From NCBI GenBank assembly GCA_963796285.1, contig CAWCKW010000013.1, positions 128,001-192,000 on the forward strand: a DNA stretch of 64,000 nucleotides, read 5' to 3'. Below the pieces are notes generated by a model, which did no database searches, was not told the origin of the DNA, and saw only the letters and a program-made list of their open reading frames with translations. This document shows positions 1 to 64,000 of the stretch, piece after piece. The DNA comes from Nitrospirota bacterium. Its GTDB lineage: Bacteria > Nitrospirota > UBA9217. Both the position numbers and the translations under genes were made by a program. Position 1 is the stretch's first letter, and each line of letters begins with the position of its first letter.

Positions 1-286
1 TGATCAGCAGGAGTTCGAGCACCATCCGCCGCGCCTCAATGAGCGCCGGGCTTGTCGTTCTGACGACCATATTATCAGTGGCCGGCGTGGTGCAGGACGG
101 CGTGAACTTGCGGGGGGTTCCCTCCACCTCAACCAGGCAGATCCTGCAGGCGCCGAAGGGATGCAATTTATTGTCCTGGCACAAGGTCGGCACCCGTGAT
201 CCCGCCGCGTTAGCAGCGTCAAGGATGGTGGACCCGTGGGGCACCTCGACCTTCTTTCCATCAACCGTAACCGTCATTTTCAACAT
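1..286 (-). CDS. NuoG/HydA/FdhA-like Fe-S subunit, N-terminal [2Fe-2S] domain (partial, runs off window)
   Basis: Not in the ORF track. Manual translation from ATG at 286: MLKMTVTVDGKKVEVPHGSTILDAANAAGSRVPTLCQDNKLHPFGACRICLVEVEGTPRKFTPSCTTPATDNMVVRT...ARRMVLELLLI. The PTLC / GACRxCLV / SC pattern is typical of this family, and it follows the NuoF-like gene. Confidence 0.85.
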   Translation of the reverse strand, partial: MLKMTVTVDGKKVEVPHGSTILDAANAAGSRVPTLCQDNKLHPFGACRICLVEVEGTPRKFTPSCTTPATDNMVVRTTSPALIEARRMVLELLLI

Positions 287-307
287 AGTTTTTACCTTAA
301 ACCTTTT

Positions 308-381
308 TACCACAGAGATCACAGAGATTTGAACCTGACGTGTCAAATCTTTCCTGTTTCTTCTCTGCGTCCTCTGTGGTG
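308..381. repeat. Palindromic element with 9-nt-unit arms
   Basis: Left arm accacagag-atcacagag; right arm ctctgcgtc-ctctgtggt. Fills the gap between the NuoF-like and NuoG-like genes. Confidence 0.7.
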
Positions 382-393
382 AAGATTTTATTC

Positions 394-2187
394 TTAATCG
401 ATCGACCAGAACCTGCATGCCTTGATGCAGGATTTGCACTTCGTGCACTTTTCCGGATCGATATAGGCTACCTGTCCCTTTTCCCAAATAAGCGCCCCGG
501 TCGGGCAGGCCTTAAAGCACTGACCGCATTTCTTACACTTGTCCTTGTCCACCACGAACTTGACGAGGGGAGTACAGACCCTGGCCGGACAGCGGTGCTC
601 CTTGATGTGCGCCTCGTATTCGTCGCGGAAATACTTTATCGTGGTGAGCACCGGGTTGGGCGACGTCTGGCCCAGGCCGCAGAGCGAGGTGTCTTTGATC
701 TGCTGCGAAAGCTCGAGCAGGAGCTCGATATCGCCCTCGCGGCCTTCGCCGTTCGTGATGCGCTGCAGAATGGTAAGAAGCGTTTTGTTGCCGATGCGGC
801 AGGGAACGCACTTGCCGCAGGACTCGTCTTCCGTGAACTCGAGAAAGAACTTTGCCATGGCCGGCATGCAGGTCGTTTCATCCATCACCACCATGCCGCC
901 GGAACCCATGATCGCGCCGGTTTTGTTGATATTCTCGAAGTCCACGGGCGTGTCGATCAGGGTATGAGGGATACAGCCGCCCGAAGGTCCTCCCATCTGC
1001 ACGGCCTTGAACTTTCGGTTGTTTTTGATTCCGCCGCCGATTTCAAAGATGATGGTCTTGAGCGGAGTGCCCATCGGCACCTCGACGAGGCCGATATTGT
1101 TAAGCGCGCCCGAGAGCGCGAACACCTTGGTCCCTTTGCTCTTTTCGGATCCGAGGCTCGAAAACCAGTCCGCGCCGTTCAGGATGATCGGCGGCACATT
1201 CGCAAAGGTCTCCACATTGTTCAGCACCGAGGGACGCATCCACAAGCCCTTGACCGCGGGAAACGGCGGTTTGGCCCGGGGCATGCCGCGCTTGCCCTCG
1301 ATGGACGCCATGAGGGCCGTCTCCTCGCCGCACACGAAAGCGCCCGCCCCCTGATAGATCTCGATATCGAGGTCGAACCCCGTGCCGAGGATATCGTTGC
1401 CCAGCAGCCCGTTCTCCTTGGCCTGATCAATGGCTATCTGGAGACGGTGCACGGCAAGCGGATACTCCGCGCGCACATAGATATAGCCATAGTGGGCGTT
1501 GATGCCTTTGGCCGCGATGATCATTCCCTCGAGCACCGAGTGGGGATCCGCCTCCATGACACTCCGGTCCATGAATGCGCCGGGGTCGCCCTCGTCGCCG
1601 TTGCACAGAATATACTTGATATCGCCCTGTACCCGGGCGCAAAGCTCCCACTTGAGGCCCGTGAGGAACCCGGCGCCGCCGCGTCCGCGCAGTCCCGAAC
1701 TCTTCACCGTGCTCACGATCTGCTCGGGCGTCATTTCGGTCAGCGCTTTGGCTGCGGCCATGTAGCCGTCGCGGGCAATATACTCCTCGATCTTCTCCGC
1801 ATCAATGAGACTCCGATTGCGAAGCGCCCGCAGCACCTGGTGCTTGAAGAACGGGATATCGTTCATCACGGGGATCGTGTTTTTCGCCGCTGGCGGCGTG
1901 TAGAGGAACTTCTCGACCGGCCTCCCCTTGATGAAGTGCTCCTCCACGAGGAACGACACATCCTCGGGCTTCACCAGCTGGTAGAAGATGTCCTCGGGGT
2001 ATACCACCATGACCGGGCCCTTGGCGCAGAATCCGTTGCACCCCGTCAGCACGATCTTGACCTCGTTCTGGAGGTTACGCTTGATGAGCTCGGTCTCGAG
2101 GGCGTCCTTGACCTTGAGCGATCCGTTCGCCACGCAACCCGTACCGGCGCAGATCATTATGTTAGAACGGTATGTCGTCGTTTCCAC
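394..2187 (-). CDS. nuoF: NADH-binding flavoprotein subunit, NuoF/HydB/HndC-type (extra N-terminal [2Fe-2S] and C-terminal 2x[4Fe-4S])
   Basis: SGLRGRGGAGF, NGDEGDPGAFMDR, GAGAFVCGEETAL, GGPSGG, ESCGKCVPCR, SLCGLG. N-terminal CAGTGC...GCNGFC; C-terminal CKKCGQC...CP and CTKCKSC...C. Confidence 0.95.
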   Translation of the reverse strand: METTTYRSNIMICAGTGCVANGSLKVKDALETELIKRNLQNEVKIVLTGCNGFCAKGPVMVVYPEDIFYQLVKPEDVSFLVEEHFIKGRPVEKFLYTPPAAKNTIPVMNDIPFFKHQVLRALRNRSLIDAEKIEEYIARDGYMAAAKALTEMTPEQIVSTVKSSGLRGRGGAGFLTGLKWELCARVQGDIKYILCNGDEGDPGAFMDRSVMEADPHSVLEGMIIAAKGINAHYGYIYVRAEYPLAVHRLQIAIDQAKENGLLGNDILGTGFDLDIEIYQGAGAFVCGEETALMASIEGKRGMPRAKPPFPAVKGLWMRPSVLNNVETFANVPPIILNGADWFSSLGSEKSKGTKVFALSGALNNIGLVEVPMGTPLKTIIFEIGGGIKNNRKFKAVQMGGPSGGCIPHTLIDTPVDFENINKTGAIMGSGGMVVMDETTCMPAMAKFFLEFTEDESCGKCVPCRIGNKTLLTILQRITNGEGREGDIELLLELSQQIKDTSLCGLGQTSPNPVLTTIKYFRDEYEAHIKEHRCPARVCTPLVKFVVDKDKCKKCGQCFKACPTGALIWEKGQVAYIDPEKCTKCKSCIKACRFWSID

Positions 2188-2208
2188 GGTTATTTACTCC
2201 GTAAATAT

Positions 2209-2302
2209 ATTGGAAATTGAAGATTGGAAATTTTAAATTTTAAAGAAGAACATACTGTTTTTTAATCTACAATATTCAATCTACAATTTCCAATTTTCAA
2301 TT
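2209..2302. repeat. Palindromic element with 7-nt-unit arms
   Basis: Left attggaa-attgaag-attggaa-attttaa-attttaa; right aatctac-aatattc-aatctac-aatttcc-aattttc. AT-rich, inside a GC-rich operon. Confidence 0.75.
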
Positions 2303-2306
2303 CTTC

Positions 2307-2684
2307 TTAATACGTCGTCTCATGCCCGACAACCAGCGCGTACTCCGGCACCGGCTTGCCCCCTGCGATGTGTTCGGCAAAGATTTTTCGCATTTTCTCG
2401 TCCGTCAGCGAAATGTATTTCACCGGCGGCTCACCCGTGGTCTCGATGGTGGCCATGGGCTCCTTGCTGCAAAGGCCCGCGCAGCCTGATGTGGTGATCG
2501 CGACGTCCTTCAGGTTCGATTTGGCAAGCTCTTCCATGATCGTGTTCATGATTCCCCTGGCGCCCGCGGCGATCCCGCAGGTCCCCATGTGCACCGTGAC
2601 CCTGACGCGGAACCCACCCTCGCGAAGTCCCTGGTGGTAATCTTCCTTGATCTTCTTTAAATCAGCGATCGTGAGTTTGGCCAT
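2307..2684 (-). CDS. Thioredoxin-like (2Fe-2S) ferredoxin, HndB/HydD-like subunit
   Basis: VHMGTCGIAAGA...SGCAGLCSKEP; lies between the NuoE-like and NuoF-like genes as hndB does. Confidence 0.9.
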   Translation of the reverse strand: MAKLTIADLKKIKEDYHQGLREGGFRVRVTVHMGTCGIAAGARGIMNTIMEELAKSNLKDVAITTSGCAGLCSKEPMATIETTGEPPVKYISLTDEKMRKIFAEHIAGGKPVPEYALVVGHETTY

Positions 2685-2769
2685 AGTTCATCACTCCGTG
2701 AATTGTAAGATACGACATGACACCGGCTGGTGCGTGTGTATTTTGCGCTTTGTAATTTGCGTTGTGGTC

Positions 2770-3279
2770 CTACTCATACTTCTTGACAATGTCCATCACC
2801 TTCGTGGCGGCAACATCTCCGTAGGTGTCCTGGCCGATAACGACGACCGGCGCGAGACCGCACGCGCCAAGGCACCTCACGGCCTCGAGGGAATACCTCT
2901 TGTCCCGCGTTACTTCGCCGACCTCCAGATCGAGTTCGTCCTTGATCTTATTGAGGATCTCCTCGCTCCGTTTCACATAGCAGGCCGTGCCGAGACAGAC
3001 CCGGATCACGTGCTTGCCGCGCGGCACGAGCGTGAAGAACGAGTAAAAGGTCGCGACGCCGTAGACCACGCTCGGCGACATATTGAGACCCCGGGCAACG
3101 TATCGCTGCACCGCAGGGGGGAGATAACCGCATACTTCCTGTGCCTGCTGGAGCACGGGGATGAGAGAACCGGGTTTGTCCTTATACTTAGCGACGATCG
3201 CGTCGATCCTCAGGAACATGGCCGGCGTTATGACCTCATTGTTTGTCGCAGTCTGCTGTGCAACCGCTTCGCTACTCAT
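2770..3279 (-). CDS. nuoE: NuoE/HydC/HndA [2Fe-2S] subunit
   Basis: LIPVLQQAQ...GYLP, GVATFYSFF, VCLGTACYV, RCLGACGLAP. Confidence 0.93.
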   Translation of the reverse strand: MSSEAVAQQTATNNEVITPAMFLRIDAIVAKYKDKPGSLIPVLQQAQEVCGYLPPAVQRYVARGLNMSPSVVYGVATFYSFFTLVPRGKHVIRVCLGTACYVKRSEEILNKIKDELDLEVGEVTRDKRYSLEAVRCLGACGLAPVVVIGQDTYGDVAATKVMDIVKKYE

Positions 3280-3305
3280 CGTTTACCTCTTGGCAATGTG
3301 AAATG

Positions 3306-3842
3306 TCACTCTTCAAACCGGGTCTGCTCCCTGAACATGCCCCTGATCGCATCAAGCACCGCCGGAGCATTGATCGGCACCTCTTCAAGGTCGTTTTTGA
3401 TCTCCCGTGTGTCGAGCCGGAAGACCCTGTCGCCCTCCCGTGCCTCATACACAACATCAAGATCGGGGTGTCCAGCGATCAGAGTGAGCACCGTATCTGC
3501 CATGCTGCCGATCGCCGGCCGGTCCACATGGCTCCATCGAAAAATTACTGCGACCTTTGTTCCCTTGCCCGGAGCGGAATCCACGGTTACCTTCCCGCCT
3601 GCCTGCTCCGCCGCCTGGGACAGGAGCGGTATCCCCAGTCCCGTCTTTTTGTGTTTGGTGGTGAAAAAAGGGTCCCGGACCTTTGCAAGCGTCTCGGCAT
3701 CCATCCCCCTGCCGTCGTCAATCACTTCAACGCGGATACGGTCGTGCTCCACGTCCCTTGTGATAATGATCGATATCGTCTTCGCATCAGCGCGGACCGC
3801 GTTCTCGGCTATATCAAGGATATGCAGCGAGATATCTTCCAC
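3306..3842 (-). CDS. Stand-alone histidine-kinase-like ATPase (HATPase_c)
   Basis: Likely GTG start (MEDISLHILDIAENAVRADA). Has N box, DDGRGM, DPFFTTK, GLGIP and GKGT motifs, with no sensor or obvious HisKA domain. Confidence 0.85.
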   Translation of the reverse strand: MEDISLHILDIAENAVRADAKTISIIITRDVEHDRIRVEVIDDGRGMDAETLAKVRDPFFTTKHKKTGLGIPLLSQAAEQAGGKVTVDSAPGKGTKVAVIFRWSHVDRPAIGSMADTVLTLIAGHPDLDVVYEAREGDRVFRLDTREIKNDLEEVPINAPAVLDAIRGMFREQTRFEE

Positions 3843-3846
3843 GGCC

Positions 3847-4593
3847 TCAGCAGACCGCCTTCCTGCCGTCTCTGCCTGCCAGCGCTTTTTTGATCTCCGC
3901 CACGTTCCCGTCTTCGATCGTAAAGCACATGGTCCGTTTTCCGATGTCGCCGAGACCGTGAGCATCGGAACTGGTGATGATCGGATACTTCCCGCAGTCA
4001 GGGAACCGGATTGCCGCCTCGACCGCGGTCATATGCGCTGAGACCTCAAGGGCATCAAGAGCAAGCTGAGGCGGGACAAAGCCAAGCTGTCCAATGATGC
4101 TGAACGACTCTCGGTCCACATGCGCCGCGATCACCAGGCTTGCACCTTGTGCCGCGCGCGCCGCTTCAACGATTGCCGCGGCCGGCAGCGAGGTTGCCCC
4201 GATCAATAGCCGGTCGCAGAATCCGGTCACCCCGTCTTCGTCATCAGCGATCACCTGCTGGCCGAAGGCATGCTCATCATTCGTGCCCTGCTGGTGGCGG
4301 TAAATAAACCCCTGGAATTTCAGGAGATCGTCATCGTCATCAAAGAACACCAGGATGTGCGCTTCCTCGGAAGAGGTGACTTCCATCCCGCCCAGCACCA
4401 TCAGCCCGTTCCGCAAGCCCGCCTTTTTCACCGCAAGGACGTTTTCCGCCGAGTTGTGGTCACAAATACCGATCAGATCAAGGCCCTTCCCGAGGGCCGC
4501 ACTCACAACTTCACGGGGCGACATGTCCAGACCGGAGCACGGAGACAGGCAGGTATGCACATGCAGATCCGCCTTAATCCGCCTCAGCGCCAT
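3847..4593 (-). CDS. PHP-family metal-dependent phosphoesterase
   Basis: DLHVHTCLSPC, ICDHNS, GMEV, AHVDR, SSDAH motifs. Confidence 0.9.
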   Translation of the reverse strand: MALRRIKADLHVHTCLSPCSGLDMSPREVVSAALGKGLDLIGICDHNSAENVLAVKKAGLRNGLMVLGGMEVTSSEEAHILVFFDDDDDLLKFQGFIYRHQQGTNDEHAFGQQVIADDEDGVTGFCDRLLIGATSLPAAAIVEAARAAQGASLVIAAHVDRESFSIIGQLGFVPPQLALDALEVSAHMTAVEAAIRFPDCGKYPIITSSDAHGLGDIGKRTMCFTIEDGNVAEIKKALAGRDGRKAVC

Positions 4594-4924
4594 GGATCCC
4601 TGCCTTGTATAATCTACCAACCAGCTCAAATGCCGACAGACTGCTCACCAGGACTGGGATGCCCTCTTCCTCAGCCTTGGCAATGGTGTCCTTTTCGGGC
4701 TGCCGTCCCTGGACCAGGATAATGCCCGCCAAGTCCTTGTGCGACGCCACTGCCACGATATTCTGATGAATGTGGAGCGTTACCCAGAGAGTCCCCTCGT
4801 CTGCATGGGCCAGGACATCCGACAGGAGGTCGCTCACGTAACCGCTGCTCACCTCACGGTCAAGGTTTTTGGCGCCGGTTTTTACTTCCAGATCGAATTC
4901 CTTTACAAGGTCACTCAAGGTCAT
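4574..4924 (-). CDS. DRTGG-domain protein (HPr kinase N-terminal-like)
   Basis: GYVSDLLSDVL...LWVT...NIVAVA...GIILVQGRQP...AEEEGIPVL. Confidence 0.85.
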   Translation of the reverse strand: MTLSDLVKEFDLEVKTGAKNLDREVSSGYVSDLLSDVLAHADEGTLWVTLHIHQNIVAVASHKDLAGIILVQGRQPEKDTIAKAEEEGIPVLVSSLSAFELVGRLYKAGIHGAEAD

Positions 4925-4937
4925 AATGGGTTCCCGA

Positions 4938-5891
4938 TCAGCTCGTATAATAGAACTGCATGGTCAGATGCGTTCCGTCGGGCACCGACGATCTCAGGTC
5001 CATCTCATCGGCGCATTTCTTTATGTTCACCAGCCCCATGCCTGCACCGAACCCCAGTTCCCGCACCCAGTCGGGGGCAGTGGAGTATCCCGGCTGCATG
5101 GCACGCTCGACGTCCGGGATTCCAGGACCATTGTCTGTCACTTCCACAATGATTCCCCACTTTTCCACCTGGGCCCGTATCACACCGCCCTTGGTGTACG
5201 AGGCAAGGTTGATCTCGGCCTCATAGGTGGCCACCCCGATTCGCCTGAGGAGCGGGGGACAGACACCCAGTTTTTTGAGTGCGTTCTTGAGCTCGCTCGC
5301 TGCCTTGCCTGCCTCCTTCAAAGTTTGGCCCGCAACGTTGAACTTGAAAATGAAGCTGACCTCGTCAGCGGTTACGTCCTCAAAGAACTTCCGCATCGTG
5401 GGCCGATGACGCGCCAAGGCAGCCTTCGACTCGGTCTGTTCGTATTCGATCTCAAGCTTCCTGAGCAGTCCTTCGACGATGCTCCCCTTTGTAATGATGC
5501 CGACCAGCTCTTCCTGACGATTCAATACGGGGTATCGCTTAAACCCGTATTTGGAAAACTTCGCGATACAGTGAACGAGCAGTTCGTCGGCGTACAGGCA
5601 CTCAACCTTCGTCTTCATCTTGTCCCGGATGAGGGCGTTGATGTCATTATTACTGAGGGCATTGATCAGGTCCGCTATGCTGACCATGCCAACAAGCTTC
5701 CCGTTCTCGACGACCGGCGTTCCGGAGATGCGGTTGGCCTTCAGGAGGATACTGAGCTCAGACATGGTCTGGTCCGGCCTTACGGTAACGACCGTGGCGG
5801 ACATGACCTCGCCGACCGTGATCTCATAGACCATCTCCTGGGTCTTGGTCACCCGGTCCGTCGCTGCCTGCTCTTTTTCTTGTTGTTCCAT
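4938..5891 (-). CDS. CBS-pair + RsbT/anti-sigma-type Ser/Thr kinase fusion
   Basis: N-terminal tandem CBS (ISGTPVV, KRYPVL...VGIITKG). C-terminal IGVATYEAEIN, DNGPGIPDVERAMQPGYST, GFGAGMGLVNIKKCAD. Confidence 0.9.
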   Translation of the reverse strand: MEQQEKEQAATDRVTKTQEMVYEITVGEVMSATVVTVRPDQTMSELSILLKANRISGTPVVENGKLVGMVSIADLINALSNNDINALIRDKMKTKVECLYADELLVHCIAKFSKYGFKRYPVLNRQEELVGIITKGSIVEGLLRKLEIEYEQTESKAALARHRPTMRKFFEDVTADEVSFIFKFNVAGQTLKEAGKAASELKNALKKLGVCPPLLRRIGVATYEAEINLASYTKGGVIRAQVEKWGIIVEVTDNGPGIPDVERAMQPGYSTAPDWVRELGFGAGMGLVNIKKCADEMDLRSSVPDGTHLTMQFYYTS

Positions 5892-5895
5892 CCGT

Positions 5896-6252
5896 CTAAT
5901 GCCGCTCGGCCACTCCTCTAAGTCCTTTCAAGTACAGTATGCCGCAGGCCTCGAACATCGTGAGCTTCGTCACGAACAGGGGGATGTCCTTCTGTTTTGC
6001 CAGCGCCACAGTGTCAGCATCCGGCTGCTTGCCGCGCACGACGCAGACCGCCTGGATATCAGCGATGTCGGCCGTCCGTACCGCCTGGGGGTTGGTGAGT
6101 CCCGTGATCAGAATGCCGTTTGCGTGAGTGCGGCCGAGCACGTCGCTCATGAGGTCGGCGCTGAAGCAGTGCTCCACCTCGATCTCATCGATAAGGCCGT
6201 TCCCGGCAAGGACCTGCGCGCCCAAGAGATTCACAATCTCTCTCAAATTCAT
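5896..6252 (-). CDS. DRTGG-domain protein
   Basis: MNLREIVNLL...FSADLMSDVL...LITGLTNPQAVRTADIAD...VRGKQP. Confidence 0.85.
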   Translation of the reverse strand: MNLREIVNLLGAQVLAGNGLIDEIEVEHCFSADLMSDVLGRTHANGILITGLTNPQAVRTADIADIQAVCVVRGKQPDADTVALAKQKDIPLFVTKLTMFEACGILYLKGLRGVAERH

Positions 6253-6268
6253 CCGGCAACCCTCTCCT

Positions 6269-7463
6269 CTATCGGTCACACTCGCCGAGCACGATATCGA
6301 TCGTGCCGATGCAGGCGATAACATCCGCCATCATATGTCCGGTCACCATCTTCGGAAGGGCGCTCACATGCACATACGATGGCGCGCGGATCTTGATGCG
6401 GTACGGCCTGCCGCTGCCGTCGCTCACGATATAAAACCCGAGCTCGCCCTTCGGCGCTTCGGTGGCCACGTAGACTTCGCCCTTGGGCATGGGGACCCAC
6501 TTGCTCATGTACACGAACTGGTGCGCAAGGGACTGCATGTTCTGCATAACCTGTCGTCTTCTCCGGCATGGCGTAGCGCGGGTCATCGGTCGTGATGGGC
6601 CCCGGCTGCATCATGTCCAGACATTGTTTGATGATACGGTTGCTTTGGCGCATCTCGTTGATGCGCACGATGTACCGGTCGTACACGTCCCCGTTCTTCC
6701 CGAGCGGGACATCGAACTCCACCTTGTCATACGCAGCATAGGGCTCTACCTTGCGCAGGTCGTAGTTCACTCCCGAGCCGCGGAGCGTGCCGCCGGTCAG
6801 ACCGTAGTTGACCGCGTCCTCGGCCGAGAACACGCCGATACCCACTGTCCGCTTGAGCCAGATCCGGTTCTCCCGGATAAGCGTATCGTAATCCTCGAGC
6901 CGCTTGGGGAACACTTCGGTGAACTCGCGGCACTTATCGATAAAATCGCGCGGCACGTCGTTCCGCAGACCGCCGATGCGGACATAACTTACGGTCTGTC
7001 GCGCTCCCGTCACCATCTCCGTCAGATCGAGGATGAGTTCCCGTTCCCGCAGCGTGTACATGCAGACCGTCATGGCGCCGATATCAAGGGCGTGGGTACC
7101 GAGCCACACTAGGTGCCCGGAAAGCCTCGTGAGCTCGGCCATCAGCGTCCTGATGAACTGCGCCCGCTCCGGCACGGTGATGCCGGCGAGCTTCTCCACG
7201 GCCACGACGTAGCCCAGGTTGTTGTTCATGCAGGTGATATATTCCAGCCGGTCCGTCATGGGGATGATCTGGTGGTAGGTGCGGCTCTCCATCCACTTTT
7301 CGATCCCGCGGTGAAGATACCCGGGACGCGGGTCACAGCCCACCACGGTCTCGCCCTGCAGATCGAGCACCAGGCGCAGCACGCCGTGGGTGGCCGGATG
7401 CTGGGGACCCATGTTGAGGGTAATTTCTTTTTGCACTATCTCTTTAGTCTCGGTAACGGACAT
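6269..7463 (-). CDS. nuoD: NADH-quinone oxidoreductase subunit D (one frameshift near 6558)
   Basis: [26 protein letters not shown]. The C-terminus in the second frame is EAPKGELG...[10 protein letters not shown]...DIVLGECDR. No Ni-binding CxxC motifs. Confidence 0.95.
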
Positions 7464-7476
7464 ATGTTCACCATGT

Positions 7477-7573
7477 AATGTCAAATGTCAAAACCCAAAG
7501 TTCAATTCAAACTTCAAACAGCAAGGCCACATGTTAAAATATTTTGACCTTTGAATTTTAAACTTTGAATTTT
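7477..7573. repeat. Palindromic element with 7-nt-unit arms
   Basis: Left aatgtca-aatgtca-aaaccca-aagttca; right ttttgac-ctttgaa-ttttaaa-ctttgaa. Between nuoC and nuoD. Confidence 0.7.
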
Positions 7574-7575
7574 CT

Positions 7576-8046
7576 TCAGTAGCCTTTCAGCGGATATTCC
7601 TTCCGGAGAGGATACCCTTCCCAGTCCTCGGGCAGGAGGATCCTGCGGAGGTCCGGATGACCGTCGAATTTTATTCCCATAAGGTCATAGGTCTCTCGCT
7701 CATGCCAGTTCGCTGTATGCCAGATCGCGGAGACCGTGTCTATTCGCGGGTCCTCTTCCGGTACTCTGACCTTCAAGCGAATACGATGGTGGAATGTGAT
7801 CGAGATCATATTGTACACGACCTCGAACCGCGGTCCGCTGTCGCCGGGGTAAGTTGAAAAATCGACTGCCGTAAGATCGGCCAGATGGTCCATCCTGACC
7901 AACGGTTCGTCGCGGAGGTAGAGGCAGATGTCCCGGATCATGTCCTTTTTGAGGGACACTCCCACCTGCCCCGCATGGGTCGTCGTGCCGAGTACCTGGC
8001 CGGGAAAGTTTTCTTCTATCATTTTGGCGATCTGCAAGGGGTCCAT
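7576..8046 (-). CDS. nuoC: NADH-quinone oxidoreductase subunit C
   Basis: RFEVVYN, ANWHERETYDLMGIKFDGHPDLRRILLPEDWEGYPLRKEYP. Confidence 0.95.
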   Translation of the reverse strand: MDPLQIAKMIEENFPGQVLGTTTHAGQVGVSLKKDMIRDICLYLRDEPLVRMDHLADLTAVDFSTYPGDSGPRFEVVYNMISITFHHRIRLKVRVPEEDPRIDTVSAIWHTANWHERETYDLMGIKFDGHPDLRRILLPEDWEGYPLRKEYPLKGY

Positions 8047-8167
8047 ACAACCTCGTATCGTACTGATCTCTACCCAAGGCTCCGGGGCAAAGCGGCCTGG
8101 TATTCGGAGTCTCTGTGGCCTGCTGCAGGAGATTGGGTATCGTCTGTGTTGATCTTGTGTGCAGGAT

Positions 8168-8647
8168 CTACTTCCGGATGTAATGCTCAGCTCTGATCTT
8201 TTCCTGAAGCTTCATGATGCCGAACATGAGGGCCTCCGGCCGCGGCGGACAGCCGGGGATATACACGTCTACCGGGACAATATTATCTACCCCCTGGACC
8301 ACGCTGTAGGTGTTGAAGATCCCGCCGGAACCGGCGCAACTGCCCATGGCAATGACATACCGCGGCTCTGGCATCTGGTCGTACACACGGCGCACGATCG
8401 GGGCCATCTTTTTAGTCAAGGTTCCGGCGACGAGCAGAAGGTCTGACTGCCTTGGTGACGGTCGAGGCACCGTGCCGAACCGGTCGAAATCATGCTGCGG
8501 AGCGGAGTAGTACTGGATCATCTCGATGGCGCAGCATGCGAGACCGAACGTCATGGGCCAGATGGAGTAGGAACGCGCAAGGTTTAAAAGCTCATCGAGC
8601 TTCGTGGTGATGTACCCCTCTTCGAAGGCGTTCTGGATTATTCCCAT
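8168..8647 (-). CDS. nuoB: NADH-quinone oxidoreductase subunit B
   Basis: [44 protein letters not shown]. Confidence 0.96.
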
Positions 8648-9012
8648 TCAAGGGCCCCCTTCTTCCACGCATAAAGATACCCAACGAGCAGGATGGCGAT
8701 GAAGACCACCATTTCCACGAAACCGTACAGGCCAATGTAGTCATAGGCTACGGCCCAGGGATAGAGAAACACGGATTCGATGTCGAATATGAGGAACAGC
8801 ATGGCGATGATGTAGTAACGGATAGAGAACTTCTGATGGGCGTCCATGAAGGGCGTGATGCCGGACTCGTAGGTCAGCAGCTTTTCGGGATAGGGGTTCC
8901 GCGGCCGGAGGACCCAGCTGAAGACAAGCATCCCGATGCCGACGGCGGAGCCGAGCAGCAAAAAAACGATCACGGGCAGAAAGTGGTCCGGAAGATAGGT
9001 ACTTGGTGTCAT
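8638..9012 (-). CDS. nuoA: NADH-quinone oxidoreductase subunit A
   Basis: [34 protein letters not shown]. Confidence 0.96.
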
Positions 9013-9067
9013 ACACTAAACTCCCTGCTATTAAATTTTGGATTAGCAGAACTTCTAAAACGGGCTC

Positions 9068-9096
9068 ATGATAAGCCATGCAAAAAAATTTGTCAA
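9068..9096 (-). promoter_or_regulatory. sigma70-type promoter of the nuo operon
   Basis: Minus strand reads TTGACA-17 nt-TATCAT, ~55 nt upstream of the nuoA start. Confidence 0.7.
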
Positions 9097-9303
9097 GCAA
9101 AACATTTGCACAAAAAGTTGCTCGGTTCATACGAATCAAGTGTTGAGATTTCGCGGCCCGGGAAGCCCTTTCCCCTTGTTTTCAGGCGTTTGAAGCAGTA
9201 CAATAGCCTCCACTCGTGAGGTTCGCCAGAACCTATCCGCCTTCCCCCATGTTGCCCTTCACTCTTGAACAAGGAGATTTTTAATGTTACACATTAAACG
9301 TGA

Positions 9304-10702
9304 TCAAAGCTGTACAAAATAATTCGCCCATGCCCCGTCGATGACCTCTTTGGTCATTACCGGCGGGGTCTCACGGTATCTGGCTATATCGATGATCTGA
9401 TCTATGATGTCCCTCGGGTGGCAGGCATTCAGTTTGACACCTATTTTGTCATAGTGTTCCTTGAGCAGATAGTCAAGGACATCTTTTCTGAGTTCCAGCC
9501 CCTTCTGTTCAGCTACCCGATGGAATATCTGACAATATTCTTCCAAAGGAGGATGGTCTATCTTGATCTTGTACCTGATCCTCCTTAGAAAGGCCTCATC
9601 CACTAATTGCCTAGGCTCTATGTTGGTTGCAAATATAATGATCTCGTCAAATGGTACCTCAAACTTGTTTCCCGTATGAAGGGTGAGGAAATCCGTTCCT
9701 CTCTCTAGGGGCACGATCCAGCGGTTCAGGAGGTCTATGGGCTTCACCATCTGCCGCCCGAAGTCGTCAATGATAAAAATACCCCCATTTGCCTTCATCT
9801 GAAGTGGGGCCTCATAGTATTTGAACACCTCGTCGAAATCCAGGTCCAGGGTCTTTAACGTAAGTTCCCCTCCCACCATGATGATAGGTCGTTTGCACCG
9901 GACCCATCTGGCATCTCCATGGATTTCTTCCATGATAGGTTTGTGATTAACAGGATCAAAGACTTTTATCACCTGACGATCAACGATCACTGCATGGGGC
10001 ATGCAGACCTCGCCAGGTAAAAGGGAGCCAATGGCCTCTGCTATGGCGGTCTTTCCGTTTCCTGAAGGACCGTATAAAAAAATGGATTTGCCTGAGTTCA
10101 CCGCCGGGCCAAGCTGGTCAATGAGGGTCCCGCCGATGACGAGGTGGGAAAATGCCTTTTGTATGGCCCCTTCATTCACAAGTACGCTTTTTACAGACTG
10201 ATACTTCATCTGCTTGGAATAATCAGCAAGGGTGACAGGGGCTGCGCCAATATATTTACACATGTCAAGCGCCTCCTGTGCCCTTTTTCTTCCCAGCTCA
10301 GTTATGGAGAATTGATACGTAGTAGCTTCGTAACCGGTCCCTCCCTTTACTTCACACATCTTATTCTTTCTTAGGGACTGGACCGTCTGGTCCATAATGA
10401 GGATCGGGAGCTTGACCGCCTTGGCCAGGTCTTTCAGTGTAAAACTTCCCATGGAATAAATGTGCTTCAGGGTCAGATCGGATATGAATCCGGATCAAGG
10501 CCTGTTTCCTCCAGGGTTTTAGGTTCACGGGGGATATTTTTAAAAAAAGTAGTGAGCTTTTTCTCCTTTATCAAACCGAGGGCCACAAAGGTCTCACCGA
10601 GTCGTCATCTCCTTTACTTTTTTGCGTGTTCAGTGCCTTTTCAAGCTGCTCCGGAGTAACAAGCCCTTCATCGATCATCCTCTTACCAAGCACATATTCC
10701 AT
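9304..10702 (-). CDS. AAA+ ATPase with N-terminal MshEN-like domain (frameshifts in the 5' part)
   Basis: ORF 9304-10452 has GPSGNGKT and IIDDFGRQ. Upstream frames from ATG 10702 give MEYVLGKRMIDEGLVTPEQLEKALNTQ...RLGETFVALGLIKEKKL...PREPKTLEETGL. Confidence 0.8.
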
Positions 10703-10797
10703 AAAATAATCCTCCCTTCAATCTAAAGATCTACGTGTCGACCGAGACTTTCGTCCGGAAGGCATGGTCCCTTCGGGGCAGTGCAAGGATCATTATT

Positions 10798-10877
10798 CGT
10801 CATTCCCGAGTGTCCCTATCTGGAATCCAGTTTCTTTACGATAAGTCCCTGGATTCCGGGTCAGGCCCGGAATGACG
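10798..10877. repeat. REP-like palindrome, GTCATTCC...GGAATGAC class
   Basis: cgtcattcccg...tggaatccag...ctggattcc...ccggaatgacg: nested inverted repeats. Confidence 0.75.
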
Positions 10878-10917
10878 GCTAATAAAACCGTGTCAAGCAT
10901 CGACACTTTTGTCGATG

Positions 10918-11655
10918 TTAAGACAAAAGGTCTAAGACTTTCCTCGTCCCGTGGCAATAGTAGAACCGTATCTTGAGAATGTCCCATAGCATCTGAAGGG
11001 AATCCCTGAATATGCTGACCTTTGAATCGGCGGAATTCACCCAAACAACCGGCGCCTCCCTGATCCTCAAGCCCATTTTTTTTGCCAGATAAAGGGCCTC
11101 CACATCAAAGGCGAACCTCTCTATCCTTTGCCTGGCAAACACCCTCCTCGCTGCATCCCCCTTGAAAAGCTTGAAGCCGCACTGAGTATCACGGATACCG
11201 GGCACGGCAACCACCTGGACAATCTTATTGAAGATCTTTCCCATGAGTTGTCTATACCACGCTTGTTTTTTGAGGATCTGCGATCCTGAGACAGACCTTG
11301 AACCTATGGCGATATCATATCCCTCTTCCAGTTCTTTAAACAATTTCCCGATCTCTTCAATGGGAGTTGAGAGGTCGGCATCCGACATTAATACAAATCT
11401 TCCCCGGGAAGAGAGTATCCCGCGTTTGACCGAATGCCCCTTCCCTTTGTTCATGCCATTCTGAAGAAGGACGGTAGCGGTATGCTTCTTTGCCGTTTCT
11501 CTTACAACCTTTTCAGTATCGTCATGACTGCCGTCATCCACAACGATGATCTCATAGAAAGGTTCGTATTCTTTCAGATATTCATCGATTTTTTCCAATG
11601 TTCTGCCTATACGCAGGGCCTCATTGTATGCAGGTATGACTATCGAAAGGTTCAT
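10918..11655 (-). CDS. GT2 polyprenyl/dolichyl-phosphate glycosyltransferase (ALG5/DPM1-like)
   Basis: LSIVIPAYNE, VDDGS, NKGKG, SDADLSTP, IGSR, DTQCGFKLF, FAFDVE. Confidence 0.9.
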   Translation of the reverse strand: MNLSIVIPAYNEALRIGRTLEKIDEYLKEYEPFYEIIVVDDGSHDDTEKVVRETAKKHTATVLLQNGMNKGKGHSVKRGILSSRGRFVLMSDADLSTPIEEIGKLFKELEEGYDIAIGSRSVSGSQILKKQAWYRQLMGKIFNKIVQVVAVPGIRDTQCGFKLFKGDAARRVFARQRIERFAFDVEALYLAKKMGLRIREAPVVWVNSADSKVSIFRDSLQMLWDILKIRFYYCHGTRKVLDLLS

Positions 11656-11733
11656 GTCCGGAACGTCCCCCTCCGGCCTGAACATCATGCTGTCGTGAAA
11701 GGAAGCCATATATCGCAAACCCCGCTATGAGAA

Positions 11734-13362
11734 TTAGTCCGGTTTCTCTTCATCGTTCGGCACCAGTTTAACATCCCTATACCTGTCTCTCAAACCGGCA
11801 TTCAATGGCCCTTTTCTCACAAAAACATTTGCCACCTTGTCCGCGTACACAAGGCTCCATTGATCAGTTTCCAGAAGGAGGACCGAAAGAGGTGAATTGG
11901 CGCTGATCAACATCCATTCGATATTGAAGCGTTCAAGGACCTCCTTCCATTCCGGCTTCAGGTCCACGACATCGAAATAATTTTTCAGGAATGAGTCATA
12001 CATGTCCGCCCGGCCATCAACAAATACGCCGTCCCTGGGGAAACCTTTGTAGATCAGATATCCTCCAAAGTGATAGGTATTAAACAGTCTCCCCTCTATC
12101 CTGTTTCTCTCGGCAAATTCCACCGCCTCTACAGGTAACTTTTTTTTGTCAAATTCATATTTCATGAAAGGCATGCCCAGGACTTTTCCTCCGGTCAGAG
12201 TAATCGCAGTTACGGAGAGGACAACGATGGTCTTCAGAACATGCCCTTTCAAGGAAGCACTGGTTTTTTGAATCCTGTCTGAAAAGGCGAAGACACTGGA
12301 TATCAACCGGTTGCCGCCCGCTCTCCCTTCTTTCATCAGCCCTTCCAGTCTTATCGCCATAATGGGAATGACAATGATGGCAAAGATCGGGCCATAACGC
12401 ACAGAATGGAGGGAAAGATGGGTCCAGAGGAGGACAAGACCGGCCTCTACAAAACCCGGCCTGAGCAGGGAAAAACTGAGCACAATGATCAGGAAGAGCA
12501 GCAGATATTCGTACGGGAGAAAATTATGAAAATTGGGAGAAAGCCACTCGTCTATCCTCCCTATGTTCAGCTCCTGCCCCATGATACGGAAGGGAAACAG
12601 GATGGCCTTATAGCCATGCGGGTTTACCAGTGCTGCGGCGGTGGCCAGCAATCCGACCTTGCCATAGGTGATGACATTTTTTTTCTGATCTGACCGGCCC
12701 TTTTCATCCTTTGGAAAAGAACTCTGCCAGGCTTCCCAGACAGTAGACCGCGATCAGGAGGAGCCCTGCCATAAAACCACCATGGAGATTGACCCAGAGG
12801 ATGGTCACGAACGGGAGCAGATAGAGATACCGCTTGGCTGTCAACCGGTACTCTTCCAACGCTATATACCAGAGAAGCAGAATGGGCATTGACAGGATAT
12901 GCGGCCTGGCAAGCCAGTGGACAGAGGTCGTAGCCATTGCCGCGATCGTAAGGATGAGCGCTAAGGCCGTATTGACCCCCCGGGAAAGGAGAAAACCGTA
13001 GAAGGTGGAGTGAGTATACGCAATGGCCAGGGCCGCAAGAAGAACGATGCCGTTTAACCCGGCGAACTTATGTATGACTGCGAATATCAGTTCGGTCAGC
13101 CATCCATGGGCCATCCAGGGCATGTTTGCTGCTGTGAATGAAAAGATCCCGGTATCGGGGACGGTACCGGTCTCAAGGATATATCTCCCTATCCCAATGT
13201 GCCAGGCCGTGTCCGCATCACCCAAAAGGTCTTTCCCACCAACAATAAGGAACAGGAACACGACGAGGAACAGTGTATCCTGCAAAGAAGGAAGAAGCCA
13301 ATTGCCCAGGAGGTTGTGTTCTCCGAGGGTATCTTGACGCCGCCTACTTCATTTCTTTCCAT
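11734..13362 (-). CDS. Multi-pass membrane GT-C-like glycosyltransferase (frameshifted)
   Basis: Joined ORFs 12704-13285 and 11734-12651: DADTAWH, WMAHGWL, ARPH, WVNLHGGF, NPHG, IDEW, YHFGGYLI, FVDGRADMY. Confidence 0.65.
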
Positions 13363-15866
13363 GTCATTCCTTCAGGAGATTTATATTTTGATATGCTGTC
13401 GCCGTTCTCGATCTTGCCCGTAAACCATTCGTCCTCATCCCAGTATATCCCCTCGGGCATGAGCAGGCGGCCGATGAACGTTCCTTCCTCACCGATCAGC
13501 ACCGGCCCGAACAGCCTTGTCTTTCGTTGTGAGGGAAGGGTAACCGAGAGAATGCACTTTGTCCTCTTCCCGCCGGTCACCGACAGTACGTACGCCCGGC
13601 CTTCGCTTCATAGATGGCAAATATTTTTTCCCGGTACCCTTCATGAGCGGACATCAATGCACTTACCTCTACTGCGGAAACTGCCCCCTGCTCATCATCG
13701 AGACTGTCCCTTGTTTTCCGCGCCACCTCCGCCCTCAGTTCACTGTCCCGATCCTCCCAATAGAGGTGCACCAGGATGTCAGGCGCTTTCTGGTTCGTTA
13801 CCATTACTTTCAGGACACTGCTCCTGGCAGATACTCCCTTCGAATTAACGGCCTCGGCCTGCAAGGAATTTTCCCTTCCTGAAATAAGACAGTCTTCTCA
13901 AAAGATCCATTCTCCACAGCGGCCTCGACAGATTCCCGTTGACGATCAGCCTCACCGTATCAACAGTACTGTCCCCGACCCTCCCCTTAACCGTTATGAC
14001 GGGGGATGCAACCTCTCCTGCTTCGGGCTCTTCCAGGGAAAGTGCAAAGCCGTTCCTGGCAGGCATTGCCTCTACGATGATCTGATCAGTAGCAGAATAC
14101 CGGTTCCTGTCCCAGGCAGTAGCCGAAATAGTATTTTTCCCGTCTATGAACGCGCTTTCCCATTGGAACTTATCATTCTCAACAGGGACAGTAACGGAAT
14201 CACCATTGATGGAGAGAATGACCCTGGTGATCCCATTTCCCTTTACCCGCCCGCCGATTTCCTGGACCTTGCTGCTGACCTTCTTCGTTGCAGGGGTTGT
14301 GATCTTTATCATCGGCCTGCTAACAGGGATGCTTATCCTGATGGGGTCTATGTCGGTCCCGAACCTCTTAAGAAGTGACAGGGAAATGGTCTTTTATTAA
14401 CGATTGCCGCGGCCTTCGTCTCAACAATTTTAGCGGGCGTCTCCGCTGCTTTCTCCCTTGCCCTGTCGGCGGTGATCAATGGCGCCACAGGGGTGATCTT
14501 TGCAGGGAGATCCCTTTCCTTCGCTTTATCGATCCCGTTCTTTTCCTTCTCCTCTTTTTTTAACATCATGCAGATCGGGAATCACCGGCACTGGTTTTGT
14601 GCTTTGCTTGAGTAATGACTGGTCAGATTTCATCTCGCCCGTCTTTACGGACGGAGGGATGTTTTGCGGCACCTCTTTGGGGGCGGGCGATACAACGGGC
14701 TGTTCAGCGGCCTTTGCAGGCGCCTCTTTGACAGGGGCCGCATGCCTTTCTTCAGGCTCACACCGTTTCTGCGGCCACAACCGGAGCGGGAGGCGGGGCC
14801 GCCGGCTTTATCGGTTCTTGAACTTTTTTAACAGGTGCTGCAACGGGCTGTTCAGAGGCCTTTACAGGCACCTCTTTGACAGGGGCTGCGTGACTTTCTT
14901 CAGGCTTAGCCGGCGCGGCCACAACCGGAGCGGGAGCAGGGCCGCCGGCTTAATTGGTTCTTGAACTTCTTGGAGAGCAGGATGGGGAATTTGCTCGGAT
15001 CTAGCTTCCCTTGCAGACTCTTCTTTCCGAAGGTCGCTTGAAGGCTGAACAAGCGGCTTTTCAACCGGCTTAGTAATCTCCGGTTTTGGCTTAAGGTTAT
15101 CCGTTATTGTGATGTCCTGTTTATCCGGTTCAATCACCGGCGGCTGGTAGGAATCAGCGAGTTTCTCCTCAGCAAATGAAGGAAGCACATCCTCGGCTTT
15201 TGGAGCGGCTTCTCTGGCAGTATGTGCACCAGAATGCAAAAAGGACGGGTGCAGGTCAGGACGGGTACAGACACAGGAACAGGTACAGGTACAGGTACAG
15301 GTACTGGTACAGGTACGGGTGCAGGTACGGGTACAGGTACCGGTGCAGGTACCGGTACAGGTACAGGTACAGGTGTAGGTACCGGTACAGGTACGGGTGC
15401 AGGTACCGGGAGGTGACAGGACGGTACAGGTACCGGTGCAGGTATGGGTAAGACTGGTGCGCTATCCACCTTAGGGGCCTTCGATACTTGAACAAGCTTA
15501 TGAACCGGGCTGATAGGTTTGACTATTGTACGGGGAACCTTGCTCTTTAACGATGGCAGGTTATTATTTCTTGCTCTTTCTTCTGCTTCTCTCGGCTTTT
15601 CCCTGCGACACCTTCTTAGCAGCTGCCGGCTGCGATGGCCCCATGTCTTTCCGTTGTCCTTCATCAACGCTATCCTTCAGATTTACCATGAGGATCGTGT
15701 TTTGCTGTTCTGTCAGTCGATCACTGACATTAAAGTGATAAGGGGTCAACAGCAAGAGAACAGCATGCAACACAATTGAGAGCCCGCAGGCAAACACCAG
15801 GTCAGCGGATGAGGTTCGTTTTGTTAATCTATTATTATAATCCGGCTGTAGTAGAACATCGATCAA
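13344..15866 (-). CDS. Large membrane-anchored Pro-rich protein with C-terminal Ig-like domains (TonB/TolA-like anchor; several frameshifts; start approximate)
   Basis: Consecutive fragments: [15 protein letters not shown]; (PV/PA)n tract; EKP/AP-rich linker; beta-rich Ig-like repeats ([19 protein letters not shown]). Confidence 0.6.
14721..14966. repeat. Imperfect ~100-bp direct repeat inside the Pro-rich gene
   Basis: cctctttgacagggg...cggccacaaccggagcggga...gggccgccggctt..ggttcttgaact occurs at ~14722-14824 and ~14870-14967. Confidence 0.8.
15262..15450. repeat. 6-bp tandem repeat (ACAGGT/ACGGGT/ACCGGT/GCAGGT) encoding Pro-Val/Pro-Ala dipeptides on the minus strand
   Basis: About 30 degenerate hexamer units are visible; the minus frame reads [19 protein letters not shown]... 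Confidence 0.95.
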
Positions 15867-15891
15867 AATGATAATGAAAATGATTTTAATA

Positions 15892-17751
15892 CTATTTGCC
15901 GATAAAAGAAAGCCAGAATTTTCGCATAGTAACAAATAAGGTCTTTTTAAACGCCTCAAGATGAATTTTATTTGTAGCTAACCATGTATCGTCCGGGACT
16001 TCGCCCGGAAGACATGGCCCCTTGGGGGCAGAAATACCAAGACAGTCAACAGCCTGCACCTTGTTTTCTTTTTTGCCTTTCCAAAACAGCCCCAGCATGG
16101 CGGCAAGGCAGGAAAGAATGGAAATCCATTTTGCGGCCTTTCTCAAGGGTGTATCTCTGAACTCAAGTAAAACGGTATTCTCTCCTGAAGGGAGATTGAG
16201 CAGCATTGCCCCGCTGCCTATTTCAATGTCAATGGGAATTTCCCTCCCGTTGGTGAGCGCAGTCCATCCCGGGTAGTAGAATGTTGATATTCTCAACGTT
16301 GACGCGGTCGGGGCGATCGCCTTGATCAATCTGGATTGGGACATCCAGTCTCACGATTTCAACTGGTTCCACGCCCTTCTCGTATATACAACAGGAGTCT
16401 TTCCCTTTTCTTCGGAGAAAGCTTCTTTTCTCATCAACAAGCCAGATCGGCCGATACTCGATCAAATCCTGCACCTTCACTGAATATCCGTTCCCGGTCG
16501 CTCTGTTGCATCGGCTCTTACTGCTGATAGATAAGCTTGATGAAAGGTAAATGATTGATAATTAATGATGGCATGGAATAGCGCCTGTAGAAACCCTGGT
16601 CGTCCGGTCCGTCTTTATATCGGCTAAAGAAAGACTTGTCAAACGAAATACCAACCAGGGCGGCGGTGGCAAGGGTGGCATATCATCAGCCACCTCCAAG
16701 GGAAGAGAGTGGTTGGCAGCCCTGGAATGTGCAACTCCCAGAGAGGCATGGACAGAGAAGTTGAGATGAAAAGAGAAAAAACAAAAACCGATCACAAAAA
16801 ACAAAAAAAGATATTCGATTCGGGAAATTCGCCAGATCGCTTCTTTTTTTGGAATAGATCAGCATCAGAAGAAAGAATTACTAAAAGGACATGCAGCATA
16901 ACGAGTTCGTTCCAACTGTATATAAAACGGATCTAGGCCGTTGTTCTTTCAAATGCAGAAAATTGCGGGTATATATCCCATGGCCCTTCTTTCAGCCATC
17001 CTATGTGCACGAATTTTCTTTCAAAGAACATCGGCAGGAAATATACGGCCGAGAGCGAAAGGCCGACGAGAGACGCCAGGACGGCTCCTGAGCAATATCC
17101 GGTAGATCTTTTTCATAGTATGGCGAGGAACAGGGCATACGCGGCGATGACAAATGAAAAGATGATAAGCGGAGGCAAGATGGGTGAGCACCAGACCCGC
17201 ATAAGAAAACGCCATGCCTACCCAGAGAGAGGTCCGGTTTTCTGTAGCGCCTTTATACGCAAAATGCAGGATCATGGGAAGCCAGAAGAAGGCAAAGGTC
17301 TCGACCAGCGACTCCCGCAGATATAGGTCAAAGAGATGATACGGTAGGAGCTGATAAGACAATGCCTCCCTACCAAGCTACCTAAACGACCGCAGAAATT
17401 TCGCAGGAGTACATACATACGATATCCCTGATAGAAGGAATCCCGATGAGTGTTACGATTTTCAATGAGATTATCAGAGAGGGAGTGATAAAGTTTACTG
17501 ACACCGGTAAGGATATAAAAAAGAGGTGAATAAAAGATGGTGACAGGACTTCCATATCCCCCGTTGGAAAGAGAAAGCCAGCGCGGATAAAACGCTCCAT
17601 CTTTGATGCCCTCGCTGACCTGGAAGGCATTGTACAGATGGATTGAGAGGTCCCAACTGCCGGTAAAAAATCCGGAATTTATCAGAAGCGGCGTTATTGC
17701 GTAAAGAGCGCAGAGTGCCAGTGAAATAAATCCGACCGCGGTTTTCATCAT
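15892..17751 (-). CDS. Membrane protein, '6-pyruvoyl-tetrahydropterin synthase-related' GT-C-like family (multiply frameshifted)
   Basis: DLSIH...FYPRWLSLSNGGYGSPVTIFYSPLFY, PYHLFDLYLR..E, LTHL. C-terminal YfhO-like FYYPGWTA..NG...LPSGENTVLLEFRDTPLR. Confidence 0.7.
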
Positions 17752-17887
17752 ATTAGCACCATCTTCAGGAGTATAAATCTGCTCAGCGAAATCATACTGC
17801 TCAGGAACTCGAGCATCTAACATACAAGCGTAGGGAGCGGCAAACTATCATATTCTTAGAACAGGACCATACGGAAATACAGCTATC

Positions 17888-19423
17888 CTACAGAACAGTC
17901 TGCTTGTTCTGCCACACAGTGAGCGGGCCGTCTTCCTTGACAATAAAAAAAAAGCGCTGCAGTTTTTCTTCATCCATATGGCCGACCTCCCATCCAAGGA
18001 GATATTGAATGGATGGATACAGAGACAAATCTATGCTTGACGGTTCGTAAGCCACTTGATAAGGTGAAGGAAATGACGGGAGGCCCTTCTTAAAGCGTAC
18101 CGGAAAATAATGAAAAGCCGTCTCGTAATTTCCGACATCTACGCACGCTCTCTTTAGACCATAATAGGATGCGGCATGCAGCAATACGTCTATACGAGAC
18201 CATTGAACGACCACCGGTTTGTAGGTCATCACAAAAGCCCCTTTCGGCAGCTGCGCATTTAATCCGCTGAGAAATTTTTTCACCTTGAGATTTTGTTCCC
18301 ATAATATGGCTGCGTTGAATGCAAAACAAACGGTGACAACGCCCGCTATCACGATGGGGGCAAATCGTTTGAATAACACCGTCATCGGGTACCCGCAGAA
18401 GGGGTACTATGATCAAGAGAATCACCCAGGGAAATCGCTGATTAAAGTAGTCGCCGTCCCCGACGCTATGATGGTGCCAATAGGTAGATTGCAATAAGGG
18501 CTGCAGCGAGATAGATGAGCGCTTTTTCCGAAGCCGGGATTGCACCGGATTGCGACCATTTCTTATAGATATCCTTAACCGCTGTATGGCCGAACAAAAT
18601 GATCAGAAACATAAAAAGGGCGGCAGAAAACAATTGCCACGGTGAATAATTTACCGTGGAAAAACTCAGAAAGATCAATGATCAATTCCATAAAACGAGA
18701 TAATGAGAACAGATAAGTAGTCTCGGGGAAGGCGTTTCTTGTTCCCTGGCCCAGGTAAATAAGGAGATTCAATAAAGACGGAAGGATTATTACCGTTAGC
18801 TTTAATAATTCACTGATCTTCCTTTTGTATCCAGCAGCTTCGGCCATGTTGATGGCCACCAGGGACATCAGAAAGAAGATGAACGGGATCAGATGAAAAT
18901 AAAAGAGTGCAAACCCCTCAATATTGAGACAAACAAATTTCAAACATATTGATCTATTGCGAATCTCCCAGTTCAGGGCGAATGCAAGGATAAAGAGGGG
19001 AACGGTTATTGCGTAACTGTAAAACCCCATTAACAAGGTGAAATTAAAGATAACAGGAAAGACAAGATATGCGAGGGGAAATACGGGCCTGTTGAAGGTA
19101 TGCAGTAAAAGCGGGACACTTACCCCCATAAGAACAATATAGCAGGAGATGAATATCTTTTCCGCAATCAATGGAGGGAAGAAGGACAGGAGCGGATAAG
19201 CAATAATATGAAATCCCAGATTCGGTACGGCACTCAATTGCACGGTAAAATATTCACCCCAGTCTTTTCCACCGTTTAACAGGTCCTTAAGAATTGCGAG
19301 ATTATAGATGTGACTGGGGCCATCCTGCGTCGGAACATATGGCAATAAACAGACTACCGCGATGTGTGCAGCAAGGAGAACAAAATAATAATATAAACGG
19401 CTGTCATAAGGCGATCTGGTCAT
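17888..19423 (-). CDS. Multi-pass membrane GT-C-like protein (frameshifted)
   Basis: PTQDGPSHIYN in the first loop, VPN, MGFYSY, FHL, RFPW, then a soluble tail (HAASYY...NYE...YFPVRF). Confidence 0.6.
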
Positions 19424-19612
19424 TTTTTATCAGGCTGAAGCATGGTCATGTCGTATTTCTCCAGAACCAGAGCACACTGGACGGAATCCATATGAGACAG
19501 GAACCTGCACTAAAGGGAATTCTTGTAATGATGGTCAACAGAAAGAGCACCGAGGGGAAAAACGGGTCATCATCAGGCGCGGCCGTATATCGCATAGTCT
19601 TCACGCCGCATT

Positions 19613-19954
19613 TCAGACTATTGTCACCCTGTCTCCTATCTGGATCTGTGCCCTATCAATAGTCCCTTCGGGCAACTCAAGGACGCCCTGTGCATGCCGG
19701 CACGAGACCACAGGGCGGAAAGGGCGTAGACCCTTGACTGTTTTTTTAACGATAAAATCCCTGTCCAGAAAAACCACGTCGATGGGGAATCTCATAAAAA
19801 AAGTATGGATGGCCTTGCAGCGGGCCATCCACAGGCCTTCATTGTTCTCCAGGCGGCCCCTTCCCATAAGCCCAACAAGCCTCTGGAAAAACTCCGCCGC
19901 CTCTTTCAGGTCGGATACTATGACCGTTTTCTTTGAACCATTGAGCGCCTTCAC
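19613..19954 (-). CDS. DUF192 family protein
   Basis: FFQRLVGLMGR, IHTFFMRFPIDVVFLD, VLELPEG; a common Tad-locus neighbour. Confidence 0.9.
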   Translation of the reverse strand: MKALNGSKKTVIVSDLKEAAEFFQRLVGLMGRGRLENNEGLWMARCKAIHTFFMRFPIDVVFLDRDFIVKKTVKGLRPFRPVVSCRHAQGVLELPEGTIDRAQIQIGDRVTIV

Positions 19955-19957
19955 TAC

Positions 19958-20053
19958 TTATCCCTTCTTGGCAGCCATTCTCAGAACTATAAGAGCGAGT
20001 TGAATATTAGCAGCCACGAGCAATACCAGATTCAGCATTTCAAATGCCGTCAT
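19958..20053 (-). CDS. 31-aa single-TM peptide
   Basis: MTAFEMLNLVLLVAANIQLALIVLRMAAKKG*, with strong SD AAGGAGGTGA upstream; the stop sits 3 nt before the DUF192 start. Confidence 0.6.
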   Translation of the reverse strand: MTAFEMLNLVLLVAANIQLALIVLRMAAKKG

Positions 20054-20095
20054 ACCCTTCACCTCCTTCCGGTTATTAACAAATTGTCAAAACCC

Positions 20096-20276
20096 ATCAC
20101 AGAGCACACGGAGAATATCTTGATTGTTTGGTTCTTAGTTGTCTTAAATCACGAGAACACTGAGTATCTTATTGAAAATTAAACTTAAGGTGTTCATGTT
20201 TTCCCCAAGCATTCCTCCGTGCTCTCTCTGCCTGCACCTAGCGTTTACGAGTGGAACCGCGAGTGCAGGGTGTGGT
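20096..20276. repeat. Palindromic element with 9-nt-unit arms; right arm interrupted by a cctgcac...gtgcagg hairpin
   Basis: Left atcacagag-cacacggag; right ctccgtgctctctctg[cctgcac...gtgcagg]gtgtggt. Confidence 0.55.
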
Positions 20277-20339
20277 TTCATGCAGTGCCCATCTTTTTTT
20301 CATGAAACTTTTAACACTACCGTTGTTAATTCACCTGAG

Positions 20340-21266
20340 CTACTGGGTAAACAACTTGTAAATAGCTATCGCCGCGGGGCCGAGGAGCACGATAAAGACG
20401 GCTGGAAAGATGCACAAGACCAGCGGGAACACCAACTTTATCGTCGTTTTTGCTGCCGCTTCCTCCGCGATCTGCCTCCTTTTCGTGCGCAGGCTCTCGG
20501 CAAAACCCTTCAAAGCTTGAGCAACGCTTGTGCCGAACTTCTCCGACTGGATCAGCATATCGGTCAATGCCTTTATATCATCCAATCCCGTCCTTCTGTG
20601 AAGGTTCCTAAGGGCGTCAATCCTCGGCAGTCCCACCATAATCTCGTTGACTATCTGCCTGATTTCCATGGAAAGGGGCGTCTTCTCAAGGATCTGTTCC
20701 TCGCTCACCTTCCGTAAGGCCGCGTCAAGCCCCAGGCCGGCCTCCACAATGATCGCAAGAAGGTCCAGAACATCCGGCATGTTATGGAATATCTCTTCCT
20801 GCCTCGTTCTTACCTTATAAGAAAGGTAGCCGTCGACCGCGAAGAAACCGATAAAGGCAAGAAGCGCTGTTATGATAACGCCTGTGGTAATGTCAACGAA
20901 TCTGAAACCGGTGAACACAAAGACCGCGGGCAGCGACACGGTCAAGAAGATTTTAAATCCGTAAAACGCTCTCGCGCTCCCTTTGCTTCTGAAGCCGGCC
21001 AGAACAAGGAGGTTACGATAGCGGGACACCCGCTTCTCTTGCGGGGCAGGGAACAGATCGGTCACGTACTTGATACTTTTCTTGAGAAATGGCAGGCTCT
21101 CTTTTTTTGTTCGTCGCTCCCGGGTGACTTTCATCTGCTCCAGACGATCGGCCATAACATTTGTCCTGGAGGGTAGTAGAAGCGCAACGGCCCAAATGAT
21201 CCCCACGATGCTGATAAACAATAATATTAAAGTAAGGAACATGCGGTCTCTCCCTGTTCTGTTCAT
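20340..21266 (-). CDS. tadC: Tad pilus platform protein TadC
   Basis: PDVLDLLAIIVEAGLGLDAAL, QSEKFGTSVAQAL, KLVFPLVLCIFPA. Confidence 0.93.
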   Translation of the reverse strand: MNRTGRDRMFLTLILLFISIVGIIWAVALLLPSRTNVMADRLEQMKVTRERRTKKESLPFLKKSIKYVTDLFPAPQEKRVSRYRNLLVLAGFRSKGSARAFYGFKIFLTVSLPAVFVFTGFRFVDITTGVIITALLAFIGFFAVDGYLSYKVRTRQEEIFHNMPDVLDLLAIIVEAGLGLDAALRKVSEEQILEKTPLSMEIRQIVNEIMVGLPRIDALRNLHRRTGLDDIKALTDMLIQSEKFGTSVAQALKGFAESLRTKRRQIAEEAAAKTTIKLVFPLVLCIFPAVFIVLLGPAAIAIYKLFTQ

Positions 21267-21296
21267 ACCCACCCGCCGGTGGATGGGAAGCACGGG

Positions 21297-22268
21297 TTAT
21301 ATCTTGATTCTTATTATCTTTCTTATAAACATGAAGCCTACGAACTGCAGGACCAATGCGCCGGCAATAAGATATTTGCCCGCCGTCTCCTTAAAAAGGA
21401 TGCTGATATAATCAGGATTCAGCACATGGATAACCACCACCAAAAAAATCGGGAGGGCACCCAGGATATATCCCGACAAACGTCCTTGCGCGGAAAATAC
21501 CCGCACCTGCCTCTTCAATTTCAGTCTTTCCTTGATAAGCAGGGAAAGGTTTTTCAAGATCTCCACCAGGTTGCCCCCGGTCACCCTCTGGATATTTACA
21601 GCCGTTACGAAGAACATCAAATCCATGCTATCAATCCGGTAAATCATCCGCCTCAGGGCGTCATAGTGGCTGAGACCCAAAGCCTGTTCGTCGATGGCTG
21701 TGTTAAAGATCGTACTAACGGGATCTGATGACTCCTGGGCCGCGTATTGCATCGCAGAGGTAAACGAGTGGCCTGCATCGAGCGATCTGGCAATAGTAGT
21801 AAGGGTGTCTGGAAACTGCTCCTCAAATTTTATGATCCTTTGCTGTTTGCGCCAATGAATATAGAAGTACGGCGTCGCGGCCAGAAAGAGGCACAAAGCA
21901 ATGGCGAAGAAAAGCCCTCTGTTGATCAGGATGCCGGCAAGTAAACCGGTCATGCCGATGGTAAGGGTGAGTAAGAGCAATTGCCCCACCTTTATTTGCA
22001 CGTTTGCCTGCTCAATAAGGACGGCGATTTTCTCCATGATCGGGATTTTATACAGTACTTTGTTCAGCGCGGGTATCTCGCTCAACAACTCATCACGCAG
22101 AAGCCCCGGCATTCTCATGCTGCCGGGGTGACTAACCTCCATATTCGCCAGCCTCGCCTTTATCACGGCCCTGGACGACTGCCTGAGTCCGCCGAGCATC
22201 AGATACAGTGAGATAATGCCTGATATAATTGCCATAAAAGCAAGAAGTACTATCAAAACGATATGCAT
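21297..22268 (-). CDS. tadB: Tad pilus platform protein TadB
   Basis: KFEEQFPDTL...SLDAGHSF, QRVTGGNLVEIL, SAQGRLSG. Confidence 0.93.
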   Translation of the reverse strand: MHIVLIVLLAFMAIISGIISLYLMLGGLRQSSRAVIKARLANMEVSHPGSMRMPGLLRDELLSEIPALNKVLYKIPIMEKIAVLIEQANVQIKVGQLLLLTLTIGMTGLLAGILINRGLFFAIALCLFLAATPYFYIHWRKQQRIIKFEEQFPDTLTTIARSLDAGHSFTSAMQYAAQESSDPVSTIFNTAIDEQALGLSHYDALRRMIYRIDSMDLMFFVTAVNIQRVTGGNLVEILKNLSLLIKERLKLKRQVRVFSAQGRLSGYILGALPIFLVVVIHVLNPDYISILFKETAGKYLIAGALVLQFVGFMFIRKIIRIKI

Positions 22269-22372
22269 GGGAACCTCATATATTACTTTTTCCGCTCTCC
22301 CTGAGAGAAGAAAGGCGGAATTTTTTGGTGACTACCGACTTTTTACGAGTTTATCAATTTTGACCTCGGCAG

Positions 22373-23740
22373 TTACAATATTGGCGTTATCTCGAAGGTT
22401 CTGGGAGAGAGATGCACCCCTGCCTGTTCCAATCTCTCTGCAAACTTGGGCCAGATCCCGTTCGCCTTGAACTGACCCAGGACCTTCCCGTCTTCATCGA
22501 CGCCGGATATACCGAAGTGGAAGATCTCCTGCATTGCTATGATGTCCCCCTCCATGCCTACTATCTCTGAAATACCGATGACCTTCCTGGTCCCATCGCT
22601 AAGCCTCGCAAGTTGTATCACGATGCTTATCGCCGAAGCGATCTGCTCCCGTATGGCCCTCTGCGGAAGGTCCATCCCTGCCATCAGCACCATGGTCTCC
22701 ACACGGGAGAGGGCGTCTCGCGGGCTGTTTGCGTGGACCGTGGTGATGGACCCGTCATGACCGGTATTCATGGCCTGCAACATGTCCAGTGCCTCTTCAC
22801 CCCTGACCTCGCCCACAATGATCCTGTCGGGCCTCATCCTGAGCGCGTTTTTAACGAGATTTCTCTGGGTTACCTCTCCCCTTCCCTCTATGTTGGGCGG
22901 CCTCGTCTCAAGCCTGACCACGTGATCCTGCTTAAGATGCAATTCCGCGGAGTCTTCAATGGTCACGACCCTCTCCCTGCCCGGGATGGACTCGGACAGG
23001 ACATTGAGCAAGGTTGTCTTGCCGCTTCCTGTCCCACCGGATATGATGATGTTGACCCTGGCCTTTACGGCGCCTTGCAGCACCTCGATCGCCTGGAGAT
23101 TCAGGCTCCCCAGGGCTAGAAGGTCAATCATCTTCAAATATTCCTTGCCGAACCGACGTATGGAAATAGCGGGGCCGTCCAGGGCAATGGGCGGTATGAT
23201 GGCGTTGACCCTCGACCCGTCGGGCAGCCGCGCGTCAACGTAAGGGGACGCCTCATCGATCCTCCTGCCGACCTTGGATATGATCCGGTCAATGATCTGC
23301 ATAAGGTGCGCGTCATTCCTGAACACAGTGTTCGTCTTTTCAAGCTTCCCGAACTTCTCTATGTATACCTGACCCGGGCCGTTCACGAGGATATCGGATA
23401 TGTCCATGTCGTGCAAGAGTGGTTCCAGCGGGCCGAGCCCCAGGGTTTCATGTAGAATCTCTATGAGCAGATGTTCCCTATCCGTCTCGCTCAAGGGGAC
23501 GCCCTCTTCTTTGATAAGGTCCTCGCTGATCAGCCTTATCTCCTCTTCGAGCTTGTCCCTTCCGATTTCGTTCAAGGCTGAAAGGTCCATCCTTTCCACC
23601 AGCTTACGGTGGATGTTTGCCTTCAGCTCCTGATAAGGGTCCAACTGGATGGACCGTCTCAAAATACTGGCGGCGTAACCCTGTTCCGGCCCGATGACTT
23701 CCGGCTTTTTAGTGCCCAACAGCCGATCTTTTAAACCCAT
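22373..23740 (-). CDS. cpaF: Tad pilus ATPase TadA/CpaF
   Basis: [41 protein letters not shown]. Confidence 0.96.
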
Positions 23741-23870
23741 GTATGTTCCTCCTCACCTTGTTTCCAAGGGGTGTAAAACAGAGAGTTCGTCCTGTTAGCT
23801 GATCAGAATAACTCATCCGAGAAATTAAATTTAATACAAACGAAATACTGATTGTTACATTTCGATGAGT

Positions 23871-23917
23871 CCCCCTCGCCCTACCCTCTCCTCTGGGGAG
23901 AGGGCAATGGTGAGGGG
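23871..23917. repeat. REP-like palindrome, CCCTCTCC...GGAGAGGG class
   Basis: ccccctcgccctaccctctcctctggggagagggcaatggtgagggg. Confidence 0.7.
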
Positions 23918-23940
23918 CATGAATGTATCAAATGTTAAAT

Positions 23941-25167
23941 TTAATCTTTTTGCAATAACCTCTTGAGCAAAGATTTTTTTTCTTCTTTTTTTTCCTTTTC
24001 TTCTGTTGAGCACTCAGCGTAAAACGTCTTGTTTATGCCCCTGACGATGTTCTCCATGCTTTTCGTTATATTGGACGATGGCACAAGGGTCACCAGCGGG
24101 ATGCCCCGGTTGATGGAGGTGACCACGTTCTGGTATTCGTTCGGGATCAGCCACGAGATTGGATATTGCAGCGTGTCCTGGGCATAATCCGCCTTGATGT
24201 CCTCGTTTGCCCCATACCTGTTTATAAGCAGCCGAACCTTGTCTTGTCCATAACCCAGGTCACGAAAAACCTGAAGGCTCTTCTGAATATTACGGATGGC
24301 AGGGAGGGTCAAAACCCCTACCAGCAATATCATGTCGGCAATATCCATGACGGTCAGGAACCGTTCATCAAAAGAATATCCTCCGTCCACAATGACATAA
24401 CCTCCCATTCCTTTCAGCAAGTGAAGAACCGATTTTATCTTCGGCGCGGTGATCTCTTCCACATCTGCGACATTCTTCGGCTCGGCAAGCACGTAAATGC
24501 CCGATTCATGCCGGCACATTGCGCCTTTTACGTAATTGGCGTCGATCCCGTTCACGTTTCGCGCGACATCCGCTATGGTATAGCTCGGTTTTATGTTGAG
24601 GAAGGTCGAGACGTCCCCGCCCTGCAGATCCAGGTCCACGATCATTACGGGTCTCTTTTTATCCCGCGCCATTAAGGCCGCCAGGTTCACCGCGACCGTG
24701 GTTTTGCCGTACCCGTCCTTGCTGCCCAAGACAGCGATTATCTTCCCCTCCTCCGCCCCGGCCAGAGGGGCTGACCTTCTAGACATGGCCTGCATGGTCA
24801 CCTTCTCGATGGCCCTCGCAAGTTCCTTCTTATTAATGGGTCTCAGCAGGTAATCATCGGCTCCCGCGCGCATCGCTTCAAGGATAATGTCAGAATCTTT
24901 TTGATCGCACGTAATAAAAACAGCGGTAAGAGGATATTTTTTCTTCACACCTGCAACAAAGGCCAGAATACTGGCTTTATCGGACAGCTTCATTTCCACA
25001 ATGACAAAAAGCGCAACAGTCGGCCTATACCGGGAAAGCATCGAGTCGCCCGTTTTCAAGTCCGATGCCTTCAAAATCTGTTCGATATCCATCTCCTTCA
25101 GATATCCCGCGATTATCTCCATAGACTCGGTTTCCCGGTCGATTATCAACGCTGACAGATGAGACAT
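23941..25167 (-). CDS. cpaE: Pilus assembly protein CpaE/TadZ (receiver-like + MinD-like)
   Basis: AMRAGADDYL, deviant P-loop GSKDGYGKTT, VDLDLQGGD, INRGIPL. Confidence 0.9.
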   Translation of the reverse strand: MSHLSALIIDRETESMEIIAGYLKEMDIEQILKASDLKTGDSMLSRYRPTVALFVIVEMKLSDKASILAFVAGVKKKYPLTAVFITCDQKDSDIILEAMRAGADDYLLRPINKKELARAIEKVTMQAMSRRSAPLAGAEEGKIIAVLGSKDGYGKTTVAVNLAALMARDKKRPVMIVDLDLQGGDVSTFLNIKPSYTIADVARNVNGIDANYVKGAMCRHESGIYVLAEPKNVADVEEITAPKIKSVLHLLKGMGGYVIVDGGYSFDERFLTVMDIADMILLVGVLTLPAIRNIQKSLQVFRDLGYGQDKVRLLINRYGANEDIKADYAQDTLQYPISWLIPNEYQNVVTSINRGIPLVTLVPSSNITKSMENIVRGINKTFYAECSTEEKEKKEEKKSLLKRLLQKD

Positions 25168-25303
25168 ATTTCCGAAGCTCCTTTTAAGTTCTTCCTAGCG
25201 TACCGAATTTGCTCGTTGAGCCCCACATGGGGGCCATCGAACTGTTCATGTCATTGCATCTTTTTTATCGGGTCCGCATTGCTTGACCCAGGCTACCGGC
25301 TTT

Positions 25304-26401
25304 TTATTGGACCAGTACTGATTTCCAGCCTGACATTCCACCCGAAGCCGCGCAACTGGCGCACGTTACCCGATCAATAACAATGACATTATTAGGGTAA
25401 CCTGCACATGCACCGGCGGGCGCCGAATATCCTCTGCAAATAGACCCTCCTCCGCCTCCTTGAGCACATATTGCTATTATTCGAATTTGCGCATAACCAA
25501 TTACTGGTTGCGGATCAGGCTGAGTACCAGGAGGGCAAACTGCGGTATAAGGAACCGTAACCCACCAATAGGGATATCCGGTCGATTCATGTATTCCTTT
25601 CATGTTGCTTTCGTATGTTGGATCATACATTGCAGCCTCAAGATTTCTTAGTACGCTCGTTGGACCTCCCATCGTTGTAAATATAGAATTTCCACAACTG
25701 TCAGCAAATGGTGCCTCCCCACAGATATAAGCAATTAGACCATTGGCATTCGTTGACTGATCATTTAGTGAAGTCCACGCGTAGTTAGAAGTTCCGGTAG
25801 GTCCGGTGTCCAGAACTCTGGGTGGGTTTAATTCAGCAACAATAGGAAAGACACTTGCCGTGGGCGTAGGCGCGTTACACAAATCCGCGCAAAAAGATAT
25901 GTATCCGCTCGATCGTGCGGGTCTTGCCGCGATCGCGTAAGTGTTTATGTTTTGTTTTGTTGTGTCGAATATCTTGCCAAAAATCCTCGGGAAACCAGCG
26001 GTATCATTATCTGTACTTCGCGCTTTTACCTGCACGGCATTTACGGGCGTTACTCCAGGGGAATACGTATTTGTGGCCCAAGAACCAACAGTAATATTAT
26101 TGTTTTCGGATAGGGCATTGCTGCCGTCACTACTTAGATGAACCGGGCTTCCAGACGCCGTGTTTAATCCGGCGTACGTGACAGCCTCAGTCCGTGCATC
26201 TGTTTGAGTTAGATCGCTAGTCCCATTGAGCTTGATAGCCCCCGCCAATGCCGCGGCATCCGCCGCGCCCTGGAGCTGGTTCTTTGTGTGATAGAAGTAA
26301 CCGAGATCAATAGCAAGAGCGGCAAAGCCCAGCAAGACAACCAGGGAAATGGCCACAAGGACAAGTATCTGACCTCTATTGTTTTTACTTGAATCAACCA
26401 T
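25304..26401 (-). CDS. tadG: TadG-like pilus protein
   Basis: NRGQILVLVA...LAIDLGY...QLQGAADAAALAGA; Cys-rich C-terminal domain. Confidence 0.85.
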   Translation of the reverse strand: MVDSSKNNRGQILVLVAISLVVLLGFAALAIDLGYFYHTKNQLQGAADAAALAGAIKLNGTSDLTQTDARTEAVTYAGLNTASGSPVHLSSDGSNALSENNNITVGSWATNTYSPGVTPVNAVQVKARSTDNDTAGFPRIFGKIFDTTKQNINTYAIAARPARSSGYISFCADLCNAPTPTASVFPIVAELNPPRVLDTGPTGTSNYAWTSLNDQSTNANGLIAYICGEAPFADSCGNSIFTTMGGPTSVLRNLEAAMYDPTYESNMKGIHESTGYPYWWVTVPYTAVCPPGTQPDPQPVIGYAQIRIIAICAQGGGGGSICRGYSAPAGACAGYPNNVIVIDRVTCASCAASGGMSGWKSVLVQ

Positions 26402-26459
26402 GTTATATCCCTCCTTCTCGAAGAGAAGAGAGCGAGCAACCACAAAGGTTGTCCGTGCA

Positions 26460-27705
26460 TTATTCTACTTTCTTCGTTTCCTCTTTTTTTATCTTCCTTT
26501 ACCACTCCTTCACTCATGTCAGGCATCAAAGGTATCCAGCGCACTCTGTCCTCCTCACCGGGGGTTATGGTTGTCATCGCCTTAAGGTCCGGTGCCTCAC
26601 CCTTGGCAATGGGTTTCTTGAGAAGCGGGGTGATGATCACTATCAGCTCTGTCTCCTTGTTCTGAAAGTTTTTGCTCCTGAAAAGGGCTCCGAGTATCGG
26701 TATGTCCCCGAGTATCGGGAACTTGGATATGGCCCTGCTGGCCTCGCTCGAGATAAGTCCCGAAAGGATCAGGCTTTCACCCTCTTTCAGGTCTACTACG
26801 GTGCTGGTGGAACGCTTATTTATTATCGGGAACTGTCCTTGTGACAGGATAGTCGGGGTTGATGGATCAACGGTACTCACCTCCACAGGATCGATCTTAA
26901 GGCTTATAAAACCGTCCTTGAGGAGTATAGGCGCAAACTCAAGCTTTATCCCGACCTCCTCGAACTGGACAGTGGCTGTGCTTCCGCCGGTAGTGCCGAT
27001 AGTTGTCGTAACAAAAGGTATCTTCTGGCCGGCAACAAACTTACCCCTTTCCCCGCTCTTAACCACCAGATTCGGTTCTGCCAGGGTCTTGGAGAGCCCC
27101 TTCTTGTCCAATGCCTTTATCATGGCACTAATGTTTTGTGGGACTTGGACCAGGGCCGCCGTTACATCGGAGCCGAGAGTAAGTCCAGGGGCCATCGCAG
27201 TTCCGGCCGGCGCTGCAAAACTTCCACCGGCATAGCTCGCCCCTCCCCACTCCTTGCCCAGGGAGCTGAAGTTTATGCCGAGATCTCTCAGTGCAGACCT
27301 GCCTACCTCGGCCACCTTCACCTGGAGCATGATCTGCTGGTGCTGGTGGGCGGCTACGTCCAGATTAAAGAAGGTATACTGATCCGTTGCATCCCATACT
27401 ATGAGATTTGTAATGCCGGGGTTTTTCCCGATTATCAGCAATTGCCTGGGGGTCATCGTCCTGATATCGGCTATGTCACTGTTGCCGACTGCAACTTTGC
27501 TTATATTGTAGCCTACGGTCAGGACCTGGGACTGCCCTGTTTCCACGGCCACATTTACAGCCGGGGCTTCGGCCAGTGACTGCCCGGAGAACAAGATCAC
27601 TATCGCCCCTGTCGAGAAAATTGTTTTCAGCCACCCGGCACGATTAAACCGTTGCCTAACTGCCATGATCCTTCCAGCTATAATCAAGAAGTTTTTATGT
27701 TTCAT
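26460..27705 (-). CDS. cpaC: Tad secretin CpaC/RcpA
   Basis: VAVGNSDIAD, LAEPNL, FVAGQKIP, KFPILGDIPILGALFRS, ETELIVIITP. Removing one A from the A7 run at 26484-26490 gives a clean end EDKKEETKKVE* at 26460, avoiding the overlap with tadG. Confidence 0.9.
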
Positions 27706-28598
27706 TTTGTCACCTCTCTTTTATTCCACATGCCGCCTTCTTCAGTAAAGCTGTCTTCGCTCTTTTTGGTCTCGCCTTTGCTGCCTTTTATCACGGTTAT
27801 GGTCAAGTTTTCGTTTTCTCTGATTGGTGCGGCTTCTCTGACTCGTACAGGGCGAGATCTTACAACAGTGGCGACCGTTCCGCTGCCGCTGAGCAGGTTG
27901 GCAGTCGAGGCCCCTCTTGTTGATGCAGGGGCATTATCCTTTGCGCCGCGTAAAAGGAGTTGAAGGGTGCCGACGTTACTGGCCAGGGCGAGCTTTTCCG
28001 CCTCCTCCGGCGTAATGGAAACAGTTACGGTCGGGACCTGAATGGCCTTCCCATCTTTTTCCTCCATTTTCTGACCCACGGCCAGTATCCTCAGGTTCTG
28101 AAGGACGATCTTGCTTATGCGCTCTCCCTTGGGTGGTGTGGTAGTAACGATAACATCAACCGTACTGTTTGGAAGGACGAAACCCGCCACTCCGGCCACG
28201 TCGTTTACCGCAACCGCCATGGCCCGGTGGCCTTCCGGAATGATGTATGCCATGACGCCTGACTTGGAATCGCTGGAAACAAGCTTTGCCTCCATCAAAG
28301 GCTCTCCTGCGACGATATTGTTCACAACAGTCCTTCCGACCAGCACACCCGGGTCCTGGAAGGTCCCTGGTGGGACGTTAGCCCTGGGCCATAGGACTTT
28401 TTTTAATTGTCTCTGCTCAATAGTTGAACCCAGGGGGATATTTTCAGCCGCCGCCACAACCTCGATCATGTTTACCTTCGCCCTCTCCACCTCCTGCTGC
28501 TTGGACTGAAGATAACTCCAGATAGAAAAAGTAGCTACGCCGGCCAGCAAAACAGCCACGATCAGCAATATGATTACCATCTTTCGTCTTTCCATCAC
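27702..28598 (-). CDS. cpaB: Flp pilus assembly protein CpaB/RcpC
   Basis: SAF domain, IPEGHRAMAVAV..VAGVAGFVLP..VDVI, VLQNLRILAV. Confidence 0.93.
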   Translation of the reverse strand: MMERRKMVIILLIVAVLLAGVATFSIWSYLQSKQQEVERAKVNMIEVVAAAENIPLGSTIEQRQLKKVLWPRANVPPGTFQDPGVLVGRTVVNNIVAGEPLMEAKLVSSDSKSGVMAYIIPEGHRAMAVAVNDVAGVAGFVLPNSTVDVIVTTTPPKGERISKIVLQNLRILAVGQKMEEKDGKAIQVPTVTVSITPEEAEKLALASNVGTLQLLLRGAKDNAPASTRGASTANLLSGSGTVATVVRSRPVRVREAAPIRENENLTITVIKGSKGETKKSEDSFTEEGGMWNKREVTK

Positions 28599-28689
28599 GT
28601 CCCCCTTGATAAAAGTTCTGTTGTAGAGTTCAATTCAGATGATTTTACTACTCCAAACGATACGTTGCGGTCCTTGGTATAATAATATT

Positions 28690-29141
28690 ATTCAATGCTC
28701 ACTGGGATGAGGCTACATCCGAACTATGACTAACAGGTTGGAAATGTTTCACGTGGCAGTTGCAGTTACTGATGTTTGGACAGTGGCGGAGTAGTAGCGA
28801 TCCACAGCCGACCGGACTACCCAGAATCATCATTACAAGTAACACGAGTCGACATTGTTATCGTCATGTTGCCCTCTTACTGTGCCGTAGCCATCCGCTG
28901 AATTCTAAAGAGTGTACGCGTCAGTAGTATGCTTCAGCAACAGACTCGCTTCACCGTCTTTACGGCATAGGTCCTCGCCGCAAGGTTTGCATACCTCCTT
29001 AAGCAAATCCGCATGGTACCATGCCCTACCGAATTCCGTGATGCCGAAAAGCACAGGGATCAACACAAATACGGCTACCATGGCGAATTCCACCGTGTTC
29101 TGACCCTTTTCATTTTTCAATTTTGAGAGTATGTTTTTCAT
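28690..29141 (-). CDS. tadE: TadE-like pseudopilin (frameshifted; 3' end approximate)
   Basis: MKNILSKLKNEKGQNTVEFAMVAVFVLIPVLFGITEFGR: G/QxxVEFA cleavage motif. Confidence 0.8.
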
Positions 29142-29185
29142 GTCCGGCTCCGATATTAACTCGTCGTAGTGACCAAACAGCGTTG

Positions 29186-29701
29186 TTACCTCATCTCCAG
29201 GAGCAGGCATGCCGCAGCCCCTGCTGAGATGGCGATCGCATAGGGAATCTTTTCCTTCCTCGCATACTCCGGAATTTCCAGAGCTGACCAGTTCCGGGTA
29301 TAGTAAGCGGTCCTCACCGAAGCTCCTAATGTTCTCATATCGGCCCTTTTCATAACAAAGGCCATCCTAACGACCGCCATGAGCCCGCCTATTATTGCCA
29401 TTGCAAGGAATGTGATAAAGACGAACCACGGCCCCTTGACAGCGCCTATGGCACCCAGGAGCTTCACGTCTCCGGCCCCCATCCCTCCCGCGGCATACGG
29501 GAGATAGAGAAGGCCCATCCCGATTATGAGCCCTGCAATTGAAACCGAAAGCCCGGGAAAACCTCTTTCCATGAAAGCAATGAATATTCCTGCTGCTACG
29601 GTGGGAATGGTTATGATGTTTGGGACCTTTTTGAATTTATAGTCAATGATGGCTGATGTGATTAAAACAGCTATCAATATCGCATTCTCGTTTATTTTCA
29701 T
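29186..29701 (-). CDS. cpaA: A24 prepilin peptidase CpaA/TadV
   Basis: IDYKFKKVPN, GGMGAGDVKLLGAIG, IPYAIAI. Confidence 0.92.
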   Translation of the reverse strand: MKINENAILIAVLITSAIIDYKFKKVPNIITIPTVAAGIFIAFMERGFPGLSVSIAGLIIGMGLLYLPYAAGGMGAGDVKLLGAIGAVKGPWFVFITFLAMAIIGGLMAVVRMAFVMKRADMRTLGASVRTAYYTRNWSALEIPEYARKEKIPYAIAISAGAAACLLLEMR

Positions 29702-29766
29702 TGTCCGGACAGCACATTGCACCTGTTCCATGAGCTTGTTACATAGATCGTTTGTTAAGATATTCC

Positions 29767-29839
29767 GTCATTCTGAGCGCAGCGAAGAATTTCGTTGTTA
29801 AAATATTAATGAGCGACCTTTCGCTCCGCTCAGGGTGAC
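29767..29839. repeat. REP-like palindrome, GTCATTCTGAGCG...CGCTCAGGGTGAC class
   Basis: gtcattctgagcgcagcgaag ... ctttcgctccgctcagggtgac. Confidence 0.7.
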
Positions 29840-29896
29840 AAAAACTGGATGCGCAGAGTAAAGTCTTTTCACTTAGTGTAAACTCTCACCGAAACA

Positions 29897-29929
29897 ATTA
29901 AAACATTGCCCCTGCCTCGCGGCAGGGGC
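29897..29929 (-). terminator. Hairpin after flp, likely intrinsic terminator or attenuator
   Basis: gcccctgcc-tcgc-ggcaggggc 9-bp stem, followed on the minus strand by aatgtttt. Confidence 0.6.
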
Positions 29930-29945
29930 TTATCTGTTTATCTGT

Positions 29946-30122
29946 TTATCTGTTAAGTGCCGCTCCAATATTGTTATAGGTATTACCAACTCTCCCTCCC
30001 AAGAACTGCAGGGCAACTATCACGACTATCGCCACTAATGCGATAATAAGCGCATACTCCACCAGCCCCTGTCCCTCCTCATTCTTCATGAATCCACTCA
30101 CCCTATTCATTAATTTCTTCAT
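29946..30122 (-). CDS. flp: Flp pilin (copy 1, intact)
   Basis: Not in the ORF track. MKKLMNRVSGFMKNEEG/QGLVEYALIIALVAIVVIVALQFLGGRVGNTYNNIGAALNR*, with SD GGGAGGTG. Confidence 0.95.
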   Translation of the reverse strand: MKKLMNRVSGFMKNEEGQGLVEYALIIALVAIVVIVALQFLGGRVGNTYNNIGAALNR

Positions 30123-30298
30123 TCGTTTTCACCTCCCTTCTTTAATATAAAATAATTTGTTTTGCCGCCTCAATTATGCGAAGTGTTTAATTACAAACGT
30201 AAAATACGCCAACATATACTTTTATAAATAAAAATCAGTAATTGCGTCATGACATGAAAAATTGTAAATCTCAGAATTCTTATCCTGTCTCCGCACAA

Positions 30299-30478
30299 TT
30301 ATCTGTTAAGTGCCGCTCCAATATTGTTATAGGTATTACCAACTCTCCCACCCAGGAACCTCAGGGCAACTATCACGACAAGCGCCACTCTAAACCCAGA
30401 ATAAGCGCATACTCCACCAGCCCCTGTCCCTCCTCGCTCTTCCACCAACCCACTCACCCTATTCATTAATTTCTTCAT
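30299..30478 (-). CDS. flp: Flp pilin (copy 2; internal indels, net +3 nt)
   Basis: Near-identical to copy 1 at DNA level; both ends in frame; EEGQGLVEYAL is present in a shifted frame. Confidence 0.85.
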   Translation of the reverse strand: MKKLMNRVSGLVEERGGTGAGGVCAYSGFRVALVVIVALRFLGGRVGNTYNNIGAALNR

Positions 30479-31032
30479 TCGAACCACCTCCCTATTTGAA
30501 TTTAACATACGTTATTTTGTCGACTCAATTACGCGAAGTGTCTAATTACAATATAAAAATACCCCTAACGTGTTCTTTTATAATGAAAATACTGATTGTT
30601 CTTGACAGGAAACCTCTGCAAATAGGGATGGCTAGACATACAATGCTATTATCTTTACATTTATTTGTCACTCTGTCAAGGTCCCCCTTGCACATACTTA
30701 TTTAATGCTTCTTAAGTGCAATCACTCTCTTCCCTGCCTTCACACCAAACTTAGTTTGTTTCAAACAGACAGCAGTGCTTATCCCTAATCTTGGATATTA
30801 GTATGGATAAAATTGTTACAAAAAAAGAGTAAACTCATTGATAATATCTGCAATTAAAGTGCTAGAAATTTCGGACCTGTTTAATTTCAAATACTTGAAT
30901 AATATTGAATTGGAGATGTAAGATTTTCTGACAAACTAAAAAATAAATAAATTCTTTCTAATCAATTAGATATATAAAAACATGTGAAAAATAAAATTAT
31001 CATTCGATAAATGCAAAATTATCAAAATTGCA

Positions 31033-32160
31033 CTAATGCGTCTTTAAAACATGAAATAGGCTGCAAAATACCTGGGCCGCTCTGCCTGGACTTTGCGTGA
31101 AATGTGATGTATTGACTGTTGAATTCTCAGTGTGCGAGATGGTCGCCGGATGCTCTTCGTTTAAGGCCACAGAGTCGTTATCTCTTGAGTACGTGCGGGA
31201 ATCAACCAACTTTTTTTGATGGTAGAAAACCTTGTATTTAACGCCAAGTGATAGAGCCAGCACTCCCAAGATCGCTTCGCCTATAAAATACATGACGCGG
31301 GTCAGGATCGGAAAAAAGCAACGCTGTCTGGGTGCTCACGACATTGTTCAACATCCCCAGCACTATCCCCTCGCGGATACCCAGTCCGCCGGGCGAAATT
31401 ACGGCAAAATAGCCGACTAGCCACTGACAGTGACATGGAAAAAAAAAGGGCAAAGATACCCGCAGGGAGGATGGGCAGTCCTATTCCTTTTGCCAAAAAA
31501 TAACCACTGAAACCAGTAAGGAGCCAGCTGCACATATAGATAAACTGAATAAAAAAGGAGCAATGAACCGGAATTACTCAAAGGCCGGATATCTTTTTTG
31601 TAAAGTTTATTTAGGAACGCAATCAGTTTATTCATCAGTGCAGCATTCCATATAACATATACCGTGTTGAACAGTATCAATAAGATGAATGAGAGAACAA
31701 TCGCCTTCACACCCATCACGTCAGTATACAAAGCCATATACATAAGGCCAAGGTAAAAGGACACAAGGACCGAGCCCAAAATGCAAATCAAATTAACGTA
31801 AAGCACGATAGATGTAGAGATGCCATATTTCTTCAGCCATATTAATTGCGCCGTATATGTCCATACCCGGCCGGGCAAATATCTTAACAAGCCGCTCGCA
31901 TTCACCACGGCGATACTTTGAAAAAAGTTAAGTTGACGTCTGCCAAGGTGCTTATTAATGCAGACTTTCCAGATAAAGGTTTCAAAAAAGCACGCAATAA
32001 GAAATAAAGACAAGGCAATGATCAAATAGTATATATTCATGATCAATTTAAAATTCTGCAACTCCGCCGCATTTTTCTTGATTTCTAATGAATAGAAGTA
32101 ACCGATCAAGAGAATTATTAACAGAAAAGTTATAATTTTTATTGTTTTTATTCTATTCAC
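31033..32160 (-). CDS. UPF0104/lysylphosphatidylglycerol-synthase-TM (flippase-like) membrane protein (frameshifted; 3' end uncertain)
   Basis: LRYLPGRVW and ISPGGLGIREG motifs across fragments. Confidence 0.8.
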
Positions 32161-32209
32161 GGGTTAATGGTTATAGCAGATTGTTGTGATTATTGAAGAA
32201 ATCCCTTCC

Positions 32210-33026
32210 TTATGCCGACGTTGTAATCTTCCTGAAACGCCTGAAGTGTCTTAATATAAAATCTTCGCTAAGCCGATTGTCATTTCTATGCTTCCAATCG
32301 TAAATAAATTGGTGCCCGCAATTTAAATCCGCGCTGAAATAGCGGATGGTTTCAAAGTTGTTCTCCTTAGCGATCCTTTCGATGTAGAAGGGAGAAGGAC
32401 GGCTTCCTTTAATTCCTTCCAGAGCCTCTTCATCGATATCTTTATTCTCCTCACAAAAGAATATCTTATAGGGGTCAGTTGAATCAGACACAACTGATTC
32501 GAACAAAATATCGTCAGACATCCGAAAGCAGCAGTTTAAATGCTCATTACTTTCTTCAAATGGTAAAGAAGTCCGAAATTTATGATTAAATCAAACTTGC
32601 CAAATTCGGAGAAATCATTTTCCAAATTAAAATGTTTGCATTTGAAATTTGCGATCTTGCGGTGTTTAAGGCTGGCATAATTAACATTCTCCTCAATCCT
32701 CCTTATTTAGGCACAGAACGTTCGCGCCGAGTTCGGCAACACTGAATCTCTCCCGCCATGGCCACTACCTAGTTCCAAAATCTTTTTGCCTTCGAAAAAA
32801 TAATCGACACCATAGAGTTCTAGAATTTTATTTATACGTTTTATTCTCAATCTTCATAAGAAGGATGGAAAAGACCTTCTTTATTATAAACAGCACTTAG
32901 AAAAATATGTTTATCAACCGGGGACAATTTAACATTACGTAATTCAGACTCAATTCTTTTAAAGACATTTGGCGCCAATAATCTCTTGGCGACAGCTCGA
33001 TATATTTTTTTTATTATCGATGACAT
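32210..33026 (-). CDS. Class I SAM-dependent methyltransferase (multiply frameshifted)
   Basis: Fragments give KKILELGSGHG, FDLIINFGLLYHL, ESVVSDS, RPSPFYIE. Confidence 0.65.
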
Positions 33027-33086
33027 GTTAGATCCTTTCTGTAACCCATAAAAAATAAGCTCTAATTTGCTAAACAAAACCCATCC

Positions 33087-34351
33087 TCAGGATATCATGC
33101 CCTTTTCATTAAACGCCCTCAAGCCATCTTTGACGCATCTCGCTATCATATGAACTTCTTCCTCGTTAAGGCCCGGGCCCAGCGGGAGAGTGACTACCTC
33201 GTCGGCCGCTTCGGCCGCATGAGGGAAGTGGCTCCGGCTTAAGCCTGCGGGAAGTCGAAAAAGCGTACTCGTATCGATGCCGTGCCCCCGCAGGTAATGG
33301 CACATTGCATTGCGCACAGAAGAGGGAAGCCGAACGGGAAAATGACTTTGCGGCAGTGCGTTGCCTCCGGGGCCGGGGACAATACCGGACTCGACCAGGA
33401 GACGGGAAATAAATTTCAAGCCTGGCGGTGTCGAAGGTCGGCGTTATTCACCGCACCTACGCAGATTGTGAAGCGCAAGGTCTACGATTTAGCGCAGTCA
33501 TCGGACGTGTCCACTCCGGAGGAAGTTCGCGTGCAGACTGTCCTGGAAATGGCTCGGCAAGGAACTCCCCCTGCGTTATCTGCGGAGGACCTTGTTCAAT
33601 TGGCAGAGGCGGTTGCGTTTTTGTACATCTGATAAAGATGCCGCTCATGCAGAGAGCCCGTAGAGGTCGCCGCTGATTCATCGCGACCTGGAGGAGAAAC
33701 GAACCGCTGCGCCGAAATCGAAGACTGAGTGACTCCGGGGCGATCCAGCGATCCCTTATCTCTCTGACCCTGTCTGCAAGGTCAATATCCCGAAAGCACG
33801 CGATGCCCCCCCAGCCGGCGTACATGGGCTTGCCCCAGCCGAAACTGAACAGCGCAATATCCCCAGCCTCCAATTGTCGCATCCTTTCGGGAGATGGAAT
33901 GCTCATGGCCATGTCGAGGACCCGTACGCGTGGCCCTTTCTGCGGCATCCCTTCCTGAGCATTTCCCTGGTCGTATGCGATGCCGTAGACTTCGCTCAGC
34001 ACGAGGGCGCACCCCGGCTCAGTGGCGGCGTAGATAGCGTCAGATGACATCAGGAAAGAACCGGGCGCCGTATCGACCAGTTTTATGTGCTCCTGCTCTG
34101 AGACATAGCTTCGATGCACTGGTGCAGCATGTATAAGCCGGACCTACCGCAAACGAACCGGGTCCATTCGCGGCCTGGATCGACATATGGATTCCCGCGC
34201 GCACGCTGGGGAGCAAAATCACTGCGCCCACGCCGAGCGTATCTGCGTAGGCCTTCTCAAGGTCCGGCATGCTGATATCAGGCGTCAGCGATACCAGGAC
34301 GGATAAGACTTTCCTGATACCGCCAAAGGGCAGGCTATGACGAGGAATCAT
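33087..34351 (-). CDS. DegT/DnrJ/EryC1/StrS PLP-dependent aminotransferase-like (frameshifted)
   Basis: MIPRHSLPF start, PAYTC, FSFGWGKPMYAGWGG (PLP Lys), C-terminal VVTLPLGPGL. Confidence 0.75.
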
Positions 34352-35232
34352 GACGATTGCTTTCTGGCAATTAACACGAAGGCCGGGCGCCAGGTTATAC
34401 CTGAAAACCCGCCAGGCAATGCGGCCAATTGCGTAGGCTGTCCTCACCTTGATGCTGTTGTGACGCAGGGGCATGGCGTCACGCTGGGACGTATAAACGA
34501 CTTCGAATCCCTGCTGCTCCTATCACACGCAGAAGCGACCGGACCGGGATCGAGACCCTGTGGTCGTACACCGCTTTTTCGCAGAGGCGCCGGCCCGCTT
34601 CGGGAAAACACCGGTGCAGCCAAAGCCCCATTTGAACTGCCCAGGACGTATCAACCACCCCGCATCACAAGCAGCCCTGCGCATCCGAACGAAGCCGCGA
34701 GTGAATAGCGCGCAGTTCCTTCACCTGGCTGGGCGACCAACAGTTGCAGTCAAGAACGGAGATTATGCCCTGAGGTTTTCGGGAATATCAAGATCGCCTA
34801 CGGAGGCGCCGCGGCTGCATGCGACGCCCAGGCTGCGCACGTATCGACCGCCTCGGGAACTATGTCCCTTCCCTGTACCTGGAAGCCTTCGGCGCGTGCA
34901 CGCTTCAGAAACCCTCCGTACGAACATCCGACATCCAGAAGGGTGCTTCCCTTCGGCGCGTACCGCCTGAGCGAACGAAGAATGGCGTCGTACATCGGGC
35001 CTTTATCATGGCACATTTCGATGCCGCTTGCCTGCATGCCCCACGGTCTCGTTCGGGTGTGTTCGATTTCGCCATCGGCGTTATAACCTTCCGCGGCAAA
35101 GAAGGACCGGCATCCGGGGCATTTCGCCCAGGACTGTTTTCCACGGGGAGTATCGAGGACGATCGCAGATACAAGCCTCATATCGAGTTTGATGTCGCAA
35201 ACAGGGCAATTCAGTAAGTCGTTCTTTATCAT
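34348..35232 (-). CDS. Class I SAM methyltransferase with N-terminal Zn-binding CxxC pairs (frameshifted)
   Basis: CPVC...CPGC, LLDVGCSYGGFL. Confidence 0.75.
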
Positions 35233-35290
35233 CGTGAATGGCTATCAACCGGGCCGGCATTGTTCATTGAAACAGTCCCAGCGTTATCGC

Positions 35291-36276
35291 TCAGAATCCG
35301 GTATCTTTCATGAAAAATTGGTAAAGAGCACTGTTCCGAAATTTTTTTCGCATTGCATCTGATACCTTCATCAAGGGAGACATATAAATGCGCACTGGTT
35401 TCTTTTGCGGAGAAAAACCATTTTTAAAATGAATAACTCCCTCTCGTCCGTTACTGGGCATAAAATCATATAACAGGAAGCCCTTTTCACAGGCATCTTG
35501 TATAATATAATACTGCAACACATGAAAGGCGTTTAGTTTGTAAAATTCCTGCAATGTCGCCCCATTCCAGCCTGCGACGTGCTTGTTGTGATAGAAATTC
35601 AACGCACCTGATATTACCTGACCCCGATATTTGGCCAGCCACAGTTTTATATGCGGAGATTTTTTTCTAAACATGATTTCAAATAATTCCCATCTGTACG
35701 TATTGGTGGCGTCTTGCCTGCCGGACCAAAAAAGCTAGATATACCTCAAAAAAGGATTTCCAATCATCTTCTGTCGAAGCCAATTCCACGGTTATCCCTT
35801 CACGGATCCCTTTCCTCACAGCGCTGGAATGCCCGATGGTCCATTTTTTTAAAATCGACTCGAACCCTTCGCGCAAATCCAATACCTGGGTAAAATCTTC
35901 ATCAGTAAATCCATCAAATTGATTCGTTAAAGTATCATATGGATTAACGACGCAATACGCTATTCCGACCTTTTAATACTTCAAAAAGCTCTCTTTTCTC
36001 ACCGGCATCCAATTCATCATTCGTAAGAAATCCTCCCATGCCTTTTGGAGCAAGAAAATACACTTTAACCAGACCTTTCAACAGGTTTATGTGCGCAAGG
36101 GGCAAAACCACTTTTCCCCCGTTGTCCAAGTGGATGAGTCGCGTATCACTTTCAAAGCCTGCATAGGTCGCCCAGATATCGAACCATTCCCTGGTCTGAA
36201 AATAAACAGCGGATTCCACCCTCTCGACGATATCATCCCATTCTTCATTCGATGCTTTCCCGATGCTTTTTATCAC
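35291..36276 (-). CDS. GNAT/FemAB-like (Acetyltransf_6) acyltransferase (frameshifted)
   Basis: YFQTREW, DLREGFE...AVRKGIREGITV, YIIQDACEKGFLLYDFMPS...GVIHFKNGF. Confidence 0.75.
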
Positions 36277-36305
36277 TTCATCTCCCGCTTTACGCGCCAG
36301 TGAAA

Positions 36306-37458
36306 TTAATTTTGGCGCTGCGCCGAGCCAAGGTCCAGCCATTTTTGAATCGCGTTTTCCATGTCAAATTGACGATAAGCCTTTGCAATGCTTTCCCTGA
36401 AATACTCTTTATCCCTTGTCAACGCCTCTATCATGGCGGCCGCCAGAGCGTCCGGGGTAACCTCCTTGGCAACGATTCCGCACTTGTATTCCCGTATAAA
36501 GCCCTCTAAATCACCGACCGGCATGGCAACGACCGGTGTGCCTATTTGGAGGGTCTCGGAAAATACGATGGGAAAACTTTCAATCCTGGACGGGATTACA
36601 AAAAAAGAAACGCTGTCCAGATAATTTGAAAATTCCTGGGCGCGAATAGGGCCGTGTAAATCGATATATTTCTCCAGCCGCAACTCCGAGATCATTTTTC
36701 CCAAATCCTCTTTTAAGGGACCGGGCCCGAACATATGGAGCCGGATGGATTCCCTGATTTCCTGGGGCAGGCAGGCGATCGCTTTTATGAGCAGGTCGGG
36801 GCCCTTGTTTACGTGGTAGCGTCCGGTAAACAAGAAATGCGTTAATTTCACCGAATCCGATGAAAACAGTTTTTCATTCGGAGAAGGGAGTTTTCTGCTT
36901 GAGGGAAGGTATGCGCAGGGCACGCCCGTAAGGTCCTCGATATCCTTACACAATTGAAAACCGTCGGCATATACCCTGTCGGCTTTTTTCATGACGAGCT
37001 TCAATATCAATTTTCCCATAAGGGGGACCTTCCTGATTTTCCAGATATCCGACCCCAACGCCCAGATATCGTATGGAACATTATTTTTCAGTTTTCCCGC
37101 CAATCCGAAAATCCCGGAAGGGACGGCCCATACACAGAGAGTTCTCTCAATTTTATAATTGTTGTTTATCTGCAGAGTATTTTGTATCCCTTTTATAAAA
37201 AAAAAGAAAAACCCACCAGTTTTTCGGGTTCAAGAGGTTCATCGATGCCAGTTCCTGATCCCCGCCCGCCCAGGGTGTGGGAACGACCGAAATGCCGCGG
37301 TCCGGTTCATACGCACGCTTCCGCGCAGCCGGCTGCACTACAACGTTGTGTCCGCGGCTGGCGAGTTCCAGAGCAAATTGACGCACAAACAGCCCTGCGG
37401 TCCCTGTCGGGTCATCGGAGTATGCTGGATAGGAACTTGTAATGATCTGAACATTCAT
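36306..37458 (-). CDS. GT4 glycosyltransferase (frameshifted)
   Basis: MNVQIITSSYP...AGLFV, GSDI, FTGRYHVNKGPD, IPSRIESFPIVFSE..GTPVV. Confidence 0.85.
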
Positions 37459-37656
37459 TCTGAACTCCTTAAAGCCTTTGCAGGTGGCTCCAATAAGTGG
37501 TTTCAGACTAGAATGAAACAAATCTACCCGCTGAACGTTTTTATGTTTTCCGGAATATCGGGAAAGGAGAACCCCCGTCAGCGACGATCACTCTGTGTGG
37601 AAGGCCAACTGCTAATATTAACAGTAATGAGACGCGTTCATGAGTTTTCAAGGGGA

Positions 37657-38613
37657 TCAGTCGGCCTTGATATTCTTTTCGTTTTCCTTTTTCCTCAATC
37701 TATATTGTACGTCTTCCATTAATCGTCTGTTCACCGCCAGTAGATCGGCGAGGAAAGCCACCAGCATCGTTTGAAACCCTATCCCCAGAAGAATGGAAGC
37801 AAAAATCAGCGATTGAACATGACCGGCGCCTCCATCCCGAAAGTAATAGTAAAGAAATCTGAGCCCGATGATAAAACCCGCGCTGAACAAGAGGAGACCA
37901 ATTGTCATGAAAAAACGAAACGGTTTGTATACGACAAAAATCCGGACTATGGCGACAATCGATTTTCTCAGGTAGCTTGGTATGCTTTTTACCAAACGGG
38001 AGGGTCTTAACTCTTCATTTACGCGGACCGGCACCGAGATAATGGCCATATTCTTCTGTCCGGCCTCGATGATGGTCTCGAGAGTATAGGTATAGTCATT
38101 GAATACATTCAGACGAAGCGCCGCCTCCCGGCTCATCGCCCGAAATCCGCTCGGAGCGTCGGGGACAGCGGTTTTGCTCGCCCGTCTTACTACCCAGCTT
38201 CCCAATTTCTGCAGTTGCCTTTTAATCAGCGAGAAATGTTTCATTTCAGAAATGGGCCTGACCCCGATAACAAGGTCCGCTTTTTTATCCAGTATCGGTT
38301 TTGTCAATAACGGGATATCCTTTGCGTTGTATTGATTGTCCGCATCCGTATTCACAATAACATCTGCTCCAAGTTTTATGCACGCGTCCAGCCCTGCCAT
38401 GAAAATGCACGCCAATCCCTGATTCTTCGCAAAACTGACAACATGATCGGCTCCATTTGCCTTTGCCACCTCCGCGGTGTTGTCCGTGCTTCCATCATTA
38501 ATGATCAACCACTCGACCCTGTCGAAACCTTCCACATGCCGCGGCAATGCCTTCAAGGTAACGGCTAAGGTTTCCGCTTCGTTGTAGCACGGTATTTGGA
38601 TGAGAAGTCTAAT
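37657..38613 (-). CDS. GT2 glycosyltransferase with C-terminal TM helices (polyprenyl-phosphate type)
   Basis: The frame extends upstream of the ORF call to ATT-RLLIQIPCYNEAETL; INDGSTD, NTDADNQY, DAPSGFRA, YTYTLET. Confidence 0.9.
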   Translation of the reverse strand: MRLLIQIPCYNEAETLAVTLKALPRHVEGFDRVEWLIINDGSTDNTAEVAKANGADHVVSFAKNQGLACIFMAGLDACIKLGADVIVNTDADNQYNAKDIPLLTKPILDKKADLVIGVRPISEMKHFSLIKRQLQKLGSWVVRRASKTAVPDAPSGFRAMSREAALRLNVFNDYTYTLETIIEAGQKNMAIISVPVRVNEELRPSRLVKSIPSYLRKSIVAIVRIFVVYKPFRFFMTIGLLLFSAGFIIGLRFLYYYFRDGGAGHVQSLIFASILLGIGFQTMLVAFLADLLAVNRRLMEDVQYRLRKKENEKNIKAD

Positions 38614-38703
38614 TTTTGCCTCCAGTTACCAGGAATGTTATGAATTTTAAGACAAATACAAGTGGCGGTTACGAATGGTCCTGATTTAAGAGTAAGGAGT
38701 GTG

Positions 38704-40881
38704 CTAACGCCTCTCTTTATGTGCAAGCCTTGTATCTCTTTGCCTATCCATCTGTCGGGAGATAATTTCATTCGTGGGATTCCTTAAGTCAGTGCCTTTC
38801 GTCGCTGTTATTTTAAATTCTTTTACGCGCTCGAGTCTGTTATCATCATTAATTAACGTGTCATCGGTAAAGCCTATTTTAATCAAGACAAATGCCAGAC
38901 CCCTTTCAGCAGCTCTTCGCTTAAGATATAAAACATCACTCAGGTGTAATTCTACCGTAACATTTTGTCCATTTTTATATCCGATTGGGACTTTAAAAGA
39001 TTCTTCGAAAAGTCCATTTTTAGAAATCTTATAGAAATATCGAAGTTTATCATCCAGGCTAATTGATAAAATGACATTATCGCTTTTAAATAATTCATGA
39101 TTCAGTATTTTAATACATATATAAAATAAATTTTGCTTTTCGTATTTCAATAGAACTGCTGAATTACTAGTAGCCCATTGATATTCCTTCTCATAACCAT
39201 TAAAGGTCAACCCTCTTATATACGGATAATCGGCTTTTGTTAAATCAATGAAGGATTGAACAGCCCCTTTTTTTTCTTCTTCCGTAAATTCTTGATATGG
39301 GTAAAGATGATCGATCTTATATAGGCGACAATAGTTATTTGCTTCTATTAATTTATAATCAGCTCGACTTAAGACATTATCTATTTTTTTTGGATCTTTA
39401 ATATGGTCTATTCTTTCATCGACGAAATAATTTTCCTCATCATTAAATTTGCCATAGTCGTAAATATTTTCAATATTGTAAAACCTTCGTCCTGATAAAA
39501 AAGACAAAACAGGGCACTGCAACCAATTTACACCATAAATTGTTGCATTCGAAGGTAATTGTGATATTTTTTTGGCAATATCATCCAGGGCTATCTTATC
39601 CGGGCTGGGACTGTCATCAGCTTTTAGTGGAATATTTCGCCTGTTGTTATACAGCTGTGCAGCCAACGTGATAATCAGCATAACACTCAAACTACTCAAG
39701 AGGATCAGACTAATATTACTAAAATTAAGGTGGCGCTTGTTGTTTCTCACGGTCTTGACTAGAGGCAAAAGATATAATAAAGTTAAACCCAAAAGAATCA
39801 TACTTGAAATATCCAGCAAGATGATCCCATTGATAATTCGTCGATTCCATACCTTACTCGTAGGCGTAAGAACTATCCACCATAAAACATATGAGATGGA
39901 TGTTCCAAATAATATCAGATAACTTAAAGATATCTTTTGACGCCATTTGCGCATTGTAGATATAAAATAATGGATAAACATCACGCAAGGGACGAATATA
40001 AGATAAATGCTTCCGATAAATGGTATTCCAAAGTTTACACTTAAAATAATTAAATGTATTTCTATCTTCTCGAATAGAGAGGGAGTATCTGCAAGCCCTT
40101 TTACTACCCCTGCTTGTGGAGCTATGGCATACAGTTCTTCATTCCACCAATACATATAATCCTTAAGCCCGAGCACTGTAAGTTTCCATACTTCAAATAA
40201 GGAAATTGTTAATAGTCCGCCAAGCGCAATAAGAATGTACATCTTCCTTGACAACTTTTTAGTGAAGAAAACATCGACTAAAATCACTGCAAACAAGGAC
40301 GGCAGAAAGATTAATATTACAGTCTTTGTCAAGTAAGCCAATCCCCAAGCCACTCCTGTAAGCACTGCTAATAATACGGGATTATGATTCTTATTTGTTT
40401 CTAATGCATTGAATAAGCACAAACCGGCCATAAAATAAAATAATGCGGGTATTTCACCATATCCACGAAGACCGAAGCGAAACAAATACGGAATATATAT
40501 AATAATGACCACGGTTAATAGCCCAACCCATTTATTCGTAACGTTTTTTACAAAAATAAACGTTACGAGTAAACATAATATCAAATATACAGCATTAGGT
40601 ATTTGGGCGGTGAAGGATGAAACGCCACCTAAACGAAAAGCTAAGGCTATGGGCAATAAGAGCGGACTACCGGACTGCACAACGTTATCAAAATCAATAT
40701 AACCATCATAATTTGTCGCATATCGTCCGTGTTGTAATAAGTTCAGTGGTACCTGTACATTCATTGCGCCATCAAATGAAAGTGGCGTCGAATAAATATG
40801 CGCTCTTACATGATAAGCGAGGAATAACAGCAGGATTAGCAATAAGGAATAAGTTATAACGTCGCCAGTTCTTTCTTTCAT
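38704..40881 (-). CDS. ArnT/PMT-like GT-C membrane glycosyltransferase, very AT-rich
   Basis: SFDGAMN loop, YGEIP, GLAYLTK, many TM segments and a long soluble C-terminus; 725 aa with no frameshift. Confidence 0.7.
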   Translation of the reverse strand: MKERTGDVITYSLLLILLLFLAYHVRAHIYSTPLSFDGAMNVQVPLNLLQHGRYATNYDGYIDFDNVVQSGSPLLLPIALAFRLGGVSSFTAQIPNAVYLILCLLVTFIFVKNVTNKWVGLLTVVIIIYIPYLFRFGLRGYGEIPALFYFMAGLCLFNALETNKNHNPVLLAVLTGVAWGLAYLTKTVILIFLPSLFAVILVDVFFTKKLSRKMYILIALGGLLTISLFEVWKLTVLGLKDYMYWWNEELYAIAPQAGVVKGLADTPSLFEKIEIHLIILSVNFGIPFIGSIYLIFVPCVMFIHYFISTMRKWRQKISLSYLILFGTSISYVLWWIVLTPTSKVWNRRIINGIILLDISSMILLGLTLLYLLPLVKTVRNNKRHLNFSNISLILLSSLSVMLIITLAAQLYNNRRNIPLKADDSPSPDKIALDDIAKKISQLPSNATIYGVNWLQCPVLSFLSGRRFYNIENIYDYGKFNDEENYFVDERIDHIKDPKKIDNVLSRADYKLIEANNYCRLYKIDHLYPYQEFTEEEKKGAVQSFIDLTKADYPYIRGLTFNGYEKEYQWATSNSAVLLKYEKQNLFYICIKILNHELFKSDNVILSISLDDKLRYFYKISKNGLFEESFKVPIGYKNGQNVTVELHLSDVLYLKRRAAERGLAFVLIKIGFTDDTLINDDNRLERVKEFKITATKGTDLRNPTNEIISRQMDRQRDTRLAHKERR

Positions 40882-41587
40882 AACCTTCTTTACCCTATCA
40901 GCTTCTAAGCGACCTTTCTTCGGTTTCCGGCGCTTTCCTTGCTATGCAATTGAGCTCTTAGAAAAATATTGCGAAATATCAATTGAAACAACCAATCATG
41001 AACGGCAATAAAAAACAAATGCTCAGTCAACCGAATACTTAGCGTATAGGCTTCTTTCTGAACGCATCTTTATAGAAAGAAACTGGTTGGACTAAGTCGT
41101 TACGCGCCACACGGCAATGGGATTTCAAATGATTATTCTTTAATGCTTGCAGCGTCAATTTCATTTGTTGTGTTGTATATGCACATGCAGGGTTTCTGGC
41201 TGCTAACGTACTATAAATGCAAAGATATGTCAAAGATATTCAAGCTGTTCCTGCAATTCAGACAATGTGAGCCAGAAAGCTTATAGAAGAAATACATTCA
41301 CGATAGTTTTTACGGAAATCAGATTTCGCTAGGCTGTGGATGCGAAGGTAATCAGGATTTTTCTGCATCGAGTGAATCTATGTCTGAATTAGAAACAAGA
41401 ATCGTCAGACAGCGTTTCGGGGGATGCCGGCTGTGCCGATGTATCGTCATGATAAGGCAAGCGATAGACCTCTGCAATTCCATGGCGCTCGGGGATTCGT
41501 GGTTACTGTCTGAATTGCAGTTGTTTTCCTTCCTCCTTGTTTTTAGACGCTTAATGCAGTAGAATATCTCTCGACGCTGAGGATACC

Positions 41588-42217
41588 ATGGACCCCTATT
41601 CCAAAGACCAACTTCTGTCGTTCTACAATTTTCATCTGAAAAAATTCGGCGACCGGCCCGAGGCTCTACGCTGGACACCGCAGGGCCAGCTCAAGCGATA
41701 CCATATGCTCGCTGACATTGCGCCCGCGCGGGACCTGAACAACGCAACTGTGCTCGACTACGGATGCGGGACCGGGGACTTTTATAAATTCTTGAAGCGT
41801 CGGGGAATCAACGTGAAGTATACGGGAGTGGACATCAACGAAAACTTCATCAACCTGGCGAAAAGCAAGTACCCCGAGTGCACCTTCAAGGTCATGAACG
41901 CTGATGACGACCGGTTCGAGGGGTTCTATGACTATATCTTCATCTGCGGCGTATTCAATTTGCAGGTCCCCGGCGTTGACGATGATCTGAAGAACGCATT
42001 GGTCACGCTCTTCAGGCACTGCAACAAAGGCCTGGCGTTGAGCGCCCTCTCGTCGCACACGCCCGTCAAGGACCCCGAACTCCACTTCACCTCACCTGGT
42101 GAGATGGTTAAGTTCTCCCTCGAGAACCTGTCGCCCTCCATCGCCCTCAGGCATGACCGGATCCAGTACGACTTTACCCTCTATGTGTATACTGCGTTGA
42201 ATGAGGTCGAGTTGTGA
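41588..42217 (+). CDS. Class I SAM-dependent methyltransferase
   Basis: VLDYGCGTGD, YTGVDIN, YDYIFICGVFN. Confidence 0.88.
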   Translation: MDPYSKDQLLSFYNFHLKKFGDRPEALRWTPQGQLKRYHMLADIAPARDLNNATVLDYGCGTGDFYKFLKRRGINVKYTGVDINENFINLAKSKYPECTFKVMNADDDRFEGFYDYIFICGVFNLQVPGVDDDLKNALVTLFRHCNKGLALSALSSHTPVKDPELHFTSPGEMVKFSLENLSPSIALRHDRIQYDFTLYVYTALNEVEL

Positions 42218-42304
42218 TGTCAACCACGAGATTCCGCACTTATGCTGATCGCTTCCTGTCTTGACGTCACTTGAGCGGTAAAATAAAACAATTACTCAGG
42301 CCTG

Positions 42305-42516
42305 TCTCGCGCAAAGCCGTACCCTGCTGTTGCCATAACGCGGGCATAAACCAAGAGCGCAAAGAAAAGCAATCCCCCTTACAGATTGAGGGTAAAGATC
42401 CGTCGCTACCTTCAAGGAGTTCAATCCTTGAGTTGAGAAGTCATCCCGGCAATAATGCACAACCTAAGCAGATACATTTATTCATTCTTTCTTTGCGTCT
42501 TTGCGCCTTTGCGCGA
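42305..42516. repeat. Palindromic element with 8-nt-unit (CGCAAAG) arms; left arm interrupted
   Basis: Left tcgcgcaaagccg[31 nt]ccaagagcgcaaag; right ctttgcgtctttgcgcctttgcgcga. Confidence 0.65.
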
Positions 42517-42616
42517 AAAAAGGTTTTAATTAAATCATGGTTATGTTGCTCTGAAACTTCCCGAGAAGTTTCAAAAAGAGCCCATAACTCGGCATAACCA
42601 CGGACGCTCTGTTCGA

Positions 42617-43301
42617 TCACGGCCTGAAAAATCCCTTATAAAACTTCATGGCTCTCTCTTGGTACGCGTTGAATATTCTTTTCGATTCCGCTGTAATGGT
42701 AGCAACATCGACCCCCTGCTCCTGTGCCAACCAGTCCCGGACGATAGCGGGAGTTACTTCGATATGGAACTGGAGCGCATACACCCGGTCGGTATACCGG
42801 AATGCCTGGTTCGGGAAGAGGTCGGACGATCGCGAGACGCACCGCACCGCGCGGCAGGTCAAAGGTGTCCCCGTGCCACTGGAACACCTGTGCGGCATTC
42901 CTGTCGGGAAGGGTAAGGGCGGACATGAGATGGTCTCTCGTCCCGTCAGGGCTCAGCGCCACCTCGTACCAGCCGATCTCTTTCTGCTGTCCGGGATAGA
43001 CCTTTGCACCCAGCACATGCGCCACCATCTGCGCGCCAAGACATACGCCGAGTACATGTTTGTTCGCCTTGATCGAGCGATCGATGAACAGCGCCTCGTT
43101 GACGAGATAGGGATGTTGCTGCATCTCATACACCGCCATGGGGCCGCCCATGACGAGGAGGTGGGTGAAGGAATCAAGATCAGGCACTGCATCACCTGTG
43201 CTCATTTCGCAAATGGAATAGGGTATCTTTTCGGAATTGAGAAAATCAGCAATCGTGCCGGGTCCTTCGGAGAAAACATTTTTTATAATAAGAACATGCA
43301 T
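42617..43301 (-). CDS. Type 1 glutamine amidotransferase (frameshift near 42830)
   Basis: MGGPM, LGVCLGAQ, FQWHGDTF; second frame NQAF...ALQFHIE. Confidence 0.88.
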
Positions 43302-43310
43302 GCAAAACCC

Positions 43311-43478
43311 CTATGCGTTCTTCGTAAAAAACAGGAACGCCATCGTCGGCCGTTTGGACGCAGCTGAAGTGACAAACTGGATACTCTCGAAGACATACCC
43401 CTTTGCCGTCCACTCGTTCAGGGTCCGCTCGATCTCTTCATCGGTCACTGTACTGATTTCAACGACCTTGTAATTCAT
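43311..43478 (-). CDS. Small DUF4177-like protein
   Basis: MNYKVVE...IERTLNEWTAKGY...FLFF pattern. Confidence 0.7.
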   Translation of the reverse strand: MNYKVVEISTVTDEEIERTLNEWTAKGYVFESIQFVTSAASKRPTMAFLFFTKNA

Positions 43479-43579
43479 GGCTGCATTATAAGAAAGCATG
43501 CATCATTTTTCAATATTTTTTCGATGAACGCGAAAAATTTCCTGTTGCTATTCATGGTCAGAGTCAATATAATCTGCCC

Positions 43580-44768
43580 ATGCTGAAACAGAAAAAAGGG
43601 ACGCGCACCGGCCTTGATCTCATCGACACGCTCTGGCCCGGTGACCTCAGGGGCGCGCGCGTCGGGCTTGTGGTGCATCCCGCCTCGGTCAACAGCAGAC
43701 TGGAGCACGCAATCACCGTCTGCATGCGATCGAGGAAGTTCAAGCTCGCCGCGCTTTTCGGACCCCAGCACGGCATCCTCGGTCAGACGCAGGACAACAT
43801 GGTCGAGTGGGAAGGTTTCCGCGACCCCGGTACGGGCCTGCCGGCATACAGCCTTTACGGAAAAACGCGCAAACCCCGGTCAGAGATGCTCGCTCAATAT
43901 TGATGCGCTTGTGATCGACCTGCAGGACGCGGGCAGCCGCTACTATACCTTCATCTGGACGCTGGAGCTCTGCATGCAGGCCTGCCGTGAGGCAGGCAAA
44001 ACGATCATCGTGCTCGACCGTCCGAATCCCCTTGCCGGCCATGTCACCGAAGGACCGGTGCTCGACCCCAAATTCGCATCGTTCGTTGGGCTGCGGCCAA
44101 TGCCGGTGCGGCATGGCATGACCATCGGCGAAGTGGGCGCATACCTTCGCGACACCTTCTCTCCCGATCTCGATTATCGCGTCATCCCGATGCAGGGATG
44201 GAAGCGAAAGATGTGGTTCGATCAGACGCGACTGCCCTGGGTCATGCCGTCTCCCAATATGCCGACACTCGATACTGCGCTCGTCTATCCCGGCATGTGC
44301 CTGTTCGAGGCCACGAATATCTCGGAAGGCCGCGGAACGACACGGCCGTTCGAACTCTTCGGCTCCCCGTTCATCCATCCGGCAACTCTGGTGGCCGTGC
44401 TCAAGGAATTCAAGCTTCCCGGCGTGCTGTTCCGGCCGCTCTCGTTCCAGCCCACGTTCCAGAAGCATGCGGGCCGGCTCTGCGGAGGCGCGCAGGTCCA
44501 TGTTTTGGACCGCGAGAAGTTCAAGCCGTTCAAGACCGGCGTGGCGATCCTAAAAGCGATCCACAACACCTACCCGCGGGATTTCGCGTGGAACCAGCCG
44601 CCTTACGAGTACGAGGAGGTCAACCTCCCGATCGACATCCTTGCAGGCTCCAGTCGGCTGCGAAAGGACATCGAATCATGGAAAGACCTCGATGAAATGG
44701 AAAAATGGTGGAAAAAAGAGGCGAAGGCGTTTGATAAGGTAAGAAGGAAATTCCTGATATACGAATAA
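43580..44768 (+). CDS. namZ: Exo-beta-N-acetylmuramidase NamZ family (DUF1343; frameshift near 43895)
   Basis: LFGPQHG, YSLYG, DLQDAGSRYYTF, DRPNP, RHGMTIGE, PSPNMP, SEGRGTTRPFE. Confidence 0.88.
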
Positions 44769-44770
44769 TA

Positions 44771-44878
44771 GTCTCGCAGATACGCAGAGGATTGCGTGGT
44801 AATGCATTGGGTTTTAACACCAAAAAAAGAATTTGATGTTGCCGTTCTCTGCGCCCCCTGCGCCTCTGCGAGAGACAG
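44771..44878. repeat. Palindromic element with 8/9-nt-unit arms
   Basis: Left gtctcgcagatacgcagag; right ctctgcgccccctgcgcctctgcgagagac. Confidence 0.65.
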
Positions 44879-44886
44879 CTTCTAGC

Positions 44887-45957
44887 ATGCCCAAATTCCC
44901 GATCAACATATTCCTCCCCGCAGCCGGACTCGGCGAGCGGCTCAGGCCGATCACGAACCACCTGCCCAAACCGCTGCTGCCAGTCCTCGGCAAGCCGCTG
45001 ATCGAGATCATCCTCGAACGCGTTACGGCCGTCTGCGATGGGAAAATCGGCATCAACCTCCATTACAAACCAGAGCTTCTGCGAAACTGGGCACAGGCAT
45101 CCGCTTACACTGACCGCATCCGGTTCTTCCCCGAAGACCCGATCCTCGGTACTGGCGGCGCGCTCAAGAACGCCGCAGAGCTCCTGTCAACCGGCCCATT
45201 CCTGGTGCACAACTCGGACATTCTTCTCGATATCGACTTTGAACGCGTGATCGATGCCCATCTCACATCAGGAAACATCGCCACACTCGTGACGCATAAA
45301 CATCCGAAGTACAGCAACGTGGTGGTGGATGAACATGACCTTCTGCTTGACGTAGAAAATCCAGGGGATTCCCGACCAGACCCGAACACCGTTGCCGGAA
45401 AAGTCGCTTACACGGGCATTGCCGTCTATTCTCCGGATATCCTAAAATTCCTGCCTCCCGGCGTGTCCCACATGACCGTGGCCTGGGTCGCAGCCGCGAA
45501 AGCCGGGCATCGGGTACAGGCGCTCGACGTTACCGGTGCTTATTGGAATGACATCGGCACGCCGGCATCGTATGCCGCGGGCGTGTTCGATGCCTTGAGG
45601 GAAAACGGGGAAACCGTTTATCTGTCCCCGACTGCTGAATGCGGAAAGATCGGCATAGACGGCTATATCGTGATCGAATCGGGAAGCGAGGTCCAGGACG
45701 GGGCGCGGCTCCGAAACTGCATCGTGATGTCCGATGCGCGGGTCTCAGGCAGACACGAAAACCGCATCATCGGTCCGGACTATGCCATCGATCTCAAGGA
45801 AACAGAGATGCAGCCATCGCTCCACAGCCGGGAGCAAAAGAAGGTCGCGCTGAACGACCCGCTGTTTGCCGCTTACTTCGGTTTGAACGAGCAGGCAGTC
45901 AATGCCGGCGAGGACAGAGTTGGCGGATGCGGCCCTGATCGGCCTCGGCGGCTCTGA
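44887..45957 (+). CDS. Sugar-phosphate nucleotidyltransferase (MurU-like); possibly fused to the next ORF
   Basis: PAAGLGERLRPITNHLPKPL, LGTGGAL, HNSDI, YTGI, WNDIGTP. Confidence 0.85.
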   Translation: MPKFPINIFLPAAGLGERLRPITNHLPKPLLPVLGKPLIEIILERVTAVCDGKIGINLHYKPELLRNWAQASAYTDRIRFFPEDPILGTGGALKNAAELLSTGPFLVHNSDILLDIDFERVIDAHLTSGNIATLVTHKHPKYSNVVVDEHDLLLDVENPGDSRPDPNTVAGKVAYTGIAVYSPDILKFLPPGVSHMTVAWVAAAKAGHRVQALDVTGAYWNDIGTPASYAAGVFDALRENGETVYLSPTAECGKIGIDGYIVIESGSEVQDGARLRNCIVMSDARVSGRHENRIIGPDYAIDLKETEMQPSLHSREQKKVALNDPLFAAYFGLNEQAVNAGEDRVGGCGPDRPRRL

Positions 45958-46855
45958 CAGGCGTTACTTCCGCGTGCGGAATGACGGAAAAACGGCGGTG
46001 CTCATGGAGTGCAGGCCCGACGATCCGGATTACGAACGCCACCTCATCTATACCCGATTCCTCGAGGCCCATTCCGTCCCGGTGCCGGGACTCATTGCCT
46101 TCGTCGATGATGAGAAACGCGCCCTCTTCGAAGACCTCGGCGACACCAGTCTCTACTCATACCTGAAGCTTCCCCATGACAACGGACATATCGAGGACAT
46201 TTATCGAAGCGTGCTCGATATCCTGGTCATGCTCCACAGCCGGGTCACCCAGCATATCCATGAATGTCCCCTGCTCCGGGACCGCGTCTTTGGTTATGAC
46301 TATCTGAGATGGGAAACAAGCTATTTTCTCGATCGGTTCGTTACCGGACTCCAAAAGGTAGTGCCGAAGAACAGGCCGGCGCTGGAGCAGGAATTTCATA
46401 GCCTCGCGCAGAAGGTTGACACCTATCCCAAGGGAGTGATCCATCGAGACTTCCAATGCCAGAACATCATGATCACACCCGGCGGTATTCCCCGGGTCAT
46501 CGATTTTCAGGGCGCGAGAATGGCTCCTGCTGCATACGATGTCGCCTCGATCCTCTGGGACCCCTACCACCGGCTCGACGATGGTGTTCGTGAACATTTG
46601 ATCGATTATTACGTGGGTGAGATGAAGCGGAATTCAGCGGACTTTCAGGAGGCATTATTCAGAGAGAGCCTTATCCCCTGCCGCCTGCAGCGCCATATGC
46701 AGGCACTCGGCGCATACGGATTTCTGTCCGTTGTGAAAGGGAAGAAGTATTTCCTCAAGTACATCCCCGAAGCGCTCAGACTGCTTAAGGAAGAAACAAC
46801 TGCAACAAAAAACGACTACCCGGAACTCTACAAACTCGTCCAAGGCTTGTCGTAA
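45902..46855 (+). CDS. Aminoglycoside-phosphotransferase-family kinase (AmgK-like)
   Basis: GGSDRRYFR, FEDLGD, IHRDFQCQNIM, IDFQGAR, YDVASILWDPY, QRHMQALGAYGFL. Confidence 0.85.
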   Translation: MPARTELADAALIGLGGSDRRYFRVRNDGKTAVLMECRPDDPDYERHLIYTRFLEAHSVPVPGLIAFVDDEKRALFEDLGDTSLYSYLKLPHDNGHIEDIYRSVLDILVMLHSRVTQHIHECPLLRDRVFGYDYLRWETSYFLDRFVTGLQKVVPKNRPALEQEFHSLAQKVDTYPKGVIHRDFQCQNIMITPGGIPRVIDFQGARMAPAAYDVASILWDPYHRLDDGVREHLIDYYVGEMKRNSADFQEALFRESLIPCRLQRHMQALGAYGFLSVVKGKKYFLKYIPEALRLLKEETTATKNDYPELYKLVQGLS

Positions 46856-46857
46856 AT

Positions 46858-47094
46858 TTACAACGCGCCTTTTGCCTTCAATGCCTTCTCAATTGCGGCG
46901 ATCTGCTCGTTATGCCGTTTGCAATCTTCCTCGTATTCAGCCGCCATATTCTGAGCCTTCTCCGCGCCGATGTGCACCGAGGTCTTGCCGAAGGTGAACG
47001 AGTGCAGGTCCTCAATGTCACAAAGGTTGTCCTTGAGCCGTTTGAGCTCGGCCTTGAGTTCATCGATTGACATGTCTTCGTATTTCTTAGCCAT
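46858..47094 (-). CDS. Small coiled-coil hypothetical protein
   Basis: Clean 78-aa ORF with coding-like composition. Confidence 0.7.
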   Translation of the reverse strand: MAKKYEDMSIDELKAELKRLKDNLCDIEDLHSFTFGKTSVHIGAEKAQNMAAEYEEDCKRHNEQIAAIEKALKAKGAL

Positions 47095-47122
47095 AAGAAT
47101 CAACCCCCAAAAAAATTTTAGT

Positions 47123-47204
47123 TTACCGCTGAGACACAGAGAACGCAGAGAAAATCCTTACTATTTAAAAGTGCATTCTCCGTGTCTCTGCGTCTCTGCG
47201 GTAA
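47123..47204. repeat. Palindromic element with 8/9-nt-unit arms
   Basis: Left ttaccgctgagacacagagaacgcagagaa; right ttctccgtgtctctgcgtctctgcggtaa. Confidence 0.8.
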
Positions 47205-47215
47205 ATTATGACTTT

Positions 47216-48640
47216 TTACGAGTTTATCAAGCTTTTAAGATATTCAATCGCTGCCTGTCGATCCTTCAGCGCGCCCGCAGCCTGTTTTTCTTTGATCTCT
47301 TCCAGGATCTCCCGGAACTTCGGCCCCGGCTTTAAACCACGATCGATCAGGTCCCGCCCGGTCACGAGCGGCCTGGCCTCGACCTTCAGGAACTTTGTAA
47401 AGTAGTAATCCAGCACCAGTGCCATAGGCTGCGTCGTGTCTGTAAACTTCTCCTTCGGCATGATCTCGAAGGTCGCGCGCGCGTCCGCCTGTGCGAGGAC
47501 CAGGCTTTCCGGCAGGCAGTCTCCGAGGTCCCGGCAGTAGCGGTACATGGCATTCTTGCTCGGCCCGCCCGGAGTGGACAGATTGAACAACCGCATGTGC
47601 TGTTTGATGACCTTCGTGACCGCCTTCTCCGTGTCTCGCGACAGCCGGAATCGTTTGCAGATAGATGCCGCCTTTTCAGCACCGAGATTATCGTGTCCGT
47701 GGAAACGAATATGGTCATCGGCCTTGCTGAAGGTCTCGGGCTTTGCATTATCATGGACCAGGCAGGCGAACCGGAGAGCTGCCTTGCGAGGGACATGCTG
47801 TTCAAGGTCCTTCTCAAGGTGTGCGCGGACCGTCTCGCCATGGTCAGGCGATATGGTCAGCAGATCGTCAAGCACGCTATCTATATAACCGGCGGTCTTG
47901 ATGGAATGGGTCAGTACATCGTGAACGTGATACCTGCCTGGTGCGAACCCGCGAAGAGGTTCGAGCTCTGGGAACAGCGGTGTAAGCAAACCAAGGGAAT
48001 CCATAAGCATGAGGTGCTTTTCGGCATTTCGCTCTGAGAGGATCAAAAAGAGTTCGTCCCGCACACGTTCAGGGGAGGGCTTGCTGATGAGCTTTGAACG
48101 TTTCCGGATCTGCTGTGCAGAGTCATCTTCTATGGTGAATCCCAGTGTTGCCGCGAACCTCACCGCGCGCAAAAGCCTGAGCGGGTCTTCATCTAGCACC
48201 GCGGGTTTCGTCACGCGTATCAGTTTATTCCGTACGTCTTCCCTCCCATGAAACAAGTCGATCAGACCGTCGAAGGTTCTCTTCCGGATGAATTCCCGTA
48301 AATCCAACGCCATGGCATTGATGGTAAAATCACGACGTCCGAGATCGGCAGCAAGATCAGTTCCTTCGAAGTTCGTGAAGTCGAACTGAATGACATCATG
48401 GTCTGCCTGCTTGACCACGCGTGTGATCTTCCGTTCTTCATCGAGAAAGAAAAAGCTTGCGCCGATCACCTCGGCAAATCTGCGCGCCACATTCTCCGAG
48501 CCAGAGGCAATGAGGAGGTCAATGTCCTTGATCTCCTGCTTACCGATCAGCAGGTCACGGACTGAACCACCTACGAGGTAGATCTTTTGCGGGGTGAGAG
48601 AAGGAAGGTCTGAAAGATATGTTCCGAAAGGAGCATTCAT
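47216..48640 (-). CDS. tRNA nucleotidyltransferase/poly(A) polymerase family protein with HD domain
   Basis: VGGSVRD, DID, DLGRRDFTINAMA, EDPLRLLRAVRF, HDNAKP, FHGHD. Confidence 0.9.
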   Translation of the reverse strand: MNAPFGTYLSDLPSLTPQKIYLVGGSVRDLLIGKQEIKDIDLLIASGSENVARRFAEVIGASFFFLDEERKITRVVKQADHDVIQFDFTNFEGTDLAADLGRRDFTINAMALDLREFIRKRTFDGLIDLFHGREDVRNKLIRVTKPAVLDEDPLRLLRAVRFAATLGFTIEDDSAQQIRKRSKLISKPSPERVRDELFLILSERNAEKHLMLMDSLGLLTPLFPELEPLRGFAPGRYHVHDVLTHSIKTAGYIDSVLDDLLTISPDHGETVRAHLEKDLEQHVPRKAALRFACLVHDNAKPETFSKADDHIRFHGHDNLGAEKAASICKRFRLSRDTEKAVTKVIKQHMRLFNLSTPGGPSKNAMYRYCRDLGDCLPESLVLAQADARATFEIMPKEKFTDTTQPMALVLDYYFTKFLKVEARPLVTGRDLIDRGLKPGPKFREILEEIKEKQAAGALKDRQAAIEYLKSLINS

Positions 48641-48677
48641 GGCTGAAGATAATTATACATGATGACGGGGCTGCGCG

Positions 48678-49370
48678 TCACGCATCTGATGTCTTTTCTG
48701 CGACATCCTCACCGGTGACCTTCCTGATCTGCTTCAACCGTTTCCGCCGCTCTTCCCGGGTAACATACCAGTCCTCAATGAGCGTCTCGATCAGACCGAT
48801 CAACAGCTCTGCCTCGCCGGGCTCCGTGTCCAGGATTTCAGCGCCATCGCTCTCCATGCGGGTCCCGGTCATTCCGCTCTTCCTGATGGACTCGATGGCC
48901 TCCCAGGTAAGGGGGTCTACCGTGCCTTTGATCTGACGGAACTCATCGTTCAGACTGCCGGGCTGGACTTGCCAGTAATCCCGTATCATCGCCGAGAGAC
49001 AGCGCCGTGACAGGGCCGCTGCGACCTTTGGGCTGAGCTCGATCGTGAGACAGGCCTCCTGGTAGTCTTGCAGAACATGCTGAGGAATGGCAACAGAAAA
49101 GGACCGGGCATGCGACGGCGGGACAAGGTTCCATGTCTTGAGGTGCTTTCCCGTGTAGGATCGGTTTCCGCTGACTTCCAGGCCGTGAAGAGAAGCGCTC
49201 AGTGAGAATTTTCCACACTCGGGATTGGGGCACACTACAAACTTGCTCACCAGACGGCGGGGGCCATCTGCGTTCGGCAGGGTGAGGTCGGCGAAGGCCA
49301 CTTGCCGTCCCTCTTCGGTCACGGTCTGCTCCCTGTTGCAGTAGGGGCAGTACCAGAGATATTCGCTCAT
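48678..49370 (-). CDS. DUF4145-domain protein with N-terminal Zn ribbon
   Basis: CPYC...CPNPEC; DYQEACL...SPKVAAALSRRCL..MIRDYW. Confidence 0.75.
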   Translation of the reverse strand: MSEYLWYCPYCNREQTVTEEGRQVAFADLTLPNADGPRRLVSKFVVCPNPECGKFSLSASLHGLEVSGNRSYTGKHLKTWNLVPPSHARSFSVAIPQHVLQDYQEACLTIELSPKVAAALSRRCLSAMIRDYWQVQPGSLNDEFRQIKGTVDPLTWEAIESIRKSGMTGTRMESDGAEILDTEPGEAELLIGLIETLIEDWYVTREERRKRLKQIRKVTGEDVAEKTSDA

Positions 49371-49400
49371 GTTTCCCTCCTTGAGCCTGGACCACTCATC

Positions 49401-50105
49401 TCATATTTCAGATAGTCTTTTTGTTGCCCTCGCTATTTCCGCAAGGACTGATAGCGCATGCTCTTCCAATCCTTGTTCTCTGATCCTGTCCCTGTTCGTT
49501 TCAAAATACGCATTAAGGCCCTCAATTTTTTTCAGCAACTCTTCTCTTATACTTTTAATCTCTTTATCATCGCTATGTTTTTTAAAGTAGGCAGTATGTA
49601 ACGCCGACATGGCCTTGATTAATTCACTTGTTGCCGACTCAAGCATTGTCTTATTCTTCGGTCTTTCCCCCTGGCAGCATTGCATCATTGCTTCGATTGC
49701 ATCCAGGCACTCGGTGAATAGGGTCTTTGCCTGATTTCTCATGCTTTTTCGTTCGAGATACTCCATGTTGTCTGCAATATAATCCTCATTATTTTCTTTT
49801 TGTGCCGCCTCTTTATTTATATTGATCTTTTCTGTCAACTGCCCCATCTTTTTCTTTATATCTTCCCTGATCCTGATGGCCGCTTCCGCATATTCGCCTT
49901 GAGCGATGATAGCGTCTAATTGTGCAGAAACAACCTTGACCTGTTTTACTATTTCCTGATAGCGGGCCAGCTTAGGATAGTTTTCTCTATTTTCAGCGTC
50001 TATTATGGTACTAATTGCCGATGCTTCGGCGGGTATTCTAAAAGGTGTCTTTTCCCCCCCGACTTTTTTTCCAAAGCCAAAGATATCTGCAATGCCCATA
50101 TCCAC
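49401..50105 (-). CDS. Hypothetical alpha-helical protein (AT-richer than neighbours)
   Basis: 234-aa ORF co-oriented after aroB; no recognisable motif. Confidence 0.65.
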   Translation of the reverse strand: MDMGIADIFGFGKKVGGEKTPFRIPAEASAISTIIDAENRENYPKLARYQEIVKQVKVVSAQLDAIIAQGEYAEAAIRIREDIKKKMGQLTEKININKEAAQKENNEDYIADNMEYLERKSMRNQAKTLFTECLDAIEAMMQCCQGERPKNKTMLESATSELIKAMSALHTAYFKKHSDDKEIKSIREELLKKIEGLNAYFETNRDRIREQGLEEHALSVLAEIARATKRLSEI

Positions 50106-50132
50106 CCATCCTATTCCAACAGACTACCGTAA

Positions 50133-51215
50133 TTACCTCTCCAGCAGGCCCCTCAGCAAACCTTCATCCCACTCCTTCGTGATGACAACCTCTCCGATCT
50201 TCATCGGCAGAACAAGCTTCACTTTGCCGCCCTCAGCCTTCTTGTCGATCTGCATCGTGTCCGTTAATTCTGCAACGGAGGGCCTTCGACTGAGGGTGTT
50301 GAAGTCGGCAGGCAGGCCGTAGGACGTGATAAGTTTCTCCACGCGCCCCGGGACCGAGGCATCGCACAAGCCCGTCTTGTGCGCGAGGCGCGAGGCGTAG
50401 ACCATGCCGATGGCGACGGCATGGCCGTGGCGCATGGTATAATTTTCAGCCTTCTCGATGGCATGCCCGACCGTGTGGCCATAATTCAGGATCGCGCGGA
50501 GACCGCCCTCCCGTTCGTCCCTGCTCACGACCTCGGCCTTAATCTCACAGGAGCGCCGAATGACGTGCTCCAGCGCATCGGGATCGAGCGCGAGGATCTT
50601 TTCCCGGTTCTTGTCGAGGTATTCGAAGAACGCTGCGTCCCGGATCACGCCGTACTTGATCACCTCCGCCATGCCCGAGAGGAACTCTTCTTTCGGCAGG
50701 GACGCGAGCACGCTCAGATCCATTAAAACCTTCCTCGGCTGATGGAACGCGCCGATCATGTTCTTGGCCATGGGATGGTTCACCCCTGTCTTGCCGCCCA
50801 CGCTGCTGTCCACCATCGCGAGGAGCGTGGTCGGGACCTGCACAAAAGGTACGCCCCGCATGAACGTCGCAGCAGCGAAACCCGTGAGGTCGCCGATCAC
50901 ACCGCCTCCGAGCGCAACCAGCGCGGACGTACGGTCAAAGGCATTGGTCAGGAGCGCCGTATAAATGGCGTTGGCCCAGTCAAGGTTCTTATACTGCTCG
51001 CCATCGGGGACCTCGATGGACATGACCATGAACCCAGCAGCCTTGAGACTGTCCACCACGCGACGGCCATAAAGCTGCTTGACCGTCGGGTTCGTGACAA
51101 GGGCCATCTTCCGGCCGAAGCCGAGGCCCGTCAAGCGCTCGCCCGTTTTCTCCAGTCTTGCGCCGATCTCGATATCGTAGCTCCGGTCGCCAAGACTCAC
51201 CTTAACAGTATGCAT
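50133..51215 (-). CDS. aroB: 3-dehydroquinate synthase
   Basis: GGGVIGDLTGF, PTTLLAMVDSSVGGKTGVN, LNYGHTVGHAIE. Confidence 0.96.
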   Translation of the reverse strand: MHTVKVSLGDRSYDIEIGARLEKTGERLTGLGFGRKMALVTNPTVKQLYGRRVVDSLKAAGFMVMSIEVPDGEQYKNLDWANAIYTALLTNAFDRTSALVALGGGVIGDLTGFAAATFMRGVPFVQVPTTLLAMVDSSVGGKTGVNHPMAKNMIGAFHQPRKVLMDLSVLASLPKEEFLSGMAEVIKYGVIRDAAFFEYLDKNREKILALDPDALEHVIRRSCEIKAEVVSRDEREGGLRAILNYGHTVGHAIEKAENYTMRHGHAVAIGMVYASRLAHKTGLCDASVPGRVEKLITSYGLPADFNTLSRRPSVAELTDTMQIDKKAEGGKVKLVLPMKIGEVVITKEWDEGLLRGLLER

Positions 51216-51717
51216 GTCTGATTCTCTCTTTGATCGCTTTGATGACGTCGCTGACGGATTTTTCGGAAGTGTCAATGCAGGCATCGGCCTGGGCATAGAA
51301 CCGCGCGCGGCTGTCGAGCAGTTCTTTGATCTTCGCTTTCGGGTCCGCGGTCTGGAGCAGGGGCCGGTGGGTCTCGTGCCTGACGCGCTCGTAGATAACC
51401 TCAGGGCTCGCGGTGAGGCAGACTACGAACCCGCCCTTTTTGAAGGCCCCGCGGTTACGGTCCTGGATCACGGCGCCGCCGCCGGTGGAAACCACCTGGC
51501 CCTCGCCCATCATGACCTGCCCGATGATCCTTGCCTCGACCTCGCGAAAGTGGGGTTCGCCGAATTTTGAAAAGATGGAGGTGATCGACAAATTCTGGTC
51601 GGCTTCGATAAGTTTGTCAACGTCCACAAAGGTGAATCCCAGATCCTTTGCGAGCTGCGTGCCCACGCACGTCTTACCTACGCCCATGAAGCCGGTGAGA
51701 ATGATGTTTTTGAACAT
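51202..51717 (-). CDS. aroK: Shikimate kinase
   Basis: GFMGVGKT, GEPHFR, STGGG, RPLL. Confidence 0.95.
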   Translation of the reverse strand: MFKNIILTGFMGVGKTCVGTQLAKDLGFTFVDVDKLIEADQNLSITSIFSKFGEPHFREVEARIIGQVMMGEGQVVSTGGGAVIQDRNRGAFKKGGFVVCLTASPEVIYERVRHETHRPLLQTADPKAKIKELLDSRARFYAQADACIDTSEKSVSDVIKAIKERIRHAYC

Positions 51718-51836
51718 AGTTCTTTACAAATCAATTCCATATACAAAATATTTTATGATGCGGGAAGCTGTCGGTCGCTTCTCTATTATACAATTATTAG
51801 GACGTTGAGCGTTGATATTTGTTCTTTCCCGGAGAA

Positions 51837-53024
51837 CTACTTCCCCTGCTCTTCTTCCACTTCCATCCGCGCCTTCAAATGCCTGTCGTACCCCTGGAAG
51901 TTGCGCTTCATCTCATCGATATTGTCGCCACCGAACTTTTCGATCATGGCGGAGGCGATCTCGCACGCCACTGCCGCCTCTGCCACGATGCCGGCGGCCG
52001 GCACCGCACAAATATCAGAGCGCTCGATGCTCGCCTTGAAGGGCTTCTTGCTTATCATATCCACGGAGCGGAGCGGTTTATACAGCGTGGGGATGGGCTT
52101 CATGGCAGCGCGAAGCGTAATGGTCTCGCCGTTGCTGATCCCGCCCTCGATCCCGCCCGCCAAATTCGTCTTGCGAAAGAAACCTTCCTTTTTGTTCCAG
52201 AAGATCTCATCATGTACCTGGGAACCGGGTTTGTTCGCCGCGCCGAATCCCGCGCCCACCTCTACCCCCTTAATGGCCTGGATGCTCATGAGCGCAGCGG
52301 CGAGCCGGCCGTCGAGCTTCCGGTCCCAGTGCACGTGGCTGCCAAGCCCTATCGGCGCATTGGTAACCAGGACCTCGAACACCCCGCCCAGGGAATCCCC
52401 TGTTGCCCGCGCTTCATCGATCCTGCGCATCATCCGCTTCTCCGCTTCAGGGTCGGCGCAGCGCAATTCGGACGCCTCTGCCCTTTTTTTGATCTCATGA
52501 ACTGACGCCCTCGGGACCTTGGCAAACACATTCCCAATGGAGAGCACATGGCTCACGACCTCGATGCCGAACTCTTCGAGCAGCCGCTTTGCCACAGCAC
52601 CGACCGCAACACGCATGGCCGTCTCACGGGCGCTTGAGCGCTCAAGGATGCTCCGGATGTCCGTACATCCATACTTCATGACGCCTGCCAGGTCCGCGTG
52701 GCCGGGACGGGGACGCGTGACCGGTTCCGCCGAGTTCAGGAACATGGGGTCCGGAGACATCTTGTCCCGCCAGTTCTCCCAGTCCTTGTTGCGGACCATG
52801 AGCCCGATCGGACTGCCTATGGTTCTGCCCCAGCGGACGCCGGTGTAGATCTTGACCGTGTCCTTTTCGATCTTCATACGGCCGCCGCGACCGTACCCCC
52901 CCTGCCTCCTGGCGAGGTCGCGGTCTATGTCCGTCACCCGGATCAAGAGACCCGCCGGCATACCCTCAATGATCCCCATGATAAGTTCGCCGTGCGATTC
53001 ACCGGCAGTTAAAAATCGTAACAT
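51837..53024 (-). CDS. aroC: Chorismate synthase
   Basis: [37 protein letters not shown]. Confidence 0.97.
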
Positions 53025-53258
53025 TATCTATTCCCCCTGTAAAAGATCCCCTGCCTATGGCCTCGCGAGCGGTTTTGAAGGCGAAAATACCATAAAATCG
53101 GGCTCATCATAGCAAATTTGCAGTAGAAGTGCAATCAAAAGTATGGTACTATTCGGGGTATTTTCAGGGTATTTTATGGATAATTTGTGTATTTTGGGAT
53201 AAATTCCGACTCCAGATAAAATGTTCATGCCCAAAATAACTGTCATAGGGAGTCCGCT

Positions 53259-53693
53259 GTGCAATATAAACAAGGGTCATTCGGCAGGGTTTTTGTGTTA
53301 AAATTCGAGGACCAGGACGATCTCCTCTCTGAAATAAAACGTGTAGCAACCACAGAAAAGATCAAGGTGGGGACGATCATGCTCCTGGGCGGCATGCGCT
53401 CGGCCGGGCTGGTCTCAGGCCCGAAAGAGGCGTCTATCCCGCCGGAACCCATGTGGATCAATTTCAATGATGGCCGAGAGGTGCTTGGCTTCGGCACCCT
53501 ATTCTGGAAAGGCGACGAGCCGGTCCTCCACCTCCACGGCGCCATCGGCCGGGAGAAAGAGACTCTCACGGGATGCATCCGCAAGGAGAGCTCCGTATAT
53601 CTGGTCATCGAGGCGGTGATCACGGAGATCCTCGGTATCGATGCCCGCAAGACATTGAACGAGAAAACCGGTTTGGTGATGCTGGAATTATGA
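53259..53693 (+). CDS. PPC-domain (DUF296) protein
   Basis: EVLGFGT...LHLHGAIG...GC motif. Confidence 0.85.
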   Translation: MQYKQGSFGRVFVLKFEDQDDLLSEIKRVATTEKIKVGTIMLLGGMRSAGLVSGPKEASIPPEPMWINFNDGREVLGFGTLFWKGDEPVLHLHGAIGREKETLTGCIRKESSVYLVIEAVITEILGIDARKTLNEKTGLVMLEL

Positions 53694-53714
53694 ATGCCAT
53701 CAATAACATGACGT

Positions 53715-53793
53715 ACCACAGGGAACGCAGAGTGCGCGGATGCCCGACCCCGGCGCGGTTGTTTTACTCTGCAGTCTCTGCGATCTCCGCAAT
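53715..53793. repeat. Degenerate palindromic element with 9-nt-unit arms
   Basis: Left accacagggaacgcagagtgcgcgga; right ctctgcagtctctgcgatctccgc. Confidence 0.55.
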
Positions 53794-53808
53794 GAACAGG
53801 ATTTGCGT

Positions 53809-54540
53809 ATGATCGCTCTGCTCTGTTCCGTCCCTGCCGAAGCGGATCGTCTCCTCGCATCGACGGTCGTGATAAAGAGTACGACGCTCGGCTCCAACCT
53901 GCTGATCGAGGGGACCATCGGAGCTCAGCGGATACTCCTGGGTGTCAGCGGCATGGGCAAGGTCAATGCAGCCCATACGGCAACACTGATGCTCGCAAGG
54001 TTCGATCCCAAGGCTCTCGTGGTCTTCGGCATCGGCGGCTCCTACCCCTCGTCGGGTGCCCGGATCGGCGATCTCGCGATCGCAACGGAAGAGATCGCGG
54101 GAGATGAAGGCGTTCTGACCCGGGAAGGCTTTAAGGACACCGAGTATATCGGCATCCCCCTTCTCAAGACAGCCACGTCGCTTATCTATACGACCTTCCC
54201 CGCATCGGAGCCGCTGATGCATCGGTCCCTGCAGTCGCTCGCTGCTCATCAGAAATCCGGCCAGGGCAAAATACACGTCGGTCGCTTCGTCACCCTGTCA
54301 ACCTGTACCGGCACCGCCGCGCGTGCGCAGGAGCTGGAGGAACGATATCGCGGACTCTGCGAGAATATGGAAGGGGCCGCGGTCGCGCATGTGGCGGAAC
54401 TGCATGGCGTCCCGTGGCTCGAGGTCCGCGGTATATCGAACATCGTGGAAGATCGTGATCTGACAAAGTGGGATATCCCGAAAGCGGCTGGGGCAGTGCA
54501 GCAGGCCGTTCAACATATCGTGGAGGGCTGGGACAGGTGA
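53809..54540 (+). CDS. mqnB: Futalosine hydrolase
   Basis: PNP/MTAN fold: GMGKVNAA, FGIGGSY, TLSTCTGT, ENMEGAAVA, EVRGISN; adjacent to mqnD. Confidence 0.88.
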   Translation: MIALLCSVPAEADRLLASTVVIKSTTLGSNLLIEGTIGAQRILLGVSGMGKVNAAHTATLMLARFDPKALVVFGIGGSYPSSGARIGDLAIATEEIAGDEGVLTREGFKDTEYIGIPLLKTATSLIYTTFPASEPLMHRSLQSLAAHQKSGQGKIHVGRFVTLSTCTGTAARAQELEERYRGLCENMEGAAVAHVAELHGVPWLEVRGISNIVEDRDLTKWDIPKAAGAVQQAVQHIVEGWDR

Positions 54541-55376
54541 CCCGCGCGCTCACTATCGGATATTCGCCGTGCCCGAACGACACCTACATTTTCTACGCGC
54601 TCGTCCATGGCTTCGTTCGTGTCCCGGGCCTTGAATTCCGCGAACAGCTCGCGGATGTCGAAACACTGAACCAGATGGCGCTCGAGGGCAGCCTGGACAT
54701 CACCAAGATATCATACCACGCCCTCGGTCACCTGCGTGAGCAGTACGCCCTGCTCCGTTCCGGCAGTGCGCTCGGCCGCGGCTGTGGTCCGCTCATCGTT
54801 GCAAAACCGGGAACCACGTTCGAGGATATTAAACGAGGCACGATCGCCATCCCCGGCAAGCTGACCACTGCCTCTCTTCTTCTCCGGCTGTACGATCCAT
54901 CGATCACCAATATCGTCGTTATGACCTTTGACCGCATCATGAACGCGGTCTCAACAGGAGAGGTGATTGCAGGTCTTATCATCCACGAAAGCCGGTTCAC
55001 CTATCCGCTCTATAAACTTGAAAAACTGCTCGACCTCGGCGAGTGGTGGGAACACCACTCCGGCCTCCCGATCCCTCTTGGCGGTATCCTCGGTAAGCGA
55101 TCGCTTGGCCGTGACGTACTGCTTCAGGTCGAGGAAGGTATACGGGCGAGCCTTCGCTACGCCAATGCGCACGCGGACAAGGTCCTCTCCTACTGCAAAC
55201 TGCACAGCCAGGAGATGGACGAGACAGTGATGAAGAGCCATATCGATCTGTATGTGAACGACTTCTCCCTTGACCTGGGACGGGAAGGCCTGGCCGCGGT
55301 GCGCAGGCTCTTTGACGAGGCGGAAGCGTGCGGGATATTTCCGAACTCCGGGAACGCACTCTTGGCGGATGAATAA
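54537..55376 (+). CDS. mqnD: 1,4-dihydroxy-6-naphthoate synthase
   Basis: GYSPCPNDT, ADVETLN, GRGCGPL, IIHESRFTY, LPIPLG, HIDLYVN. Confidence 0.93.
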   Translation: MTRALTIGYSPCPNDTYIFYALVHGFVRVPGLEFREQLADVETLNQMALEGSLDITKISYHALGHLREQYALLRSGSALGRGCGPLIVAKPGTTFEDIKRGTIAIPGKLTTASLLLRLYDPSITNIVVMTFDRIMNAVSTGEVIAGLIIHESRFTYPLYKLEKLLDLGEWWEHHSGLPIPLGGILGKRSLGRDVLLQVEEGIRASLRYANAHADKVLSYCKLHSQEMDETVMKSHIDLYVNDFSLDLGREGLAAVRRLFDEAEACGIFPNSGNALLADE

Positions 55377-55467
55377 TTTTATTCCTGTTCTCCGGAAAAC
55401 GCGTATGATATAATCATCTCTACGGTCACGCTTTACCATTCCTAATCTTTCCCCATCAGGAGGCACT

Positions 55468-56029
55468 ATGGTCGCATGGATTATTCTCGCAGTGCTGGGT
55501 TTGGTTCTGATCTGGCTTGTTCTGATCTACAACGGTCTCGTATCGATCCGGAACGACGTACAGAACGCATGGAAGCAGATCGATGTGCAGCTCAAACGCC
55601 GGCATGATCTGATCCCGAACCTCGTCTCTGCCGTGAAAGGTGTAATGGAATTCGAGCAGGACACCCTCGAGAAGGTGATCTCGGCCAGGGCAAAGGCCGT
55701 GTCCGTCAGTCACCCCTGCCTCCCGGGCCGAGTCTGAGAACATGCTTACCCAGGCACTCGGCAAACTCTTCGCCGTGATGGAGAACTATCCCGCGCTCAA
55801 GAGCAACCAGAACGTCATGCAGCTCCAGGAAGAGCTCACGTCAACAGAGAACCGGATCTCCTTTGCCCGTCAGCTCTACAACGACCTGGTTGCGAACTAT
55901 CGCACGAAGATCCAGATATTTCCGAACAACATCGTTTCCTCGATGTTCAATTTCCAGCCAGAGGAATATTTCGGGGCCGAAGAAACGGACCGCGCGGTAC
56001 CTGGCGTGAATCTGAGCCTGAGGAAGTAA
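55468..56029 (+). CDS. lemA: LemA family protein (frameshift near 55715)
   Basis: [22 protein letters not shown]; second frame ENYPALKSN...[13 protein letters not shown]...FPNN. Confidence 0.92.
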
Positions 56030-56033
56030 AAAA

Positions 56034-56105
56034 ACAGAAGCGAGGAGCCTGAATTCAGAAGTCAGAATGATATATGATGTCCTCTCCTGACTCCTGACTA
56101 CTGAT
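56034..56105. repeat. Palindromic element with 7-nt-unit arms
   Basis: Left acagaag-cgaggag-cctgaat-tcagaag-tcagaat; right ctcctga-ctcctga-ctactga. Confidence 0.7.
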
Positions 56106-56114
56106 CGTTCTCCC

Positions 56115-57740
56115 ATGCCCCTTACCTTCATCGACATAGAGAAACAGAAGAACTGGCGCATCTGGCTGTTCTTTCTGTTCCTCATGCTCATCTATCTTAT
56201 CCTCACCGCTCTTTTTGCGGCAACGTTCCTCCCTTTCACCTGGTATGCTTCGCCGCGCTTTTGGATAGTTGCGGGAATGCTTGCCCTGCTCGTGGCAGGG
56301 ATCCATTTCTGGTTCTCTGCCTACGATACGGTCCGCACCGTGATCCGCGGACTGGACGCGCAGCCACCGGACCCCCAGGACGACATTCACAAGATGCTCA
56401 TGAACATCATGCAGGAAATTCACGTGGTAACAGGCAACAGGCGGAAGATCCAGTGCGTTGTCATTCCGTCCTTCTCTCTGAACGCGCTGGCGGTTGCGGA
56501 CCTCAAAGGCGAGGCCGCCATCGGCATCACGGAAGGGCTGCTCTCGCGCCTCACCCGACCGCAGCTTGAGGCCGTGATCGCCCACGAAGCGCATCATATC
56601 CTTTCGGGCGATTGCCTCGAAACCACCGTTGCCGCCAGCCTCTTCGGCACCTATTCCTCGGCCATGGAGAAGCTGACCGATACGTCACGTGGTCGATCGT
56701 TCGCCTCTCCGGCGTTCCTTCTGGCCTGGATGCTGCTCCAGTTGAGCTATCTTCTGAACATGTTCATCTCCCGTGAGCGGGAGTATCGCGCCGATGCCGC
56801 ATCCGTACGCATGACCAGGAACCCGATCGCGCTTGCCGAGACATTGCACCTCCTGTCGCGAAGCTGGCGTGGGGCCGGGTTCATCGGCAGCGGTTTTGAG
56901 ATGCTCTGCATCGTGAATCCGCAGGCAACGGCACTGGATGAGACAGACGGTTTCTGGGCAGACCTCCTTTCGACCCATCCGCCGCTCAGCAGAAGAATCG
57001 ACATCCTGCTTAACATGGCGCGGGTGAGCATTGCTGCGCTGGATGCGAGTACCGGGAAGGCTGCCACGGCGAGTGCGCAAGAGTCCTCTGTCCCACTGCA
57101 TTACGCCATGAGCCCCCAGCAGCAGTGGCAGGGACCATTCACTCCAACCGAACTTGCCGCACTCCCGTGGCTTTCGCCCCTTACCTGGATCACGCAGGGC
57201 AAGGAGCATCCCGTAGAGCGCGCTTCAAAAGAGCCGTTGATCAACGCCATCTTCCTGTCGCGGCTTTCCGAGCAGGAACGCCCTCTCTCGAACTTCTTCT
57301 GCCCATCCTGCCGTCAACCGCTTGTAACGGAAGCATACGAAGGTACCCAGATATATCGATGCCGCTTCTGTGCCGGCATCCTGCTGGATTCGGTAAAGAT
57401 TCCTCGGATCATCGTACGGACCGGCAGGGAACGGCCCTGTTCGGAGAGGATCAACTCGCTTGCGAAGGCGGTTGTGAAGGAAAACCAGCTTCGACAGCCC
57501 ATTCAGAAACGCAGAGAAGTCGGCAGGGAAATTGTTCCGCTGCTCACCTGTCCGAAGTGCGGCAACCCCATGTCCCGCGGATTTTACAGCCAGGCTCACC
57601 TGATCGAGGTCGACCGTTGCAGTTTTTGCGGCATCACCTGGTTTGATCAAGACGAGCTTGAGATGCTGCAGTGCCTGATCGAGAACCGGATCGTACCTGA
57701 CGTCACCGAACCGGATCATATCGAGCGCTTAACTCTTTAG
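56115..57740 (+). CDS. M48/HtpX-like metalloprotease with C-terminal zf-TFIIB-like Zn ribbons
   Basis: NALA, ITEGLL, AHEAHH, SREREYRAD, STHPP; CPSC..CRFC and CPKC..CSFCGITWFDQDEL. Confidence 0.88.
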   Translation: MPLTFIDIEKQKNWRIWLFFLFLMLIYLILTALFAATFLPFTWYASPRFWIVAGMLALLVAGIHFWFSAYDTVRTVIRGLDAQPPDPQDDIHKMLMNIMQEIHVVTGNRRKIQCVVIPSFSLNALAVADLKGEAAIGITEGLLSRLTRPQLEAVIAHEAHHILSGDCLETTVAASLFGTYSSAMEKLTDTSRGRSFASPAFLLAWMLLQLSYLLNMFISREREYRADAASVRMTRNPIALAETLHLLSRSWRGAGFIGSGFEMLCIVNPQATALDETDGFWADLLSTHPPLSRRIDILLNMARVSIAALDASTGKAATASAQESSVPLHYAMSPQQQWQGPFTPTELAALPWLSPLTWITQGKEHPVERASKEPLINAIFLSRLSEQERPLSNFFCPSCRQPLVTEAYEGTQIYRCRFCAGILLDSVKIPRIIVRTGRERPCSERINSLAKAVVKENQLRQPIQKRREVGREIVPLLTCPKCGNPMSRGFYSQAHLIEVDRCSFCGITWFDQDELEMLQCLIENRIVPDVTEPDHIERLTL

Positions 57741-57764
57741 CGCCTCATTGCAAAGGACCTTTTT

Positions 57765-58439
57765 ATGATTACCATCAAGCTTTTCGCCATACTGAAGGAC
57801 AAGGCAGGACAGGATGAGCTGCATCTCAACACCTGTGCATCCACGGTATCGGAATTGCTCAAGGAAGTGTCGAATGAATATCCAGCCTTATCCGATATCC
57901 TCTCCTGCGGCAGGGTCCTGACCTCGGTGAACCAGGAATTTGTCAAAGGTGATGCGCCGGTCAAGAGCGGCGATGAGGTGGCGCTCATGCCGCCGTTCTC
58001 CGGTGGAAGCGGGACAACAGGGTATGTTCATATCCAAGAGGGACCCTTTTCTTTGGATAGGGAGATCGATCGGCTGAAGCAAGCTTCGCCATCAATCGGC
58101 GCAATCGTTACCTTCCTCGGGACAACGCGCGATATCTCGAAGAACAAGCAGGTGGCAAAGCTCGAGTTCGAACACTACCCCGGCATGGCAGAGAAGAAAC
58201 TCCGGGAGATCAGGGAGCGGGCGATCAGGGAATTCGGGGTGATCGACGTATCGATCATTCACCGCATAGGCACGCTGCCGATAGGAGAGAACATCGTGCT
58301 GATCGCCGTGGCCGCAATGCATCGCGACGAGGCGTTCAAGGCCTGCCGTTTCTGCATCGATGAATTGAAGAGGATCACGCCGATCTGGAAAAAGGAAACA
58401 ACCTCGGAGGGGGAAGTGTGGGTGGAGGAACATCCTTGA
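57765..58439 (+). CDS. Molybdopterin synthase MoaD-MoaE fusion
   Basis: KLFA...DEVALMPPFSGG followed in frame by GAIVTFLGTTR, HRIG, IDELKRITPIWKKE. Confidence 0.92.
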   Translation: MITIKLFAILKDKAGQDELHLNTCASTVSELLKEVSNEYPALSDILSCGRVLTSVNQEFVKGDAPVKSGDEVALMPPFSGGSGTTGYVHIQEGPFSLDREIDRLKQASPSIGAIVTFLGTTRDISKNKQVAKLEFEHYPGMAEKKLREIRERAIREFGVIDVSIIHRIGTLPIGENIVLIAVAAMHRDEAFKACRFCIDELKRITPIWKKETTSEGEVWVEEHP

Positions 58440-58524
58440 TTGCGGATTTCTGATTGCAGATTGCGGAATCAGAAGAAAAAACCTTTTGTAAATCCGCAAT
58501 CCGAAATCTACAATCCGCAATTGA
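58437..58524. repeat. Palindromic element with 7-nt-unit arms
   Basis: Left gattgcg-gatttct-gattgca-gattgcg-gaatcag; right aatccgc-aatccga-aatctac-aatccgc. Fills the gap between convergent genes. Confidence 0.85.
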
Positions 58525-58525
58525 A

Positions 58526-58945
58526 TCATTTCTTCGCTGCTTTTTTCCCGTCCCTCAGGAAGACCACACAGGTTGTACAATCCGCATCACTGCGACACCG
58601 GGTGGTTTCCCAGCACGGTTTGCTCTTGTTGGTAAACGCCGTGCATACCACTCTCCGTTCGTCTGGACAGTCCTTGATCTCCCAGCAGGGCGCATAGTCG
58701 AGCAGCTTCTTGATCCCTTCGATGCTGATCTTCTTGGCGTGGATCAGTTCGCGGATACAGCGCAACCATTTGATGTCGTTTTCCGTAAAGAGCCGGTTTC
58801 TCCGCTCCCTCGTCGGGAGGATAAGACCATGTTTCTCGTACAGACGCAGTGTCTGCGCCGTCGTCCCAACCAGCTTTGCCGCCACGCCCATGGTGTAGAG
58901 CGGCGCGTCCTTGTCTTTGAGTACATCCATGCTATCGACTATCAT
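58526..58945 (-). CDS. MerR-family (HspR-like) regulator with Cys-rich CW-repeat C-terminus
   Basis: YTMGVAAKLVG..AQTLRLYEKHGLI.P.R..RNRLF; CWEIKDC...C...CWE...C...CTTCVVF. Confidence 0.88.
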   Translation of the reverse strand: MIVDSMDVLKDKDAPLYTMGVAAKLVGTTAQTLRLYEKHGLILPTRERRNRLFTENDIKWLRCIRELIHAKKISIEGIKKLLDYAPCWEIKDCPDERRVVCTAFTNKSKPCWETTRCRSDADCTTCVVFLRDGKKAAKK

Positions 58946-58973
58946 ATGCTTTTATCTTCTCCCAAAGTTTTTT

Positions 58974-59690
58974 CTACCGTGGTATAAGGATCGTCATCTT
59001 GTCCATGAGCAGCAGCACGCCCATGATGATCAGTACGGCGCCGCTTACTATCTTGATTGCCTTGAAATGCTTTTTCAGCTTGCTGAACGACGACAGGAAT
59101 GCACTGATGGCTACGGCCGAAAGGATAAAGGGGATCCCGAGGCCGAGCGAATAGAACATGAGCAGTACCATACCGCTGCCCAGAGTGTCACTCGTCATGG
59201 CCAGCGCCAGCACCGATCCCAGAAAAGGTCCGGTGCAGGGGGTCCAGCCCGCGCCAAAGATCATGCCGACGACAAGCGTGCCGATGTAGCCGGCAGGCCG
59301 CGTCTTGAGATGCAGTTTAGCCTCTCTCTGGAGAAAGGGGATGTTCACCACATCCATGACAAAAACGCCCATGATGATGATCAGCACTCCGCCCACGATC
59401 CGGATGGTGTTCAGGTGCTGTGCCAGGAGACTGCCCGCCAGGCTTGCCGATGCACCCAGGAGAACAAAGATGACGGAGAACCCCGCAACAAAAGCAAGAG
59501 AATGAAGCAGGGTGATATTCATGTTCTTTCTGCGCGAATCAGGGCTCACCAGTTCGTCATAGCTTATGCCGGTGATGTAAGAAACATATGAAGGTATGAG
59601 GGGCATAATACAGGGAGACACGAACGAGACGAGGCCCATGGCGAGCGAGTACAACAGAACATACAACGTTAATCCGTGTGCAAGGTCCAT
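58974..59690 (-). CDS. ccdA: Cytochrome c biogenesis / disulfide transporter CcdA
   Basis: SFVSPCIMPLIP, GWTPCTGPFLG, YSLGLGIPF. Confidence 0.93.
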   Translation of the reverse strand: MDLAHGLTLYVLLYSLAMGLVSFVSPCIMPLIPSYVSYITGISYDELVSPDSRRKNMNITLLHSLAFVAGFSVIFVLLGASASLAGSLLAQHLNTIRIVGGVLIIIMGVFVMDVVNIPFLQREAKLHLKTRPAGYIGTLVVGMIFGAGWTPCTGPFLGSVLALAMTSDTLGSGMVLLMFYSLGLGIPFILSAVAISAFLSSFSKLKKHFKAIKIVSGAVLIIMGVLLLMDKMTILIPR

Positions 59691-59890
59691 GAATACAGCG
59701 CGCCCCCGTATAATAGCGTATCATAATACCAAAGCTTACCAAACGTAGTCAAGATAAACTTTTACTATATATCAGTTTACTTTTTTTAATAACCATAGGT
59801 ATCAATACTTCTCGTTTCAAATCACAACACCTATTGAAAAAGAACATCTTCTGTCCTCGCCTCCATATAAGTCAGCTGGGTATTTTTTTA

Positions 59891-59919
59891 TTGACAAGGA
59901 ACCTGAATTTCTCTATCAT
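59891..59919 (+). promoter_or_regulatory. sigma70-type promoter of fchA-folD
   Basis: TTGACA-17 nt-TATCAT, ~58 nt upstream of the ATG at 59978 (SD AGGAGG). Confidence 0.7.
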
Positions 59920-59977
59920 TTCACTCTTTAAACCTCACAACCACTGAGTAATTGAATACTGCAGGAGGAAATTCCCG

Positions 59978-60604
59978 ATGTATATCGATCAGCCGATACG
60001 ACACTTTATGGACAAACTGGCGAGCAAATCTCCCGAGCCGGGAGGCGGCAGCGTGGCTGCCCTTACTGGTGCGCTCGGCGCGGCACTCGTGAGTATGGTG
60101 GGGAACCTTACCCTGGGCAAGGAAAAATACAAGGATGTTCAGCCCCGGATCGAGCAACTGCTCAAAGAATCGGAAAAACTGCGCTCGGAGATGCAGGACC
60201 TTATCCAGAAAGACACCGAGGCCTACGGTGCGCTCTCCGCAGTCTATAAAATGCCGAAGAACACCGATGAGGAAAAGGCCGCGCGCACCACAAAGATGCA
60301 GGAAGCGCTCAAGATCGCCTGCCAGGTTCCGTTCGAGATCGGGCTCAAATCGCTTGAGGTAGCAAAGCTCGCCCAGCGGGCAGCTGATATCGGAAACGTG
60401 GGTGCGGTGAGCGACGCTGGCGTTGCGGTACTGCTTGCCCAAGCCTGCGCCCAGAGCGCGGCGCTCAACGTCAAGATCAACGTCAACAGTATTAAAGACG
60501 CGGTATACAACAACGACACGTGGTCCAGGATGCAGGATGTTCTTAAGCAGGTGGCGGCCCTTGAAAAGACTGTGATGGAAACAACGTATAAGAAGATGGG
60601 ATAA
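59978..60604 (+). CDS. fchA: Methenyl-THF cyclohydrolase / formiminotransferase-cyclodeaminase C-terminal family
   Basis: LASKSPEPGGGSVAAL, MVGNLT, DTEAY, GNVGAVSDAGVA, ALNVKIN. Confidence 0.9.
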   Translation: MYIDQPIRHFMDKLASKSPEPGGGSVAALTGALGAALVSMVGNLTLGKEKYKDVQPRIEQLLKESEKLRSEMQDLIQKDTEAYGALSAVYKMPKNTDEEKAARTTKMQEALKIACQVPFEIGLKSLEVAKLAQRAADIGNVGAVSDAGVAVLLAQACAQSAALNVKINVNSIKDAVYNNDTWSRMQDVLKQVAALEKTVMETTYKKMG

Positions 60605-60610
60605 GCTGCG

Positions 60611-60667
60611 GCAGAGCGCATGGGGCATAGGGTTTAATTCTCCGCTCTATCCACCATGCCCTATGCT
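60611..60667. repeat. Palindromic element with 7-nt-unit arms
   Basis: Left gcagagc-gcatggg-gcatagg; right ctccgct-ctatcca-ccatgcc-ctatgct. Confidence 0.65.
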
Positions 60668-60692
60668 TAATAACTTTTGGAAGGAGCATCAC

Positions 60693-61544
60693 ATGCCGGC
60701 AAAATTGTTAACAGGAAAAGAAGTGGCGCAAAAGATGGACCAGGACATCCAGAAAGAGGTCCAGGAGCTCAAGGCAAAAGGCGTGAATCCTGCACTCAGG
60801 ATCATGATCGTGGGCGGAGCGGAAGATTCGGTCTATTACGCCAACAGCGCCAAGAAGATGGCGGAGAAGAACGGCATTGCCTGCGAAATCGAGCAGCTGG
60901 CAGGCACAATGAGCCAAGACGAGTTCGTGAACATCCTGAAGCAGCGGAACGCGGACAAGACCATTCACGGAATCATTGTGATGCGTCCGTTCCCGAAGCA
61001 GATCAGGGAAGACGTCGTAAAGTACATGCTGTCTCCGGAAAAAGACGTGGACTGCTTCAATCCCGTGAACGCCGGCAAGATCATGGCTGGGGACCTGACC
61101 GGTTTTCCACCCGCCACACCACAGGCCGTGATGGAGATCCTCCGCTTCTATCAGGTCCCGATGAGCGGTAAGGAGGCGGTAGTCATCGGCCGCTCAATGG
61201 TGGTCGGCAAACCCATGTCCATGCTGCTCCTGGGCGAGAACGCGACGGTCACGGTCTGCCACTCCAGGACGCAGGACCTTCCCGGCGTGTGCAAACGTGC
61301 CGACATCCTTGTTGCGGCGATTGGCAAGGCGAAGATGATCACAAAGGACTATATCAAACCAGGCGCCACGGTCATGGATGTTGGCATCAATCCGGAGGGA
61401 GACAAGTTCGTCGGCGATGTGGACACCGAACCCGCAAAGGACATTGCCGGAGCGATCACCCCGGTCCCCGGCGGCGTCGGCACAGTGACAACGCGCGTGC
61501 TGCTTAAACATGTGGTAAAAGCGGCAAAGCTGCAGAATCCTTAA
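60693..61544 (+). CDS. folD: Methylene-THF dehydrogenase (FolD family)
   Basis: PEKDVD, PATP, VIGRSMVVGKP, DVGIN, GDVD, TPVPGGVG. Confidence 0.93.
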   Translation: MPAKLLTGKEVAQKMDQDIQKEVQELKAKGVNPALRIMIVGGAEDSVYYANSAKKMAEKNGIACEIEQLAGTMSQDEFVNILKQRNADKTIHGIIVMRPFPKQIREDVVKYMLSPEKDVDCFNPVNAGKIMAGDLTGFPPATPQAVMEILRFYQVPMSGKEAVVIGRSMVVGKPMSMLLLGENATVTVCHSRTQDLPGVCKRADILVAAIGKAKMITKDYIKPGATVMDVGINPEGDKFVGDVDTEPAKDIAGAITPVPGGVGTVTTRVLLKHVVKAAKLQNP

Positions 61545-61620
61545 GGATAAATACAACGTTTTATTGAAGATTGCGGAGTTTCCTGAGAAATATCCCGTTC
61601 GAAGTCTGAATAGCCGACCA

Positions 61621-61660
61621 ATGAGAAACGCCCCCGATGCACATCGGGGGCGTTTCTCAT
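61621..61660. terminator. Perfect 19-bp inverted repeat downstream of folD
   Basis: atgagaaacgcccccgatg-ca-catcgggggcgtttctcat. Confidence 0.7.
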
Positions 61661-61687
61661 TCCACCACACATCTCCGCAGCACTCAA

Positions 61688-61721
61688 TAAAAAGCCCCGG
61701 AGGATTGCTCCCCCGGGGCTT
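61688..61721 (-). terminator. Intrinsic terminator of the porin gene
   Basis: aagccccgg...ccggggctt stem followed by a T-run on the minus strand. Confidence 0.75.
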
Positions 61722-61760
61722 GGCGTTTATTGCCGTATCAGCAAAGATCGTGCTTCTCAG

Positions 61761-63093
61761 TTAGAACTTCATGCTGAGAACACCCTGTGCACCTAATGCA
61801 GCGTCTTTATGATGGCCGCCGCTAGCATCTGAAGTGCCGAGGCCCTTGCCGGGAGCCAGGTAGCCGAGGATCCAGTTCCAGGAAAGATTGTCAGCAAGCT
61901 TCCAATTGATCTTGACATCGACTTCCGTGCCAAGTTCATTGGTGGTCGCTGCGTTAGGGGCAGGATTGTGATACTCCGCAACCTTCTCCGATGCCGCCAG
62001 CCACCACACATCTACGCCAAGGTCCAGAGATGTTGTTGCCGCAAACATTGCGCCTACGTTGAGTGCCGTGGTGCCGCAGAAGCCGGTGTGTAGACCGCAG
62101 GGACCGGCAACTTTATATTCATACAGGAACGTGTAATGCGGATCAGCATCAAGGAAGGTAACCATCTGCTTGATATCTTTATCCCCTATCTTTTTGCCGG
62201 TGCCATAGGCCGCGGCGAAGTTGATCGTAACCGGGTCCATCCCCACATTGCCCTGGACCACGAGCTGCCCGCCTTTGAACTTCGCGTCATTCTCCTTTGC
62301 TTTTCCGGTCTGTATATCAGCCTCAGCCTTCAGACCAACCGGGCCTGCTTTGATGTCAGCATTCAGGCCAATGTTGTAGGCCTGCGTTTCGGCTGTCGGC
62401 GTAAGAGCGGACGCAACACCGCCAAATCCTAATCCGTTCCTCCGGTCATCTGCATACGTGACGTCTACACCAAACTTCATGGTGTCGCTGGCCTTCACCG
62501 TGGCAAAGAGCACATAGGCATCAATATCATCTGACGATGCAGTTAGGCCTTCTGATACCTTCACATCAACCACTCCGACGTGAACCGGGTCGATATCCGT
62601 AAAGGCAACCCATGCGTCAGAGCCGTACTTCATGGAACGGAAAAACCAACCATTGCCGAGCTGCAGGAGCATATGGCCTCCCTTGACATAGATCGGTGTG
62701 CTGGGTATGGGGAAGAGCATCCATGCCTCGCGGACATCAAGCCTTGCATTATCATCTTTACGTACTGGTTACTGTCGTGCTGTCGCCTTGGGGCTGTTCA
62801 AACCTGCCAAAGCTATCCCAATCGTTTTCAATGGTCACTTTACCTTTTACATCGCCGGCCTTCACATTCACATCGAGCCTGACGCGCTCCTGGGTATCCA
62901 ACGTTTTATCACCCACATTCTTATTAAAGTCCAGATTGTCGAAATCACGGCTCCGGATGTCCATGCTGCCGCCGATGGTGATATCCGCCAGGTTGCCTGC
63001 AGCTTTGCCCTCTCCCTCGTGGACCGCGAACGCCGAGGTGCTGAAACACGTCATTGCTGCAACTGCCAGTAACATAACAATCTTCTTCATCAT
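61761..63093 (-). CDS. Outer-membrane beta-barrel porin (alginate-export-like; frameshifts near 62700-62760)
   Basis: Signal peptide MKKIVMLLAVAAM...SAFA, ERVRL, amphipathic strands, LGTEVD, C-terminal Phe (VLSMKF). Confidence 0.8.
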
Positions 63094-64000
63094 CTATCCT
63101 CCCTTAATATTTATTTTGCTCCAGTCTGAACCGGAACACGAATGGTAACCTCTTGTATATTGCACAAAAAAATGCGGCGTGAAACAGGACCAAATTTTTT
63201 TGAGATCAACCCCCCTTCGTCATTAAACTAAACTGTGGATGTGACCAAGGCAGTAAAGACGTAAGTCTGTATAGTGAACTAATGTTCATTTGAATGTTGT
63301 AGTGTTGCTTTGGTTGAAGTGTCCAGAGAGTCCGTTGCCGGAACAGCCGACATACTGTTCCTCGGAAAAGCTAGTGCAAACTTGATATGTAGGTACTGAT
63401 AGTGGGTATCATAGAATTGAGAGAACCCATTGAATCTGCCACTATTACACAACTGCTACAAACAGTGATAAACCGTACAGTGAGATTACTTTACTCAATT
63501 ATTATGGAAAATATAGCAAACTCGGATAATCAAGTCAAGCGTTTTCTATCTGTCTCTAAAACGAGAACACCGAAATACGCGTTGCATGATATATTAACTA
63601 TCTGCACAGCCAGCAAAGGTGCGTCATTCCCGCGTCAGGGTAAACCTATCCAGGCTCGACAATATGCAAGCTCTGTCCCTTCCTCGTGTGTTATAAACTG
63701 GTGGAATAAGAATAAAACCTCCAAAAATAAATGTCTGAGATGGGACAAACCTTGAAATGGTAGGAACGTAACGCTTTGATTCTCTTTCCTTTTCTTCCCC
63801 ATGTCCTATTCTTCCAAAACGCTCTACAACATGCAGTGACACCTTGTTCTTTTTCAGGCTGAACAACCTCAGAACCTGCCGGTAATACTGTTTTACACCG
63901 AGGTCCGGCTATCTTAGTTGAGGGCAAGGATGATCGGGGCAGGTTGTCAAGCAGACTGCCCAGTGTATCAACAGATCATGTCGTCGGTGGTTCCGGCCCA

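Follow-up and report, generated by a model that had tools for sequence, protein, structure and literature searches.

Combinations of complex I genes with an input head of the electron-bifurcating type have been described from genomes, and one such arrangement was named "Nuo-Bfu" by Schut et al. 2022 (Front Microbiol, PMC9304861), who counted 51 cases, including a Planctomycetes/Nitrospirae clade. As outlined there, Nuo-Bfu corresponds to BfuB clades 38 and 39, with Nitrospirae listed for clade 39, and BfuC-B-A is flanked on both sides by genes of a nuoA-N cluster, where it replaces NuoEFG. The same authors predicted that NADH and reduced ferredoxin together reduce menaquinone with proton pumping. 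In the literature searched, no experimental study (purification, assay) of a Nuo-Bfu enzyme was found. In proven Bfu enzymes, the potential of the third substrate lies between those of NADH and ferredoxin (Table 1 of Schut et al. 2022).

Among solved structures, the best match of the F and E subunits described below is the electron-bifurcating [NiFe] hydrogenase NiFe-HydABCSL of Acetomicrobium mobile (7T2R/7T30). Its layout is the same, with a BfuABC head that supplies electrons to HydS/HydL, a pair homologous to NuoB/NuoD. The A. mobile enzyme, however, is a soluble protein with a Ni-Fe site, whereas NuoD of the present locus has a quinone site and no nickel ligands, and membrane subunits are present; F residue 478, a Cys in A. 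mobile, is Thr in the present locus. The [FeFe] hydrogenases HndABCD (Desulfovibrio fructosovorans) and HydABC(D) share the gene order E-like, small HndB/HydD-like, F-like and A subunit. They also share the N-terminal FeS domains of the A subunit, but the A subunit of the relatives of our locus lacks the H-cluster domain Fe_hyd_lg_C. Canonical complex I (E. coli NuoA-N, Thermus thermophilus Nqo1-15) has in common with the locus the orthodox nuoA-D, plus nuoH-N in relatives, and the N2 and quinone ligands kept in the window or its relatives; it differs in that F of the locus is 597 rather than 445 aa long, binds cofactors in three additional regions and has different motifs, and in that E, F and G score at or under the NCBIfam NuoE/F/G cut-offs.

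The window, i.e., the whole stretch of 64,000 nucleotides that was analysed, carries on the minus strand (2-9012) nuoA-B-C-D, five regulator-like genes and genes for NuoE-like, HndB/HydD-like, NuoF-like and partial NuoG-like proteins. All the co-oriented genes listed in a preliminary description of this DNA, namely nuoA-D and the NuoE-like, HndB-like, 597-aa NuoF and NuoG-like genes, are present. We read positions 2-9096 (minus strand), with moderate confidence in the explanation as a whole, as the promoter-proximal two-thirds of a Nitrospirota Nuo-Bfu operon, of which the window holds only 95 G codons, the rest of G and nuoH-N being predicted from relatives. The features are as follows:

9068-9096, minus strand: sigma-70-like promoter match (TTGACA, 17 nt, TATCAT), 56 bases upstream of nuoA
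8638-9012, minus strand: nuoA (Oxidored_q4, E 7.2e-39)
8168-8647, minus strand: nuoB (Oxidored_q6; NF005012, 247.6 vs cut-off 116 bits)
7576-8046, minus strand: nuoC (Complex1_30kDa, E 2.8e-47; TIGR01961, 147 vs cut-off 122.45 bits)
6269-7484, minus strand: nuoD, in two frames (6276-7484 and 6269-6586; Complex1_49kDa)
5896-6324, minus strand: DRTGG-domain protein (DRTGG, E 2.2e-6)
4938-5891, minus strand: CBS pair plus SpoIIAB-like GHKL ATPase/kinase domain (CBS, E 3e-24; HATPase_c_2, E 2.2e-9)
4574-4924, minus strand: DRTGG-domain protein (DRTGG, E 2.3e-6)
3847-4629, minus strand: PHP-domain phosphoesterase-like protein (PHP, E 7.8e-8)
3306-3965, minus strand: GHKL (histidine-kinase-like) ATPase without HisKA domain (HATPase_c, E 4.5e-19)
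2770-3279, minus strand: E subunit (bfuC/nuoE-like), 169 aa (2Fe-2S_thioredx, E 1.8e-51)
2307-2684, minus strand: HndB/HydD-like small protein, 125 aa (thioredoxin-like ferredoxin fold, sub-cut-off Pfam match)
394-2187, minus strand: F subunit (bfuB/nuoF-like), 597 aa (Pfam domains, full-length match to 7t2r_B)
2-286, minus strand: start of the G subunit (bfuA/nuoG-like), first 95 codons, the gene continuing beyond the window start

Intergenic gaps within the operon are all at most 121 bases, and a scan found no minus-strand terminator-like sites between operon genes; such sites (9, against a shuffle mean of 8.2) are no commoner than in shuffled sequence. The promoter candidate, a consensus match only, agrees at 11 of 12 positions and is the top of eight sites in the scan. 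Menaquinone (futalosine-route) genes are found in the same window at 53740-55376.

Judged from their sequences, nuoA-D are ordinary complex I genes. Identity to E. coli is 54% for NuoB and 41% for NuoD, the cluster N2 ligands of nuoB are C38, C39, C104 and C133, and NCBIfam cut-offs are passed by NuoD, B, C, H and I, where NuoD refers to the intact L003 homologue (equivalogs, 565 vs 360 bits) and nuoH and nuoI were seen in relatives, outside the window. NuoD had been described as not being a hydrogenase subunit, and indeed it has no CxxC nickel motifs, contains GPQHPATHG and ends in GECDR. Residues aligned with H224 and Y273 of E. coli NuoCD (quinone site) are kept in L003 NuoD, whose GPQHPATHG and DRLEY strings are also present in the window NuoD. 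Compared with all three aligned relatives (L001, L003, L006), nuoD of the window is broken by one extra base near 6551-6556, with Complex1_49kDa positions 1-180 in one open reading frame and 174-271 in the other.

By homology, BfuC-BfuB-BfuA counterparts from the electron-bifurcating HydABC/NfnABC family take the place that NuoE-F-G usually occupies as the input module. The F subunit shows, in order, 2Fe-2S_thioredx (residues 7-82), Complex1_51K, NADH_4Fe-4S and two C-terminal Fer4 domains, which bears out the extra N-terminal [2Fe-2S] and C-terminal 2x[4Fe-4S] domains claimed earlier. It aligns without gaps over residues 5-596 with the solved bifurcating B subunit 7t2r_B (841.8 bits), whereas respiratory NuoF gives about 384 bits over core residues 133-530 only, and the core is 44% identical to E. 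coli NuoF. The motifs GDPGAFMDR, KGTKVF and GGPSG, which had been proposed as bifurcating-type, are present and are common to 7t2r_B and 7q4v_B; the corresponding sequences of E. coli NuoF are EPGTYKDR, AGTKLM and GGAGTD. Cofactor ligands are C13/18/50/54 (B5), C457/460/463/503 (B1), C440/T478/H527/C533/C538 (B2) and eight Cys (B3/B4); E. coli NuoF lacks the terminal domains, and its residues at the B2 positions are N, E, G, S and I. Complex I and other non-bifurcating homologues were reported to lack the B2, B3, B4 and B5 sites, and deletion of B3/B4 to abolish bifurcation (Li et al. 2025). All ligands of these four sites are kept in 74 of 74 aligned Bfu-type proteins, including all Nuo-linked ones. 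In a quick-search tree with one outgroup on a very long branch, F falls among these 74 proteins, far from E. coli NuoF (8.75 changes per column), and not with respiratory NuoF, the placement that would have counted against the preliminary description. With NCBIfam models, F scores under the main NuoF equivalog (501.8 vs 558.65 bits) and passes NF010120 (394.9 vs 389).

The E subunit has [2Fe-2S] ligands C95, C100, C136 and C140; among PDB entries it matches Bfu C subunits best (7t2r_C, 154.3 bits), compared with 55-108 bits for NuoE/NDUFV2 subunits of complex I, and it falls under every NCBIfam NuoE cut-off. The HndB-like gene is present as described. Its Pfam score is 22.3 bits, under the cut-off of 24.8, and only three of the four usual cluster cysteines are found, Cys36/68/72, which are conserved in 24 of 24 aligned homologues. 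Its PDB matches are BfuB N-terminal domains and the free thioredoxin-like [2Fe-2S] ferredoxins 5abr_A and 1f37_A. According to a figure legend in Schut et al. 2022, the A. mobile counterpart, HydD, is outside the holoenzyme.

The G fragment contains Fer2_4 (E 5.4e-24) with four Cys at 36, 47, 50 and 65, and shows 91-92% identity to the beginning of L003 G (707 aa). The closest relatives whose flanking sequence is long enough are the Nitrospirota MAGs L001 and L003 (F identity 94% and 91%), and the identity of the downstream gene, which had been left to be checked, could be read there. G of both carries Fer2_4, NADH-G_4Fe-4S_3, Fer4_Nqo3, Molybdop_Fe4S4 and Molybdopterin domains, and is followed by co-oriented nuoH-I-J-K-L-M-N; in L003, nuoH starts 9 bases past the G stop. 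A domain search of G of the closest relatives found no Fe_hyd_lg_C, and the formate dehydrogenase active site is absent, with Cys386 (Mo ligand) and His387 of Rhodobacter capsulatus FdsA aligned to a gap and Lys. An H-cluster gene with no nuoH-N behind it, which would have spoken against the preliminary description, is therefore not what these relatives show. L003 G scores slightly under the NuoG cut-off (462.4 vs 470.05). In the closest Nitrospirota relatives, G has 680-707 aa and is C-terminally short; Molydop_binding is absent from all three complete or near-complete G proteins of the window clade (L001, L002, L003; L006 G ends at a contig end and is outside this count), in contrast to Nuo-Bfu G of Geobacterales and Syntrophales, which carries it. 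The suggested modelling of the NuoG-NuoCD-NuoI interface was carried out for the G-NuoI pair of L003, which gave weak support: the score was 0.57 vs 0.00 for the best of three controls, with partner pLDDT of at least 80 and contacts agreeing between runs at 96% or more. Of 157 solved complexes, 116 attain the mark used, as do 2 of 215 mismatches; just 18 of the 157 pass at 0.60 or below, and the score may reflect memory, because NuoG-NuoI complexes have already been solved.

The five co-oriented genes between nuoD and the NuoE-like gene encode, in order, DRTGG, CBS plus GHKL ATPase, DRTGG, PHP and GHKL ATPase proteins. The true start of the last is likely near 3842, because the L003 homologue begins at the VEDISL position; the CBS plus GHKL protein matches spIIAB at 48.8 bits, under the cut-off. 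With its nucleotide-sensing CBS domains, DRTGG domains, two GHKL ATPases and PHP phosphoesterase, this cassette probably adjusts expression or activity to the redox or energy state. The published Nuo-Bfu description differs in this respect: here the five genes and the HndB-like gene stand between nuoD and bfuC/bfuB, and the terms DRTGG, PHP, histidine kinase and HndB are missing from the main text of Schut et al. 2022, although hisK and hydD genes of the A. mobile cluster are named in the legend to Figure 1. Particular to the window lineage are the in-operon cassette with the HndB-like gene, the short G and, in the window, the nuoD frameshift; neither the cassette nor the frameshift was mentioned in the preliminary description. 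The arrangement itself, whose novelty had been overrated, is not new, and the window adds a member to the published, predicted Nuo-Bfu class.

Since nuoH-N are present in the closest relatives, the product is predicted to be a 14-subunit-type, membrane-bound, ion-pumping enzyme. We lean towards a complex I with a bifurcating-type head that passes electrons from NADH and reduced ferredoxin to menaquinone with proton pumping. NADH would be oxidised at the BfuB FMN, reduced ferredoxin would dock near clusters B3/B4, on BfuB's C-terminal 2x[4Fe-4S] domain, and the two electron streams would merge at the B1-FMN-C1 site. Electrons may then pass along the iron-sulfur chain of a catalytically dead, NuoG-like BfuA to NuoI, NuoB (cluster N2) and finally menaquinone, for which the conserved NuoD His/Tyr would form the binding site, driving proton pumping by NuoH and NuoL-N. 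The reaction that we infer coincides with the prediction of Schut et al. 2022 and with the one suggested in the preliminary description.

Because menaquinone reduction is exergonic with NADH as well as with ferredoxin, the coupling is not thermodynamically required. The enzyme may instead be an ordinary NADH:menaquinone complex I for which NADH alone suffices, the Bfu-type head being an evolutionary leftover or an alternative N-module lineage with B2, B3, B4 and B5 off-pathway, like N1a and N7 of canonical complex I. The potentials in Table 1 of Schut et al. 2022 make the unaided reaction exergonic, the core identity to E. coli NuoF and the NF010120 match fit, and biochemical support for ferredoxin use was not found in the literature searched; we nevertheless regard this as rather unlikely, as the strict retention of extra-site ligands in all 74 Bfu-type proteins is unexpected of vestigial sites, and the scores of F and E against proven bifurcating enzymes are roughly double those against respiratory ones. 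Complex I can also run in reverse, and the head has a complete ferredoxin-side pathway. Proton-motive force could thus push menaquinol electrons uphill, to be split by the Bfu head between NAD+ and ferredoxin, which would provide an anaerobic, lithotrophic member of the Nitrospirota with low-potential reductant for fixing CO2. Although Bfu enzymes are reversible (Schut et al. 2022, section 6), mainly reverse operation seems quite improbable: both half-reactions would be endergonic, which does not fit the way in which known members bifurcate, the window gives no clue to direction, and no carbon-fixation genes were seen among the 57 other window ORFs scanned.

Very improbable, in our judgement, is that a soluble oxidoreductase of the BfuABC type, accompanied by regulators of its own, lies by chance in or beside an 11-subunit ferredoxin-type nuo operon. 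The cassette with bfuC-hndB-bfuB does move as a block, beside FeFe hydrogenase genes in six loci (L042, L043, L050, L058, L065, L073) and beside a GltD-fusion gene in L038. In L005, L007 and L008, which form a sister clade within the Nitrospirota, nuoABCD and the bfu genes point in divergent directions and no nuoH-N was found within 10 kb, so nuo-bfu adjacency is not always one operon. However, the window-clade A subunit lacks the H-cluster, the Fdh Cys-His pair and the MGD-binding domain, which would leave a soluble BfuABC without a third substrate. Co-oriented nuoA-D, bfuCBA and nuoH-N occur in 14 of 80 loci (four more are cut by contig ends), the bfu genes being sandwiched between nuoD and nuoH in three distant lineages, with the short gap to nuoH in L003, and Schut et al. 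2022 cite co-expression in Geobacter. A different matter is whether the Nuo-Bfu operon is decaying in the source genome. The extra base, which the three relatives lack, splits NuoD after about 313 residues, yet a real and inactivating frameshift appears unlikely: of the 13 genes in these 9 kb nuoD alone is broken, the remaining tblastn matches extend over the full length, and several gene breaks (nuoH, nuoL, nuoM) in the long-read MAG L001 suggest that assembly indels are common in such data.

The genes followed up here lie on the minus strand at window 2-9096, in the following order of transcription.

9096-9068, minus strand: sigma-70-like promoter match (11/12 positions)
8638-9012, minus strand: nuoA
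8168-8647, minus strand: nuoB
7576-8046, minus strand: nuoC
6269-7484, minus strand: nuoD in two frames (Pfam Complex1_49kDa)
5896-6324, minus strand: DRTGG protein
4938-5891, minus strand: CBS pair fused to a SpoIIAB-like GHKL ATPase
4574-4924, minus strand: second DRTGG protein
3847-4629, minus strand: PHP-domain protein
3306-3965, minus strand: GHKL ATPase without a HisKA domain
2770-3279, minus strand: NuoE-like gene
2307-2684, minus strand: HndB-like gene (125 aa)
394-2187, minus strand: NuoF-like gene (597 aa)
2-286, minus strand: NuoG-like gene, first 95 codons

Successive ORFs of this operon overlap or are separated by gaps of at most 121 bases, and a terminator scan, with 9 sites versus 8.2 in shuffles and hence no excess, placed no minus-strand terminator-like site between the operon genes. 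Rfam returned 0 matches at the gathering score for the whole window. The gene set claimed in the preliminary description is present, all on the minus strand; the five regulator-like genes after nuoD (the cassette) had gone unmentioned there. A Bfu-headed complex I as the identity of the operon was confirmed as an observation and is supported as an interpretation; the Bfu family of electron-bifurcating enzymes is defined by its BfuBC core (Schut et al. 2022, PMC9304861). Just upstream of the promoter-like site, a 382-aa ORF (9304-10452, minus strand) contains the P-loop string GPSGNGKT and matched no Pfam family at E<=1e-3.

By Pfam, the NuoF-like protein (F, or BfuB) consists of an N-terminal thioredoxin-like [2Fe-2S] domain, the 51-kDa FMN domain (Complex1_51K), NADH_4Fe-4S, and two C-terminal Fer4 domains; SLBB was not listed at E<=1e-3, and its region still aligns without gaps to 7t2r_B, the B subunit of Acetomicrobium mobile NiFe-HydABCSL. 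The nine top PDB matches of F among all chains were B subunits from complexes of the HydABC/NfnABC (Bfu) type, the majority being structures of electron-bifurcating enzymes, with scores from 841.8 bits (7t2r_B, no gaps over residues 5-596) down to 676.9 bits. Eight of the nine cover F at near full length, and 7q4w_B (470 residues) covers it from residue 133 on, whereas the scores of respiratory NuoF, Nqo1, and NDUFV1 were about 298-384 bits and their matches were confined to residues 130-534. The three motifs quoted earlier for this protein (GDPGAFMDR, KGTKVF, and GGPSG) are real and common to 7t2r_B and 7q4v_B; E. coli NuoF has EPGTYKDR, AGTKLM, and GGAGTD at the same places. Against the NCBIfam NuoF equivalog TIGR01959, F scored 501.8 bits, below the cut-off of 558.65, and against NF008436 it scored 414.1, below 749; it passed only NF010120, narrowly (394.9 vs 389). 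E. coli NuoF, as a control, reached 678.4 (TIGR01959) and 1001.1 (NF008436).

The cofactor sites of bifurcating B subunits are conserved in F. The FMN/NADH core is accompanied by the B1 [4Fe-4S] ligands C457/460/463/503, the ferredoxin-side [4Fe-4S] sites B3 and B4 by two CxxCxxCxxxC motifs with eight Cys (551-561 and 581-591), and the B5 site by a 2Fe-2S_thioredx domain at residues 7-82 with C13, C18, C50, and C54. Many non-Nitrospirota rows have Gly in BfuB alignment columns 13 and 18, possibly an alignment offset. At the B2 (zinc/His) site, C440, T478, H527, C533, and C538 align with A. mobile C438, C476, H525, C531, and C536, and Thr at this position is a common variant, shared by some two-thirds of BfuB (Schut et al. 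2022, PMC9304861). The B2 columns of E. coli NuoF read N, E, G, S, and I, and the protein lacks the terminal domains. The B2, B3, B4, and B5 sites were described as absent from non-bifurcating homologues, respiratory complex I included, and deletion of B3/B4 in Thermoanaerobacter kivui HydABC abolished bifurcation (Li et al. 2025, PMC11829005). In a quick maximum-likelihood tree of 74 Bfu-type F proteins and E. coli NuoF, with five incomplete loci omitted, F falls among the Bfu-type rows, as the preliminary description had supposed, and far from E. coli NuoF, the single outgroup, on a branch of 8.75; because of this single long branch and the short tree search, only the gross separation is to be trusted. 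A respiratory NuoF was thus ruled out by the PDB matches, the tree, the motifs, the NCBIfam cut-offs, and the extra cofactor sites.

The NuoE-like protein (E, or BfuC) has C95, C100, C136, and C140 at the C1 [2Fe-2S] site. Its top PDB matches are Bfu C subunits (154.3 bits to 7t2r_C versus 55-108 bits to complex I NuoE/NDUFV2), and it fell below the NCBIfam equivalog cut-offs of all 9 NuoE models listed. The HndB-like protein scored under the Pfam cut-off, and its PDB matches were BfuB N-terminal domains and two free thioredoxin-like ferredoxins. Only three of its Cys (36, 68, and 72) are kept in 24/24 aligned sequences (window 2307-2684 and 23 homologues), and all 24 have Gly where the CxxxxC pair normally has its second Cys. 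According to a figure legend in Schut et al. 2022 (PMC9304861), its A. mobile counterpart, the hydD product, lies outside the holoenzyme.

The nuoH-N genes and most of the NuoG-like protein (G, or BfuA) were shown only in relatives. Searching the F protein against genome contigs returned 80 loci, the nearest by F identity being Nitrospirota MAGs: L001 (94%), L006 (94%), L002 (93%), and L003 (91%). L003, which has no frame breaks, carries nuoA-B-C-D, the same five cassette genes, E, HndB, F, a 707-aa G, and nuoH-I-J-K-L-M-N, with nuoH starting 9 bases past the G stop; L001 matches this order, and its genes contain several frame breaks. The placement of bfuCBA between the two nuo blocks was seen on the nuoA-D side in the window and on the nuoH-N side, which lies beyond the window edge here, in L001, L003, and 12 further loci. 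In the L001 MAG, assembled with a 2.35-Mb contig, nuoH, nuoL, and nuoM are each found in two ORFs (14422-20103), which suggests that this assembly has frequent indel errors.

In the relatives, G comprises Fer2_4, NADH-G_4Fe-4S_3, Fer4_Nqo3, Molybdop_Fe4S4, and Molybdopterin domains. The preliminary description had considered two separate systems side by side, with an H-cluster gene downstream and no nuoH-N; the relatives show neither, and in L001 and L003 a NuoG-like G is followed by nuoH-N. An H-cluster hydrogenase as the downstream gene was excluded from these relatives, since Pfam detected no Fe_hyd_lg_C in G of L001, L002, L003, and L006 (the window itself shows the first 95 codons) and did detect it in 7 other loci serving as positive controls. 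When L003 G was aligned to Rhodobacter capsulatus FdsA, with residue numbers counted off the printed alignment, a gap was found at Cys386 and Lys at His387, as also in L001, L002, and L006; we take this Cys and His to be catalytic, the former as the Mo ligand. Pfam found no Molydop_binding (MGD-binding C-terminal) domain in G of the window clade either, and with both the active-site Cys-His and this domain missing in the relatives, an active formate dehydrogenase was ruled out. From its domain content and the FdsA alignment, G is a NuoG-like electron conduit rather than a hydrogenase or an active formate dehydrogenase. L003 G scored 462.4 against NCBIfam NuoG, below the cut-off of 470.05, so that by the NuoE, NuoF, and NuoG equivalog cut-offs the head is not a canonical N-module, NF010120 being the sole pass.

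G of the window clade (L001, L002, L003, and L006; e.g., L003 12201-14324) is 680-707 aa long and without Molydop_binding, a domain that the G proteins (816-882 aa) of Geobacterales, Syntrophales, and sister Nitrospirota loci possess. The Pfam scan covered 51/69 downstream proteins, and the other 18 are left unlabelled ('unscanned') in the tree.

The quinone module is that of complex I. Window NuoB passes its NCBIfam equivalog (247.6 vs 116 bits), shares 54% identity with E. coli NuoB, and shows the N2 ligand pattern CC, C, C. The window nuoD is frameshifted; the intact L003 NuoD passes the NuoD equivalogs (565 vs 360 bits), shares 41% identity with E. coli NuoCD, and keeps the residues at E. 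coli H224 and Y273, the quinone-site His and Tyr. The window NuoD contains the GPQHPATHG and DRLEY strings, as in L003, and, in agreement with the earlier claim, no nickel-binding CxxC pairs. Its Complex1_49kDa match is split between two overlapping frames (Pfam positions 1-180 fall in one ORF, 174-271 in the second), and DNA alignment with L001, L003, and L006 revealed one extra base near 6551-6556 (minus strand), due either to an indel in the assembly or to a recent mutation that inactivates the gene; the copy in the window may be active. In the same window (53740-55376, plus strand), a PNP_UDP_1 phosphorylase-family gene adjoins a VitK2_biosynth (MqnA/MqnD-type) gene; this pair suggests futalosine-route menaquinone synthesis, which fits with menaquinone accepting the electrons of the complex.

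Of the NuoG-NuoCD-NuoI interface proposed for modelling, the NuoG-NuoI part was folded with the L003 proteins. The pair scored 0.57, the best of 3 controls 0.00, with partner pLDDT of at least 80 and at least 96% of contacts shared between runs, which lends weak support to a predicted pairing of G with NuoI. The mark is reached by 116/157 solved complexes and 2/215 mismatches, with only 18/157 solved complexes passing at 0.60 or below, and the score may be memory, because like complexes are already solved.

Using tblastn, 20 L003 proteins were compared with all 80 loci and the window. Co-oriented nuoA-D (at least 3/4), F, and nuoH-N (at least 6/7) were found together in 14/80 loci, of which ten are Geobacterales/Desulfuromonadales, two Nitrospirota, and two Syntrophales-like; contig ends cut off a further four (L002, L006, L025, and L034). 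Carriers of this architecture include cultivable Geobacter or Geomonas species (L019 and L041). In the Nitrospirota loci L005, L007, and L008, nuoABCD has the opposite orientation and no nuoH-N was found within 10 kb. The cassette (at least 3/5 genes at 35% identity or more) was found in 16 loci and the window; among these are six FeFe-hydrogenase loci as well as a GltD-fusion locus, and at this threshold no Geobacterales locus has it. In the tree, window F belongs to a five-row Nitrospirota clade (SH-aLRT 100), whose sister is a nine-row Nitrospirota-dominated clade (98) with one Deferribacterota and one unclassified MAG. Two Syntrophales Nuo rows (99) come next outward, followed by a 13-row Geobacterales clade (93) of 12 Nuo-linked loci and the short contig L033. 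Window BfuB thereby falls in a 29-row group (SH-aLRT 93) holding all 18 Nuo-linked loci, L033 (only F and G), and the nine-row sister clade; in this tree it lies in a Nuo-associated BfuB clade, independent of any published clade numbering.

Within the sister clade, nuoABCD of L005, L007, and L008 reads away from bfuC-hndB-bfuB-G, the cassette follows G (e.g., L008 3363-6068 and 9361-17196), and G (819-821 aa) keeps Molydop_binding and lacks the formate dehydrogenase Cys-His. In L004 (1644-6411 and 9391-14422), a Candidatus Sulfobium MAG, the genes upstream of bfuC-hndB-bfuB are weakly similar to NuoB/C/D/L/M/N (26-38% identity) and could form an Mbh/Mrp-type membrane module attached to a Bfu head. 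The L004 F match ends at residue 430 and the next ORF opens with Fer4 motifs, which may reflect a frame break or a fusion.

A 14-subunit Nuo-Bfu was predicted from 51 sequences, with BfuB clade 38 (Deferribacteres and Proteobacteria) holding 26 Nuo and clade 39 (Planctomycetes and Nitrospirae) 16, and its genes were reported to be co-expressed in Geobacter sulfurreducens (Schut et al. 2022, PMC9304861). NADH and reduced ferredoxin were predicted to be oxidised together, with menaquinone reduced and protons pumped (Schut et al. 2022, PMC9304861); the functional inference of the preliminary description is this published prediction, and for the present operon ferredoxin coupling, the direction of operation, and the roles of the cassette and the HndB-like protein are likewise inferred. 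In the literature searched, which covered few subscription journals, the name Nuo-Bfu was not found beyond that paper. Among the papers listed from 2021 on, mostly outside subscription journals, titles and abstracts yielded no experimental study of such a complex I. The arrangement adds one more member to a class already in print and still uncharacterised. The text of Schut et al. 2022 (PMC9304861) makes no mention of DRTGG, PHP, or HndB, and by title or abstract no relevant paper on a DRTGG/PHP/GHKL cassette with hydrogenases was found.

We consider it improbable, if worth stating, that the cassette and the three-Cys HndB-like protein serve as a post-translational switch on the Bfu head rather than as transcription factors, selecting NADH alone, NADH plus ferredoxin, or reverse operation. 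Such a switch would combine a kinase, a phosphoesterase, and a nucleotide sensor, and its reverse mode would yield reduced ferredoxin from menaquinol and proton-motive force. If so, an anaerobic Nitrospirota cell would gain a regulated, reversible link between the quinone pool and both soluble redox pools. Should Nuo-Bfu merge NADH and ferredoxin electrons onto menaquinone, this would explain full complex I pumping in strict anaerobes with a low-potential quinone, and Nuo-Bfu would be an extant link between complex I driven by ferredoxin and complex I driven by NADH, as argued by Schut et al. 2022 (PMC9304861). The window did not open this question; it adds a Nitrospirota head still with the cassette and HndB-like gene found alongside soluble bifurcating hydrogenases, a trimmed G subunit, and sister genomes with the same head beside but not inside the nuo genes, together a usable series for how the head was recruited.

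Elsewhere in the window, a Tad/Flp-type pilus cluster (19613-29731, minus strand) includes two T2SSF genes, a T2SSE ATPase, a response-regulator/ParA-like protein, TadE/G-like proteins, a secretin, RcpC/CpaB, and a prepilin peptidase; its ORFs at 25304-26443 and 26209-27705 overlap by 235 bases. The G+C content is 0.39-0.42 at 30001-32000, where several ORFs had no Pfam match, and at 38001-42000, versus 0.45-0.58 elsewhere. The 38001-42000 region carries glycosyltransferase genes (PMT_2, GT2, and GT4).

Follow-up and report, generated by a model that had tools for sequence, protein, structure and literature searches.

The sequence analysis suggests that five signalling-type genes located inside a complex I operon of a Nitrospirota bacterium would form, together with the adjacent hndB/hydD gene, a conserved module for signalling that accompanies Bfu-type NADH/ferredoxin flavin modules, found in this case within a predicted Nuo-Bfu complex I. 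The probability of this reading is estimated as about 45%. The same uncharacterised set of genes travels with one type of NADH/ferredoxin input module across many phyla and is probably a control device for that module; the best reading, although unproven, is that it would sense nucleotides and act as a switch on the Bfu module. No account of the cassette was found in the literature searched.

The window is a stretch of 64,000 nt (GCA_963796285.1 CAWCKW010000013.1:128001-192000), in which a Pfam scan of 15 ORFs within positions 1-10500, along with the gene spacing, places the five genes between nuoD and nuoE, with NuoA, B, C and D encoded upstream and a NuoE-like protein, an HndB-like protein, NuoF and the N-terminus of NuoG downstream. 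From 5' to 3', the features are:

9068..9096, minus strand: sigma-70-like promoter 5' of nuoA (TTGACA-17-TATCAT, 11/12 matches, consensus match only)
8638..9012, minus strand: nuoA (Oxidored_q4, 132 bits)
8168..8647, minus strand: nuoB (Oxidored_q6, 101.5 bits)
7576..8046, minus strand: nuoC (Complex1_30kDa, 160.8 bits)
6269..7484, minus strand: nuoD, split by a 1-nt insertion near 6550-6556 (Complex1_49kDa in two frames)
5896..6252, minus strand: DRTGG-1, 118 aa (Pfam DRTGG, D33-L-M-S36-D-V-L39 motif)
4938..5891, minus strand: CBS-pair and SpoIIAB/RsbT-type GHKL kinase, 317 aa (Pfam CBS, HATPase_c_2)
4574..4924, minus strand: DRTGG-2, 116 aa (Pfam DRTGG, paralogue of DRTGG-1)
3847..4593, minus strand: PHP metal-dependent phosphoesterase, 248 aa from ATG 4593 (Pfam PHP)
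3306..3842, minus strand: stand-alone HisK-like ATP-binding domain, 178 aa, GTG start (HATPase_c)
2770..3279, minus strand: NuoE/HydC/BfuC-like [2Fe-2S] subunit (2Fe-2S_thioredx, 174 bits)
2307..2684, minus strand: HndB/HydD-like thioredoxin-like ferredoxin, 125 aa (profile matches)
394..2187, minus strand: NuoF with HydB/BfuB architecture (Pfam domains)
2..277, minus strand: N-terminus of NuoG/BfuA, running off the window (profile matches)

The tight packing claimed in the original prediction is borne out, with all genes on the minus strand and gaps of -20 to +26 nt (nuoD to DRTGG-1, 16 nt; then 4 nt to the kinase, 13 nt to DRTGG-2, a 20-nt overlap with the PHP gene, 4 nt to the HisK-like gene and 26 nt to nuoE). 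The single sigma-70 promoter that it described also corresponds to one strong promoter-like site upstream of nuoA. Based on spacing only, the cassette is predicted to be co-transcribed with the nuo genes as one operon. Terminator-like matches are uninformative in this regard because their count (9) is about that expected from shuffles (9.2).

The flavin-module genes, initially taken as ordinary nuoE, nuoF and nuoG, are instead of the HydC/HydB/BfuA (Bfu) type and are accompanied by the extra HndB/HydD gene. According to Pfam, NuoF contains an N-terminal [2Fe-2S] domain, the FMN/NADH core and a C-terminal 2x[4Fe-4S] domain, and its score against nuoF_fam is 501.8 bits, under the cut-off of 558.65, whereas the best match of the NuoE-like protein is HoxE, also under equivalog cut-offs. 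A full-length relative of NuoG/BfuA, encoded in the Nitrospirota locus L002, carries Fer2_4, NADH-G_4Fe-4S_3, Fer4_Nqo3 and Molybdopterin domains. By these sequence features, the window fits the predicted Nuo-Bfu complex I class of Schut et al. 2022 (PMC9304861), having the extra BfuB domains, BfuC, BfuA (partial in the window) and a mid-nuo placement as in L002. In that work, Nuo-Bfu is predicted as a complex I of 14 subunits whose input module is BfuABC, corresponds to BfuB clade 39 from Planctomycetes and Nitrospirae, and is itself uncharacterised. The likeness extends to the Bfu-type genes in the middle of a nuoA-N cluster, to a BfuB with both extra Fe-S domains, to the closest relatives of the window, which among the matches listed are Nitrospirota, and to the presence of nuoH-L after nuoG in L002. 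The window also provides a clean Nitrospirota example of this predicted enzyme. Unlike the window, the main-text account of Nuo-Bfu includes no kinase, DRTGG or PHP genes, the word "kinase" occurring 0 times, and a legend of the same work has regulatory or processing genes drawn in plain text (PMC9304861).

Both small proteins of the cassette surpass the Pfam DRTGG cut-off of 25.2 bits, with 27.9 bits for DRTGG-1 (ORF 5896-6324, whose real start is ATG 6252) and 27.8 bits for DRTGG-2, and they match each other with an hhalign probability of 99.9% and 32% identity. The motif that was proposed to be common to them is real and conserved, with D33, S36 and L39 present in 59/59 DRTGG-1 sequences and D32 and S35 in 51/51 DRTGG-2 sequences, where Y29, T49 and N55 are likewise invariant. 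The DRTGG profiles reach the CBS-pyrophosphatase insert, the N-terminal domain of HPr kinase and AF_1212, a generic DRTGG protein with Gln at the position aligned with the motif Ser. Among solved structures, the closest is the regulatory insert of CBS-pyrophosphatase, which binds nucleotides (E 1.6e-4 for the DRTGG-1 profile to 3l2b). Because DRTGG domains described elsewhere are part of such nucleotide-binding inserts, the cassette DRTGG proteins could be co-sensors and not substrates, a role that appears as plausible as that of substrate.

The kinase combines two CBS domains (85.5 bits) with a HATPase_c_2 domain (37.8 bits vs a cut-off of 27.4) that passes the Bergerat-fold ATP-binding motif test for this family, its N-box (E224/E226/N228), G1 (D253/G255/G257) and G2 (G280-L287) motifs being present in 79/79 sequences. 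At the first CBS site, the G-h-h-S-x-x-D pattern is intact in the window (G68 in 79/79, S71 in 76/79 and D74 in 75/79 sequences); we take G-h-h-S/T-x-x-D to be a ribose-phosphate binding pattern. At the second site, the window has Ser137 where 70/79 homologues have Asp.

Regarding the phosphoesterase (ORF 3847-4629, likely start ATG 4593; 33.2 bits vs a cut-off of 26.4), residues H23, H25, D57, H58, E83, H170, D222 and H224, in the numbering of the 260-aa ORF, occur in 47/47 sequences, and the metal-ligand motifs H-x-H, D-H-N, E, H and D-x-H are also invariant in a second alignment. Its profile gives 13 PDB matches at E <=0.01, led by Endonuclease Q (E 1.4e-15) and including a PHP phosphoesterase, RNase AM, TM0559, pAp phosphatase and PolC, whereas 0/13 are of the CpsB/YwqE type, which presumably are the characterised protein phosphatases of the PHP family. 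NCBIfam gives weak matches to nucleoside bisphosphate phosphatase and RNase RNM. The protein originally proposed as a phosphatase has its nearest solved relatives among nucleic-acid and nucleotide phosphoesterases and not among protein phosphatases. The last protein of the cassette (ORF 3306-3965, HATPase_c 69.4 bits) is assigned a GTG start at 3842 because its homologues begin MEDLSLHILD, and its conserved C-terminal extension carries an S-H-x-D-R-x-P-x-G motif. HATPase_c is its only domain, with PDB matches spanning profile positions 4-108 only and no HisKA/DHp, and the operon has no response regulator; a two-component sensor histidine kinase was thus rejected for this protein. The catalytic motifs of both ATPases are intact and invariant across homologues.

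A search with the kinase profile, in which at least 599 of 600 candidate stretches were confirmed, provided 80 loci from many phyla. Among the matches listed, all five cassette genes are present in 50/80 loci, the individual members being DRTGG-1 in 65, DRTGG-2 in 71, PHP in 68 and the HisK-like gene in 51, and the neighbours NuoE in 54, HndB in 53 and BfuB-type NuoF in 55. In comparison, NuoD is nearby in only 6 of these 80 listed loci. Hence, from the proposed control of complex I or its head, what stands is the link with the flavin module, which is of the Bfu type and is the one tracked by the cassette. The embedding in nuo genes is nonetheless reproduced in L001 and L002, two Nitrospirota relatives with the same gene order, the latter running on into nuoH, I, J, K and L.

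For co-occurrence, the set comprised those 44 of the listed loci whose flanks reach 6 kb or more on both sides. In these, the HisK-like, NuoF and HndB genes are all present in 32 and all absent in 10, only the HisK-like gene is missing in 2, and it stands without the other two in 0. That is, the HisK-like gene occurs in 32/34 NuoF-positive loci, never without NuoF, and HndB is beside it in 32/32; it lies between nuoE and hndB in at least 24 loci. Moreover, in 10/44 of the same listed loci the kinase appears with no Bfu module in reach, most of them with DRTGG-2 and PHP, which indicates that the primary target need not be a Bfu enzyme. From 14 BfuA-like neighbours checked, 4 are [FeFe] proteins carrying the H-cluster domain, as anticipated for hydABC-type clusters, 6 are NuoG-like, 2 Fdh-like and 2 other. 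Among the matches listed, the NiFe small subunit is found in 20 loci and the large one in 19; Nuo is the catalytic partner in L001, L002, L036 and L039, and Pyr_redox_2 proteins of ~1100 aa occur in L005 and L011. The catalytic partner therefore varies ([FeFe], [NiFe], Fdh-like, Nuo) while the cassette stays.

Domain fusions connect the same proteins. A fusion of a DRTGG-1-type protein with the kinase is detected by Pfam in 3/9 proteins of that length class and by the motif in 4/5 sequences read, PHP is fused to the HisK-like domain in 10/13 longer homologues, and the HisK-like domain is fused to HndB in P0279. These fusions tie the six proteins into one network, and together with the co-occurrence they place HndB, left out of the system in the original prediction, probably inside it. 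Also, other fusions join the kinase to HydS-like Fe-S/[FeFe] domains (Fer4 in 14/14, PF04060 in 13/14 and Fe_hyd_lg_C in 10/14), with 45-51% identity to the kinase domain of the window.

The gene content, motifs, cross-phylum synteny, co-occurrence and fusions are observed, and from them we infer the ligand, the phosphotransfer, the direction of signalling and the target of the switch. The CBS pair of the kinase would bind an adenosine-containing ligand (adenylates or Ap4A-like), and the kinase would work with the two DRTGG paralogues, in which the invariant Ser of D-L-M/L-S-D-V-L is the best candidate for phospho-acceptor or contact site. PHP would reverse or degrade the signal. It would also be in physical contact with the HisK-like ATPase, itself coupled to HndB/HydD, and this second branch would link the switch to the BfuBC core. 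The expected output is a post-translational tuning of NADH and ferredoxin electron input by the energy or redox state. A more specific version, rather doubtful in our opinion, is a new type of partner switch in which the CBS-gated kinase phosphorylates the DRTGG Ser, PHP erases the mark under the control of the HisK-like protein and HydD, and the resulting state gates BfuBC confurcation/bifurcation. If true, it would be a valve that turns a whole family of anaerobic energy enzymes, a ferredoxin/NADH-driven complex I among them, on and off at the post-translational level.

Alternatively, the HisK-like, HndB/HydD, PHP and DRTGG proteins could fold BfuBC or load its cofactors (FMN, Fe-S, Zn), a maturation or assembly role that we regard as unlikely. 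GHKL ATPases include chaperones, the genes sit inside structural operons, with the HisK-like one often between hydC and hydD, and the strict association of the HisK-like gene and HndB with BfuB described above speaks for such a role. Consistently, the purified holoenzyme is without hisK and hydD (Fig. 1 legend, PMC9304861). However, a CBS sensor on a SpoIIAB-type kinase and the kinase fusions to HydS-like sensory domains are typical of signalling, and the kinase/DRTGG-2/PHP trio is also found without nearby Bfu genes. Moreover, active HydABC-type enzymes have been made heterologously without the cassette. The hyd construct of Caldanaerobacter subterraneus includes tte0891, as described for that operon (PMC4694547). 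Another explanation, a nucleotide messenger, appears quite unlikely: CBS and DRTGG would bind an alarmone (Ap4A, pAp, cyclic or other), PHP would hydrolyse the nucleotide instead of a phosphoprotein, and the Ser would be a ligand or contact site. The nearest relatives of PHP agree with this, as does the kinship of DRTGG with the CBS-DRTGG-CBS pyrophosphatase insert, responsive to AMP/ADP/ATP and diadenosine polyphosphates. Nonetheless, it does not account for two GHKL domains that use ATP and whose catalytic motifs are intact, and the Ser invariant in both paralogues is Gln in AF_1212.

Anti-sigma partner switching, in which the kinases would bind a sigma factor encoded elsewhere to control transcription of the operon, is improbable. 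HATPase_c_2 is the SpoIIAB/RsbW family of Pfam, the source annotations read "anti-sigma regulatory factor", and two-component or sigma-54 regulators lie near some loci (among the matches listed, transmembrane histidine kinase in 11, response regulator in 8 and sigma-54 activator in 5, with L002 as one example). Against this, the kinase has no equivalog-level anti-sigma match (spIIAB TIGR01925, 48.8 vs 135; RsbA_anti_sig, 18.7 vs 210), and structural genes are interspersed with those of the cassette. The lack of sigma factor, STAS protein and response regulator noted in the original prediction is confirmed in the 15 window ORFs scanned (1-10500), which also have no PP2C, and no STAS, PP2C, sigma or DNA-binding family is among the neighbour families found in at least 5 of the 80 listed loci. 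Finally, a hyd-type accessory cluster could have come to lie beside nuoABCD by chance or through mis-assembly. In favour are the frameshifted nuoD bordering the junction region and the indel-rich assembly of the nearest long relative, L002, where nuoH, I and J are split, yet this explanation is extremely improbable and already contradicted. The same order is found in L001 and L002, independent assemblies with 66-94% protein identity, in L036 and L039 the cassette takes a variant form that encloses nuoABCD, and Nuo-Bfu is already a published class (PMC9304861). Also, in a quick tree the Nuo-linked BfuB proteins of the window, L001, L002 and the Thermodesulfobacteriota locus L039 form one clade (SH-aLRT 99).

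Turning again to the accessory signalling module, its HisK-like protein would be, judging from gene position, the counterpart of the "hisK"/Tte0891 of hyd operons. The native order in C. subterraneus is hydC-tte0891-hydD-hydB-hydA, with Tte0891 called "hypothetical" (PMC4694547), and the hyd operons of Acetomicrobium mobile and Thermotoga maritima carry "hisK" and "hydD" according to the Fig. 1 legend of PMC9304861. The order NuoE, HisK-like, HndB, NuoF in at least 24 of our loci is the arrangement of these hyd operons, whereas the window has the HisK-like gene ahead of nuoE and complex I as the partner enzyme. The cassette also resembles SpoIIAA/AB and RsbR-S-T-U-V-W in having a HATPase_c_2 GHKL kinase of the Ser/Thr type, small partners adjoining it, a dedicated phosphoesterase and a second GHKL protein coupled to the esterase, as RsbT is coupled to RsbU. 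Nevertheless, a standard partner-switching system was rejected, since the STAS antagonist, PP2C and sigma factor are absent from the 15 window ORFs and from the recurrent neighbours of the 80 listed loci, the partners being instead DRTGG proteins and the esterase of the PHP family. In family II pyrophosphatase (PDB 3l2b, 3l31), a CBS pair and DRTGG also occur together and are described as regulated by adenine nucleotides, although there they share one polypeptide inserted in the enzyme, whereas the cassette DRTGG proteins are separate or kinase-fused and carry the family-specific D-L-M-S-D-V-L motif.

Among the Bfu-type enzymes are [FeFe] and [NiFe] hydrogenases that bifurcate, formate dehydrogenases, Nfn and the predicted Nuo-Bfu. 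They have a central place in the energy conservation of anaerobes, and to our knowledge almost nothing has been described of how their activity is controlled. A six-protein module that is recurrent across phyla and welded by fusions would be a concrete, testable candidate for this control, with defined candidate phospho-sites (Ser36 in DRTGG-1 and Ser35 in DRTGG-2), candidate ligands and a candidate contact between the HisK-like protein and HydD. A parallel among hydrogenases is the related Hfs/HydS kinase/phosphatase operon. The HydS/HfsB sensory [FeFe]-hydrogenases (HydDB group C) are described with a Ser/Thr kinase and a phosphatase (PMC5037454, PMC5707799, PMC11406978), and the genetics reported for the hfs operon indicate a regulatory role (PMC5707799). 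These systems share the kinase subfamily, found fused to HydS-like Fe-S/[FeFe] domains, whereas the sensor in the window is a CBS pair and not a hydrogenase-like domain.

With respect to the split nuoD, its N-terminal part is in ORF 6276-7484 and its C-terminal part in ORF 6269-6586, covering positions 1-180 and 174-271 of the Complex1_49kDa profile, respectively. Relative to L001 and L002, in which one uninterrupted ORF encodes nuoD, the window carries one additional base; if the frameshift is real, the operon may be decaying.

Every gene of the region is encoded on the minus strand, the order of transcription being a promoter-like site, nuoA, nuoB, nuoC, nuoD, the five-gene cassette, and then the NuoE-like, HndB-like, NuoF and NuoG-like genes, the last with its first 91 codons inside the window and the remainder beyond the edge. 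The features discussed here are as follows.

9096..9068, minus strand: promoter-like site, 11/12 consensus matches
6252-5896, minus strand: DRTGG-1
5891-4938, minus strand: protein combining two CBS domains with a HATPase_c_2 kinase domain (the kinase)
4924-4574, minus strand: DRTGG-2
4593-3847, minus strand: PHP phosphoesterase
3842-3306, minus strand: HisK-like protein, 178 aa, consisting only of a histidine-kinase-type ATP-binding domain and a conserved C-terminal extension
2307-2684, minus strand: HndB-like thioredoxin-like ferredoxin
394-2187, minus strand: NuoF, 597 aa

Successive intergenic distances from nuoD to nuoE are 16, 4, 13, -20, 4 and 26 nt. The coordinates and domain assignments that the original prediction gave for the cassette are borne out by this ORF, domain and gap analysis, since the observed gene order, domains and nuoD-nuoE gaps agree with them. 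A terminator scan of the region gave matches at chance level only, an Rfam scan of positions 1-10500 (E up to 0.1) gave zero matches, and PADLOC returned nothing meaningful on the cassette, the PHP protein scoring 17 bits against Ppl.

The complex I input module of the window (394-2187 and 2307-2684) is of the bifurcating HydB/HydC type with an extra HndB/HydD ferredoxin. NuoF had been taken for a canonical complex I subunit, which it is not: there is a [2Fe-2S] thioredoxin-like domain at its N-terminus and a pair of [4Fe-4S] motifs at its C-terminus, and its score of 501.8 is below the NuoF equivalog cut-off of 558.65. As judged from its sequence, the module exemplifies the Nuo-Bfu enzyme, a predicted and uncharacterised complex I with a BfuABC NADH/ferredoxin flavin input module. 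Schut et al. 2022 (PMC9304861) predict a 14-subunit Nuo-Bfu in clades including Nitrospirae, in which the Bfu genes occupy the centre of the nuo cluster, and propose NADH and reduced ferredoxin as donors and menaquinone as acceptor. Within the literature searched, the term is used in this paper only.

Relatives of the cassette were sought with the kinase. Of 8000 candidates scored in a word-indexed search, 5246 proteins had E up to 1e-5, identity being at least 79% throughout the 120 matches listed. In an exhaustive comparison with 50%-identity representatives, 13201 proteins fell within E 1e-3, 1126 within 1e-10 and 70 within 1e-30. An alignment of 38 full-length kinases (A1) was then used to scan one genome per species; at least 600 stretches matched, 599 were confirmed, and the best 80 loci were analysed. 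Six-frame ORFs of these loci were searched with the window proteins using phmmer thresholds, presence being defined as E below 1e-8, and gene frames were hand-picked, as in this GC-rich DNA greedy longest-ORF calling favours antisense ORFs. As these loci are the top 80 by score out of at least 599, the proportions apply to relatives of this kinase and not to all Bfu clusters. Many of the loci are cut by contig ends, and a full-flank subset comprises the 44 that have 6 kb or more of sequence on both sides.

The complete five-gene cassette is found in 50 of these best 80 of at least 599 loci, the individual partners of the kinase being DRTGG-1 (65), DRTGG-2 (71), PHP (68) and HisK-like (51). NuoE, HndB and NuoF are present in 54, 53 and 55 loci and NuoD in 6. 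The full-flank subset gives 39 of 44 for DRTGG-1, 40 for DRTGG-2, 39 for PHP, 32 for HisK-like and 34 for NuoF. The hosts belong to Nitrospirota, Chloroflexota, Planctomycetota, Cloacimonadota, Acidobacteriota, Spirochaetota, Thermotogota, Kiritimatiellota and Bacteroidota, among others. Three classes of gene order recur: cassette, NuoE, HisK-like, HndB, NuoF and BfuA, where 24 cases have HisK-like flanked by NuoE and HndB; NuoE, HndB, NuoF, the cassette including HisK-like, and BfuA (13 cases); and the PHP, HisK-like, NuoE order of the window (6 cases).

The placement of the cassette inside the nuo operon, the starting point of the original prediction, is thus a conserved arrangement, yet a minority context, being seen in 6 of the best 80 of at least 599 loci. 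Two Nitrospirota loci, L001 and L002, with 66-94% protein identity to the window, have exactly the order nuoABCD, cassette, nuoE, hndB, nuoF, nuoG. In L002, the NuoG-like protein has Fer2_4, NADH-G_4Fe-4S_3, Fer4_Nqo3 and Molybdopterin domains and is followed by nuoH, nuoI, nuoJ, nuoK and nuoL, several of them frameshift-split in that assembly. A variant order, DRTGG-1, kinase, nuoABCD, DRTGG-2, PHP, HisK-like, nuoE, hndB, nuoF, nuoG, occurs in the Thermodesulfobacteriota locus L039 and in L036, from an Actinomycetes MAG. NuoF/BfuB sequences were compared in a quick maximum-likelihood tree of 47 rows, from which L036 and other loci were excluded because their best NuoF ORF had below 80% query coverage; in it the window, L001, L002 and L039 form one clade with an SH-aLRT of 99. 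Also, a divergent nuoA-B-CD-E cluster adjoins the cassette in locus L016, and an Mrp/Mbh-like set, a SPOR protein and a Rex-like regulator lie upstream in L065. The nuoD gene of the window is itself split by one extra base with respect to L001 and L002 (window 6545-6560), so that its last 93 codons are in a different frame; this is either an assembly indel or a sign that nuoD is a pseudogene, and the split nuoH, nuoI and nuoJ in L002 suggest that assemblies in this group are indel-prone.

The constant companion of the cassette is the NuoE/HndB/NuoF set, which matches the Bfu family of PMC9304861, and the BfuA-like partner differs. Among 14 BfuA-like neighbours checked, 4 have an [FeFe] H-cluster domain, 6 are NuoG-like, with a Molybdopterin domain and no dinucleotide-binding domain, 2 are formate-dehydrogenase-like, 1 is an amidohydrolase fusion and 1 a polyferredoxin. 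A Pyr_redox_2 domain is found in proteins of about 1100 aa at loci L005 and L011. Clustering of 2678 unassigned ORFs of the loci gave, as recurrent neighbours in the 80 loci, the small (20) and large (19) subunits of NiFe hydrogenase, HycI (10), MvhD (9) and HdrB/C-like proteins (7-9), and, among regulators, a membrane histidine kinase (11), a response regulator (8) and a sigma-54 activator (5). A BfuA-like [2Fe-2S] N-terminus fused to an amidohydrolase domain adjoins the cassette in locus L017 (16953-19082), and an amidohydrolase gene lies just 5' of it in L039 (181-2196); the amidohydrolase is possibly one more Bfu partner that has not been described. The [FeFe]-hydrogenase maturase HydF adjoins the kinase in Treponema-type loci (L054, 11031-12263), and a HAD-family hydrolase precedes the kinase in 7 loci, including L054 and L075.

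Co-occurrence and fusions together argue for a six-protein network with two branches. In the full-flank loci (n = 44), HisK-like, NuoF and HndB are jointly present in 32 and jointly absent in 10; a further 2 loci have NuoF and HndB but not HisK-like, and HisK-like occurs without NuoF/HndB in 0. The 10 full-flank loci without NuoF have the kinase without a Bfu module, mostly alongside DRTGG-2 and PHP, and Spirochaetota predominate among them. As for the fusions, a DRTGG1-type domain stands N-terminal to the kinase in one class, where Pfam DRTGG is detected in 3 of 9 proteins and a D/E-L-M/I-S-D-V/I-L motif in 4 of the 5 sequences inspected, and 10 of 13 longer homologues are PHP-HisK-like fusions. 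In the homologous protein P0279, HisK-like is fused to an HndB-like domain (residues 199-310, 34% identical to the window HndB, E 1e-21) that has no cluster-binding cysteines. Conserved Cys positions in the family of the window HndB are limited to C36, C68 and C72, each found in 46 of 53 sequences, and from both observations it may be asked whether a [2Fe-2S] cluster is bound by HndB in every case. The predicted branches are DRTGG-1 with the (CBS-)kinase, and PHP, HisK-like and HndB, with the DRTGG-2 gene placed between the two; DRTGG-1 and DRTGG-2 are paralogous (hhalign probability 99.9%, 32% identity). Another class of fusions combines the kinase domain with a 2x[4Fe-4S] part, PF04060 and an [FeFe]-hydrogenase domain that is degenerate; among 14 such HydS-like proteins, Fer4 is found in 14, PF04060 in 13 and Fe_hyd_lg_C in 10, and the class is the HydDB 'group C1' type (PMC5037454, PMC11406978).

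The N-box, G1 and G2 motifs of the kinase are invariant in 79 of 79 sequences. In HisK-like, D10, N14, D42, G44, G68, G70, G94 and D107 are invariant (41/41), and a conserved S-H-x-D-R-x-P-x-G segment follows the ATP-binding domain; no solved structure was matched by the sequence of this C-terminal part. All metal-ligand motifs of PHP are invariant, as is the Cys of S-P-C. Invariant positions are D33, S36 and L39 in DRTGG-1 (59/59) and Y29, D32, S35, T49 and N55 in DRTGG-2 (51/51). The serine motif is specific to the cassette, because the generic DRTGG protein AF_1212 has Gln at the aligned position. Single-sequence PDB searches with the DRTGG proteins gave chance matches only.

The best reading of these data is a nucleotide-sensing switch that would act post-translationally on the Bfu module, with phosphotransfer as a hypothetical step. 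The CBS pair would be the sensor, the DRTGG paralogues the switch elements, with the invariant serine as candidate phospho-site, the PHP enzyme an eraser or a signal hydrolase, and the HisK-like/HndB pair the connection to the Bfu enzyme; the module could either report the state of the enzyme or control it. Indirect support comes from the interleaving of cassette genes with structural genes, from the fact that no DNA-binding partner recurs with the cassette, and from the genetics of the related hfs operon, which indicate a regulatory role (PMC5707799). One rival is true anti-sigma control through an unlinked sigma factor; zero sigma factor, STAS or PP2C families occur among the recurrent neighbour clusters of the 80 loci. 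A role of the cassette in assembly or maturation is another rival.

The switch reading is weakened by the structural relatives of two of its components, and a nucleotide-messenger circuit, with PHP other than a protein phosphatase, competes with it. The best solved relatives of the PHP profile are Endonuclease Q (E 1.4e-15), a Bifidobacterium PHP phosphoesterase, RNase AM, TM0559, pAp phosphatase and PolC, and PHP-type protein phosphatases are absent from its 13 solved-structure matches. Moreover, the closest solved relative of DRTGG belongs to a nucleotide-binding regulatory insert.

All the domain families are already known, and the Nuo-Bfu context has been published as a prediction; likewise, hyd operons are stated in print to contain 'hisK', 'hydD' and 'tte0891' (PMC9304861 and PMC4694547). 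The DRTGG/CBS-kinase/PHP set is neither described nor given a function in the text of the literature searched, the figures and supplements of PMC9304861 lying outside the search. The papers on DRTGG within that literature have nothing on hydrogenase or nuo operons, and a 2018 review (PMC6288185) has no relevant passage on a kinase or regulation. The cassette is, from the sequences compared here, a widespread, uncharacterised partner-switch-like module with neither STAS, PP2C nor sigma components.

Finally, the AT-rich hndB-nuoF spacer (window 2188-2306) contains a 7-nt unit (ATTGGAA-like; 7 observed against 0.26 expected) repeated in two inverted arrays, the arms of which, 36 nt each at 2209-2244 and 2259-2294, are 81% complementary. 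Its RNA fold has -24.8 kcal/mol (z -3.25), two weak promoter-like matches lie in it as well, and the pattern occurs in 0 of the 80 related loci. Directly upstream of the nuo promoter, positions 9304-10452 (minus strand) encode a 382-aa AAA-type ATPase whose matches to the IetA/IteA anti-phage ATPase are weak and partial, the scores of 33.6-35.8 bits falling well short of the cut-off, and at this position L002 has instead a PAS histidine kinase and a sigma-54 response regulator. Elsewhere in the window, a Tad/Flp pilus gene set (20340-29731, minus strand) comprises two T2SSF, T2SSE, a CpaE-like protein with a receiver domain, TadG-like, a secretin, RcpC and a prepilin peptidase.
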